From Euprymna scolopes (lineage: Eukaryota): a stretch of DNA of 64,000 nucleotides. Position numbers and translations under genes: made by a program. The notes below the pieces were generated by a model that ran no database searches, was not told where the DNA came from, and saw only the letters and a program-made list of their open reading frames with translations. How positions within the stretch are numbered: the first letter of the stretch is position 1; every line of letters begins with the position of its first letter. This document shows positions 1 to 64,000 of the stretch, in pieces. Location of the stretch: NCBI GenBank assembly GCA_053919585.1, contig CM132783.1; one strand, written 5' to 3'.

Positions 1-1147
1 ATATCAAATTTGATTTATTTTGGCCAATTGTATATTCGCGCCTTGTTTAATTACAGCCTGCACGGAAAATATGTATTGCTTAAATGTAGGTATGAACAGA
101 GCATTTTTTAGAATACAGTTACGGATTTCGCGTTTATTATTTTTTAGGGACATTTTAGCATCGCCTCTTTTCAAGACTATATCATTTATTTGACTACCGT
201 CGGCAAGTTCGGCAAAATGACTTTTAGGATTAAAGTTTGAATCCAAATTAATAAAATCAGATTCCTTGGTGATAACGTGTGCTGTAGCACCACAGTCTAC
301 AAGGAGATTTTTACCGTTTGTGGTATTGTCAATGTTACATATAAATAGAGATGTATGTTCTTCATCAAAGTTCTCAACGATTTTACGGAGCCCGTTTTAG
401 AGCGTTTATATCCACATTGGAAACTTTTATGTTTGGGTTGTCCATTATTATAGCAGATAATTTTATTCTTTTTCTTGCTTTTGGAGAATACGTTGCGGTG
501 AGGTGAGTAATTTGGTGGTGTCTGCTTTCGAGAAGCATTTTTGAACTCCATAATATTGCTGGAGTTATTATTGTCCACGAGCATACGATTAGTATCTTCG
601 TAACTGTGCAATGCCACTTTAAATTCGCTGAAATTTATGGGTTTGTCTTTTGGAGTTATAACAGTTGTAAATGGTTTAAAATTGGCTGGACGTCCCTTGA
701 GGGTCATTGATATCAACAAGCTATCGCTTATTATTTCACCTGAGGGTTTTCAGACATTGCCGGTTGTTTCTGCCCTTATAACGTAGTCGGTAATCGTTTC
801 ATCCTCGTTACGTTTCAGAGATATTTGTTCCGTATATAGCGATATAATTTCCGGTTTCCCTTTTGATAAATAATGTTCTCTTAATATGTTCAATGCTTTC
901 CTTCCATCATCCAATGCGTCTCTTATAATCAGAGACAGACTTCTATCGTCTAAACATTGAATCAGTTCTGCAAACAGTCGCGTTTTTTTTTTCGAGAAAT
1001 TCGGGGTCATTTTGATTTTTTTGTTGTTGTAGATTGTATGACTTTGTGTAGTTTTCGAATCCTTAGATATCCCAGAAATTTTACCTGCCACAATTCGAAT
1101 TTAGATTCCGATCCCTCAATGAAAAGACGGTGGCTGGGCGCATAACC
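1..1147 (-). mobile_element. Ty1/Copia LTR retrotransposon 5' internal region (decayed gag and protease), running off the window start
   Basis: ORF 750-1091 LFAELIQCLDDRSLSLIIRDALDDGRKALNILREHY is Copia gag-like; degenerate zinc knuckle CYNNGQPKHKSFQC in ORF 297-719; protease motif VDCGATAHVI at 271-300 (minus); stops and frameshifts separate the pieces. Confidence 0.9.
1134..1147 (-). promoter_or_regulatory. Copia primer-binding site (half-tRNA-iMet type)
   Basis: Minus strand reads ...TAACA|GGTTATGCGCCCAG, one mismatch from the copia-type GGTTATGGGCCCAG, directly after an LTR-like CA end. Confidence 0.85.
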
Positions 1148-1282
1148 TGTTAAGTTTTGAGACATTTTGTTTAACAGAGATTGCGGCGTAGTTCAGATCT
1201 GGTTTTAAAATAGATTTTAGAAGGGTGCGCAGAAAAATTGCCTCCTGCTCGGAATGTGTAAAAGCCACATATTCTGCTTCAC
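1148..1282 (-). repeat. Putative 5' LTR of the Copia element (distal boundary uncertain)
   Basis: Abuts the PBS and ends in CA on the minus strand; no second LTR in the window to fix the other end. Confidence 0.45.
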
Positions 1283-2738
1283 AAGTAGAAAGGGCAACAA
1301 TTTCCCTCTAATTGTAGTGATTTCTAATGAAACAAACACCTCTGTAGATGGAAAAAGATAAACGGTTACAAAACGTACACTCTATCTAAGTAATAAGCTG
1401 GTAAGGGAATGCTCGCTTATTATACTAATATAAATTATAGAATCGACTAAACCAGTTTGGTTTTGGTCCAACTGCTAGTAGAAGAGTGTTCAGCTTAATA
1501 AGTTTCATCAAAAACAATGATTAGTTGGTATAGAGCGTTCATTATTACCGACCTGGTATATGCGCCAAAACATTTGACTACAGCTATTAAAAACATCTAG
1601 TTAAGTTTTATTTAAAGAATATTAAAAATTAGCCGGATAAAATTGAGAGCAAGCACTACAATCATATAGCAATGATAGAAACCCGGAATAGAGATGATCA
1701 TTATAATACGAATGCGTTGTAACAAAAGCTGTTTAATAGATAGATAGAGGGAAGATCACGATATAAAATAGAAAAAAATAAGAAGAAAATATTTCACACG
1801 ATGCTGATAAGATGACTAGAAAAATTGTGGAAATTTAACACCACCTTGTTTTAAACGGTTTTTAAGAAGGATACATAACAGTAACAGAAGCGCAATATGT
1901 TCTATAGTTGCTTTTTCTGTGAAAAAAATTTGAAACAAGACACCTGTTGAGAAGATCACCTGTTTCATTGCAAAGATATAACAAAACTAATAACAATGTT
2001 AAGTTATAATAAGCGTAGTTTAATCTTAAAATCTAAAATTTCTATGAAACGACACTCGAAGATCCATAACGAACTTAACTCACAAGCAATCTTAACGCAG
2101 AAAAACATATCTATAACTGGGTTTAATTGGCATCAAAGTGCTCGTGACCGTANNNNNNNNNNNNNNNNNNNNNNNNNNNNNNNNNNNNNNNNNNNNNNNN
2201 NNNNNNNNNNNNNNNNNNNNNNNNNNNNNNNNNNNNNNNNNNNNNNNNNNNNNNNNNNNNNNNNNNNNNNNNNNNNNNNNNNNNNNNNNNNNNNNNNNNN
2301 NNNNNNNNNNNNNNNNNNNNNNNNNNNNNNNNNNNNNNNNNNNNNNNNNNNNNNNNNNNNNNNNNNNNNNNNNNNNNNNNTAGTCCTCACGCGAAAGAGC
2401 NNNNNNNNNNNNNNNNNNNNNNNNNNNNNNNNNNNNNNNNNNNNNNNNNNNNNNNNNNNNNNNNNNNNNNNNNNNNNNNNNNNNNNNNNNNNNNNNNNNN
2501 NNNNNNNNNNNNNNNNNNNNNNNNNNNNNNNTTCGCTGGCAAGGACTACTATTGACCGTAACCAGTTATACAGTCCTTTTGAAATTTTCATTTTTATTTT
2601 TCTCGTTATGTACTGAATATGTGTTAATAAAACCTATTATTAAATTTTAAAGATTTTCTTTTCAGAAAGAAGGTTTAAAAAATTTAATCTAAAAATGTTA
2701 TTTTAAAGTTTTTGTTTAAAAAATTAAGATTTTCTCAT

Positions 2739-2990
2739 TATTCAAACCTGTATAACAAAGAGGGAGTAGCAAAAAATGAGGTGTGGTGTGATGAGAAATA
2801 CAAATCGAAACAGAGAGAATATTCAGACCTGTAATAATACGAAGAGGGGGTTGACAAAATGGGTGGTGGTGTGAGGAGAAATACAAACTGAAAGAGAGAG
2901 AATATTTAGACTTGTAAAGAGAGGGTAGCAAAAATGACTTGTGGTGTGAGGAGAAATACCAGCTGAAATACAGAGGGAGAGTTTTCAAAT
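2739..2990. repeat. Degenerate tandem repeat, about 80 bp x3
   Basis: Recurring TATTCAGACCTGTA...GAGGG...CAAAA...GTGGTGTGAGGAGAAATACAAACTGAAA motif starting near 2739, 2820 and 2902. Confidence 0.85.
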
Positions 2991-3016
2991 ATAATCTTAA
3001 AAAGATAATATACAAG

Positions 3017-3454
3017 TTAGAAAAGCATTTATCCAAGACAGGAAAATTATTGAACAAATAGTGTTTACTATAGGCTTAAAAATAAAGGTACAAATTAAAT
3101 TTGAAATTTATTTATCTTCAAAGTACACTTTTATAAATTTTACAAAGTAAGTTATAAAAATGTAATTGCAATTTAAAAACATTATATTTTATCTAGCAAT
3201 TAATGATATAGATATGAAATTTTCAATGATATTTTTGAAGTGCAACAGAATGAGCATTACATAAAATCAATCCGAGGTAATTTTTTGATTCAACTTAAAT
3301 TATATTGTTATACCTTACTTTGTAAAATTTATAAAAGTGCACTTTGAAGATAAATACATTTCAAATTGAATCTTGTGCATTTATTTTTAAAGCCTATATA
3401 GTAAAAATATTTTGTTTAACAATTCTCATGCCTTGGATGAAATGCTTTTCTAAC
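3017..3454. mobile_element. MITE/foldback with about 150-bp inverted arms
   Basis: GTTAGAAAAGCATT...TCTTCAAAGTACACTTTTATAAATTTTACAAAGTAAG (3017-3167) is the reverse complement of CTTACTTTGTAAAATTTATAAAAGTGCACTTTGAAGA...ATGCTTTTCTAAC (3298-3454). Confidence 0.85.
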
Positions 3455-3769
3455 TGAGTGCTGTTTATTACGTGTTTCATATGTTGGATTTCTTTTTATT
3501 TTTATTCCTCGTTTTGCTTCATTTAATAGTAAACACCATCAATATCGTCATGATCTGATCTTAAAAAATATAAAGCGGAAGACTAGTGTCTGCAGTTTGA
3601 CATGTCGTTGGCTGTCTTGCTCTTGCTTATTGCTGCATATCAACATTTTGAACGAGGGAGAGATTACCTGTTGTACAAAGGTAAATTTCTTTAATAACAT
3701 CTTTGTACAGATACTCCCTCAGATATCTGTCTAAAAAAAAGTCCTATGGTTATGAAAAATTGTGAAGCG

Positions 3770-6560
3770 AGTTGGCCTGCCAGCATGTAATATCTGATCT
3801 TCACACAGGAGACGAAAAGCCTAGCCTAACATCGCTTTCGTAACAATACTTAGACAGATGCTGCTTGGTGGGGCTTTTTGTGGCTGATCCGCATTTTCAA
3901 CATAGCACTGCTCACCCAAGAATTTGGAAGGGAACAAGAAAATGTATCCTTAATAAAGCTGCCTTTGCCTTGCTGGTCAGCAACGTGAAGCAGATGGCTG
4001 TCGATATTAACAGGGACAGAAGATATTATGCTAAAGTACACCCACTCCAGTTATGTTGTTGGAATGCGAGAAAATCTATTGGAATGGTAAAAGGCTAGAA
4101 CAGAAGACTGCAATTTTGACTAAGAAATTTCAAAGTTACAATATAGATATTGCTGCACTTTCTGAGACACGTTCGCAAGTGAGGATCAACTGATCCAGCG
4201 TGAGTCGGGCTACACGATCTTCTGGTCCGCTATATATGAAAATGAGAGGTGTGAGGCTGGTGTTGGCTTTACAGTTAAGAACTTAAATGACAAGATCGAA
4301 TAGCCATTGAGAACTTCCCTTGCTGCTGGTCGTTACATTAATGTTTTTTATATCCATGCGCCGACTCTTACTTAATCTCAAGACGATATTACTTCCTATT
4401 ATTATATGCTTAAATCTGTTATCATCGGTTTTCCAAGTGCCGAGATGTTGGTGGTTCTTGGTTACCTCAATGCATGGGTTGTATCAGACAATGAGACTTG
4501 GTCTCCATTAGGTCCATATGGCATTGGTAGAGCCAATTCAAATGGTCTGCTGCTCCTCCATCTTTCAGTGAGCTAAATCTTGTTATCACCAGCACTTTTC
4601 CACAAGAAAAACAAGTAGACCTGGTTCTATCTCCGGTCTAAACATTGTCATTTGTTTGATTACATACTGTGTAGAAGTGGTGATCTTGGAAATTTTTGCA
4701 AAGTTTTTTTGTTTAATTACATTTTAACGCCAAACAAGCACATTGCCACTTTGTTGCATGGGGATACTATCAGGGACATAGACATAAGTGGTACTGTGTA
4801 AGGAGTTTGGCAGCAAGATGTCGGTTCACGTTACACTTGAACATATGCATGTCAGTACAGTTGAGGAAGCAAGGACCCGGAAGGGAATTCCAAACACTAG
4901 CTGTCCTGGGGAAGAAACTACTGGAATAGAAGGTTTTCTTACATCTAGGGATCTCTACTTTGAAGGGGTTAGATTTAGCTGCTTGTCGGGTTCTGGGGGT
5001 ATTTAGGTCGAGGGGGCACAAGTGATTGCAGTTCGTAGGAGCATTCACCGTTAAAATGCTTGCAGAACAGGCTGAGGGATACAACATTTCGTCGATGGGA
5101 CAGAGGCTGAAGCTTAAATGACAGTTCAGAACCTATCAGATTGGCGACTCTCTTTTGAGCCTTGTCTAGGAGCAAGAGACAAGTGGCAGATGCACCAGCC
5201 CAAATATGACAAAAATACTCCATACATGGACGAATGGTGGCCTTATAGATGTATAGGATACTGTCGGGCGTAAGTAGCTTTCTAGCACGGTAGAGATAAC
5301 CTACCTTCTCCGCAGCGGTCCTGGTTTAAAAGTTGTACTTTCAGATAAAGTTTAAAAGATGTACTTTCAGATAAAGTCATTGGTCATTACAGTTCGAAAA
5401 AAAACCGTTCCAATGGAGTCAAAGTACCTAAGCGTATTAATGTTTCCAAATTGAAGGATCCAGTCGTACGAAGTTCCTGGAAATCTGCTTTCAACCAGGT
5501 GGATTTCTCATATTCTGATTGGGAGATATTAAGAGATACAATATACCAAAAAGGTTTTGAAGTTCTTGGATCGAAGGTTCCCAGACATTGAAATTGGTTT
5601 GCTGATAATTCCAATCAAATTAACCTTCAAATTGATAGAAAGCGAAAGCTTATTTGAAACTTCTTAACTCTTCACTTCTGAACAGATTTTTCTGTGCGGA
5701 GTGAGTTTCAGTGTTGTGTGCGCTAAATAAAAAAATGGTGGTCTGACCTCTCGAGGAATATACAGACTGTCTACGATCATAACGATGTCAAGACATTTTA
5801 CATGTTGCTTCATCAGGCTTATTGTCCGAAATCATCTTCAACTACACTACTCCTGGCGAAGGATTGGAAAACATTGCTGAAAACCTCAGATGAAATTATG
5901 CATCGATCGCATGAACACTCTCATGATCTTTTTCGCCGACCAGGCAATGTTAGGTTCCAGCAATAGAAAGCATCCCTCAATGTTCCTTTTGTCCGGAATT
6001 TGATACTGAACCGACTCTTGTGGAAACAGTTTACTACATTAAACAGATAAACTCGAACAAAGACCTTGGGCTGGATGCCATTCTCTTGAGCTGCTAAAAC
6101 ACAATGGTGTCAATGTACATTGTGTGGTGCACTCTTTGTTAATGTCAGTATGTCATGGTGACCCGGTTGCCCAAGATTGAGTAGATGCCATCCTGATTAT
6201 GCTGTACAAAGGAAAGGGTACAATGTCTGGTTGTGGTGATTATCAAGGTATCTCGCTGTTGACTGTGGTTGGAAATGTATTTACACGATTCTTGTTAAAC
6301 TGATTTGAAAGTATATATTTCCTGATATCCTTCCGGAATTCTAGTCTGGTTTAAAGGTGGGCGAGGAACCGTGTATATAGGCAGCTTCTGGAAAGTTTAT
6401 TGAGCAACGTATGCCTCTTTGCCATGTGTTTATGGACTTAACCAAGACATTTGACACAATCAACCGTGAATCTCTCTGTAAAGTGCTGGAAAAGTTGGTT
6501 GTACACCTGCTTTTACGAAAAAGCTCAAGCAACTTCATTCTAGTATGAAAAGTCGAATCA
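3770..6560 (+). mobile_element. RTE-clade LINE (APE endonuclease plus N-terminal RT), decayed, interrupted by a CR1-like insertion
   Basis: Plus-strand motifs YNIDIAALSETR, SGYTIFWS, GVGFTV, GPYGIGRANSNGLLLL, HLFDYIL, KVPKRINVSKLKDP, YQGISLLTVVG, FMDLTKTFDTINRESL. Confidence 0.9.
4703..5390 (-). mobile_element. CR1/L2-group LINE family A, 5'-truncated 3' fragment nested in the RTE
   Basis: MEYFCHIWAGASATCLLLLDKAQKRVANLIG and SSFFPRTASVWNSLP; 3' UTR shared with copies at 38028, 50567 and 61006. Confidence 0.92.
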
Positions 6561-6586
6561 ACTGTGGCGTCTGTCCTCAAAAAAAG

Positions 6587-7340
6587 TCAGGGAGTAAATG
6601 GTTTGCTGAGTACAATTTGCAGTTTCAGGCAAACCGACTGACAAGCATGTTAGCCTTCTCGGTTGTTGTGCAGACAACCTCATGATTGTTGAATCCTAGG
6701 AAATTGTTGATTGCCCAGTATTTACTACACTGTTGTAGATTTTCGATAAATTGCGGGTTCCTAATTGATGTTTTGTGATGCATTTTCTGGTGGTTTTTGG
6801 AACATTTTCTCTTAGATGCCGCTATTTCTTTATTACAAAGACTTTTAGCGGCATTTGTCTGTTTGGACTGGACTTATTTCAGATGAATCTGCAGTATACA
6901 TGCTGACTTTAAGCAATGGCAACTGCAAAAGTAGAAAACTATTGAGGATAGTGGGAATTCCTATAGAATTTCCGTGTGTGACCATGTGCTTCAGTTGCCG
7001 TTTTGAACCATTTAGTTATATAATTTGCGGATTTTCTACATGGCGAGAAAAGGTATTTCCCCATGGCGCATCTCTGATGATATCCTGAATGGCTTCCCAG
7101 TCAGTGTCTTCATAGTACTTTATCGTTTTGAGCAATAACTCTTCAATTGGGGGTCGAGAATTTAGGTCGATTTCTGTCATTATCACATCGTTGTCAGCAT
7201 CCCGAGTGAGCTACGGACATTCGTTACGCAATTATCGGGAACTATGGTCACAAATTGGCCTAGAAGTGAGACAGGTTTTTCTTGCTGATCTGGGAAACGT
7301 GTCAGAAACGTAACTGTGATTGGGAAGGAGATAGAGAGAA
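6587..7340 (-). mobile_element. CR1/L2-group LINE family A internal fragment (end of endonuclease and linker)
   Basis: Aligns by eye to 62690-63420 (GCAAGCATGTTAGCCTTCTCGGTT, GGCTTCCCAGTC, TTTTGAGCAAT). Confidence 0.85.
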
Positions 7341-8015
7341 GTTATTTGTTATGTTACCAAATTCTAACCAATGAATGTTTTGCAAACCGATTAGTCTCCG
7401 AACGGGTTTAAAAAAAAACAATAATAAACCACTTACTCACATAAGTTCATCAACTATATGTACTCCAGTAGGTTAGTAAAAATTTGGTGTCTGTATCAAT
7501 CTAAACCACATCACATTTATGCAGACGAGTTGACGATATCAAGAAATATTTTACTTTATTTCTCGATGATTTGCTTGTGAATATTGAATGAATAAAACGA
7601 TATAGTTTCCGAATCGATTGTGCATATTAATTTGAGTGTTTATGTTTCCCCTATGTAAAAAATGATTAATAATTTCACAATTATTAATAGTTGCCTATTA
7701 TTTTAATACAGCTTAAACATTACTATTAATATTGAGTTTATCATATATCTGCAATATTCCCAGCACATTAACTTTTAAATAAATTTAATTGCGGCCTAGG
7801 TTTTTAGACTCTAGTCTACTATTTTCTATTATATATTTATATATATATATATATATATATGCCTTTTGTAATTTAATTTCATATCGTGACAAACCGAGTT
7901 GCACCCAATTAACACCTCAAGTTATCGAAAGGATAAAGGTTAGTGAGTGCCACGTATACCATGATAAGATATATTGATAGAAATTAGGATGAATTGGACT
8001 GTGTTTGTAGATAGA

Positions 8016-8072
<57 letters not shown>

Positions 8073-8079
8073 ATATATA

Positions 8080-8231
8080 CTAGACTACCCGTGATCCGTT
8101 GGGTCAGTATGTTATATTTACTATGGAATTAATGTTTGAGCGTGACACTTGTGACGTAAAAAAATATTTTTGTGACGTAACAGAAAAATTTCCATGAAAG
8201 TATTTAAAAATGAAAAAAGAATATAGATAGA
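8080..8231 (-). mobile_element. Short non-autonomous Helitron-like element
   Basis: Minus strand starts TCTATCTATAT and ends ACCCAACGGATCACGGGT-AGT-CTAG|T (imperfect hairpin plus CTAG). Confidence 0.55.
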
Positions 8232-9146
8232 TTTCTATGTGTCTTTCTGTTTATAATTGTTTATTTTTGAAAAAACAACTCACAACCATTGAATTATAAG
8301 TACCTTGCCATGCTTATAGGTAACTGTGCACTGAACAGATACCATAATACTTAAAGTTAAATTCAATTTTTTATATATCTTTTAATTTAAACGTGAAAAA
8401 ACAATTAGGACGCTGAAACTCACACATAAAACAATGCGTTTAATTGTCGTGTTGATTATCAATTTTTAACGCAAATTAAATAAGACATGTTTTCGCGGTT
8501 ATTTAATTATATTAGTAGTTTAGAAGAAAAAAGTATGAATGTTTTTTTTAAGGAAGGTGTATTTAAAATTGAGATTTTTTTTTAAATAAGGCGGTGGGTA
8601 AATTGACATCATAAAATGCTCTTATGGTTGTCAACGGGTTTAAATAGATTAATTTCTAAGAAAATTGCGTTAAAATAACTTAAGCATAATACGGAAATGA
8701 ACGATATAAAAAAAGGCAGAAAGTATTAACAATTGTTTATTTGGATAATTTGAAGTCGAATAAAAAGAAAACAATTATGACGCTGAGAAAAAAAAACACT
8801 GTAAAACAATATGATTATTTGTTTATGTACGCATGCGCAACTGGAAGTCCTAAACCGCATGTTGGATTACACCATCCGTTACAAAGTNNNNNNNNNNNNN
8901 NNNNNNNNNNNNNNNNNNNNNNNNNNNNNNNNNNNNNNNNNNNNNNNNNNNNNNNNNNNNNNNNNNNNNNNNNNNNNNNNNNNNNNNNNNNNNNNNNNNN
9001 NNNNNNNNNNNNNNNNNNNNNNNNNNNNNNNNNNNNNNNNNNNNNNNNNTATAATTTATTCATATATATATATACATATTTTATGCACATATATACATAT
9101 ATATATATAAATATATACGAATATATATATAAACATATATACACAC

Positions 9147-9186
<40 letters not shown>

Positions 9187-9205
9187 GCACATATATAAAT
9201 ATACG

Positions 9206-9246
9206 GATCTTGGCCTTTTGGCCAAGATCAAAGTGTAGTAGCTGTT
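9206..9246 (+). pseudogene. U2: U2 snRNA 5' fragment (stem I and branch-point recognition sequence)
   Basis: TCTTGGCCTTTTGGCCAAGATCAAAGTGTAGTAGCTGTT versus U2 TCTCGGCCTTTTGGCTAAGATCA(A)AGTGTAGTATCTGTT; no Sm site or downstream U2 sequence. Confidence 0.85.
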
Positions 9247-9429
9247 ATTCAGATGCGGCACTTCCATTTCTCGTTCTCTTTCCGTGGAGGAGAAATCCTT
9301 CACGACTGAGACAATGTTTATTTATGTACCTTTTCTCCACGTTAAAAAACTATCCTGGTGTCTAACTCTGTCCCGTGGGGACGCATTGTAAATAGGTACA
9401 TATATAAATAGTTTTTAAATTATAATTTT

Positions 9430-9468
9430 CACTGACACATGTTTCGTCGACTACGACGCATCAGAATG
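9430..9468 (-). ncRNA. Minimal type I hammerhead motif, copy 1 (A9 to C change)
   Basis: Minus: CATT-CTGATGC-GTCG-TAGT-CGAC-GAAA-C-ATGT-GTC-AGTG; stem I CATT/AGTG, stem II GTCG/CGAC. Confidence 0.75.
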
Positions 9469-9742
9469 GCTGAATAGAGCGAGATTCAAATTCGAAACCC
9501 AATGGTAAGAAGACTTAACCTCTTTTACTGTGCTATCTTGTAACACTGCTGGATGGATCACGTTTTATGTAGATGTTTTTTTGTTTGTTTGTTTTTGTTT
9601 GCAATACTTTTTTTATTAATCCAATACCTTATACAACTGCGTTTTTACCTAAATGCCGGTTAGGAATAAGTTTCCCTTTGACCAATTCGGTACCAACTAA
9701 ATAGAAGATCGTCATATGTATTGCTTTTAAAATATAATTATC

Positions 9743-9780
9743 CACTGACACGTGTTTCGCTTTATACGACTCATCAGATG
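9743..9780 (-). ncRNA. Minimal type I hammerhead motif, copy 2 (intact core, weak stem II)
   Basis: Minus: CAT-CTGATGA-GTCGTATAAAGC-GAAA-C-ACGT-GTC-AGTG with palindromic stem III ACACGTGT. Confidence 0.8.
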
Positions 9781-9827
9781 TTCAGCCACTATTATTAGTG
9801 GTAGACGACGAAACCTGTGTCAGATAA
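9781..9827 (+). ncRNA. Inverted, decayed hammerhead copy 3
   Basis: TTCAGCCACTATTATTAGTGGTAGACGACGAAACCTGTGTCAG aligns without gaps to the copy 1 minus strand TTCAGCCATTCTGATGCGTCGTAGTCGACGAAACATGTGTCAG. Confidence 0.65.
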
Positions 9828-9829
9828 TA

Positions 9830-10850
9830 ATGTTATTGCAATGATGCCCTTGGGAGATCAGGATACAATGGATAAATTTAATATAATTGTACCAATAATA
9901 GTAAATACAACCCCAGCTGCGTAATCTTGTATAACATGGCAATGAGAGCTAGAAAAAATCAAAGATCAATAAGGGAAACGTTGAAAATTATCAAAAGGAT
10001 AGTAACGGTGGAGGAAATAATAACAGCAGAACTCGTAAGGATTAGAGTGGTGCCATTAATAAGAGAAATAGACGCGAGAGACAGGTTTAGTTCAATCCAC
10101 CATTCAGCGAGAATATCAAAAATAATATACTTAAGGAATTCTACAGAATAATAAACCAAAACAATAATAGGTCCCGATAATAAATTAAACAAAATGATAA
10201 ATAGAAACTCTGTAAAATTATCTTTCTCAACGTCCAGAAGCTTAACTAACACTATAATCAGCTCCAACAATAGAAAAATCAGCAAAATAAGAAAAAATAG
10301 CAAACTACTATGAAACGAAAGTATCATAAACAAAAAATGTAATTGCAGAATACCTTAAAAATGATTGATGGGAAATGTCTAACCTCGGAAATAGTGTATA
10401 AATGCGAGATAAAAATCGGCAACACTGAGAAGATATATCTGGGAGCCATGGGTACAGTTTTTAAGGACAGCTATAGAAACCACGTCGTATCATTTAAAAA
10501 TAAACCTGAAATAGAAACTAATAGGGATGGCGTAAACAATAGCAGGGGAGTGGGTACAAAAATCAGCATTAAAAATAAAAACAAAAAGAGGAATACAACT
10601 ACATTAGGTGATTGGGTTAGGGAACTTAACAGAAATACTGAAAATGTTGAATTAAAATGGTAAGGAGTGGACAGGGGGAGGAAGTACAGCCCCGGGAAAT
10701 CAAAAAAGTGCAATATATGTTTATTGGAAGCCTTCTACATAGTGAATTCCAACGAGGAAATTTTGAATAAAAGACTAAATGCCATACAGGGATGCCTACA
10801 CAGGAATAGAGTTCTGCTATCACACCTTAAATGTGACTGAGGTATAACTT
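9830..10850 (+). mobile_element. Penelope-like element 3' part (linker and GIY-YIG endonuclease), decayed; possibly Naiad-like
   Basis: FNPPFSENIK, KMINRNSVKLSFS, KCNCR, CLTSEIVYKCEI...KIYLG...FKDSYRNH (ORF 10343-10663), KCNICLLE...LNKR...CLHR. Confidence 0.88.
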
Positions 10851-10999
10851 TTTTCAACATTAAGGATCAACGGATGGGAGGATTAAATTTTAATGTACAG
10901 TTTAATAGCTCTAATATATAGCTAGTTTCTATTATACTAAACCTGGTAAGAAATATAAATAAAACATAAAGCTCATCTAAAAAAGAGAACTTTTCTCCA

Positions 11000-12000
11000 T
11001 AACGGTGAGCATCTTTGTATTCAGTTGTAGCAGTATTGACGGTCGAATAAGTGATACCACTCTTCAAATCAGGAAAACAACGTACAAGTAAACTAGTTTT
11101 TATTACAAATTAAATTAGCAAAATGGTGCCTGAAAATTAATTTAATTGATTTTGTCATCTGACATATTAAGTTGATAGTATCCACGCTCATTTACTTATT
11201 CTCTTACTTTACCCCGTATTCTAAATGTTTTACCCATAAATGCAGGAGTAGACATCTTCTCATCGGAGTAAAACACATTTGTAGCTATTGGGTGGTTTTG
11301 CGTCCAGAATAATAATTAGAGGATATATACTATCTTATTTAGATACCGAAGAATACAACACCAATTATAAGATATGAGAAGCATAAGTGATTAATAACAG
11401 ATGTGGGTAAAACCCATGGGTAAAAAACATTTTTTTAAGATTAAAAACATAACTTATATACTTAATTTGTTAAATAAGCTATCGTAGCACGTTCTGGGTC
11501 TGTCTCATTAAATTAATTATGAAATTATAGACGCCTTGTAGTAATCAATGTACCGAACACATCAAGTGACCTGAATTATCTCCCTTTAGCTGTTATAGGA
11601 AATAAAAATCAACCCAATTTTCTACAGAATTAACTAGTAGCAATTAACCACATAATTGGATTATCTCCCTTCATAATTGTCTTTAGAAAGGATATAGAAA
11701 CATATTTAAGTAGAATGACAATAAATTTTAAACATTAAATAATAATAAATAGATTAGAATACCTCACTCGAAACGTTATACAAGGATTTATATATAATAC
11801 AGCCTTTATATTTACTCTCATATTCAATTAAACTTCAAACTTAAAATGGTCCTATCTAAGTACTATAATAACGATAACCTGTAAACATTACTCGTCACTA
11901 ATACGAACCTAAAATTAACAATAACGTTATTGCAAAGTTGTTACGGCCATACCATAAATATAGAGATAAACATTTTAAAAATGTTTTTTTTTTAATTATT
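11000..12000 (-). mobile_element. Highly decayed Penelope-like RT remnant (tentative)
   Basis: Scattered minus-strand motifs KGDNPI, SLDV and PMG in the expected order; many stops. Confidence 0.35.
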
Positions 12001-12421
12001 TATAGGGAAATAAAGAAACAGTGAGATCTAATTTAGGAACTCAAAGAATGGGGTATATAACTTTTTTTTAATGGCTAAGGGTTTCTGTTAAAACTTCTCA
12101 TTACTCTGTTCTTAAATAAGGATACGAAAATTTGGCGATATATTAATATTTAAATGGGCTTTTCCATATCTACAACAGAGGTGCATGTTTCTCACATGCT
12201 TTTCCCGTGAAGGGAATTTTTTTTTCTTTTTCCTCAAAACATGCTCTATTGTTAAAAGTGTTTATTCATAAAGTCTTAAGAAATGCTGGTTTTGGAAAAT
12301 GTTCAAACGATATAATGTTTGAAATTATTCGACTGGGCATGGAGACAATTGTAACGTTAAATGAAATACACTTTTTGTTGCTATCAACACCCTTCTTGAA
12401 GTCTTTATTTTGCTTTCACGG

Positions 12422-12501
<80 letters not shown>

Positions 12502-12599
12502 TGGCAATTTATAATTATTTTTTTTTATTTAATTTAAATTATTTGATTTCTTAAAGCCCTTTTACAGCAAATGCATTTAAATAGGTAATTCACTGAAAT

Positions 12600-13170
12600 T
12601 GGATTTAACCTGGCTTACCTAAAGAGGATGCATCTTAGTTACTCCGAAAAAGCTGCGCCCCAATCCACGTAAATCCTAAACGTGTTTAATTCCATATGAC
12701 ACTGCGACAACAACCCGGCAGCCCACTAGTGATAGCTACCCACCTGTTTTACTTGTATTTCCCTTTCTTCATTCAGTATTACCTGTCTGTTTTCTCTTTC
12801 CACCTACCCCTCTTCCTCTCTCCATCTCTATCTCTCTCCCCTATCCCTATACTCCAATTTCGTGTTGAATCTTTAAAGTAAATTGCATCCCCGTTCGATG
12901 TTTATTTATTTATTCATTTAATTATTAAATCTTAAAACTTCAACGTTTTCAGATCAAAAAGAAGATACCCCCTTTTTCTTTCCTTCGTCCTCTTCTAATA
13001 TCGTCTTTCTAAATCATAATAACCACTTCTGTTCAAAGCTGACGAAGATGCTGGAACGTTGATAAGATTCGGTAACAGAAACATGTTTAACTAAACAGAT
13101 TAAACTCAGAAAATTGGTAAAAAAACATTTTGTTTGCTCTGCAATAGCATTGACCACCTTCTTCGTGCTT
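12600..13170 (+). mobile_element. Penelope-type pLTR fragment with hammerhead motif (same family as 41390-41990)
   Basis: CT-rich tract, AACCACTT, CTGACGAAG...GAAACATG, AAACAGAT, GGTAAAAAAA, TTTGCTCTGCAATAG in the same order as the 41.8-kb copy. Confidence 0.7.
13036..13092 (+). ncRNA. Degenerate type I hammerhead motif
   Basis: CTGACGA 13039-13045, imperfect long stem II, GAAAC-ATGT-TTA (cleavage triplet G to T changed). Confidence 0.55.
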
Positions 13171-15498
13171 NNNNNNNNNNNNNNNNNNNNNNNNNNNNNN
13201 NNNNNNNNNNNNNNNNNNNNNNNNNNNNNNNNNNNNNNNNNNNNNNNNNNNNNNNNNNNNNNNNNNNNNNNNNNNNNNNNNNNNNNNNNNNNNNNNNNNN
13301 NNNNNNNNNNNNNNNNNNNNNNNNNNNNNNNNNNNNNNNNNNNNNNNNNNNNNNNNNNNNNNNNNNNNNNNNNNNNNNNNNNNNNNNNNNNNNTTTATCA
13401 TGTGTGAGTTTATGTATGAGTATGGATTTTAAATACGCGTGGGTACAAATAAAGCAAAGAGAGAATGTAGTTAATGAATATCTCAATCTTTAACTCACGA
13501 TACTTCAAAATATAAAAATCGAAACTTATTTACAAAGTTATGAAGTAAATTGACAAAAAAAAATGCGTGCAAATCGGACTTTCTATCTTTATAACACCAC
13601 TACTGAATTACTCTTTTTGAACTTCTCCATCTTATGTCGTTGGCATCTTCTCAACAATTCCTAAGACTGTCACAGGCAATTTTCGTCTATTGTTGTGGGG
13701 TGTTTAAAAGCCAACGCAGCAAACGTTCAAGGGTGTAGGATACGAGGTGCGAGCAAAGGATGTAGGTTCAACAGAGCCTCAAGCACCAATTGCATGAATT
13801 GGCAAGAAGAAGAAAACTAACGTTGGTAGAAAAATAAAGAAAATATGTTAATCTTAATGACATCGAGTTTGAAAGAACACAAACAGAATAAATGTAATGA
13901 AGAAACAGAATAAGATTGAAAAAGGAAGAGAAGAATGGGGAATACAAACTGATTATTAAAATAACAAGAATAGCTGAATAAAACAACAAAAATTGGTAGT
14001 TAAAGTAATATACTAAATAATGAAGTCGAAGAAAAACGATTACTAAGTAAGAAACACTTGATGGCACTTATATTGATGTTGATAATCATGTTGAGGTTAC
14101 GATGGGACAGTGCCGGATATAGACTACAAAAGTAATATTCACTAAAATATATGAAAACAATATTATACGGAATGAAATATCAAGAATAATATAGGAAGAA
14201 TAATGTAAAATAAAAATAGGAATGTACGTACTTTAAATAAAACATCAGTTAATTGCAGTTTCGCATTCTATGTGAACACGATAAAAGCAAGAACTATAGT
14301 TACAATGATAAAAAATAACAATAATTATAAGATTAGCAACAATAAAATAAAAACAAAAGGCTGACAGTAATAATATCATTAACAGCAATAGTAGAAACTA
14401 TAATAAACGTAATATGACAATAAAAAGAAGTAAAAGGGAAAAGAATAAAAAATAGGACTAAAAAAGAGAGGGGAAAAGAAAAAAAAATGGTTATTGCAGG
14501 CCTGCAATAAAAGAAGATAAACAGCTACAATGATAGAAACAGAGAAAAATATCAAAGAAGTGTTCGAATGAGTAAAAATTTCAGCAGCGCAAGAAACAAA
14601 AGAATAAAACGGNNNNNNNNNNNNNNNNNNNNNNNNNNNNNNNNNNNNNNNNNNNNNNNNNNNNNNNNNNNNNNNNNNNNNNNNNNNNNNNNNNNNNNNN
14701 NNNNNNNNNNNNNNNNNNNNNNNNNNNNNNNNNNNNNNNNNNNNNNNNNNNNNNNNNNNNNNNNNNNNNNNNNNNNNNNNNNNNNNNNNNNNNNNNNNNN
14801 NNNNNNNNNNNNNNNNNNNNNNNNNNNNNNNNNNNNNNNNNNNNNNNNNNNNNNNNNNNNNNNNNNNNNNNNNNNNNNNNNNNNNNNNNNNNNNNNNNNN
14901 NNNNNNNNNNNNNNNNNNNNNNNNNNNNNNNNNNNNNNNNNNNNNNNNNNNNNNNNNNNNNNNNNNNNNNNNNNNNNNNNNNNAGAAAAGCAGAAGAAAA
15001 AGATGAAGATCGTGATGAGAATAAAAAAAGATAATCAACAAAAACAAAATTAAGAAAAGCATTGTATGAGAGGAATAAGGAAATATGCTTGAATGGGAAT
15101 AGAAATTATTGTTTATTCACCAGGTGTTCTTACTCAGTTCATCATCAGAGATGATTCACTGACAACAACCATTCAGGTTTGTTCAACAACAAGTCTCCCC
15201 AGATGTTCAATACTTTCCACCTTTTTGGGTAACTTTTCATATGAATCCGTTATTGCAACAGCTGCTTCCAACTGACTTTTCGCTTTAAACGACCATTGGC
15301 CTTTCCTGGTATTTTGGTAGGGATACGCTCCCCAGACTTCCCGTCTCCTCAAACGAAGGTTTACTTAGAGTTGTCTCTTCTAGTTCATTGTCCCTTCACA
15401 CCCATTTAATCTCGTATCAGCCGATACTATGTTTTTTTTTGTTTAAAATTGTAATATATTTTACATTTATATTTCATTTATTATTTATTTGTTTGCTG

Positions 15499-15558
<60 letters not shown>

Positions 15559-15776
15559 CAATCTCTCACATTCTGAAAATCATCATAAGTTGCTCGCTTG
15601 GTAAGCATTGCTGGATGGCATTGTCCTTAAAAACTCCTACTTGTGAGACATCGGCTTGGGGTTATTGGCTGGTTGGATGACCGCGTCCCTTGTTGAGACG
15701 AAGTAGGTTCATTTCACAGTCGGATTTCGACGCGGTTTGCTTGATCTGTGTTGGTTAATAGAAATTCTTGTGTGCA

Positions 15777-15848
15777 GGGCGTTTGCTCAATTGGTAGAGT
15801 GCTTGCCTTGAATGCAAGAGGCTCGGGTTTCGAATCCTGAGTTCGGAT
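15777..15848 (+). pseudogene. tRNA-derived head (Ala-like scaffold; anticodon loop reads TGA; acceptor stem unpaired)
   Basis: A box TGCTCAATTGGTAGAG, D stem GCTC/GAGT, anticodon stem CTTGC/GCAAG around CTTGAAT, B box GGTTTCGAATCC within CTCGG/CTGAG. Confidence 0.8.
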
Positions 15849-15850
15849 GT

Positions 15851-15895
15851 GTCTAATTGATGAACCCAAATGAGGGCGAAAGTCGAGTCTTGGAC
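15851..15895 (+). ncRNA. Type I hammerhead motif fused to the tRNA head
   Basis: GTCTAA-TTGATGA-ACCC-AAATGA-GGGC-GAAA-G-TCGA-GTC-TTGGAC: 6-bp stem I, CCC/GGG stem II, TCGA palindromic loop; C3 to U and C15.2 to G changes. Confidence 0.75.
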
Positions 15896-15954
15896 TTCCG
15901 GTTCTTTGACTGTAATGGCTCTTGTGGGCTGTGACGTTGTTTGGCTGTGGAATT

Positions 15955-16011
<57 letters not shown>

Positions 16012-16555
16012 GGATTCGATACCTTACAGTATTAATTGCCTTGTGTTGTTGTTTTTTTCTGTTGCTTTCACTTGCAACTGGGTAATACTCATATTTATGT
16101 GATTCAGTTGTATCATTCGAGGATTTTCATGAGAAGCTGGAATTTTGCCGCTAATGTTTACTGTAGAGCCTCAGTCATCTCAATTGCAATAAGTAATAAA
16201 GGTCATAGTCAACTAGTATCAAAGCAATTAACTATTGTTATAACGCAAATCATTGAAAAGAATCGTCGCAATTTTTGAAGCCTTGTAGCATATCCGAGAA
16301 CATAAGTTTCCAGGAACATCACTGGTAAATATCATTGATGATGACCTATGAGGACTCCGCGTAAGTCTCNNNNNNNNNNNNNNNNNNNNNNNNNNNNNNN
16401 NNNNNNNNNNNNNNNNNNNNNNNNNNNNNNNNNNNNNNNNNNNNNNNNNNNNNNNNNNNNNNNNNNNNNNNNNNNNNNNNNNNNNNNNNNNNNNNNNNNN
16501 NNNNNNNNNNNNNNNNNNNNNNNNNNNNNNNNNNNNNNNNNNNNNNNNNNNNNNN

Positions 16556-16857
16556 TAAAAATTAACAATAATAATTAAGAATTATGATAATAAAAATTAA
16601 CAATAATAATTAATAATTATACTTAATAATAATTAATAATAATAATGATACTAATAATAATAATTAATAATAATACATTTTATTAATAATAATTAATAAT
16701 GATAATCAATAATAATTAATTATAATAAATAATAATCAATAATAATTAATAATAATTTATAATAATGATTAATAATAATTAATAATAATTAATCATAATA
16801 GTAATAATTAACAATAATAATTAAATATAATGATAATAGTTAATAATCACAATAAGA

Positions 16858-16912
<55 letters not shown>
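16556..16912. repeat. Degenerate (AAT)n tract switching to perfect (ATT)n
   Basis: Directly visible; switch near 16858. Confidence 0.95.
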
Positions 16913-16914
<2 letters not shown>

Positions 16915-17740
16915 GGTAGTTCAATTCATTGTTACTAGTGGCCGTACAGATATAAATTACATGATAAAGCATGTATTCTTAAATAAAAGTTGTTAACTAT
17001 AAATCACGCGATAGGCTAATGCGGCAGTCTAGCCCAAGAGAAATATATAAATATATAAATATATAAATACTGTATATCGCAACAGTACAGAAAAATATAC
17101 ATTAAAATCAGAGCAAAATAATACAAACAAAAAACCCTCAAACATTGCAATACAAAAACAAACTTATTTAAATTAAAAATGGGTTAATATGTAAGGAAAC
17201 CAATAGTGAACTTAGTAGCTTAATCCGATCAATGTGAAAAGTAAGAGTGGCTCAGAGAACAGTTTCAAAATTAGTGCAAAACTAAAGCAAACGTATATAA
17301 AACAGTGAAAATACGACGAGTGCAGTTTCAATTGATAAGAAAAACGAAATAATAAACCACATTATCAGTAAAATCAATTGTGCACTAGTTCAATGGTATC
17401 TTCAATAACGATGGAGGCTAAAAGCACGATCATGACTTTTATTTAAAAAAATATATCAGATATGATACTTAGTTTTTAATTAAAACAAACTCCTTCAAGC
17501 TAAAAGAGCATAACAATCAACATTAAGAAAAGAAATGGAATAAATTTACCTACGCAGATGTGACGGTGAAAGAAACATATAAAAGAAAGAAAGACGTCTA
17601 CATATTTAGAGAAAAGAGAACTTATGAAAGGTGAAAAGTACAATAGTATCAATGACGATAACACTATTAATGCTAGTTTAGATATCGAAGAAAGGTGATA
17701 AGATATTAAAATCAAATAAATAATGGGAAGAGTACAATTC

Positions 17741-17807
<67 letters not shown>

Positions 17808-18896
17808 CCATCTTATACATTGAACTAAATTATAGAATGCTGAAAAGAAAACAAATAAGCATTTCAGCTTAGTAAATTAAATTTAATAATGTTGGCATGG
17901 GAGTCAACTTTATTATAAAAAAAAAATAATTGAGGTTTAAAGGGTCTGATAAATAAGCATTATTCTTTTTATTTAATAAGACTTATTCAGTAGCTATGTT
18001 CAAGACAATAAAACAACGTTATATTTTGTAGTATGTTATAGCGTAAAGAAAAGAAGATACCAATGATTATCTAATGCACACTAAGCCAGTAGAAACGAGA
18101 ATCGCTAAGATTTTGAGATCACATTTAATTGTCTTTCTTCCTATATTTGGCTGGAATCTTGTTCATAACTCATGTTTTGTTGAAAGAGAAAAGTAAGGGG
18201 TTAAAAGAAACATTCATATTGATAATAATGCGATTTATTGAGTAGGGACGTTTTGAAACGATTAATCGATGTGTTTATACTTGTTATAATTAGTAGCATA
18301 TAATACTGGCCTTTTAATTTTTGAGTTAATGTGTAATGGTAAAATCGCATTGTATGTAAGATATTAATGGAACATAAACAATGACTCATAGTGTATATAG
18401 CATCTCCATCATCAAGACTCCTACAGTGCCTCCACGTTGCCACACGACTAACTCCTACCCCCCAGTTTTGTGGATGTCCTTGGTTCGGCGAAGACTAAGG
18501 AAACCAACCCCAAAATGAAACATCACTGCCTTGTGAGTATTATCACAGCAAAATACTTGGAGATGGGAATTCTGACTTATAATCCTACTGCTGCCTTTCA
18601 GTTTTCCTTAAAAAGCTATGAAAACTCATCCAGAAAGGAAAGGCGTAGTAGCGGAAACAATAGGGCGACTGCCTACTTCACTGAGATTAAGTTGCTGCCT
18701 CCTCTGCTGCTAGTCGTCGCGGGTTTGTTCCACTGGAAATGAGCATTGGAGATTGAGAGAGTGTTTAACTTATACGCAACAGATACTACACCTCAACTGC
18801 GCAAGCAAGTTAAGAGCCAAGGGGAAAGTCCTCTATCGAAGGATAAAGAACGGAGGCCCCGACGACTAGTCATCGTCAAGGCTGACGGACTGCATG

Positions 18897-18972
<76 letters not shown>

Positions 18973-18973
<1 letters not shown>

Positions 18974-19030
18974 AGCAAACAGTTAATAAAACATGTTAAA
19001 AAACATTTTGAAAAAGAGTTAAGAACATTT
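18973..19030. mobile_element. Truncated copy of the ~100-bp MITE at 41024
   Basis: GAGCAAACAGTTAATAAAACATGTTAAAAAACATTTTGAAAAAGAGTTAAGAACA matches the reverse complement of the right half of 41024-41125. Confidence 0.75.
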
Positions 19031-20485
19031 TTTTACAAGGCGGTCACCACTTATCAAGGTCCAGAAGCCACTCAGGGATAAGGTTTATTGTAAGTACAGT
19101 ACGTTAGTGTGGATATTTAAAGTGTCTACTTAAAAGGAAGGTTCATCAGGTTTTTGTTTACGTTGGACTTGAAGACATCCAAGTTGTAGTAAGTGGGAAA
19201 CAGACAGGCGGAACAGAGTTCCACAGGCGTGCAATTCTAAGAAAGAAGCTTTGTTCATGGAATCCACGTTTTGATTTAGGCATAGATAAAGAGTGGAGAA
19301 AGTTTTTGACAGTGGATTCAGCTAGAAGGGCGTTTTTTGTGAAAGATTAGTGGGCGGGGACCAGAGATTGGAGTTCAGACGAGCACCTGCCACGGAAATA
19401 TCGATAAAACAAAGATAGACTTTAAACGTCTCTTCTGTGGGAGAGAGGTTGCAGGAAAGAGAAAAGGGCATCCCCCACTAAGCCACGAAGTCTATTTTGT
19501 ACTCTGTCAAGGCAGGATAGGTTGTTTTTAGCTGCTCCTGCCCAAATATGGCAGCAGTACTCCATCCGTGGACGTACTTGGCTTTTACATAGATAGAGAA
19601 TTGCATCAGTAGTGAGATATCTTCTGGAGCGGTAGAAGGATCCCACCATCTTTCCAGCGACCTTGACAAAAGTACGTGTTCCATTTCAGATCAGGAGTAA
19701 AGGTCAAGCCCAGAAGCTTGTCAAAACATGGGGCTTCTGCTAGACGAGAGCCATCCATTTCAATTGATGTCAGATGGGGATTCGACCGTTGATGATGTAA
19801 AGATAGGAGTTTGGTTTTAGATGCATTAAAGGTAACCAGCCACGTTTCCCCAACTCAACCACTCGTTCGAGATCAGAGAAGAAAGAATCAGAGAGAGCTT
19901 TGTCATTTACAGCCTTTTATGTGTTGCCGTAGATGGTCGTGTCATCAGCATAGATGTCAACGAATTATTTAAGTATGTGTTTAGGGAGGTCATTGATACA
20001 GATCAGGAAGAGAGTTGGCCCCAGGATTGACCCTTGTGGGGATCCAGCATTAATACTACATCCCTCTGATTTTTGTCCATCAACCACTACTCTTATGAGC
20101 CTATCAGAGAGAAATGATTTAATGATAGAGAGAATATTTCCATGTTATACCGTAGCTGGAGATCTTGTGCAGTAGGCCCTTATGCCATACCTTGTCGAAG
20201 GCCTTTGATATTTCAAGAGCAATTGCCCTGGAAAGGAAGGCTTTGTCAAGAGATTCACAAATCCTATGGTATATAACCGTTAGTACATCTGCGGTAGATC
20301 TAGCAGAACGGAAACCATATTGCGTGTCACTAAGAAGGTTGTTTCTGCTGAGGTGGTTAACAATTTCTCTGTTTAATATGGATTCCAGCAACTTACTCAT
20401 GACACACAGGAGACTTATTGGTCTTTACTGAGAAGGAGATGACTTATCACCTGAGTTCTTAAATACAGGACATACTGATGAGGTT
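19030..20485 (-). mobile_element. CR1/L2-group LINE family B, 5'-truncated (RT to 3' end)
   Basis: QYGFRSARSTADVL, ALEISKAFDKVWHKGLL, PQGSILGP, IYADDTT, MEYCCHIWAGAAKNNLSCLDRVQNR. Confidence 0.95.
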
Positions 20486-20869
20486 AGGAATTAGCAAAAT
20501 CCGGGATCGGATTTTGAATGCAAAAGTATTTGATGAAACTGCAAGTAAGTCAAAGATCTTACTTGATAACAAAAACTGAAGCAGAGGGAATATGGTGAAG
20601 AAAAAAATGATTACACGTAAGTGAATAGTCCGGCGAAAGGTAACTTATCCAATAACGGTAAAATCCAAAAATATAAATCCAAGAAAGTTAATTGAATTTC
20701 CATTCGCACAAGTTAAATCCAAGGAAATCACATAATTGGAAGATGGTCCAAAATAATCCAAAAGACCGAAAACCATGGAATAATTCACAAATATGTACAA
20801 GGAAAAGGGAAAAAATTCCAATAATATTAATAAAAGAAAAATAAGATATGCGTTTGACACGGCTGCCGA

Positions 20870-20948
<79 letters not shown>

Positions 20949-21769
20949 AACTCTCCCGTTGATTTCGCCATATGAATTTCTGCCACAAAGCAAAGGTGAT
21001 AAGTGTATTAATGTAGAGGCGTTGTGTAGAAGAAGCCAGACATTTTGATGTTGCTGTTAATCTTTGTTGCTGCAGATGACTGCGACAAAACAGAGCATAC
21101 AGTATACAGTATACCGCAATTTTTTCCATTAGAGTTTACTTCCCTTGGATGCATGTCTTTACGGAGACTGGGGGTGCATCTCATCAAGGTAATGTATGCA
21201 CCTCAGATCCATACCTAGAAAAACTTACGACTCGGCGGGGTATAAACAGCACCTATACTTTCCAAATGGTTACGTATCGAGTACTGTGTGTGCGTGTTTG
21301 TGTGTGTATGTGTGTGTTCGTTTGTATGTGTTTAATAGTAAATATACCAAGGTTATTAAGGTCGAAATCGTATCGCAGTCTATATCTCAATGCAATATAA
21401 TGTATGTTACAGAGAGGATTATTCTTAAGCCAATGGCAGTTGAAATTTCTAACATTTCTTTGGTTTCTTTCAAATGCCTTTGATCGTAGAAATGAGGGGA
21501 TATTGCTTCGTTTTAATGATCCCCTAAAACAACTATAACAGAGAGTACTATAGCCATTGGGAACGAGTAATAGTTTCGTGATAATTTTTTTAACAAAATT
21601 AGCTGGCAACGATGGTCAATTGTCACTTTAAATTGATCAGTTTAATGATGATGACGAAATAGGAATACAAATATTTTTATCTCTTTATATGCGTGTGTTT
21701 GCATATGCATGTTTTTGTGAGGCGTGTGTGTACATATCTAAATAGCCCCTACACCTATAAAGTTGTCAC

Positions 21770-23240
21770 ACATGGTCTTAAGTAAAAATGCTTCCCAACA
21801 CTATAGAACACTTCGTCAGTCTTCAACATACTTACAAGTTTCGAAGATCGGCCATGGGTACATGCTGATCTTTATCCTGAGCACCATGAGCAAATTGTTC
21901 GAATATGTGATAAACAATGTGGTCCACCGCCTCAGCAAAAATAACCCGATACGTAAAATGAAATAAGGTGTATGTTCTTGGTGACATACAGCTGCTGTAC
22001 TAACTGTAATATCACACAGGATTAGTTACTCTCGACAGGACTTCGTTTCTAGAGCAATAGCTCTTGGCATATCAAAGGCATAACGGTGTTACATAGACAA
22101 GATCTTCAGTACTGAAATACTTTGAAATGTTCTCGCAATTATTATTTTTCTCTGATAGTCTCATAAGAATAGTCGTTGATTAGCAGAAATCAGACACGCA
22201 TAGCATTAACGCTGGTGTCCCTTAATGTTTCATCCTGGGTCCAATTCTCTTCCTATCTTTATCACTGATCTTCCAAATCACATTCGTAAATCATTCGTAG
22301 ACATTTATGCAGACGACACTTATAACTATGTCAACACTTCAAAGACCAGCAATGACTAAGATTTTCTGATTCCTTTTCTTTTGAATTTGATGCAATGGGG
22401 GAAAAATTAGTAAATTTTAATTCATCGAAAACCAAGCTTATCTCCTTATATCATAATCTCTCTAACCCTATCACACGCCGATTAAAATAAGTGGGTCTCG
22501 TTTTGGGAAAGCTGCATGGGTTTACAAGCTTCTTGGACTAACTTTCATTCTTGATCTGAAATGGAACACATATAGGAAATATGTTGCAAAGATCACTGGA
22601 GAAAATATTTTTGATCACTCTACCGCTCTAGGAGAAACTTCATTGCCGATGCAATTCCCTATCTCTATAAAAGGCAGATACGCCCCAAAATCCTAAAATG
22701 GAGTACTATTGAGGCATCTGGGCAGGAACTGCTTAGCGCGTCATATCCAACTTAGATAGAGTTCAAAACCTGCTTCCCAGGCTCTAAGTAATGTACTTCT
22801 CTCTTTCCTTTAACCTCCTTCCCACACAAGATACTTTGCGAGCCTGTTTCTGCTCTTTGTTATTTTCCTAGTAAGTGCTCGACTGAACTCCAATTTATGG
22901 TTCCCCTATCGACAAACTTTCACAAAGAACACTCGATTAGCTACAAACATTATAAACAATATCCCCTGAATCTTAATTACTGCGTAAATTCAGATTCATA
23001 TATCATGAATAATTTTTTTCTTCGAAACGTCTCGCTGCTGGAACAAATTTAAACTGTCCTGCTTCCCAGATAAATACAACATGTTAGCATTCAAATCCAA
23101 TGTAAACAAGTCCTCGTTGAGACCTCCCCTATAAAAAAATAAATTCTAACCAATTTACACCATTAACGATTACTACGGTACCATCATCTCCTTGCGAGTG
23201 TGTTTCGAGACTTAACAGGTGGTAACACCCAAATAAAAAA
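21770..23240 (+). mobile_element. CR1/L2-group LINE family B-related copy, heavily decayed
   Basis: MSKLFEY, RAIALGISKA, INAGVP, VDIYADDT, MEYY*GIWAG; A-rich 3' end near 23232-23240. Confidence 0.88.
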
Positions 23241-24679
23241 TCACACATTAAGTTTAACAGTTTATTCTCATTAAAATTTTACCGGGGTAGGAAATGCACA
23301 TATTTCCGCACTTCTACACGCATCTACAATGGGATTTGGAAGGCATTATTCATTACCTTCAATGCTATTTTTATTTAATATTTAATCATATGCATAATGT
23401 ATTCTAGCGAACACATTAGGACGTAGTTGTTAATTTTATTATTCTACTTTAATACAATAGAGCTATCGCTATTGAACTTACTTTTACACAGTAAATATAT
23501 ACTATTTTAATGAAATCTTATTGTATATATTTCGATTTGAAGCAGATAACAACAGTGTAATCCCGAATTTGACCGTTGCCGTTTGTCTTTTGCACATAGA
23601 CTTCTAAATAAATCTGATCGTAATAAAATCAAAATGAAAAGAAAAAATTAGAATGATGTCATGAACAAATTAAAAATGTACATACTAATGAAACATACCC
23701 AATCCCGAGAAACGCCGTATTATACTGCTTTTGTTTTATATAGTATAGAATATTCTAGTTTTCCAATAATGCTTTATGCTACGCGACAAAGTTAGACTGT
23801 AGATGAGGTAATTTATCGATTAATACATCGAGGTAGATTGTCCTTAGGTTCTGTAAGGAAGCCATTATTGTATTTAGGCTTTATTAACACTGTTTAAAAT
23901 TGCACTTACGTACGTAAGAGAACTTTGCCTTAATGTTGTATTAATTAGTTTTACTAAAGAACCGAACGTGCTTCGATTAATAAAGTAACGATTTATTGCA
24001 TTGCCGTTCAAAATATATAAAAATACATATATTTCTTAGAATAGGATTTTCTATCTGCCCCTCTGTCCGTCAGTCAGAGGTTTTAAACGTGGAAAGACAC
24101 TTAGGTAATTATTGGTGTTATTTAAAGAAGGATAAACTCAATACTTTTTCAACACCTCTTATCAGTTAAAACCATTACATTCAATATTGCATTTTGCTAG
24201 GCATTGTTTACAAAATTCAGTGCTATGGTTTCTAGACTTTCATAACGTGTATTATTCAGTACGAATGAGAGACTCAAAGTTATAAACATAATACTCAAAA
24301 TGAGAACCCTGGTCTGAATAGTCCACATTAATCGAAATTAGTATTGCTTTTTACTTTTTTTTACATTTTACAGTCGACCAGGAATCATTTGCAAACATTG
24401 TTTCGCTTTACATTATTATTTACAGAGACCTTTTAGTGAATAAATCTGTTTGGTACTATTCTAAAACATTATTATCACTTATGCCATGAATTAAAGAGAA
24501 TAAAAGTCAACGTAAGCGTTTCTTCGTAAAGTATTTGCCAAACATATCACAGACACATTATACAAGGTTTATGCAATTTTACTGAAGTTTTTGAGGCAGG
24601 TTCATGTTAATCGCGGGATGGGGGAGGATGGCCGTAAAACTTAAACAACTTACACCATTATATGCAACGGTTTTTTTAT

Positions 24680-25140
24680 AAAGAAAATTCCACTCGGCAC
24701 TTAAACTAAAGCTTAATACTTAAAACCGCTATAATCACTGTTGTTTTCAGAAAAAATCCGCTTAGCACTATTTTCAAACTTTTCATTATCGTGTAAACTA
24801 GAATATACACTGTTTTTCAAGACAGTAATTCCTATCGGCATTTTCAAAACACATAATAATAACTTACAACCGTTACATTTGTTGCCTCTTCAGAATAATA
24901 TTCCGCTCAGCACAATTTCAAAACACCTCATAATTACTATAAGCCGTTACATCCAGTGTCCTTTTCAGAAAAAAATGCGTTTCATTATAATAACTTGAAA
25001 ACCTTTCTCGAAAAATAATTCTGTACAGCACTGTTTCAAAACAGCTTATTATATTTTTTTTATAATTTTTAACTGCTACAGTCGAAGTATTTTCAAAAAA
25101 TAATTCCATGCTTTTCTATTTCAGAACACATTATTTTTCT
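24680..25140. repeat. Degenerate tandem array, unit about 70-75 bp, about 6 copies
   Basis: Recurring TTCAGAA(A)AATTCCGCTCAGCAC.ATTTCAAAACAC...AACCGTTACA motif. Confidence 0.7.
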
Positions 25141-25691
25141 TCATTATATACAGCATTTGTTAAACAAATATTTTTTGGCATTATATCAACATATTTCATC
25201 CCCTATATCAATTACATTAAAATATTCTGTTCCCCACGCAGTAAAAGACTAAAATAAACTGAAAACAATGTCATTTCTAATAATAGATAAGAGTAAGTTT
25301 AGTTCACCGATGATCTCCCTAGATAAATAGATAACTATTACAGTTTTTGCAAATTTCTCTACGGAGTAAATCTGAAGGTGTAAACTTTTCATAGTGTTTA
25401 TTAGCATCATGGAATATATTCGCGAATTTGAGAAAAAGTGAAAATTATTTTGAATTTAGACCTGGCATATACAGCTCTTTTGATTGTGCTAGACGAGCAT
25501 TATAAAAATATATGAAAAATAACTCATTAATAGTTCAATAGAATTTATCAAGTTATATTTTCTATGAAATAATGCCTTCTATGCTAGCAAGACTTGATTT
25601 TTCAATGGATTATAAAAAATTTGATGTGTAAAAATCAACAAAGGAACATAAATATATTTCTTATTTCAAATTAAGTAATACTGAGTGTAGA

Positions 25692-25875
25692 TTCCATTCC
25701 AGGTCCCTGCTTCCCCAACTGTAGGGACGTGCAGAAGTTCAAGTGTAACGTGAAGAGACACCTTTCTGCCCAAATCCTTGCATAGTACCCCAGTTGATGT
25801 TACCCTTGATAGTAGCCCCCTACACCAAAGTGGCAATGTGTCTTGTTTGGGGTGAAAATGTAATTTAACAATTTT
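25692..25875 (+). mobile_element. CR1/L2-group LINE family A, very short 3' end
   Basis: SIPGPCFPNCRDVQKFKCNVKRHL plus 3' UTR AGCCCCCTACACCAAAGTGGCAATGTG...GGGGTGAAAATGTAA. Confidence 0.9.
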
Positions 25876-26104
25876 TTAAAAAAAACTACATTGGACTTGG
25901 CGCNNNNNNNNNNNNNNNNNNNNNNNNNNNNNNNNNNNNNNNNNNNNNNNNNNNNNNNNNNNNNNNNNNNNNNNNNNNNNNNNNNNNNNNNNNNNNNNNN
26001 NNNNNNNNNNNNNNNNNNNNNNNNNNNNNNNTTAAGGTAACAAATGAGATATGCAGAAAGGCATTAGATTGTATTATTAAATATATTCTCGGTTATATGT
26101 ATAC

Positions 26105-26141
<37 letters not shown>

Positions 26142-26142
<1 letters not shown>

Positions 26143-26373
26143 TAGTGTCCAAAACTAAGGGACTAAAATGTAAACCTTAATATTTGTGCGAAAAACAACT
26201 GTAAAAAGCTGGAATTTTGACAACTGATAGTCGTTATCATCCCTAATAACATACTAAAATTTACTTTGGACGTTCCTATTTTGAAAATAAATAATTGTTA
26301 TAATTTTTTTCTATCCTTTGCAAATGATTCAAATTTTAGTATGCTATTATGGATGATAACGGTTACCAGTTGT
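26142..26373. mobile_element. Truncated MITE/foldback with 43-bp internal inverted repeat
   Basis: 26220-26262 ACAACTGATAGTCGTTATCATCCCTAATAACATACTAAAATTT versus reverse complement of 26331-26373; starts next to a (TA)n tract. Confidence 0.7.
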
Positions 26374-26440
26374 TGGTTGGTTTTGGTTGTTTTTGTTTTA
26401 CGGCATATCAACCCTTTTTGGGTTATTTAATGCCGAATAC
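26374..26440 (-). mobile_element. SINE/LINE-like 3' tail with (CAA/CCAA)n end
   Basis: Minus: GGCATTAAATAACCCAAAAAGGGTTGATATGCCGTAAAACAAAAACAACCAAAACCAACC, a stem-loop followed by a simple-repeat tail. Confidence 0.5.
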
Positions 26441-27730
26441 AAAGATTTTGACGATTTTTTAATAGCTTTTCGATGTGCTTCTTCCCGTACTTTAAGTGGA
26501 CAATACGTCTCTATCTGTGTGCAATTTTCCACAATTACATGGGGTCTCTTATAGACAGATCTAAGTCATGATTTTTTCTGTAGAGGATTTGACTCTCGCA
26601 AGTTGTTTCTGGAGAGCTGAATCGCTCCTGAATACTGTCCTGATGTCATAGGTTTTATATATGTTTTGTAGTTTTTTTTTTCAGACACGTGCGACTATGT
26701 ATGGTATACAAGCTGTAGTGAGTTTCTGAGAGGATGTCTTTTTTTGTCTGGTAAGGATTTCTTTTAGCTGATGTGATATTCTTTTGATATTTGCTGCAGT
26801 TGGAGGGTTTCTCTTAAACTGTTTACCTTATCTGAGTATGGATTACTTTTAGTACATATTGCTTTTGCTCATTGTAAGCAACTGACGATTTCTTACTTTG
26901 CCTTATATGGCGAGTGAGAGTTTAAGTTTTGCTTTCGAGTGATAATTGGCTTTCAGTATACAGATGATATAAACCTCTGATCCGTGCGGGTAGTCAGCAC
27001 ATCAAGGAACGATTTTATTAGTCGTAAAATAATTAGTTGGACGGATCAAGTTCACATGAACATCTTTGTGATGGGGTCAGTGTGTGAATGTGCAATCGAC
27101 AAATTACAACCACATTGTTGGCTTTAGTAATGTTGATACTAATGCCATTCCCTCAAAGTATTCCCTGTATACATTGGTCAGTACTGGGAACAATTATTAT
27201 CTCATCGCCAGACCCTCTTTCTACCGATATATAACAGATCCCACCACGAAGTATATAGTTTCTACAGAGAAGTTCAACATCTCCATTATATCGTCAATTC
27301 GAATGCAAGTTCGTTGTTTCAGTGAGGCTTTAGAAATAAGCTTGTTTAGTTCCACCGTCAGAGTGTCATCAGTTAATACTTTCGTGAAAAGACTCACTAA
27401 ATGTAGACTCACCATCTGGCTGCAATGAATTGGACCTTTGTTTATTATTTCCACGAAGTGAGCTGAATTTTTGGCGTATGATTTTTCGATGAATAGGGTG
27501 ATTATATCTGCTAAGAATCAGCTGAATATATGGTCGCTACACCTCGGGTACTTACAATGAGCCTTAATTAAATACATCCCTTGTGAATCTTAGGAAGGCC
27601 GTATAGGTGTGGTAACTCGCTGTATTGCTACGTTAGCTGTCTGCATTTTGCAGCTTGTATTAGGTAATTTTCTTACTGAAGATCTGTGACAGCTTCCTTT
27701 CAGTGAGCGTGTTTAATTGTATGTAAACAA
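26440..27730 (-). mobile_element. Penelope-like element (RT plus decayed GIY-YIG)
   Basis: YSELPHLYGLPKIHK, MVSLHLVSLFTKV (ORF 27221-27454), EGLAM, FLDVL, PCNCGK. Confidence 0.88.
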
Positions 27731-27740
27731 CTAATATATA

Positions 27741-28630
27741 CTAGCATTTCAGCCCGGCGTTGCCCGGGTGTTTGGATGTGTATGTTGAGAAAAAAAAGGT
27801 GTAGTAGGAAGGCAAGCTTGAACCCGTACCGCAAAGGCGGAAAAGAACGGGGTAAAACCTAACGTTTATGCTGTTACGACCACCGACAAACCGCAAGCGA
27901 ATTTTTTTTTTAAATTAAGGCTAGACAATTTAAACGAGAGGATAACTTTCAAAAATATCGGCGAAAAAAGTGCCGCCCCTATAGAAAAGTGCATAGTTGA
28001 AGGGGAAGATATTAATGTTTTAGCCAATTTTTCGATATTTGTCGTCTGAAAGGTCGAATTTTAAAACGCTACTGATCTGGATAAATTCCGTCGGCTCTAT
28101 TGAAAGTATAAGGCAGATATGCAAACATACATACATATACACATACATACATACATTTATATATTATTACCAAAAAATTTCGACCCAAACTGATGAAAAA
28201 GCTTGCCCTATCTCTGAATAGCCTTTATGTAAAATTTCAAATATTTAGACCAGGAATTGTCTGAGTAATTTGGAAGAGACCGCAGAGGTCATTTTTTTTT
28301 AAATATTAACCCCTATTATGACCCCTTAAAATTTATTGTTTAGGGCTCCAATCAGGTTATTAAGTTAAATCCATGTCCAAGGAACCTATATCTTAAATTT
28401 CAAATGCGTACACCCAAAATTGTCGGAGTTTAGTAGAGTTCTCAAAGGTAAAATCGTTGAACTTTTCCCCCTTAATCGCCAAATTTCTGGCTAAAACCCG
28501 ATCATATCGATTCCCCCAAATCTCGGTACCCTGTATATCAAATTTCGAGTCTGTAGACTAAAAATTGGTAGAGTTATTGCGTAGGGAAATGTACACAGAC
28601 GCACACACACACACGTACACTTTTATATAT
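27741..28630 (-). mobile_element. Non-autonomous Helitron, family H1 copy 1
   Basis: Minus 3' end CCCGGGCAACGCCGGG hairpin then CTAG|T; 5' end TATATATAAAA plus GT repeats; colinear with 45196-46080. Confidence 0.85.
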
Positions 28631-31600
28631 ATATATATATATGTCTGTGTGTGTTTGTGTGTGTGCGTGTGCGTGTGTGTGTGTATATATATATAATGCC
28701 TATGTTACCTTTACATAGTGTAAAAAATTTGCTACCGGAATTGATTATACTGCTGATAATATTTGTATGGAAGCTGCCATTCGCTTTCAGAAGTCGACGT
28801 GTTTTATCAGAGACGATGACTTGTACGTAGCAGCAAAGTTCTCACACGTATGCAAATAAAAGTGACGTCACAGCGAACGAGAGAAGAGGGCAGAAAAGTG
28901 AAGAGAAAAATAGGAACCTCATGAGCGGAGAGAGCGTCTTGGAAGCTCGTTTGATTGTGAGAGGAACTTTTAAAACAAGATGCAATTCGAACTTGTAAGC
29001 TATTCAGAAAACTGTGCGCCGTGAGGTGAGCTGCGGCATAGCGGAGGAGTTAAAAGGCGAGTTTAAAAATTATCAGCGTGAAAGCAGTTGGATTTGAGCA
29101 GATGTGTTGACGAAGTTTTTTGTCTGCATTTACATGTAACGAACGGATTAGAGTGGATTCTGTTGCTACGACCAGTACCATTGGAAAGTCGTTGTGATCT
29201 ACATAATATATTACGCACTTTTAAATGAAAATAAAAATGAAAGAGTATATCAAAGTAAAATGATCTATAGTTTAATACTGTATTACCTTAAACGTACATA
29301 CGTACGTGTGTCAGGGTTTCCAGATTAAAAATTATTCTATCGAGTAATTTTATTTATTACAAAGGAGGATGAAAGGTGATAATACACAACTAGCATCTAA
29401 TTAGTATATAAAGACGCTAATAAAAGATTCATAGTATGTTTTCAAATGTATCTTCTTTTTTAATAAATAGGATTGCTGGATCACAGGAGACGTAATTAAA
29501 ATAATAATCATAACATTCTGTCGCTTTTTGATCGTATGCGAAATTAAAATGTACATTCTTGGTTTTCTGGCTAGGATCTAGTGTAGTATCTGTACTGTCT
29601 AACAGTGGTATAATTGATATAGTGGTATTGTCCTTTGCGCTGGGCGGCAATACAATACAAAATATGTAAAAAATTATTATTATAAGGATATTGAGGAGAA
29701 ACCAGATTAGTTATACAGATACATTTACAGTTTAAACAAAAAAGGGCCACAATAATATCGTGGGGTCTCCAGTCACGTTTAACGTCCACAAAATGCCCAA
29801 CAGCAATAAATTACATATGAAGATGCCACTGTGAAATTGCCACAGGTTTCCCTAGTCTATGTAATAACACCCTAGTACCCTTGATGTACGTAGTTTCTGT
29901 ATCACTACCTGCAGATTATAAATTATTCGATCAGTAAGTCCTATTAATTTAAATAATTTAAAAAGAGGAACATGTGATAACATTCTACTAACATCATATA
30001 ACACTTATTTAATATTCGTAGTACATTATCATCTTCTATTCTTCTTTTTTAAGGAATTGGATAATAATGTCTTTTTGAGCGGTACGTGAAACTAAAGTAT
30101 ACTTTCTTTTTCTTCTAGATAGGATCAAGAATAGTATCTTTTCTAAATAAAGACAGTATAACGATATCGTGGGATTTCTGATCGCGCCGTCTGTCAATAC
30201 AATGGAAATATGTCACAATATAAATGAAATGAATATCCCATGCGTTTTGAATCTTCAGGCTGGCTGTGAGAATTACTTATTAAGCCTTAAAAGTGGTTAT
30301 ATTTTGAGTAAAATAACATGTATATTCTCGAAATTGTTTGTTGCATACGTGTGAAATATAAACATTTTCTTNNNNNNNNNNNNNNNNNNNNNNNNNNNNN
30401 NNNNNNNNNNNNNNNNNNNNNNNNNNNNNNNNNNNNNNNNNNNNNNNNNNNNNNNNNNNNNNNNNNNNNNNNNNNNNNNNNNNNNNNNNNNNNNNNNNNN
30501 NNNNNNNNNGTCAACATTTCAAAACCAGAAGATTTATTCGTCACTCGTAATATATTTTTATATATTTTTTTATGAAATCCGCCTTACACTTATTTCGTTG
30601 AATATGATAAGCCCGTTAAAGGACTTATTAGAAACATGAATATATTTCTTTAAAAATAGTTGGAAATACTTTTCCTGCTAATGCTCAAAGATAAAGAAAG
30701 AAACATTAAGTTTGATAGAAGGAAATAGATATATTTAAAGTTGGCAGACATATAATAAATAAATAAATAAATACTACATTATTCCACTCATGTCAAAGAA
30801 AAGCCATTTAATTTTACCTACGCGTATTGCACCATTATTGGCAAGTTATAAAGTCATATTACGAAACTTTGTACTAACGTCTAACGGTAATGGCTGAAGA
30901 ATGAAACTAAAAGCGTTTTTGATGAAATTTTATTTTATTGCAATGATTTATAATACATGCAATTTACACGACAACTGATTTTTAATGGTGGCCTGTCAGC
31001 ATCACCGGTTTATGCTTCACACATCATTCATTCAGTATGTAACTGCAATTTTCCTTTATCTAATGTCACCTTGACCGAAAGTAGTCAGTATGCACTCAGA
31101 TAGATAGTTTTAATTTCATTCAATTAAAAAATCCACTGAAATTACTCTATAAATGGTTCTAATTTCGCACAATAACGAATAATGTTTAAGATGAAGTTAT
31201 TGAAATAGAAATTGCTCTATTAGGATAATGGGTGAGAAAAATGGAGGCAACATGGTCCGAGTCTATTCTCATAAAACGCCGGATACGCCTTTCAGTCATG
31301 AAGAAATATTTTGTATATTTTACTATTCTTTAAGAATCTACTTATTTTAAACACTTTTTTGTTATTTAACTGTTGTGCGCATATTCAACGGAAATATCAT
31401 TTAATTAGTGCCATATTCTACCGGTTCACTTTCGTTGGCAATAATTATGTGGGTTATTGTGCTGAGGATTTGATGAGCTGAATCAGCCACAAACTCTATA
31501 CGCTTGGAATACTAAATAAAACACGATGAAAAGGGACAAAACGAGAAGTAATTATTATTGACTGCCAGAAAATAACACAGATCCGTGACGCCATAAAATA

Positions 31601-32203
31601 AACTGAAAACAAACGATAACAGAAAAAAGGAAAGCGATAAACAAAGCACGTGTGTTTAGAATCAAATCTAATTTTTTACAAAATTAATTCGCACTAAAAT
31701 ATAGGAAGCAATGAGATGCAGACAGAAAATAGAATTAGAAAATAATTTAATTGGAATCGCAATTCATCATTGTTACGACTATTACTGATTGGCAACTTTA
31801 ACAGATACAAATTCTGATAATAATAATGTTATTAACTTTCATGTGTAAAAATCCTATAATAAGAGACCAGCCCTCGTGTTAATTGGATTATTAAGTCTAC
31901 TCCTCTCATTCTGTATGACGAACTCGAGAATCTGCATGGGATTTCAAACGGAACTCCGAATTAAATCCAGAGTGTATTATGCACGCGTTTCATCGCCCAT
32001 GACAATGTAAAGCTTCAAATGATTTGTCATGGTATTTGTGTGTCGCCACACTAAGAATTGAACCTCCAACATCCAGAGAAATATAATTTGACAATAAAAT
32101 TTTATTAAGATCCTTATCTACTACGCTCCTGGTTTGTAAGGGCTGTTTCGTGGTGAAAACTAAATAAAAGTGATTTTGCTAAAAACTATATATATTATCG
32201 CAA

Positions 32204-32901
32204 TCCCTAGATATATAAAATGAACTCATTTTGTCACCTCTGATTTTAACGTCAATAGGATTAGAAATTAAGACATTTCATGCAAATGTAATATGCTCAA
32301 ACTACAGCACATTATCTTAGGTTTGTTATAGGCCTATTACCTCTAAACTTTTTCGATTATCATGAATTCCTATATTTTTTCTGGTGAAAGTTCACGGCCA
32401 AAATCGGTTAGAATCAAGGAAAGTTGTAAAATCTTTTCTCTCTAATAAATTGCTCCAACCCTCGCTTCCAATTTCACCGTTGCGGATTCGTTCACAAGGG
32501 ACAGTTTGGATTCGTAGTTGCGTAAAAAAACTTGAATAGACTGGATGAAACGCACCATTGGATTTAAGCGAATCGAAGGGTCATTTATGCAATTTTTTTC
32601 GCTTTTCGCTGGTTTTTTTTTTTTTTTTCGTTTTTCAGAACCCGTTCATCATCTTCTTCCTTTATTCATATGTTCTGCTTTTCCTTTTTTTTTTTTAAAG
32701 AAGTTTTACGTTTGTTCGCTGTTTTTCTTTTGTTTTGTTTTTTGTGGTTTTGGTTTTGACGAATTTTTACTGAAGTTTAATATCTTTTTTATATGTATTT
32801 TGATATTTAAACAGGGTTTTTTTCTACGACTATTCTTTACTTTACACCCCCCTTATGCACAAATCTCCAACCAACCAGGCAGCGCCGGGTACTCCCGCTA
32901 G
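32204..32901 (+). mobile_element. Non-autonomous Helitron, family H2
   Basis: Starts A|TCCCTAGATATATAAAA and ends CCAGGCAGCGCCGGG...CTAG|T. Confidence 0.75.
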
Positions 32902-32927
32902 TTATTTATAAAATATTAATATGCAAC

Positions 32928-32989
<62 letters not shown>

Positions 32990-33129
32990 TTGTGTTTGGT
33001 ACTTGTTTGAATTATTTCGGTAAAGTTTCATTCGGTAAGTATTATTCCTGTCACTTCAAACAACGCGTGTGCCTTTTACTACATAGAAAAATTAAAATAA
33101 GTGTTTTGAAATCGGAAATAAACTTAATA

Positions 33130-33822
33130 AATTAATCTCCTCAATTGGCCCATAACGACAACATCTAAGCCTTTCCTTGAACTAAAGGAATTACCAAAAT
33201 TGACAGGGAGCAAGGTCTGTACGATAGGGAAGGTGAACTGTCTTGAGACCAATCTTGGTCAAATTATTTGTTGCAAGGAGAGGGTTGTGGACTAATCAAT
33301 TTTTGCAAATCTTATGCATCTTCAGTTGCACATAATTTTTTTGTACAGTTCGCACATTGACATCAAACTGTGCAATTATTTTCTCTATAGACAGACGGAG
33401 ATCCTTATCTATGAAAGTCTTTATTTGGACAATCCACTCAGGTCTTTTCACATTCTCACTGTTTCAACATTTCTCATTATTCCTCACAGACACCATGCCT
33501 TTCTGGAAATTTATATACCACTCAATAACTGATGCTGACTTCATGCAAAATGCTCTAAATAAGTACGTACCATTTTCTCCAAGTTTCTGCAGAATTTTAT
33601 TGCATATCTTTCTTTCTAAAATATCCTGAGGTTCAAATGGCATTTTTGAAATTCACTAGCTGTAACAACCAAGCTTTAGTTGGGTATATTTAAATATCTG
33701 CTGTAGCTGTCTGTTTGAACCCGAAATCATAAGCGATAACATACTAATTTTCAAGAGACTACGACAATTTTAAATGTCTGCACAATAAAAAAAAGTCTAG
33801 AAAATTATTGATAGCACCGCAT
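33130..33822 (-). mobile_element. Mariner transposon remnant with internal deletion
   Basis: Minus: SASVIEWYINFQKG, QIKTFIDKDLRLSIEKIIAQFDV, KMHKIC joined to VHNPLLATNNLTKIGLKTVHLPYRTDLAPCQFW (YSPDLAP motif). Confidence 0.85.
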
Positions 33823-36299
33823 TCTTATGACACAGTATATTGTGGCCTTCAATCATAAGTGTGACACTTCTTATCATGGAACTCTCAGTAGAAACTATGA
33901 AATTAGGAGAATATTTCTTAGTTATTCTTTTAGTCAAATATGCCTTCAAATTACTAAGATTTATAGTCTTTTGCCTTTCGCAAAGTCGAATCTATATTAC
34001 TTAAAAAAAAAACTTTTTTCACCCTGATGTTATTCTCTATCAGTAGACATCTAGATGGGGTGATTCTGTTATATGTGGGTTGGTGTATTTTTGTTAAATG
34101 TAAAAGTTCTTTCTTCAGTGCCAAACACTAGATGTTGTATTATTAGCCCAACCCTTTCCTTTTCCCATGATATTACTAGTCTCAGTTTTTCTATAGATAC
34201 TATTAGGTCATGTGTACTTCAAAATTATTTAGTTGATTTACTGTTTTATTTGATCTAATAAATATATCCGATGGTTTAATAGTCTCCAGCAATTCGGTGT
34301 TTTAATACGTCAATTTAATACAACTTACTATTCATATAGCTTCTTTCCGAGACCTACAAGTTAGTGGAACTTTTGTCGTTGCCGACTGTTTTCCTGTTAC
34401 TCTTAGAATTGTTCTTTATAAGAACTAAATTTGATATGTACCACATAGCTAAGGGAGTTTCATCTTTCCTCCTTGATAATTCCTAATGTCAAGTGGCTTC
34501 GTACCTTCTCTCAGCCTTTTTTTCATGGGAAGTTAGAAAAATAGATAAGCGCAAAATATTGTTTAAAAATAGTTTTTAAGACGGTAAAAGCAAGAAAATG
34601 GAAAACAGACAAAAGAGTGAGTCATTATTTTTTAATATACGTCTATTGCTTTAATTTCTTACGATTATATACTTTTAACATCAGAAATTAATTCCATTAG
34701 AAACGGTGTATGGGGCTGTCTAGTCTAGGCAGTTTGATTGGAAATAATTTTAATTTTTCTTTGTCATCTTGCAAAGTTTTCAGGCGTGAGGACATGAGGT
34801 CATAAGACCTAATACATTTGATTCCGCAAAAAACTTTTATAAAAACAGCAGACACGGAGATCTTTCCTACAACACTAAACTTAAATGAGAAATAAAACGT
34901 AATACAATATTGAATAATTTGGTAAAGGTTGAATGTTCTTTAAACTTGGTATCATGAAAGATTTAAATTACATAGACATATTGTCAACTAAGAATTTGCT
35001 TGTTTGTTTTTGTATCAGAATATCAATTCTTTCATGATCAGTTATTTGGCGAAAGTGATTATACTTCCATTTTTTTGTATCTCACATTTGTTTTATTGAT
35101 GGTGAATGTTTCGTAATACGATAGAGAATGTTTTAGGCATTACTAAATGTGACTACATAAGGTAAAGAGAATAGAAAACATAATAACATCAATGTTTGTG
35201 CATTTCACAAAGTCGATATCGTCAAACAGCCAGAACAGAGATAATAGCAAAACGACTTTTATGACACCTGAGACTGCAGTTCATGTAATTAATAGAACTT
35301 TATTTAATTTGTCTGATAAGACATTTTCTCTCAACTTCTGGTTTTTTATGCTGATTTATACGTCTTTGTTTACTTCGCTTGATACGTTGTATCTTTTTCT
35401 ATATAAGCGAAACTTTCTCCAATTTAAACTGATGACTTATCTCATGTTTGTTTGAAGATTTGTTGAGCATCATTCATCATGATGTTGTTGGCATTAGTTT
35501 TCCCGTTATCTCCTATAATAGAAAAATAAGGGAGTAACGAATGGCAAAAACATCATTACGAAAAGCACTTGTTTCTAAAAGCATATTGTGTAATTAAAGA
35601 CTGAACCTGTGAATGCTGCGAACGTCTCTAAGTATTTATGTGGAACGAACTGGATTAGAACATCGCACACCAGGTGTAGCCCGTGTCCCTTCGCGACTGT
35701 CATCTGTTTGAAGTCTCTGTTGATGTTTACTTGTTTTTAAAGCATGTCGATATTTTCATAATCACACGCTTTATTTTTTTCAGATTGAAAGTAAATTACT
35801 AGTCTTAAATGTATTCGTAAAATACTCCTGTACTCTTATTTGCTACTACCTAATAAGACCTTCTTTGCAAAACTTTCTAAGGCGACATCGGTTGCTAATA
35901 TGTAACGACGACATTACGATGGGGCATCGCCTGTATCCAAATTATTATTTTCGATTGCACACTAAAAGGAGATAGAGTGTACTGTAAATAAAGTAGTTGA
36001 AAATAAAAATCACAAACTAGCGAATAGCATCATCATAGTAAACACTAAACAGAAAATGCGTTATTAGAANNNNNNNNNNNNNNNNNNNNNNNNNNNNNNN
36101 NNNNNNNNNNNNNNNNNNNNNNNNNNNNNNNNNNNNNNNNNNNNNNNNNNNNNNNNNNNNNNNNNNNNNNNNNNNNNNNNNNNNNNNNNNNNNNNNNNNN
36201 NNNNNNNNNNNNNNNNNNNNNNCAGAATTTAATAATGGCTGAATACAGACTAATCAACACCATGATTAAAAAATTAAAAAACATGAAAATAAAGATTAG

Positions 36300-38020
36300 A
36301 TAACCAGGTTTCGTTCCTCACTCAACAGGGATAAATCGAGGAAAATACGATTTTAAAAAAGTCATGAATATGGCGGGGAGAGAAAAATAAAAGCGAAAAA
36401 TAAACGGGAGAAAAATTACATAGAGACTAAATTAAGTCCTAATAGATTTTCTTTTTGCTTGCAAAGAGAAGGTCTCAAAGACTTAATAAAAATAGTCTCT
36501 AGAATTTTTAAACGAAAGGGCGAGTGCGACATACTCAAGATCGTAAACATTTCAGCACTAAAATTTGTGGCCCACGCATGGTTATTTATAAGTTGGTCGC
36601 AAATCACATAACCATAGTATCATTCAGAACATCCAAGGGTGAAAAATTTGCATAACGAATCCTTGATGGTACATGTTGTTTCAAACGAACATCTAAACCT
36701 TGGATGTTCAACCAGAATAGCACGCACTGCACTTACATTTAAATAAATAAATAATAGAATTAGTATAGTGAGGGGGAAGAACATTTTTGCAAATGGATGA
36801 CAACATAGATCTGGTTTAAAAAACAACACGTGGATTCGATGAAAAATAACACCGTTGCATAGACAAAGTGATTTAATTAGCAAAACGATCGCTGATATTA
36901 CCGAGACAAGGTAGACGTATATAAACATGACATCCATTAACTATGATTTCTTTAGGTTTATAAAAATTTGAAACTTCTTTATTAATAGTAGTTTCAACAA
37001 TATTTAAGGAGAAACCATTGTTACAAAGGGTTTTAGTAATAAATTAAAGCTCGTCATTAAGATTAACTTTAGAACAAATCATTAAGGCCTTATGTGCTAA
37101 AGTCTTAATTAAATTGTACTTCTGGTTAGTAGGACAAAAATAGTCCCAACGCGTATAGAGACCGGTAAATGTTGGTTTACGATAAACAGAAGTAAGAAAA
37201 CACAAGGATTCCTTGGACACAAGAACATCCAAAAAGGTAAGAGTAGAATTCGTTTGCTTGTCTACTTAAGGGATGGATGGACGTTATTGAGGGACACAAA
37301 AAAAGCATCCGCATTCGTCTCGTCAAATAAGCAAAAAGGGTCATCAACGTAACGAAAATAAATGTCTGGTTTATGCAATATAATATACCTGTTCATGAAA
37401 TCCTCCAAAAATTTTAGCCAAGGCTGATCCCAATAGGTGGCGAATTTCATCAATTCTACAAAAACTTATTTCTGGAATTGAGGGAGTTGGAAGTTTACTA
37501 CGATAAAAGGCGTCATCACAAATGTTAATATTCTCTAACAATGGATGCAAGTAAAAAGACTAGTAATATCAAAAGAACAAATAAATTTGTCGGAATAAGT
37601 ATAAATTTGTCGGAATAAGTATAAATTTGTCGGAATAAGTATAAATTTGTATAAAGTTAGTAAGGCTAAAAGAGTCTTTAATGCAAAAAAAAACTATAAT
37701 TTTCAAAACGGGTTCTAAAATACTTGTCATTCATTTAGCTTACTTATGTTGAGAGAGCCCTATCATAGATAATATATGTCTCAACGGTACCCTCCTTTTT
37801 ATTGGTCTTAGGCGAACCATTCAGACGGAGGCGTTGGGTCGAATTAAATTGGAAATGCAAGTTGGTAGAACACCACTTTTAACCCATTTGACAATTCGTT
37901 TCTGAAACTTGGTCTCGATAGAGATCGTAGAATCATCAGTATCTACCGGACCTAAATTAAATTTAGAAATGCCCTCCAGGATAGTCATCATTTTACTGAC
38001 ATAATCCTGGTAATCCATTT
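36300..38020 (-). mobile_element. Penelope-like element (RT and GIY-YIG), decayed, cut by a LINE at 38028
   Basis: MDYQDYVSKM, CSFDITSLF, YFRYVDD, FLDVLV, SVYRKPTFTGLY, IIYLFKCKCSACYSG, LKILETIFIKSLRPSLCKQKE. Confidence 0.93.
37581..37650. repeat. 20-bp tandem repeat x3.5 inside the PLE RT
   Basis: ATAAATTTGTCGGAATAAGT repeated perfectly. Confidence 0.95.
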
Positions 38021-38027
38021 TATTGAC

Positions 38028-39090
38028 ATTTTTTTTATTACATTTTCACCCCAAACAAGGCAAATTGCCACTTTGGTGTAGGGGGCTACTATCAGGGGCA
38101 ACAACTACTGGGATACTATGTAGGGATTTGGGCAGCAAGATGTCGGTTCACGTTACACTTGAACTTCTGCACGTCAGAACTGTCGGGGAAGCAGGGACCT
38201 GGAATGGAATTCCAGAGTCTAGCGGTTCTGGAGAAGAAACTATTGGAGTAAAAATATATTTTACATCTAGGGATCTCTACAGTGTGGGGGGCATTTAGCA
38301 GCCTGTCGGATTTGTCGATGGTGCTCACGTCGTGGGGGCACAAGTTTCTGCAGTTCGCCAGAGCGTTCACCATTAAAATACTTGTAGAAAAGGCAGAGGG
38401 ATACAACATTTCGTCGATGGGACAGAGGCTGAAGCTTAGATGCCAGTCAAGGGCCTATCAGGTTTGCGACTCTCTTTTGAACCTTGTCAAGGAGCGAGAG
38501 ACTAGTAGCATATGCACCAGCCCAGATGTGACAGCAATACTCCATACATGGGCGAATCGTGGCCTTATAGAGGTACAGGATACTTTCGGGTGTTAGTAAT
38601 TTTCTAGCACGGTAGAGAGAGCCCGCCTTTCCTGCAGCGGCCCTGGCAATGCCTTTAATGTAATTGTTCCAACTCATGTTTCCTGTGAACGTTAGGCCAA
38701 GGAGTTTGGAAGATGTACTCTCAGATAAAGAGTTGTTGGTCATTGCTATAGGTGGTAGAGAGGGTTTCTTGTAATTATTGAATGAAACTAGTTTAGTCTT
38801 GCCGGCATTGAACGTGACCAACTATTTTTGTCCCCATTCCACCACAGATTGGAGGTCTTCCTCTAGTGTTTCTGCCATTTCTTTAGAAATGTGTTCATTT
38901 GTATTCCTGTCGTGCCTGCCATAGAGTGTAGTGGCATCAGCATATATACACATCTCAGAGGCAATTTTGTCGGGGAGGTCATTTATGAATATCAGGAACA
39001 ATAGAGGTCCAAGGATAGAACCCTGGGGCACCCCCGCATTTATATCATTTTGTTTAGATGTACGACCGTCGAGGACAACCTGGATGTCTG
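38028..39090 (-). mobile_element. CR1/L2-group LINE family A, 5'-truncated
   Basis: PQGSILGPLLFLIFINDLP, IYADATT, MEYCCHIWAGA (ORFs 38447-38821 and 38822-39031), family 3' UTR. Confidence 0.95.
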
Positions 39091-39117
39091 TACGTATATA
39101 TATGTATATATATATAG

Positions 39118-39150
<33 letters not shown>

Positions 39151-39304
39151 AAATATATTCAGTAGTAGCTACACCGAAAATCCATGTTTCACTTCCAATG
39201 GAATCTTTCTGCTAAATACGTGAATGCATCTTTTGCAAAGCATTACACATCAAAATAAATACCAAGCCTGATTCGTTAGTGTTATAAGGTAATAGAGTGA
39301 TCAA

Positions 39305-39368
<64 letters not shown>

Positions 39369-39371
<3 letters not shown>

Positions 39372-40797
39372 CAAAAAGAAAGTCCCTACTTGTAATTTTT
39401 TCAAAAACTGCAAATTTAAGCTTAATTTAATGTAACTGTTTAAACAAACTATACATCATTTGCTCGGCCTTTTATTCTTCTATAATTTTACCTGTCCATA
39501 TTAGACTTGTAATTGAAATGTTCTAGTGTTCACGTCAATGTAAAAAAAAATAACTTCAAATTTAGGAGGCAAAAAGAAAGTCTGCAGCAACAAATTCGCT
39601 TAAAGCCAGCTGAAATTATCTCCCCTAAATGAGTTTTAAATATCCACCAACAGGCAACAAAGCATCTCTAATCGTAATTCTTGTTGCCCCAGGTTATACA
39701 ACGTATCGTTTAGTCCATATGCCACGACTTTCTCTTACTAATCGTCAGGAGCCCATTAATCTCCGCCTTTCTGTTTTATATAATTGAGAAAGCGGTAACA
39801 TTGAAATGTCATAAGAAAACGGCATGAAAGATTGCAAAAGCACCAAAACACCGGCAGTGTTCGTGATGACCCTAAATATGGTCATACTACAGTTACTTCT
39901 AACAAGAAAGACAATGCTATCAAGATCCGTAGCCTATAAAAAACAGATTTGCAACGGCTCCCCAAATCCAAGAACAGTGCAATATTGTTAAAAAGTGTTC
40001 TCTTTCTACTATCAAGAACAGATTAAAGGAATTTTATTTGTAAGGATATGTTGCAAGACGCAAGCTATTGATTTCTGTAAAGAACAGAAAGCACCGTCTC
40101 GACTGTAAAATGCAATGAATTTCATGACTCTCAGATTAGTCACAAGTGCTTTTTAGCGACGAAAGCAAGTTCAATAGGTTAGGCAGTGATAGAAGGCAGT
40201 AGTCCGTCGAAGGAAATACTAGGAATTTAATCCTAGGTACTCTATTTCAACGCTGCAAGGTGATGGAGGTTAATTTTTGGTCTGGAGCATTATTAGTAAC
40301 AAAGGTTCAGGGTCTATGGTCCCTTGTTAGGTCGAATCGATTCGACGAAATACATTAATATAGGGACTAAGCATTTTCTACCCAAATTTGGTCGCAAGTT
40401 GGATGATAATCCCATCTTCATACAGGATAAATATCCCATTCACACAGCTGGCAATTTCAGGAGGTGCCTGTAAGCGCATAATATTCCGTGTTTAATCTGC
40501 ACAATTTCCAGACCTCAATCCTATGGAAAACGTATGGAATTACATCGCGCAGCAGCTATGCAATGATAAAATTTCAAATTTGGAAGAACTTTGGATAAAG
40601 ATTTTAAAAAGTGGGATGCCTTTTCTTGGCAGTATAGCTGTCGTCTAATTCCAGGACTTTCCAAAAGATTGCAGACTGTCAAATTGCAGAAGGTTTATGC
40701 TACTAAACATTAACTAATTCATTGTGTTCCTGTTGTATTTGTGTTTCATATATGTCCTAAAGTTACATTTAATTAAAAATTTTCCATTGTGCGGATA

Positions 40798-40800
<3 letters not shown>
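39369..40800 (+). mobile_element. Tc1-family DNA transposon, decayed transposase about 39820-40713, between (TA)n tracts
   Basis: STIKNRL, YVARRKLLIS, VLFSDESKFN, IFIQDKYPIHTA, PDLNPMENVWNYI (DDE-type motifs). Confidence 0.93.
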
Positions 40801-40880
<80 letters not shown>

Positions 40881-41023
40881 ATAAAAATTACAATTAGATT
40901 TACCAAAATGATCCAATATGGTAAAATTAAAGTATATTATAAATATTAAAGAAATAATATTTATAAAATTATCTCAGCCAGAGGTAAAGGCTCGATAAAA
41001 CCAAATAGGAAATAGAGCTTATA

Positions 41024-41118
41024 ATATGAGCAAACAGTTAATGAAAGTTAATAAAACAAGTTTAAATATGTTTTTAACTCATTTCAAAGTGTTTTTAACA
41101 TATTTTATTAACTGTTTG

Positions 41119-41125
<7 letters not shown>
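41024..41125. mobile_element. About 100-bp MITE with 19-bp perfect inverted ends
   Basis: ATATGAGCAAACAGTTAAT (41024-41042) and ATTAACTGTTTGCTCATAT (41107-41125). Confidence 0.85.
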
Positions 41126-41179
<54 letters not shown>

Positions 41180-41246
41180 GTATAAGAGTTGTGTGTATGT
41201 GTGTATGTCTACTTATGAACCCCTGTATGTCTGCATTTACTTTGTT

Positions 41247-41279
<33 letters not shown>

Positions 41280-41389
41280 GCTTGTACGTATGTGCCTGTA
41301 TGTGGTTGCCTAGAAGTGTACATATGTGTGTATATGTATGTATGCGAATGTGTGCGTGCGTTAACCTATGTAATAAAATAAAATAGCCC

Positions 41390-41990
41390 CATTATAAATG
41401 GCAAGGAACAAACTGACGTGCAACTACAAACCTTTAAACGAACATCGTACGTGTAAAAAAAATACATCTACACTAAACCTTTCCCTCTCTCTATCCCTCT
41501 CTTTCCCTCTTGCTCTACCTCTCTTTTCCTCTCGTTTCCCTCTCTCTCTCCCTCTCCCATCTATTTAATATACCTTGCTGAAAAACCAAAATTTAAAACC
41601 AAAATATTTCATTTGTTCCCCCTCCTCTCCTTATCACCTCACTTCCTTTATCATTCTCTACACCTCCCCCTCACTATATTCATATATCACCACCCACGCC
41701 TACCTGGATCTGCTACGCCCACACACACAATACAATAGAATGTATCTTTAACCTTCAAAACTGAAATATTGCCAACACCCGCCTCTCCTCTTTTATTTCT
41801 TCCTTTTTTCTTAAATACACCTTTTTTTCCAATGGCTTACAACCACTTTTGCGAGGCCTGACGAAGCTGTTGGATTGTAAACATGGTCCAACATCGGAAA
41901 CATATGTAGCCAAACAGATAAAACGGTAAAAAAAAATAAAACACAGATTTGCTCTGCAATAGTTTTGGGCACTCTCTTCAATTTTTTACT
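41390..41990 (+). mobile_element. Penelope-type 3' end/pLTR with hammerhead
   Basis: CT-rich tract then HHR; shares motifs with 12600-13170. Confidence 0.7.
41855..41911 (+). ncRNA. Type I hammerhead ribozyme motif (best preserved in the window)
   Basis: GGC-CTGACGA-AGC-TGTTGGAT...GTCCAACA-TCG-GAAA-C-ATAT-GTA-GCC: stem I GGC/GCC, 8-bp stem II, palindromic ACATATGT stem III, GUA site. Confidence 0.85.
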
Positions 41991-43559
41991 NNNNNNNNNN
42001 NNNNNNNNNNNNNNNNNNNNNNNNNNNNNNNNNNNNNNNNNNNNNNNNNNNNNNNNNNNNNNNNNNNNNNNNNNNNNNNNNNNNNNNNNNNNNNNNNNNN
42101 NNNNNNNNNNNNNNNNNNNNNNNNNNNNNNNNGTGTATATAATACATTCAGATTTAGAAACACAAGAAATTGTTAATTAATATAACATATATAGATGTCT
42201 AACGTTTTCCTTTGGTTTTATAGACTTGAAATGTCATAGGACTAATACGTCATGTGTATACTATCAATAAAATTGTCACACGAAAAAGCCGAGAAAATTA
42301 TTTACAACACCGCGTAATATCGTTAGCTAGTTTTTGACGTTAAAATAGTTTTAGGATTTTACATTAATGGCTTTTGCCTTTTCTAGAGCGATGTCCATTA
42401 AAATCAATTTAAGAAAACCTTGCTTCATTTGTGCCTAATGGATATAGAGTAAATAAAACACAAGTTTATAATTTAATACAGGAGTTTGTTATTATTAAAA
42501 CCAGCAAAATACTATAAGTTGCAAAATAAAACAATGTGAGACATCAATTATACATATAATTAATTTTGCAGACGAATTCTTATCATTATAGTTCGATCTT
42601 ATCGTTCGTAACATTCGAGGCTCTCAAATATAGTATTTTTCTATTGTTTTTTTACGGTTACGATTCGACGCTTACAGTATTCACCCAGCTATAGATATTC
42701 GCACAATGCTGTAGTTGTCTCACTTGCTACATGAATCTATGTCTTACATTTAAGCATTATATTACAACTACTACCATGCTACTCAGTCGCAATAAGATGT
42801 TTAGGAGATTTGTCTCTTTTTGCTATTGTCTGAACTCAGTAGTGATATCAGTATTATAGGTCTTGAGTCTAGGATGTTTATCTTTGTTTATAATGGGGTT
42901 TATTCTTTAATTATAAGGGTTGTTTTTCTTTTTACAAATATGGTTATAGACTGCAATAGGTCTTTTTAAAAAGATGTTAGAAATTGGCGTTTGGATTATA
43001 TAATTGCTAAGAAGCGTGAGGCAAAACAATTATTTTCCTTCGTCAGAGTGTAAAATTGTGAGATTTTTAATATTTATTGTGGATATAAAGTATGGATTAT
43101 TGTGATTTTCTTAATAGCTTGATAAATCTTTGTCTTATCATGTATATACATTTTTATATCATTACATTTTACTAAATTTATTAAATATAAACAAACAAAA
43201 ACAATTTCCAAAACATTCAACGCACGTCATTTGGTGCTTTGTTTTCGTTAGTCTAAATCTTTATTTGATAAATCTATTTTATTCATTTATATTTAAATCT
43301 AAATGATCGTATCTACTTTCTTCGCCGTTTAGAAAACCTGGAGTTTTAAACGCTTTTAATATTTGAAGTTTGCACAAAACTCCACAACACCTATAAATAT
43401 ACACATCCTATTTGTTTGATTTGTTATTATTTGTTCACGTATTAGTCGGTCTAACTTTGTCATGGTGGTCGTGGTGATCATCGTGGAAAGTTTGCGTTTT
43501 CAAACGCTATTTTTATTCCAATCTGTTTTTAAGAGAAGAATTTTTTTTATTCCAAACAC

Positions 43560-44689
43560 GGGTAGGTTTAGCTCGTCAGCTCGGAAAAGAAGCCAAGTCT
43601 TCAGAAAACAATCTTGAAAGAAAATTCGAAGTGGGGCTTCGTAGGTAGTTACTGTGACGAAACTCTGCATTAGAAACAATCTCCAGTCTTACTGCCTGTG
43701 TTTTGCCACTGGGTTCAAACTTTTCGCAGAGATAGAGTGGGGGAAATGCTATGTAAGTGCTTTTTACTTAAAACTAATTAACGTACAATAATGATATCGA
43801 AGAAGTTGTGCGTCAACTACCGAAAAATATTCTGTGGCGAAAAAAGGGAGGCGATATAGCACGTGTGGTTACATTAGCAGTGCATCTTCCTTATGACCAA
43901 AGTAGAAGAGAAATATGACAGACCTCTGAATTCACTGCTCACCTCCATAGCAGAAAAAATGGTGTTGTAAAAATTGACTGTTTAATCTTATTCGAGCAAG
44001 TTTAACGCCACTGGCAGGGGACTCGAATTCAGCAGTCGAATAGCAAAGCAACAATCGATTACTTACCTCACAATAGATGCATGGGACTTACGTTCTCTTT
44101 TTGACAACCGAAAAGCAAGCAATCCCGAAAGGCAAATCGCTTTAGTAGTCAAAGTCGCTGCATTGTTGACTTAGAAGCCATGTCCAAAAGTCACATGCCT
44201 AAAGATCTATTCACATGCAAAACCTGCCAAGAAACTGGGCAATTGCTGTATGAGCTGCCTTAGTAGACTGTTGAAAACCAAGTAACAAGCTAAGTTATAA
44301 GTCACAGATTTTTAGTCTAGTCAAATCTTCCATCAGTACAACCCATGTAATAGCAGTATAAGGATAGTTGGCAGGTCATATATACCGCATGTTTGATTCA
44401 ATAACAAAAGAAAACAACTCCTCAACGTGAATTTCCAAATAGAACAGACCCGCAGAAATAGAGCAAAAATGGTTTAAAGACAATCTGTTCACAAATATTC
44501 CTGGCCTGCCACAATTCACAAAGGGTCTACAACTGTTAACAGTAGAAAACGCAAGCGAATACATAGCATTAGAAAAGACAGGTGCCTAACATACGGGAAA
44601 TAATTCGGAGCTTGAATTGATCTAAGAAACCCAACCCAAACCCAAAGAACAATTGCATGACTAAGTTTATCTTCGCACGGATGGGTAAT

Positions 44690-44690
<1 letters not shown>
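43560..44690 (+). mobile_element. Possible decayed non-LTR ORF1/gag-like region with a zinc knuckle remnant
   Basis: FTCKTCQETG near 44210 and WQGTRI near 44010; GC-richer than flanks; no intact ORF. Confidence 0.35.
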
Positions 44691-44766
<76 letters not shown>

Positions 44767-45119
44767 GAGGTTTGTTTCGAAAGAATATGTTCCTGTTTTT
44801 ACCTTCACAAGTTACAAAACTCAAAGACGGGATTAGCACCATTACGATATGTGACTTGCTTTACATTAAAATATATATTCCTTCATAATCACCACTAAAA
44901 GTAAATACACCTTTTCAACAAATTAAATGACGCATCTCTTTTCTGTCGCAAGGCCATACAGGGACGGATTTCAGGGAGTTTTTTCCTGTCTATATTTGCT
45001 AAAGAAATATGAGATTTACGTCAAGAATTCATGAATTAGTTTTAATGATAATGCCATTTGCAACTCTCTCTTATTCGGAATAATTGGCGGAATAAAAATA
45101 TTCCAGATGGAATACCCCT

Positions 45120-45195
<76 letters not shown>

Positions 45196-45196
<1 letters not shown>

Positions 45197-46080
45197 TGGC
45201 ATTTTAGCCCGGCGTTGCCCGGGTGCTTGGATGTGTATGTTGAGTGAAAAAAAAAAACGTAGTAGTAGGAAGGCAGGCTCGAACCCGTACCGCGAAGAAG
45301 GAACAGAACGGGGGAAAACCCTGACGTTTTTGCGATTACGACCACCGTCAAATCGGAAGTGACGCAGGTTTAAATTAAGGCTAGACAATCGAAAGAAGAG
45401 GATGATTTGAAAAAATATCGGCAAAAAAAACGGACACACCTGTAGAAAACTGCCTAGTTGAAGGTGAAGATATTAATGTTTTTAGACAATTTTTCGATAT
45501 TTGTCGTCTGAAAGGTCGAACTTAAATTCGGTACTGATCTTGGTAAAATCCATCCCCTCTGTCGAAAGTTTTCGGCAAACATGCAAACATACATACATAC
45601 ATACATACACTTATATATTGCTAACTAAAGATTTTCGACGAAAACAAATTAAAAAGCTTGCCCTATCTTTGAATACCCTTTATGCAAAATTTCAAATGTT
45701 TACACCAGAAATTGTCTGAGTAATTTGGTAGAGATCGCAGAGGTCAATTTTTTAAACTTTGGCCACTGTTATGACTCCTGAACAGTTATTTTTTTGCTCA
45801 AATCAAGTGAGTTAGGTGCATGTCCAAGGAAACCATATCGAACATTTCAATTGTTTATACCCAAAGTTAGCGGAGGCGTAAGGTAGAATTCTCAAAGGTT
45901 TAATCGTTGAACTTTCACTCCTTAACAGAAAAATTTCTGGCCGAAAAAGGATTAAAAAGATTTTCTCAAATCTCAGTACCCTGTATATCAAATTTCGAGT
46001 CTGTAGACTTAAAATTGACAGAGTTATTGTGTAGGTAAATGTCACACAGACACACAGACAGACACGTTTAATTATATATA
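45196..46080 (-). mobile_element. Non-autonomous Helitron, family H1 copy 2
   Basis: Same CCCGGCGTTGCCCGGG hairpin (terminal CTAG changed to CCAG); colinear with 27741-28630 including the (CATA)n block. Confidence 0.85.
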
Positions 46081-48689
46081 TTTAGTGTATGTATACTTAT
46101 CATATAAGTTATTTCTTCAGCGATTAGGACAAGCTATATATGGTTTTTGCCATGTATATTGAGTTCTTAACTTAAAATCCTTTACAAAAAAAAGATATGA
46201 TAGACTGTAAGAAAATACAGCTATTACATATGGCTGTTATGAGATAAATTTACTTGAATATTAGGTACTGTTGCTGTACTTCTAGTAATGACACAGGGAT
46301 CGTACTTTAAGTGCTAGCAACGATAGATATGTTTGAACATAGTAAACATATAGTGTATACAACTGTCAATACTTGGATTGTACAGACTATAATTCTCATC
46401 TTGTGCATTACATTTGTTTTATATTCATTTCATGACAATAGTTTAGTCGAACAAACTGGATACGAATTTTGCGCACATATAGGTCCTGTCTGTTTCGTAT
46501 ACACCTTAATCCTTCATTTGTCATACCTTGGATTGATATACTATTATAACTTACTAAAGGAAAACTACTTACAAGTATTAGATTTCATGTTTTGATGGCT
46601 TAGTTTATTTTCGATTGATACTATGTTTTCATCAATTTACTTACATCATAGAATTTGATTTACTGCTTAATATTAAAATAATTTATATATTTTATTTGGA
46701 GTGCTAGATATTAAGTCAGTAGGATGTAAACTAATGTTGTAGAAACCATCTATTGTACTGGTTCAACCAGCACAGGCTGTCATGAGATTTGGATGCCATT
46801 TTATTTTGCATTCTCCTTTGCAACACTTAATCATAGTTTGCAAAAGCAAAACTTGCCAAAATACAGTGAATAAATATTTGAATATATAAGAAACGAAGCG
46901 TAAATCCTATTACTTTGAATGTCAGATTATGTATTGAATAATCGCTAAAAAAATATTAGCATAATCCGTAAAAACGACATAGGATAACAAAACAATACGT
47001 AATTATGCGCTTTTCGAATTTTGTTGGTGATTTTATTTGGTGACGATGTTAATTCGTCACAAATTAATCATTTTAGACGTGAATTTGATGTTTTCATTTC
47101 TCCAAGGTAAAATCTCCTATATTAATTGCCATTGTATTTGGGTTGATTACGCCACGTTTATTATCGTGTTTATGGTATCAACAGTACTTGATGATCGCAG
47201 AATAAAATATTTTTCTTAACTATATTTGATTTTTGGTTGAGCTTGCATTTAAAACATGTGAAATATCCACGCCTCTTATTTTTATTATATATCTATCCAT
47301 CAATCGTTCACTTTCTCTACCTCTCTTTCTTCGTCTATGACTTTCTCGTTTTCTCTCACGGGGAACTGTTTCTAATTAATTGGATATCGGGGCTAGCTTA
47401 CCGAAACGTTGCAACTGAAACATCGCATTCCTGCGCTATGTGCTTATTTCATTTTAAATATAATTTCAGCATTAGATTTCAGGCCCGGATAATTCTCATA
47501 ATTAATGAGAATATGACCTTATCACTAAGAAAGTCGAAAACTCAAGGAACCTTCTCATCAAGTAGACGTAGCTGTGGTAACAACCTTTTGATCCAAACGA
47601 GATGTTCCTATGATCTAACATCTTCTTGTGTTAAAATCGAAAGTGTTGGATTGCCGTGCTTGGGCATAGCAGCTGTTCTGGAAATATCACACGCACGGAA
47701 TAACTAAGTTATTACCTCCTATACACGATGTTGTCATACACGTATGTGATATTTAGAACACCCCTACGAAGAATACAAATCGAAAAATTGGTGGACAGAA
47801 TGCAGAAAAAATTAGATCGTATTCGTTGTGTGGGTGTAATAGCCATCGACATAACGGGATAGTATTACGTGTGTACAGTGCTTTATTTCCCCGTACCAAC
47901 CAAGGGCGGGAACGCTTACATTACGTTTTCTTTTTCCAATCCATAAAGTCTGATTGAATGTCATGAAGCCTAGAAAAAAAAACATGATTAATTATTAATT
48001 TGATAAAATACATGTGTCAACGTACAATTACAGATATCTTTAAATATTATAATATTTCTTATTTTTATGTAAGTTACTTAAATAAGTAAACTGTTACTTT
48101 AACTTAAAGTAAACAGGTGTTATATAATCATATTCAAGTTATTTCATGTTGGTACATAATGTAACACTTCTAATACACATAAAAAATAAGACTGGCATAT
48201 TATGTATTTGTCTTATATGACAATCAAGTTTCACATTACACATTTAAAATGAATTTTTCATAAACACGTCGACAAAATTAAACAAATAAAAATACATTTA
48301 ACAAACTGATATATTTTTTACAGAAATGAACACATGCTTCTACAAATAATAATATAACGAAGCATCACATCCGGAATTCTATTAACAGTTTATGATGTTA
48401 TCAAATTCAACAAAACATTAAATTAGAAGAAATGGCAATAAATAATACCATACACAATTATAAGTCCCTTGCTTACATTAACAATGAAATTATGCTAATT
48501 ATTTTCTATAGAAACTTAAGGTCCGAAACTCAGTATTTAAAAAAAATCCTCATTTATCTTGAAGTAATTCGAAACAACAATTATTGTCTATATGTTGAAA
48601 TGCCTTTTGAAAGAGTGTAAACCTACAACAACAATGACAACGAACGTTACCTTGGTTACATAACCATTACTCTAACACACTGCTCTACC

Positions 48690-48726
<37 letters not shown>

Positions 48727-48772
48727 TACATATATGTGTGTGTATGTATACATATATCATAAATAGATCCGA

Positions 48773-49201
48773 AAATACTGTTCTCTTGACCCCCCCTACT
48801 ACAACTCGCACCCCAATCAAACAACGTGCTAGTCCAAGTAGCGAACTACCTCACGTAATGATGGTTTGCTGTTTAAAAATATAACGCCGAGGTATATTTC
48901 AAGCAAAGAATATCCTTGTTTGCATTGATGACGGACGTTTTTAGAAATATGTTGTGAATTTGTGATTATTTTTTTAGATGCAAATGCTAATATTATATTT
49001 ATTTCAATGTTTTATCTATATCTTTATTTGATTGTTTTATTAAATGTATAATAGGCTTTTTTCGTCCAAAAATGTGCCCATTTTATCTGGCAAGTTTACT
49101 TTAAATCAAACACCAATAACATAAATATATCCTAAAATGCTGGTCTCTTGACATTCTTCTACAACTCGCAACCCTATAAAACGACATGCTAGTCCAAGTA
49201 G
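48773..49201. repeat. Dispersed ~70-bp direct repeat pair
   Basis: AAAAT.CTG.TCTCTTGAC...CTACAACTCGCA.CCC.AT.AAAC.AC.TGCTAGTCCAAGTAG at about 48773-48841 and 49134-49201. Confidence 0.85.
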
Positions 49202-49299
49202 TCAATTAAATAAAGTGTTAGACTGGCATAGCTCCAGAAGATTTTTAATGCATGTTAATTTGTTTGCCTGTTACAGGGAAATTACAGAATAAGTGAATG

Positions 49300-52200
49300 C
49301 AATTGTATAGTCAACAAGAGAAGGGAAAAATAACCAATTTCACAGAATAATATTCAGCTGAAAGCCTTCAACAAAGTGAAGTAGACGCTAGCGACAACAT
49401 CGTTACTCAAACATTCTGTTTTAGCCCAGCTGTCACTGGATGGTGATGCATTGGGCATAATTTTAGGTGTAGTATTGGAAAAAGCAACACAAAGAAAAAT
49501 TACACAGCCTTGCTTATATTTCGAGACAACTGAAACCAGCAAAACAACGTCAACGAAGGTTTGCCCGTGAACTACAGGCAATGTACCTCGTAGTGAAACA
49601 CTTTAAGCATTCACTCGCAGTCCTATTTGTGATCTACACTTGATAAGCCGAACAGATAATCCCATCGCAAAAACCTATTTGGATTTTTTCGCGGTTGACG
49701 ATCTCCGACATATATCAGGTGAACAGAATGCTTCTGCAGACGCCTTGTGCCTGCCGTCCTGTCCTCATCTTCAGATATCGATCTATAGCAAAGTGCTTGG
49801 ACACTCTAATCTGTCGCCATCTAAATTTGAAACTTGCAAATTCACATACCTGCTCGTCACCACTTCGGAGATGTAGATCATCTGTGACGCATAAACAGAT
49901 TCATCTTGAACTTCGGTTCCAAGGACTCATCGTAGGGCTGATAACCTACACAACCTGGCAGACTCTGGACACAAAGTACAGCTTGGCTACGGCTAGATTC
50001 TTCTGGCAAAATATTAAGCTTGACATTACTGTCTAGACATTTTCTTGCATATCCTGCTAACAATAAAAGCTGCGAAAGCATATCCGTGCACTATTTAGAA
50101 CATTCAGATCTTAAGGTGCTTGGTTCAGCCATATTCACATTGATCTGGTTATATTATGGCCGGTCCGTCGGGGATTTACTTTTTTTCTGACCTGCATAGA
50201 CCGTTTCACATGTTGGCTTGAAAGCATTCCTTTTGCAGACATTTCAGTTAAATCTGTAGCGTGAGCTCATATTAGATATCGATTTACGGAGTTTCCACTA
50301 TAATTACTACTGACCTTGACGTACACTTTTAAGCCTACTATTTCCAGGAACATTCCAGAATTTTAGAAATTAAACATATTCGCACAACAAGTTATCATCC
50401 TGCTTCTAACGGGATGAAAGAACGCTTCCATCGCCAATTTAATGAAACACTACTTAACTTATCCTGATCAGCAGCGATGCGATGAATAAGTATCTGTTGA
50501 TTTCTTACCTCGATAACGTTAAATGTTGACCGGGATACAGTTAACAACAACCAATTAAGCTCTGTTTTATTTATTACAGTTTCACCCCAAACAAGGCACA
50601 TTGCCACTGTGGAGTAGGGGGCTGCTTTAAGGGTCAGAAACTACTGGGGCACTAGGTTGGGATTTGGGCAGCAAGATGTCGGTTCACGTTACACTTGAAC
50701 TTCTGCATGTCAGTACAGTTGGAAAAGCAGGGATCTGGAATGGAATTCCAGAGTCTAGCGGTTCTGGGAAAGAAACTACTGGAGTAGAAAGATCTTTTAC
50801 ATCTAGGGATTTCTACTGTGTTGGGGTTGGATTTAGCTGCCTGTCGGGTTTGTCGAGGATGTCTACGTCGTGGAGGCACACGTGTCTGCAGTTCGCCAGA
50901 GCATTCACCATTAAAATACTTGTAGAACAGGCAGAGAGGTGCAACGTTTCGCCGATGGGACAGAGACTGAATCTTAGATGCCAATTCAGGGCCTATCAGA
51001 TTAGCGACTCTCTTTTGAACCTTGTCTAAGAGCGAGAGACTAGCAGCGGATGCACCAGCCCAAATGTGACAGCAATCCTCCATACATGGGCGAATGGTGG
51101 CCTTATAGAGGTACATGATACTTTCGAGTGTCAGTAGGTTTCTAGCACGGTAGAGAGAGGCGGGCCGGGCAATGTTTCCAATATAATTATTCCAAAACAT
51201 GTTTCCTGTGAACGTTAGGCCAAGGAGTTTGAAAGATGTACTCTCAGACAGGGAATCACTGGCCATTGCTATTGGTGGCATAGAAGGTTTCTTGTAATTA
51301 TTGAAGGAAACCAGTTTAGTCTTGGCAGCATTGAATGTGACCATCCATTTTTGTCCCCATTCCACTGCAGATTGGAGGTCATCATCTAATATTTTTTCCA
51401 TTTCTTTAGTTATGTGTTCATTTGTTTTCCTGTCCTGTTTTTATAGAGTTTGGTGTCGTCAGCATATATATCCAGAGGCAGTTTTGTCGGGGAGGTCATT
51501 AATAAATATTAGGAACAATAGAGGTCTAAAGGATAGACCCCTGTGGCACTCCCTCATTTATATCATATTGTTTAGATGTAGGACCGTCGATGACAACCTG
51601 GATTTTTCTTTTATCTAAGAAGGATTTAACAATGTTAAGTGTTCTACCAGTGATACCGTATGATTTAATTTTCTTGAGGAGACCTTCATGCCATACCCTG
51701 TCAAAAGACTTAGATATATCTAGAGCTACCGCTCTGTTCTCCCCCGCTTTGTCCAGTGAATGGTATATACGTTCAGAGATTATAGTGAGGATGTCTGCTG
51801 TGGACCGGGCTTGTCTAAATCCATATTGTTTGTCAGTCAGATGTATGACATCTGTAAGGTGACGGACTAGAGCATGGTAAATTATGGTCTCAAATATTTT
51901 GACGGAGAGTGGGATACTAAGAACTTATTTGAATAAGCTCCCACCGACGTGCCCTAGAGTACAGGCAATAAGTACTTCGCACAAACAAACTTTTCATCAT
52001 TGACCTAAGCAAGACCGTGACAATGTGAAATGAGTTTTTCTTGACGCAAAAACACAAGGCTCACACAATCCCCTTTTACATACACACAACGTCTACATTT
52101 ATCTAAACTGAACAATCTATCTGAAGATAATTACATCACCATCACATGCTGTGGTCGCGAGTACACTAGCCAAAGAGATTTTGCAAGACTCTGTGCATAC

Positions 52201-52560
52201 AAGAAAGAACATTGCTATAATTCCTGCCTTTATCCCCCTTTATCCCCGCCCCAATCCAGTTCCCTGGAAAATCATACCTTTTTCATCAGACAAGTCAGAA
52301 CATATTTTATGAAAAAAATGCTATAAATCGAATAGACCTTCCTATTTGCTATTACTTTGGTTCTTTTTGAACTGCTACTATTTCATATTTTTCTGTCTGC
52401 CTACCGCCTAAGACAAGGGTGATGTAGCAGTCACCTTAACATATAATTCTCTTGTAAATAAATCTTCCTTGTTGACTGATGCGACCATGCACTTACCAGT
52501 CAGCTACCAGAGCCAATTGATCCTTATTACCATTAAGAGACTATTTACCCTTGTAAGGAA
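49300..52560 (+). mobile_element. Ty3/Gypsy pol remnant (RNase H, integrase) with putative 3' LTR start, split by a LINE
   Basis: AMYLVVKHFKH, LRHISGEQNASADAL, ARFFWQNIK, FSHIHIDLV, LTCIDRFT, IKHIRTTSYHPASNGMKERFHRQ; purine tract AAGACAAGGGTGA followed by TGTAGC at 52423. Confidence 0.88.
50567..51900 (-). mobile_element. CR1/L2-group LINE family A nested in the Gypsy element
   Basis: ORF 50652-51401 (249 aa RT C-terminus); upstream QYGFRQARSTADIL and ALDISKSFDRVWHEGLL. Confidence 0.95.
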
Positions 52561-53499
52561 CGATTCATTGCCATCGGAGGAGTTCAGACCACTAAAGCCC
52601 TATGGCACGAGAACACTCAGGAGGATTCGATTCCTTTTCTTTCCTTCACCTCGAACCCAGTATTTCTATTTTCGTTGTTTTCCTTAAAAATAGGTGTTCT
52701 TTAATTATTTTGTGCTTCTGTGTTTATTAATCTGTTATAAGGGCGGTGCACTCACGCATTAAGACAATATAAAGATTCGACCGGAATTCGTTACTCATTA
52801 AAAGGCGAGTGGGCGGTTAAAAAATGATGCCGAACAATTCTCTCGTGAGTGAACTTCAGCGTTTTATCGAAAAAAAAATATTTGATAACTTAGTCGAAAT
52901 TTGCACTGATATTGCCTCGTTCAAGTCCCATTATTATGATGTGCGTAACAGGCTTAAAGGGGCTGTTATAATTTTGTAGCCCTAATGATAAAATTTCTGG
53001 CATTTATTGATTAATCGAAACGATGAAAATCGGCAATCGAACGCTCTAAAAATGCGAAGTTTTTGCTATTCAAATTATGTAAATGTAAGAATTCTCAAAG
53101 GCGATGCAATAATTAAATGATATGAAAATATTGTACAATCAAGATTATGTAACTTAGGCTCGTTTTTTTTCTGGGGAATGCTTGATTCGATCATCGAACT
53201 AACTTCATGATTCGAATATCTATCATTATAAATCAAATGCCGAGTCGTGAAGAAATTAATTATTAATGAAACACATTTTTACCGCATGTGTACAAATTCA
53301 CCCTTAGTCAAATAAAGATCAATTGAATTCTGACACAGTCCATAAAACTTGTCATGTATATAAAAGTATGCATTGCTTGCCTTTTGAAGTGTCAATAGCC
53401 CCTCTCGTTGTCTGTGCACAGTCAACTTCTTGAAAGTTGGGATAGATTTTACTGGTCATTATTCGGTAAAAACATAATATAAGGAAAGGATTCAGGCCT

Positions 53500-53780
53500 C
53501 ATAATTGAGATGCTTCCGAAGACTACTTAGCGTAAGTAAAATTATTCGGCCATGCAACAGGAGGAGAAAGGCTTGACAAAACAGTGCCCTAGGGAACAGT
53601 CAGAGAAGGAAGAAATAGAGGAAGACAGAAAAATAGATGGGAACACAACATCACGGATTGAAGCTAAGTAAACGTAAAGTGGATAGGGAAAGCTTAAGAG
53701 GACTTATCTTTAAAGCTTATATTAAGCGTCGTAACCCTAACCGTCACGGGGCAGGCAGATAAAAATACGAAGTGAAGTAG
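53500..53780 (+). mobile_element. RTE-clade LINE 3' fragment
   Basis: RCFRRLL, LFGHAT, GTVREGRNRGRQKNRWEHNI; GAAGT-repeat tail. Confidence 0.75.
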
Positions 53781-55065
53781 TCGGTAAAGCTAAATGTGCA
53801 CCTTGTTATTTTGTGTATGAATCTCATTGCAATGCACTTACTGTGTATTGCCATTATAGTTACTGTCTATTATGAGTACGCGATCATTTTTACTGGAATT
53901 TGTCAGGTTCATGAATTTGGTGAGCCTACACATGTTTGTTCGGGTAATGCCAACACCTTCTTAGCAGGAATAATAATGTTGTAAGAAGTATATGCTTCCA
54001 ATGAATTTAAGAAACGCTTCAGATCAACGACGATTGCTCACGTAAGTATTAATTTTAATTTTGCGTGACGCGAAAGTGCGTGAGGAAACAGGTTTAATAA
54101 GTCAATTGAAAGAACAAAGTAGAAATATTTCAATTTCTTCAATATCTTCATTATCATTTCAGATGTGAAAAAGGCTGTCAATAGTAGGGCCTTCACATAT
54201 AAAGATATTTCTGCAACGGGTCTAGATATTTTGCACCCAAATCATTACTTACAAACTGTTTATAACCGATAAATGGTTGATGACCTCTTTCCCGGTTCTC
54301 TTATTTTTGGAAAAAATGAAAAATATTTGTAGGGCATTATACTAAGACAATATCAGTATGCGAGATCGTTTGGGTAAATAGACAAAACAAACGAGACCAG
54401 TTGTGCATTACATGATGGTTGTCAGAAAAACTTTTCATAAAAATATTTGTATCCATTAGAAATTGTGAAAGTCTTGTTTGAATATATTGCATACACTGAA
54501 TTTATGAACCTGCAGGGTAGTATTTCTGTAGCATTTGTTCTGTAAAAACTGGGTGCAATTCCACAATGATATGTTGTGATGAAGTCAACAGATAATGTGA
54601 TTGGAGTTGATTGGTTTTATTCAGACTGTAGACTGTAATGATAAGGAATATGTTTGTATTACTTAAGTAGTAACACGATTAGCAGATATTTTCTTTTGTG
54701 AAATCAATAGAAACGCAAACATGATAAACAGTATTAAATCCTTGAAAAAAAATGTTGAATTGCTTAATAGTCATGGAAGCTTAAAAGTTTACCAGGATTT
54801 TTATTACGTAAGCAAATAATCATAAATACATAGGTGCCATTATTTACATATCTGAAGCTATTGGATTAGCCTTAGAACAAACTGGGATAATTTTTATAAA
54901 GCTTATGTATTGCAAAAAATGGAAGTAAAAGAAAGAAGAGAAAAACTAATAGTTACCTGGGTTTAGTACCTACATTCAGTGTTGTATGTTGAATATTCCC
55001 AGCGTAATATATACCGAACAAATATAACAGTAAAAACGGAAATTAATTTTATCTGAACATCTAGG

Positions 55066-55100
<35 letters not shown>

Positions 55101-57094
55101 AGGTAACCCCCCTCCCAAAAAAAAACAAAAGCTAAATAAAGGTCATCTAGAACATATGCTGTAGAACGGAGAAAAAAGGCCAAATACCCTAGTGTTTTTA
55201 TGTGCTGTTTTGAATATAATAAAGTAGTTATGACTAAAGTTTCATTTCATTCGGACAAAACACTAAGAAAACAGGACCTAATAAGAGTGTGTGTCCGTTT
55301 TTGGAGGTCAACCTGTATATGTGTGTGTGTGTGGGGGGGGTTTATTTGTGTGTGTGTGTGTGTGTGTTTGTGTAATTTATTCACATGGTACAAAAAGTCG
55401 ATTTTGAGGACTTAGTCCTACATTATTCAAGACGTGAGTAAGGGTATTCGTAGGTCTTATGTTATTAAATTACATGGCAATTAAGGTGGACAGAATCTTA
55501 CAAATTCCATTCCTGTAGAAGATCGTCAGGTTTGAACGCACGGAATTTGTATTACAGATTTCCTTTATATATTTATACACTTGGTTTTAATTTAATTAAC
55601 TTATCGACAAGATTCATTGCTAATCCCGTCCCCAGGTTAATGTATCCAATTGTTGGTCTTTTTCTACACAAAATCAGGTTGATGTGTACGTTCTGTTCTG
55701 TACTTCTTGTGTGTATAATGATGCACCCTTATTGCAAATAACTTGAATAAATATGTAAGTTTACTTCTACTTTTGTAAGATTACTTGGAGTGGCTTAATT
55801 TTAATTTTTTTTCTCATGCATAACTATGCTATGGTTAGGTTTATTCTGTGTATGTAGTTGTAAGAACTATATACTAAATAAAAGGGGAACATCTTTTATT
55901 GTTCAAGTCAAATATCGATAATAACGTCGTCCTTACCTTTCCATGTAATCTAATACTGCATAATGAAGTTCGAGCTTAAATGAAATTGTTATTTCATAAT
56001 CAAGTGGCTGGCAATGAGAAGTCACTGCTGTTAAGTAATGTTGGAACACAATTTTTTGGACTAACATTCTCACATTACAAGTGGGTTGGACGGCAAAAAA
56101 AACAGCCGTGCAAATATATGGACTAACAACGGCAAACCATTACTGACAATCTCATTTACTGCATTTCAAAAATGACTGTAAAGTCATAGCAGTGAAAATT
56201 AGCCGTTATTGTCCTTCCATGGATAAGGATACTATTACAGTGAATTTGACTTCGGAAAGTAGAAATTAATGTTGTGGTCCAGAAAACTACTAAGGAAGAC
56301 TCGGATTCGACTAAAGGTATTTTTTTGAGAAAAAACTAGAATGTACAGATCACAACATCTAAAGACCTTAACACCAAAATGGCGTACTACGAAGCATACA
56401 CCCCACCTAGAGAATGTATCTTTAGGTCTATTTGTACAGTTCAGAAAAGTCCATACTTGTGCATGACGGACTCCCTGCAATAATTACCTAGCTAACTTTT
56501 TTCTTTTTTACTTTTTTAATTTCTTCTAGATTTCGACAATTGGATTTGATAGATTTACATGAATAAGAAAATAATAGTTAGTTCCCTATCAGGTTAGCAT
56601 TTTGAGTTACGTTCATTTGCAAAAATCAAATACCGTGGACAATCGATTACATTTTGGGGGCATTATCAGCCCATTTTTGTCAATACATATTATCTTAAAT
56701 ATGTTTTTTTAAAAGAAATGTATTTTTCCAAAACATATAACATATATTGGTTACTTGATAGAACAAACGATTACTCCGTCCCAGCGACTCATATATCTAG
56801 TCTCCATTTTTATTCAGATTCTGGTGGAATTCTTCTATCAGATAATCACTCATTGAAACAGGTCAATATGTGAGAATAGATAGTAAATTTTCACGTTAAT
56901 GATGTAGTCTAGATTTCTTACAGAATTCAGCATGCTGCTGATACGTTCTGCGAAGTTCATGCCATTATTTCTCACTACCAGAACAATTGGCGTCCAATCT
57001 TTCAGTTCCAATTCGTTCATTGAATTTTCCTAATCTCAGATGAGCTGCCGGGCCGAAGTACCGTCAAAGATGCCAGTTTACAATTTATCCTTTC

Positions 57095-57160
57095 AATGTA
57101 TCCATGGGGCGTCTCCAATGAGATATCTGATGGTTTCCCAGTCGGCCTTTTTATAATATC
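57095..57160 (-). mobile_element. Family A internal fragment joined to the family B 3' end
   Basis: YYKKADWETIRYLIGDAPW matches family A YNKKVDWEANRDLIRDAPW (63016-63264). Confidence 0.75.
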
Positions 57161-59200
57161 CAGAGTTCCACAGACGTGCAGTTCTAAGAAAGAAGCTTTG
57201 TTCATGGTATCTACGTTTTGATTTAGGCACAGATAGGGAGTGGGGAAAATTGTTGACGGTGGTTTCAGCTAGTCGGGTGTTTTTTGAAAAAGATTGGCAA
57301 GAGGGGGCCAGAGAATGGAGCCCAGATGAGCACCTGCCATGGAAATAAAGATAGAACAATGACAGGCTCGCTACGTCTCTTCTGTGGGAAAGAGGTTGCA
57401 GGGTAGAGAAAGGGCATCCCCCACCAAGCCACGGAGTCTATTTTGTACTCTGTCAAGGCAAGATAAGCTGTTTTTAGCAGCCCCCGCCCAGATGTGGCAG
57501 CAGTACTCCATCTTTGGACGTACTTGGCTCTTATATAGATAGAGAATTGCATAATTAGTGAGATATCATCTGGAGCGGCAGAAGGATCCCACCATTTTCC
57601 CAGCAACATTGGCCACAGACTTGATGTATGTGTTCCATTTAATATCAGGTGTAAAGGTCAAACACAGGAGCTTATCAAAGCCTGGGGCCTCCCTTAGATG
57701 AGAGCCATCCATTTCAATCGATGCCAGATGGGGATCAGAGCGTTTATGATGTAGAGATAGGAGTTTGGTATTTGATGCATTAAAGGTAACCAGCCACGTC
57801 TTTCCCCACTGTACCACGCGCTCAAGATCAGAGGAAAGTGAATCAGAGAGCACATCATCATTTACAGCCTTTGATGTGTTGCCGGCGGTGTCATCAGCAT
57901 AGATGTCAACGAAAGATTTTAGTATGTGTTTTGGGAGATCATCGCTGTAGATCAGGAAGAGAGTTGGGCCCAGGATGGACCCCTGAGGGACTCCAGCATT
58001 AATATTGTGGGCCTCTGATTTTTACCTATCAACCACTACTCTTATGAACCTATCTTAGAGAAATGACTTAATGATAGAGAAAACATTTCCAGTTATACCG
58101 TAGCTGGAAATCTTGTATAGTAGGCCATTATGCCAAACCTTATCGAAGGCCTTTGATATGTCGAGAGCAATTGCCCTAGAAATGAAGCCTTTGTCGAGGG
58201 ATTCATTAATCCTACGAGATATAACCGTTAGCACATCTGCTGTAGATCTAGCAGAGTGGAAAGCATATTGCATGTAGCTAAGAAGGTTATTTCTGCTGAG
58301 GTGTTTGACTACTTCTTTATTTAATGTGGATTCCAGCAACTTACTCATGACACACAGGAGACTTATTGGTATGTACTGAGAGGGGGATGCCTTATCTCCT
58401 GAATTCTTTAATACGGGCATACTGATGAGGTTTTCCATGGTGTTGGGAAGCACTTCTCCTTAAGGCAACGCTTAAACAGTTTGGAAAGTATGGTGGCAAG
58501 TTCTGGTTGTATTTTTTTAACACTATAATTGGAATATCGTCGGGACCAGTTGCTTTACTGGAGTCAAGGTTCTTGATTAGCTTGGCGACCTCACGCACAG
58601 ATATTTGTATGTTGCATAGCGTGTTGTCTGTAATAGGAGGGAATATGGGGAGTCGATAGCCTTCGTCACACAGAGTAGAATTAGCCGCAAAGTTTTTGGC
58701 AAATAGTTTGGCCTTGTCGGATGCTGTCGAGATGACCGCTGGTCCATTGATAATGGTTGGGATAGAAGGCACGTTTTTGTTCAGGATCCTATTTGCCATT
58801 TTCCAGAACTGGTGGGAACTAAGCCGCTGCTCAGCTACTTTGGACTTAATGGATTGCGCATATAGTTCTCTTGCATTTTTTATTACTCTTATACAGTGGT
58901 TGCTGGCGGTTCTGAAAGCAGCTTTAGTTTCAGTGCATCTATTACGTTGGTAGTTATGGAAAAAGTGATTTGTGTGTGCGATGGAAGCAGCACATTCGGG
59001 TGAGAACCATGGCTGGCTGTTAGGTTTTTGTTGGAATTTTTTGGATGGTAACCATTCAGTCAGGTCTGATACTATAGAGGACACATCCTTTTTAAACATG
59101 GAATTGAGAGGGAGATCAGATATGAATGTACGGAAGCTATCCCAGTCCGCCATAGAGTATCGGTATACAGTACGGTGGAGAGGTACGTCTGTAGATTTAT
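57161..59200 (-). mobile_element. CR1/L2-group LINE family B, about 2 kb, 3' UTR missing
   Basis: ORFs 58392-59231 (KATGPDDIP), 58055-58453 (ALDISKAFDKVWH) and 57566-57853; PQGSILGP, IYADDT. Confidence 0.95.
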
Positions 59201-61005
59201 TATATTTCATTTTTATCTTTTTTGGATGCATTGGATGGAGTTTTTGGATGCATTGAACCAGATTCGTCTTTAATCATTCAAGCAATTTTTGTTAACCCGT
59301 GTTTGAGAACCCAGAGAATCCCCATTCAGTCCAGATCCTGTTAAGGACTAATTATCCCCCATAAAAAAGAACAGTTGTTGATTATTGCACAATTATCAAA
59401 GGATACATAGCCCCTGTCCCTTTATTGACGTAATAGTTTTCGACATCATTAAAATCGTATTTAAGCACGCATGATATTAGCAGTGCTTATCATCATATTC
59501 CCATAAAGCCCAAGAAATCTTATACGCCAATTAAATCCTGCGACCGTCTTTAGCAATTGTGTAGGATTGTTTTCGGCCTTACAAACGGAGTTGCAAGTTT
59601 TCAGAATGTAATAGACGAACGAAAACTTTGAACACGTTGAAGCATACATACAAAATATCACTATTTGCTTCTATAACGACGAAGATCAGGAACTAAGTTT
59701 CAAACGACTATGGCCAGCGAAACGAGGAAAAGTGTTTTTTTTCTATTTGAAAAGCTTAAATATACTTGGATACATAATCAGTAACGGTCAAATTGTTCTT
59801 TTATGAGCGAGTGTAAAACTGTATGTATACTTTGGCTTGGCGTGTTTTTCGTGCGTACGAATGTATACGGTCTTATCTATCTGCTGTCCACTGTATTTAT
59901 CGACGCTTGTATACATATATGCTGTTTTCAATAACAATTGCTTTCTCAGTGATTATAAAACAAATTTATTACACCTATTAGATAGCATCAGTTATGGAGA
60001 TAAAACGATGTAGATGGGGTCTATGGCGGGCGGTTTTTACCTCACTGATCTGACCTATAGTTGTGTTCAACACTTGTTTATATTTGGCGGACGTATTTGT
60101 TCTTTTGTTCAACGTTTCATGTCAGCACGTCGGTCAAATTCTGGGACGTATTTACATCAGATACCATTTTTTTATTATTTTATCGTTATTTCAAGCGTCG
60201 CTAGACTCACAAAACTCGGAACTTCCTAGGTCATTATCTATTTTTCAACAATTTATACATATATACATGGACTAAATGCAATTTTGCACCCCACGTCTCT
60301 CTTTAACCACACTCACTGGTACAAAACAAACAACTACAAACAAATAAAAAACAAACTATCAGCCATGTTCACATAATGAACTATAAAAATATTTCGACAG
60401 TTTGTAAAACACAGTAAAATAATTAATCAAATGATCTCAGTTTGCAGTTCAATGAAACATTTATTATCATTGAAACAGAAAACAAAACAGAAAAACAACA
60501 CGTCAATCTTAGTTTTTCTATAATGTAGTTTAAGAATCATAACTTTAATTTTATCATTTCAGTTCTATGAACACATATTTTTCCACTCCCAACGATATGT
60601 ATTTGTGTATATATTTGTCTTATACTTCAGGTGGAATCTGAGAGAGAGCGAGAGCGAGAGAGAGAGAGATAAAAAATGACGGCTATGGCTTTATAAAGTG
60701 TAGTCTCATCCCGCCGACTGCAAATAAAATGGAGTCAGGTTTTAAATAAAATGCCTGTTTGCAGAGGTGTTCATATTTAGATGATTAAAATATTACCTTC
60801 AATTATTGAATGACGATACAAAGACAACAGTTACAAAAATCGAGGATGTTCTTTATTTCATTTAACCGGTCGAATGATTTGGCGTCAGGAATTCATATTG
60901 GTTCTCTGAGGGGGCCCTCCTCTGACTATATCAGCTCTTTCCGAATGACTCTGCTGACTGCTTGAACATGACTGCCCGACTCTTCTAATCTGCTAATCCT
61001 TGTTC

Positions 61006-63570
61006 CTTTTTTTATTACATTTTCACCCCTAGCAAGGTGCATTGCCACTTAGATGGAGGGGGGCTACTATTAGGGACACAGGCTACAAGGCTACTAGGTG
61101 GGGAGTTGGGCAGAAAGATGTCGGTTCATGTTACACTTGAACTTCTGCATGTCGGTACAGTTGGAAAAGCAAGAACCTAACAGGGAGTTCCAAGGTCTAG
61201 CGGTTCTGGGCAAGAAACTACTGGAGTAGAAGGCTCTCTTACATCTAAGGATCTCTACTCTGAAGGGGTGGGATTGTATTGTTTGTCGGGTTTGTCGGGA
61301 GTATTTACGTAGAGGGGGTACGAGTGCTTGCAGCTTGTCGGAACCTACACCGTTAAAGTACTTGTGGAACAGGCAGAGGGATTCTCCCTGGCATCGATGG
61401 GACAGAGGCTGAAGCTTGGATGATAGTTAAGGACCTAGTAGGTTGGCGACTCTCTTTTGAACCTTGTCTAGGAGTGAGAGACTAGTAGCAGATGCACCGG
61501 CCCAAATATGAAAACAATACTCCATACATGGGCGAATGGTGGGTTTATAGACGTACATGATACTTTCAGTAGCTTCCTAGCACGGTAGAGAGAGCCTACT
61601 ATTTTCGCAGCGGTCCTGACAATGCTCTCAATGTAATTGTTCGACTCATGTTTTCTGTGAACCTTAGGCCGAGGAGGTTAAAAGATGTGTTTTCAGATAA
61701 AGAGTCTTTGGCTATTGCTATTGGTGGAAGAGAAAGTTTCTTGTAGTTATTGAAGGAAACAAGTTTAGTCTTGGCAGCATTAAATGTGACCATCCATTTT
61801 TGTTCTCATTTCACTACAGATTGGAGGTCATTCTCTAGTGTTTCTGCCATTTTTTTTAGATATGTGTTCATTTGTTTTCCTGTCGTGTCTGTTATAGAGC
61901 GCGGTGTCATCAGCATATATACCCATCTCACAAACATTTTTTTCAGGGAGGTCACTTATCAATATTAGAAATAATAAAGGTCCAAGGATAGACCCCTGAT
62001 GCACTCTCGCATTTATATCATATTGTTTAGATGTACGGCCATCGAGGACAACCTGGATCTTTCTCTTATCTAAGAAGGATTTAATTATATTAAGTATTCA
62101 TCTAGTGATACCGTATGATCTTATTTTCCTGAGCTCCATGCAATACCCTGTAAAAAGCCTTAGATATATCTAGAGCTACCGATCTACCCTCTCTTGCTTT
62201 GTCAAGTGAATGGTATATACGCTCAGAGATTACAGTTAGAATATATGCTGTGGAACGGACTTGCCTAAATCTATATTGTTGGTCAGTAAGAAGTTTAGTA
62301 TCTGTAAGGTGATGGACTAGAGCTTGGTTAATTATGGACTAAAATATTTTGGCAAAAAGTTGGAAAAGGCTCATGGGGCGATAATTTGCTGGGGCAGTTC
62401 TTTCGCCAGAGTGTTTGAAAACTGATACCACAGAAGCAGTTTTCCAGCAGGCAGAAAAGCAAGATCGATTAAGGCATTTGTTGTAAAGTTTGGAGAGGAT
62501 TGGAGCTACTTCGGCGGAGCACTTTTTAATAGCACAGCCGGGATGAGATCAGGTCCACATGCTTTTACAGTGTCAAGCTTTTTTATTATGACATGTACCT
62601 GAGAAGGGATGATTTTCAGATCGTCAAGCGTGGCATCTGTCCGCAAAAGAACGTCTGCGATAGGGTGGTTAGCAGGGTCTAGCGTAGAGTTGGAGGCAAA
62701 TCGACTGGCAAGCATGTTAGCCTTCTCGGTTTCTGAGCAAACAACGTTATGATTGTTGGATAGATGGGGACTTGTTGATTGCCCATTATTTACTACACTG
62801 TTGTAGATTTACCAGAAGTCACGGGTTCCTAAGTTCTAGGCTTCGATGCGTTTTTGGGTGGTTTCAGTAAATTCACTCTTAGCAGTCGCATTTTCTTTCT
62901 TACAGTTGCTTCTGGCTTATATATACTTCTGTCTGTTTGAACTGGCTTTATGTCAGTTAAATCATTCGTACGCATGCTGCCTTTGCGCGATGGCAGCTGC
63001 ACATGTGGAGGTAAACTATTGGGGAGAGTCGGGCTCGCTATAGAATTTTCGCGTGGGGACATATGCTTCAATTGCTGTTTTGAACCATCCAGTGGTCTCA
63101 TTAGCGCACTGTTCAACAGGAAGTGAAAAGATATTTCGCCATGGGGCGTCTCTAATGAGATCCCTGTTGGCTTCCCAGTCGACCTTTTTATTATATCTCG
63201 TTGTTTTGAGCAATGACTCTTCCATTTTGGCTCTAGAGTTTAGGGTGATTTTTACTGTTATCACTACATGATCAGCATTCCCAAGTCGGATGTGGGCGTC
63301 TGTAACTGTAAACTGTGGTCAGAAACAGATCTTATAGTGATGCGTGCTGCTCTTGCTGGTCAGGGAAACGGGTTGAAAACGTAACCGTCTGTGATAGGGA
63401 ATGAGATATAGAGAAGCTATGTGTTGTGGTACCAGCTTCGTCTGTGTAATTAGAGAATCCAATCCAGTTACTGTGGTAGACATTGAAGTCACCAAATACA
63501 TGAACTTCTGCACTAGTGTCGAGGGAAAGTCCCTATTATTGATAATTTTGCTATGATGCCAGATGGGCGG
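61006..63570 (-). mobile_element. CR1/L2-group LINE family A, longest copy (part of APE endonuclease, RT, 3' UTR)
   Basis: VHVFGDFNV, KACGPDLIP, ALDISKAF, QGSILGP, IYADDT, MEYCFHIWAGA and family 3' UTR; many stops. Confidence 0.95.
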
Positions 63571-64000
63571 TTCCAATACCTGACCAACTCACATGGCTAA
63601 GCACATGTTTGTCCAAAACACACTTCTGCAAAGAAAGAATTCTCAACTAACCTATTTTTTACAATATATTTTTAATTTGTATTGTTCATTCTTTTTAGCT
63701 GACGTTTTTAATTCAGTTTTCATAAATGAATGGGAAAGCATTTTTTTACAATACAAACAATAACTATTTTATATGTGTTGTGGTGACAACCACTTATTTG
63801 CATATGCGAATAACATAGCACTATAAATGGCAAGACTAGGTTGGCCTTGGGTGTCTTACTCAAATGCCACCGGAAGTGACGCCGAAGAGCGTACATGTCC
63901 TCCCACCAAGACTCTCTGACTCGACATCGTCATTTGTACATATTGTAAATATACCTTTTCTTTAATACACTTATTATTGCGTTATCTTGTTTTTGCGTCT

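What the first reader, a model, noticed from the sequence alone, without database searches (positions are those of the whole stretch)
15560..15957. tRNA head fused directly to a hammerhead ribozyme, embedded in (TA)n: candidate Pol III ribozyme-SINE/retrozyme family
Seen: a tRNA-like sequence with A and B boxes and intact D, anticodon and T arms (15777-15848) is followed within a few nt by a complete type I HHR fold (15851-15895, 6-bp stem I, palindromic TCGA loop), and the ~400-bp unit is bounded on both sides by (TA)n. Known: minimal type I HHRs with palindromic stem III mark Penelope-like pLTRs and retrozymes, and Schistosoma Sm-alpha combines Pol III boxes with an HHR. Inference: this is a non-autonomous, Pol III-transcribed, self-processing element mobilised by a PLE. 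The tRNA is internal, with about 210 nt of element-like sequence upstream, which fits a permuted or tandem retrozyme-type monomer better than a classical SINE. This copy has two core changes and may be inactive.
Basis: partly seen in the sequence, partly recalled or inferred. Interest (0 to 1): 0.85.

Follow-up and report, generated by a model that had tools for sequence, protein, structure and literature searches.

The report
Decayed tRNA-headed hammerhead retroelement copy
This is a single, mutated copy of a short non-coding jumping element that joins a tRNA-gene-like promoter piece to a self-cutting hammerhead RNA and sits inside a TA repeat; the design is already known from blood-fluke Sm-alpha elements and animal "retrozymes", so it is a new example of a known kind.

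Summary
Rfam finds a tRNA-like core at 15785-15840 (33.7 bits, above gathering; no acceptor stem) and, 10 nt downstream on the same strand, a full-length type I hammerhead at 15851-15895 (32.0 bits, 2 below gathering). These are the only tRNA hit and the only strong hammerhead hit in 64 kb. (TA)30 and (TA)25 bracket a 399-bp unit whose GC is uniform (46%) against 22-29% flanks, so the whole unit is one insert. The ribozyme has U at C3, A at 10.1 and a G.G mismatch in helix III. The A and B boxes each carry an inserted base. There is only one unit, so this copy is almost certainly dead.

Best reading: a solo copy of a tRNA-headed, hammerhead-bearing, non-autonomous retroelement (Sm-alpha-like SINE / non-LTR retrozyme), docked in a (TA)n microsatellite as Penelope-like elements do. 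Pol III read-through is supported only indirectly: no T4 run on the sense strand, P = 0.02.

I could not retrieve any same-family copy, so copy number, consensus and module linkage remain untested here. This scan has already noted similar ~400-410-nt tRNA-Ala + hammerhead units elsewhere in this genome (untested notes). Verdict: new member of a known kind, modest interest.

The parts
15500..15558 (.). Left (TA)n tract, about 30 units. Read as the left half of the target microsatellite split by the insertion.
   Evidence: TRF. In the analogous element in L004, (TA)n lies at both outer ends but not at the internal unit junction.
15559..15776 (+). Left body of the unit, 218 nt, GC 0.445. It has no recognisable motif and no similarity to anything else in the window or the fetched loci.
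   Evidence: Its composition matches the rest of the unit and not the 22-29% GC flanks.
15777..15850 (+). tRNA-derived module holding D, anticodon and T arms only. A-box-like at 15783-15794 and B-box-like at 15826-15837, each with a one-base insertion. Anticodon loop CUUGAAU at 15807-15813. No acceptor stem.
   Evidence: Rfam RF00005, 33.7 bits, at 15785-15840. ARAGORN finds nothing.
15851..15895 (+). Type I hammerhead ribozyme, degenerate. Stem I is 15851-15856 with 15890-15895. The core reads UUGAUGA at 15857-15863 (U at C3). Stem II is 15864-15877 (A.C at 10.1/11.1). GAAA is at 15878-15881. Helix III is minimal and palindromic at 15881-15888, with a G.G mismatch. The predicted cleavage is after C 15889.
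   Evidence: Rfam RF00163, 32.0 bits (gathering 34), full model, with the alignment shown. Window-wide E = 5e-4.
15896..15957 (+). Right body of the unit, 62 nt, GC 0.45. It ends in the A/T-rich GGAATTTAT, directly against the right (TA)n.
   Evidence: It has no homology to the LINE 3' ends in the window or loci.
15958..16008 (.). Right (TA)n tract, 25.5 units. Read as the right half of the target microsatellite.
   Evidence: TRF.
16052..16058 (+). The first run of four or more T downstream of the tRNA-like head (T7). This is the first place a Pol III transcript from this copy could terminate. The unit itself has none.

Best explanation
The 399 bp at 15559-15957 is one solitary, mutated unit of a non-coding, non-autonomous retroelement. 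The element combines a tRNA-derived internal Pol III promoter module with a type I hammerhead ribozyme placed 10 nt downstream.

Inferred life cycle of active relatives:
1. In tandem copies, Pol III starts at a tRNA-like head and reads through the terminator-free units.
2. Each hammerhead, probably acting as a dimer through its palindromic helix III, cuts after its GUC. This releases unit-length RNAs that begin just after the ribozyme and end with the tRNA module plus ribozyme.
3. These RNAs, linear or ligated into circles, are copied by the reverse transcriptase and GIY-YIG endonuclease of a Penelope-like element into nicked (TA)n microsatellites.

This particular copy has one unit, one ribozyme with three damaging substitutions, and damaged A and B boxes, so it is a dead relic.

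Shown: the two motifs, their adjacency, the (TA)n bracketing, the foreign composition of the whole unit, the sense-strand lack of T4 runs and the moderate sense-strand RNA structure.

Inferred: Pol III transcription, self-cleavage in the family, PLE mobilisation and family membership.
For: - Motifs and adjacency.
- (TA)n on both sides: with a chance probability of 0.012.
- Uniform 45-51% GC across all four parts of the unit, against 22-29% around it.
- No T4 run on the + strand despite 34% T (P = 0.021), while the - strand has two.
- The + strand RNA folds with z = -2.0 to -2.2 and 63-68% paired, against z = -0.55 for the - strand.
- Related DNA (L004 shares LINE families at about 80% identity) holds a 351-bp hammerhead unit. 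It is present in 1.32 copies, has a perfect GUC/CUGAUGA/CGAAAC core, and its units are 100% identical. It is docked in (TA)n, with no (TA)n at the internal junction.
- A PLE-type GIY-YIG remnant (Atlas score 0.94) and PLE-style minimal hammerheads lie 5-6 kb upstream, in a segment that is itself bracketed by (TA)n.
- Literature: Sm-alpha is a tRNA-Gln-derived SINE with a hammerhead (PMC2770079, PMC4918200). Mussels carry 350-390-bp retrozymes (PMC7229834). Naiad/Neptune PLEs prefer (TA)n (PMC8557442). [quoted passage not shown]
Against: - I found no second copy. None in the window, none in about 120 kb of related contigs, none in the viral or metagenome collections, and none through three spurious-ORF baits.
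- The hammerhead scores below Rfam's gathering threshold and lacks C3 and G10.1.
- The A and B boxes are imperfect.
- There is a single unit and no tandem repeat, so the defining retrozyme arrangement is absent here.
- RNA self-pairing (63-68%) is below the more than 70% reported for retrozymes.
- The T4 avoidance is significant only at the 2% level.
- The element has no sequence similarity to the PLE fragment in the window.
Confidence: 0.68

Rival explanations
1. It is a classical LINE-dependent tRNA-SINE that merely carries a hammerhead. The (TA)n would be the element's own simple-repeat tail, and an earlier (TA)n-tailed element would lie upstream.
For: A tRNA-derived module with A/B-box spacing like a tRNA gene. 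Many invertebrate SINEs end in simple repeats. An earlier scan note on this genome called (TA)n a tail (s1-288415). LINEs are abundant in the window.
Against: The tRNA module is 218 nt inside the compositionally uniform insert, not at its 5' end. There is no similarity between the element's 3' part and any LINE 3' end in the window or loci, and the main LINE family ends in an A-rich tail rather than (TA)n. In the L004 analogue, (TA)n is at the outer ends only.
Confidence: 0.15
2. It is a stray monomer of a satellite (tandem) DNA that spreads by unequal crossing-over or segmental duplication rather than through RNA. The tRNA and hammerhead motifs would be inherited passengers.
For: Hammerhead repeats were first described as satellite DNA (PMC7761336). 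tRNA-derived satellites exist in related assemblies, such as the 172-bp array in L006.
Against: A single unit precisely bracketed by a split microsatellite is what insertion produces, not array decay. There are no partial neighbouring units.
Confidence: 0.07
3. It is a chance juxtaposition: a decayed tRNA pseudogene next to a sequence that only resembles a hammerhead.
For: The hammerhead is below the gathering score, and both motifs are imperfect.
Against: Window-wide E-values are 3e-3 and 5e-4 for the only two such hits. They lie 10 nt apart on the same strand, inside one compositional island between two (TA)n tracts. The joint probability is far below 1e-3.
Confidence: 0.04
4. It is a domesticated non-coding RNA gene: a tRNA-like Pol III transcript whose 3' end is made by ribozyme cleavage and which is used by the host.
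For: Promoter-proximal cleavage would yield a defined RNA of about 120 nt consisting of the tRNA-like module plus the ribozyme. The sense strand has no terminator.
Against: The core substitutions and damaged boxes argue against purifying selection on this copy. Its context is repeat-rich and AT-rich, with no conservation evidence.
Confidence: 0.03

Closest known systems
Schistosoma Sm-alpha / Sj-alpha SINE-like elements
   Same: A tRNA-derived Pol III-box module and a type I hammerhead within one short (about 330-400 nt) non-coding repeat. The helix III is minimal and palindromic, as in the Rfam Hammerhead_1 consensus, and the stem II loop is similar and A-rich (PMC2770079, PMC4918200).
   Different: The host phylum differs: this genome is apparently a mollusc, but that rests on one Atlas cluster and earlier scan notes. 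The parent tRNA also differs. Sm-alpha derives from tRNA-Gln-TTG, whereas here the anticodon loop reads UGA and the arms look Ala-like (from my recollection, untested). There is no demonstrated sequence homology, so the resemblance is in design and not in descent. This copy is single and degenerate.
Metazoan non-LTR retrozymes (e.g. the 350-390-bp repeats of Mytilus galloprovincialis)
   Same: A type I hammerhead in a non-coding unit of about 400 nt with less than 50% GC. It has no LTR, PBS or PPT, the sense RNA is structured, and PLE-dependent mobilisation is presumed (PMC7229834, PMC7761336, bioRxiv 10.64898/2026.07.22.740005).
   Different: Published retrozymes outside Schistosoma are reported without any tRNA or promoter motif (PMC4918200, PMC7761336). 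They are defined by tandem copies, whereas this is a solo unit. Self-pairing here is 63-68%, against more than 70% reported.
Penelope-like element pLTR hammerheads
   Same: A minimal helix III with a palindromic loop, implying dimeric cleavage, and association with (TA)n insertion sites (PMC8557442, PMC7761336). Examples are present in this same window at about 9431-9779.
   Different: No RT or GIY-YIG ORF is attached. There is no sequence similarity to the PLE fragment in the window. It carries a tRNA module, which PLE pLTRs are not reported to have.
Classical tRNA-derived SINEs of molluscs
   Same: A tRNA-related module with A and B boxes, short and non-coding (PMC11481361, PMC4824008).
   Different: The head is internal rather than 5'-terminal. 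No LINE-derived tail was found. A ribozyme sits directly behind the head, which would sever the promoter head from the 3' end in a single-unit transcript.

Membership tests
Hammerhead ribozyme type I (Rfam RF00163) | Score at or above the curated gathering threshold | tested here: not met
   32.0 bits against 34. It matches the full-length model 1-45, with window-wide E = 5e-4.
Hammerhead ribozyme type I (Rfam RF00163) | Three-helix junction in type I order (stem I open, stems II and III closed), with H17 before stem I 3' | tested here: met
   Shown by the alignment: 6-bp stem I, stem II hairpin, minimal palindromic helix III, and GUC at 15887-15889.
Hammerhead ribozyme type I (Rfam RF00163) | Invariant catalytic core (C3 U4 G5 A6 N7 G8 A9 ... 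G12 A13 A14, G10.1-C11.1) | tested here: not met
   U at C3 (15857) and A at 10.1 (15864). The rest of the core is intact.
Hammerhead ribozyme type I (Rfam RF00163) | Self-cleavage activity | not testable with these tools
   This needs in vitro transcription of monomer and dimer constructs.
Sm-alpha-like tRNA-headed hammerhead SINE | tRNA-derived Pol III box module and hammerhead linked in one short non-coding unit | tested here: met
   The modules lie 10 nt apart on the same strand, inside one 399-bp compositional unit.
Sm-alpha-like tRNA-headed hammerhead SINE | High copy number, with the two modules linked in other copies | not testable with these tools
   No other copy is reachable. Only untested scan notes speak to this.
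Sm-alpha-like tRNA-headed hammerhead SINE | Descent from the Sm-alpha lineage (tRNA-Gln-TTG head) | tested here: not met
   The anticodon loop is CUUGAAU (UGA), not TTG, and the host phylum apparently differs. The resemblance is in design only.
Metazoan non-LTR retrozyme | Hammerheads in tandem repeats of 170-400 nt, so that two cuts release a monomer | tested here: not met
   There is a single unit and a single hammerhead, with no internal repeat. A related-DNA analogue (L004) does meet this feature.
Metazoan non-LTR retrozyme | Low GC (<50%), with no LTR, PBS, PPT or ORF | tested here: met
   GC is 0.46. The only ORFs are short and spurious.
Metazoan non-LTR retrozyme | Highly self-paired, stable monomer RNA (>70% paired) | tested here: inconclusive
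   The + strand is 63-68% paired with z about -2.1. The - strand is 47-49% paired with z = -0.55.
Metazoan non-LTR retrozyme | Expression as linear and circular RNA | not testable with these tools
   No transcriptome data are available.
Classical tRNA-derived SINE | tRNA-related head at the 5' end of the element | tested here: not met
   The head begins 218 nt inside the insert.
Classical tRNA-derived SINE | 3' tail shared with a partner LINE | tested here: inconclusive
   There is no similarity to any LINE 3' end in 64 kb plus about 120 kb, but that sample is tiny.
Penelope-like element (pLTR) | Hammerhead-bearing repeats flanking an RT plus GIY-YIG ORF | tested here: not met
   No such ORF adjoins the unit. 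The nearest GIY-YIG remnant is 4.7 kb away and unrelated in sequence.

The most novel reading that the evidence does not exclude
Molluscs may have built Pol III-driven retrozymes independently of flatworms and possibly several times. In this reading a tRNA-derived internal promoter sits immediately upstream of a hammerhead inside a terminator-free unit. The element would then supply its own constitutive transcription, cut itself to unit length, and borrow only the PLE reverse transcriptase and endonuclease for insertion into (TA)n. This would answer the open question of which polymerase and promoter drive the very high retrozyme circRNA levels in invertebrates.
Probability: 0.3. Interest if true: 0.6.

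Novelty: new member of a known kind. Interest (0 to 1): 0.3.

Why it matters
Published work on animal retrozymes states that no conserved motif reveals how they are transcribed or mobilised, with Schistosoma's tRNA as the only exception. A tRNA-headed hammerhead element in a second phylum, docked in (TA)n like PLEs, would suggest two things. The first is that the promoter-plus-ribozyme design is a recurrent solution. The second is that Pol III may drive some retrozymes. This particular copy is a dead relic and cannot settle the matter. Its value is as one more data point, and better-preserved copies reportedly exist elsewhere in the genome.

Tried and rejected
1. Other copies in the window. 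Sensitive blastn found only the self-hit.

2. Exact-pattern scans. The hammerhead stem II pattern and the anticodon-arm pattern each found nothing in viral contigs. The metagenome scan gave one hit, L001, which is an unrelated HH9-like hammerhead sharing only stem II.

3. A 'spurious ORF' back door, searching with translations of ORFs that cross the element:
- The 51-aa minus-strand ORF found nothing in the word-indexed search.
- The same ORF in the exhaustive HMMER search found only generic tRNA-derived tandem repeats, L005 and L006, with no hammerhead.
- The 63-aa (TA)n-initiated ORF found nothing.

4. About 120 kb of contigs sharing LINE families with the window (L002-L004, L007, L008). None holds a same-family copy.

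5. The tRNA-likeness of the stretch upstream of the L004 hammerhead. It is not confirmed by Rfam or ARAGORN, and its B-box-like motif is one base short. I do not count L004 as a second tRNA-headed element.

6. LINE-tail borrowing: no similarity found.

7. Pfam on the neighbouring ORFs, including the GIY-YIG-like one: no hit. Only the Atlas features place that ORF with GIY-YIG proteins.

8. The Ferbeyre 1998 paper on Sm-alpha is not held, so Sm-alpha anatomy is cited second-hand from PMC2770079 and PMC4918200.

Full report
**What is there**

Rfam at curated thresholds finds exactly one RNA family hit in the 64-kb window. It is a tRNA hit at 15785-15840 (+), scoring 33.7 bits against a gathering score of 29, and it covers the D, anticodon and T arms only. 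ARAGORN calls no tRNA. Direct reading shows that no acceptor stem can form between 15777-15783 and 15841-15848, so this is a tRNA-derived module and not a gene. The D loop and the T loop each carry a one-base insertion relative to the model. As a result the A-box-like sequence (15783-15794) and the B-box-like sequence (GGTTTCGAATCC, 15826-15837) are both imperfect.

With permissive filters, Hammerhead_1 matches 15851-15895 (+) over its whole length. The score is 32.0 bits, 2 bits under the gathering score, with E = 5e-6 locally and 5e-4 for the whole window. The fold has these parts:
- A 6-bp stem I (GUCUAA/UUGGAC).
- A core reading UUGAUGA.
- A stem II with an A.C pair at 10.1/11.1 and a hexaloop AAAUGA.
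- GAAA.
- A minimal helix III around the palindrome UCGA, with a G.G mismatch.
- GUC, with the cut predicted between 15889 and 15890.

This copy therefore differs from a canonical hammerhead at C3, at 10.1 and at one helix III pair.

**More than chance**

In the whole window at E up to 10 there is one tRNA hit and one hammerhead above 21 bits. They lie 10 nt apart on the same strand. Tandem Repeats Finder confirms (TA)30 at 15500-15558 and (TA)25.5 at 15958-16008. The window has 19 (TA)>=10 tracts. A random 120-bp feature has such tracts within 300 nt on both sides with probability 0.012.

**Extent of the element**

All four parts of the 399 bp between the tracts have similar GC: 0.445 for the left 218 nt, 0.51 for the tRNA module, 0.47 for the hammerhead and 0.45 for the right 62 nt. 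The surrounding 2-kb bins are at 0.22-0.29.

The sense strand has no run of four or more T although it is 34% T. Only 2.1% of shuffles achieve that, and the antisense strand has two such runs. The first T run downstream is T7 at 16052-16058.

The sense RNA folds better than dinucleotide shuffles, with z = -2.0 linear and -2.2 circular and 63-68% paired. The antisense RNA does not (z = -0.55). These are modest, strand-specific signs of a transcribed, structured RNA without Pol III terminators.

**Search for relatives**

I could not retrieve a second copy of this family:
- Sensitive blastn finds none in the window.
- Two family-specific patterns find nothing in viral contigs.
- The one metagenome hit (L001) is an unrelated hammerhead, HH9-like, GC-richer and without a tRNA. 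It shares only stem II.
- Some public assemblies were gene-called with prokaryote-style callers, so I used ORFs crossing the element as baits. The 51-aa antisense ORF found nothing in the word-indexed search. The exhaustive HMMER search returned only long 'proteins' that are translations of generic tRNA-derived tandem repeats without hammerheads (L005, L006). A 63-aa ORF starting in (TA)n also found nothing.
- Contigs that share the window's LINE families at about 80-85% identity hold no same-family copy in about 120 kb. That identity is the same range as between copies within the window.

**An informative analogue**

One of those related contigs, L004, carries a different hammerhead element at 6080-6541. 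Its features are:
- A 351-bp unit present in 1.32 copies.
- A perfect GUC / CUGAUGA / CGAAAC core. Rfam aligns it to the type III model at 26.3 bits, below the gathering score.
- The two units are 100% identical over the 73 nt by which the second unit extends.
- The array is docked between TA-rich tracts, with no (TA)n at the internal unit junction.

This shows that hammerhead tandem units exist in this or a closely related genome. It also shows that (TA)n is their target and not their tail, and that adjacent units can arise from one template in one event, as the rolling-circle retrozyme model predicts. The stretch upstream of that hammerhead looks tRNA-like by eye. However, neither Rfam nor ARAGORN supports that, and its B-box-like motif is one base short. 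I do not count it as a second tRNA-headed element. A further minimal hammerhead-like motif with a palindromic helix III abuts the next (TA)n in L004.

**Candidate partner**

Within the window, about 5 kb upstream, an interrupted ORF at 10343-10840 (+) has GIY-YIG-like motifs. The Atlas places it with a cluster named 'GIY-YIG catalytic domain-containing protein', whose one member with a known phylum is a mollusc (score 0.94, 182 shared features). Pfam does not recognise it. PLE-style minimal hammerheads are readable on the minus strand at about 9431-9470 and 9741-9779, the latter at 20.5 bits. This PLE-like segment is itself bracketed by (TA)n at 9152-9181 and 12440-12466. It has no sequence similarity to the element. 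It shows only that PLEs with hammerheads and (TA)n docking populate this genome.

The two LINE families in the window do not share their 3' ends with the element, and the main one ends in an A-rich tail.

**Literature**

- Sm-alpha of Schistosoma mansoni is a SINE-like element derived from tRNA-Gln-TTG that bears a hammerhead (PMC2770079).
- The metazoan retrozyme paper describes 350-390-bp hammerhead repeats in the mussel, abundant circRNAs and co-existing PLEs. It does not mention Pol III or tRNA heads (PMC7229834).
- The 2020 review says the repeats show no motif that reveals the partner (PMC7761336).
- Craig et al. report a strong (TA)n insertion bias for Naiad PLEs that obscures TSDs (PMC8557442).
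- A 2026 preprint argues that vertebrate non-LTR retrozymes derive from PLE pLTRs. It also does not mention tRNA (bioRxiv 10.64898/2026.07.22.740005).

My searches found no published tRNA-headed hammerhead element outside Schistosoma.

**Mechanism**

The best-supported reading is a solo relic of a tRNA-headed, hammerhead-bearing, non-autonomous retroelement. In active, tandem relatives the tRNA-derived boxes would recruit Pol III, which would run through the terminator-free units. The hammerheads would cut after GUC, probably as dimers through the palindromic helix III, as reported for PLE and amphibian motifs (PMC7761336). The unit-length RNA would then run from the base after the cut, through the right body, the unit junction and the left body, to the tRNA module and ribozyme.

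That arrangement explains why the tRNA is 'internal' in a genomic unit. It also explains why a ribozyme directly behind a promoter head is not self-defeating. The RNA, linear or ligated, would be copied by a PLE into a nicked (TA)n tract. The A/U-rich right end (GGAAUUUAU) could anneal there. All of this paragraph is inference.

The copy in the window has one unit, one ribozyme lacking C3 and G10.1, and damaged boxes. It can neither release a monomer nor, probably, cleave.

**Earlier scan notes**

Notes on other pieces of this genome describe 'about 400-nt', 'about 409-nt' and 'about 410-nt' units with an internal tRNA-Ala head fused to a hammerhead (s1-275101, s1-295558, s1-268947). Follow-ups on other families reached the verdict 'new member of the Sm-alpha/retrozyme kind' in a large mollusc genome. 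These fit my 399-bp unit and my own untested impression that the arms resemble tRNA-Ala(UGC). They are unchecked, I could not see those sequences, and I do not count them as evidence.

**Verdict**

The element is a new member of a known kind. This copy is a dead relic of modest interest, and the interesting question has to be asked of intact copies: whether Pol III-driven retrozymes exist in molluscs.

Noticed in passing
window 9201-9334, 29551-29707, 30099-30241 (+): Three sub-threshold U2 snRNA-like fragments (39, 32.7 and 20.8 bits, against gathering 46). The first has an intact U2 5' end fused to non-U2 sequence and starts right after a TA-rich tract. This may be a U2-derived repeat family.
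   Followed up: no
window 9431-9470 and 9741-9779 (-), 10343-10840 (+): PLE-style minimal hammerheads, the second reading CUGAUGA...CGAAAC-ACGUGU-C at 20.5 bits. Next to them is an interrupted GIY-YIG-like ORF (Atlas 0.94, no Pfam hit). The whole 9182-12439 segment is bracketed by (TA)n tracts. No RT-like coding remains.
   Followed up: partly
window 18973-19032 and 41064-41121: A 60-nt sequence, 88% identical between the two sites and in opposite orientations, abuts a (TA)n tract at both places. This is another element type with a fixed end docked at (TA)n.
   Followed up: no
window 28200-28573 and 45655-46023: Two arrays of three units of about 150 bp each belong to one repeat family (61-77% identity). 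No known RNA motif was found in them.
   Followed up: no
window 4706-5350, 38018-39100, 50562-51900, 61007-62360 (-), 25691-25883 (+); 19127-20485 and 57162-59219 (-): Two LINE families. One has an A-rich tail and at least five 3' fragments. The other has an RVT_1 domain and matches an Exo_endo_phos_2 + RVT_1 element in L003. No N-masked stretch was filled or inferred.
   Followed up: partly
L004 6080-6541: A 351-bp hammerhead unit in 1.32 copies, with a perfect catalytic core and units 100% identical where they overlap. It is docked in (TA)n. This is an apparently young retrozyme-like insertion in DNA related to this genome (ENA ERZ22157276).
   Followed up: partly
L004 6694-6892 and about 6565-6628 (-): A foldback element (long inverted repeat) sits exactly between (TA)32 and (TA)37. 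Next to it is a minimal hammerhead-like motif (CUGACGA...GAAAC plus the palindrome GAAUAUUC). (TA)n tracts look like general landing pads for several element types.
   Followed up: no
L006 8325-10329; L005 10001-31687: L006 has a 172-bp tRNA-derived tandem repeat in 11.7 copies, without a hammerhead. L005 has an annotated 2077-aa 'protein' in GCA_030867185.1 with 25 stretches matching a translated tRNA-like bait. It is likely a mis-annotated repeat array.
   Followed up: no
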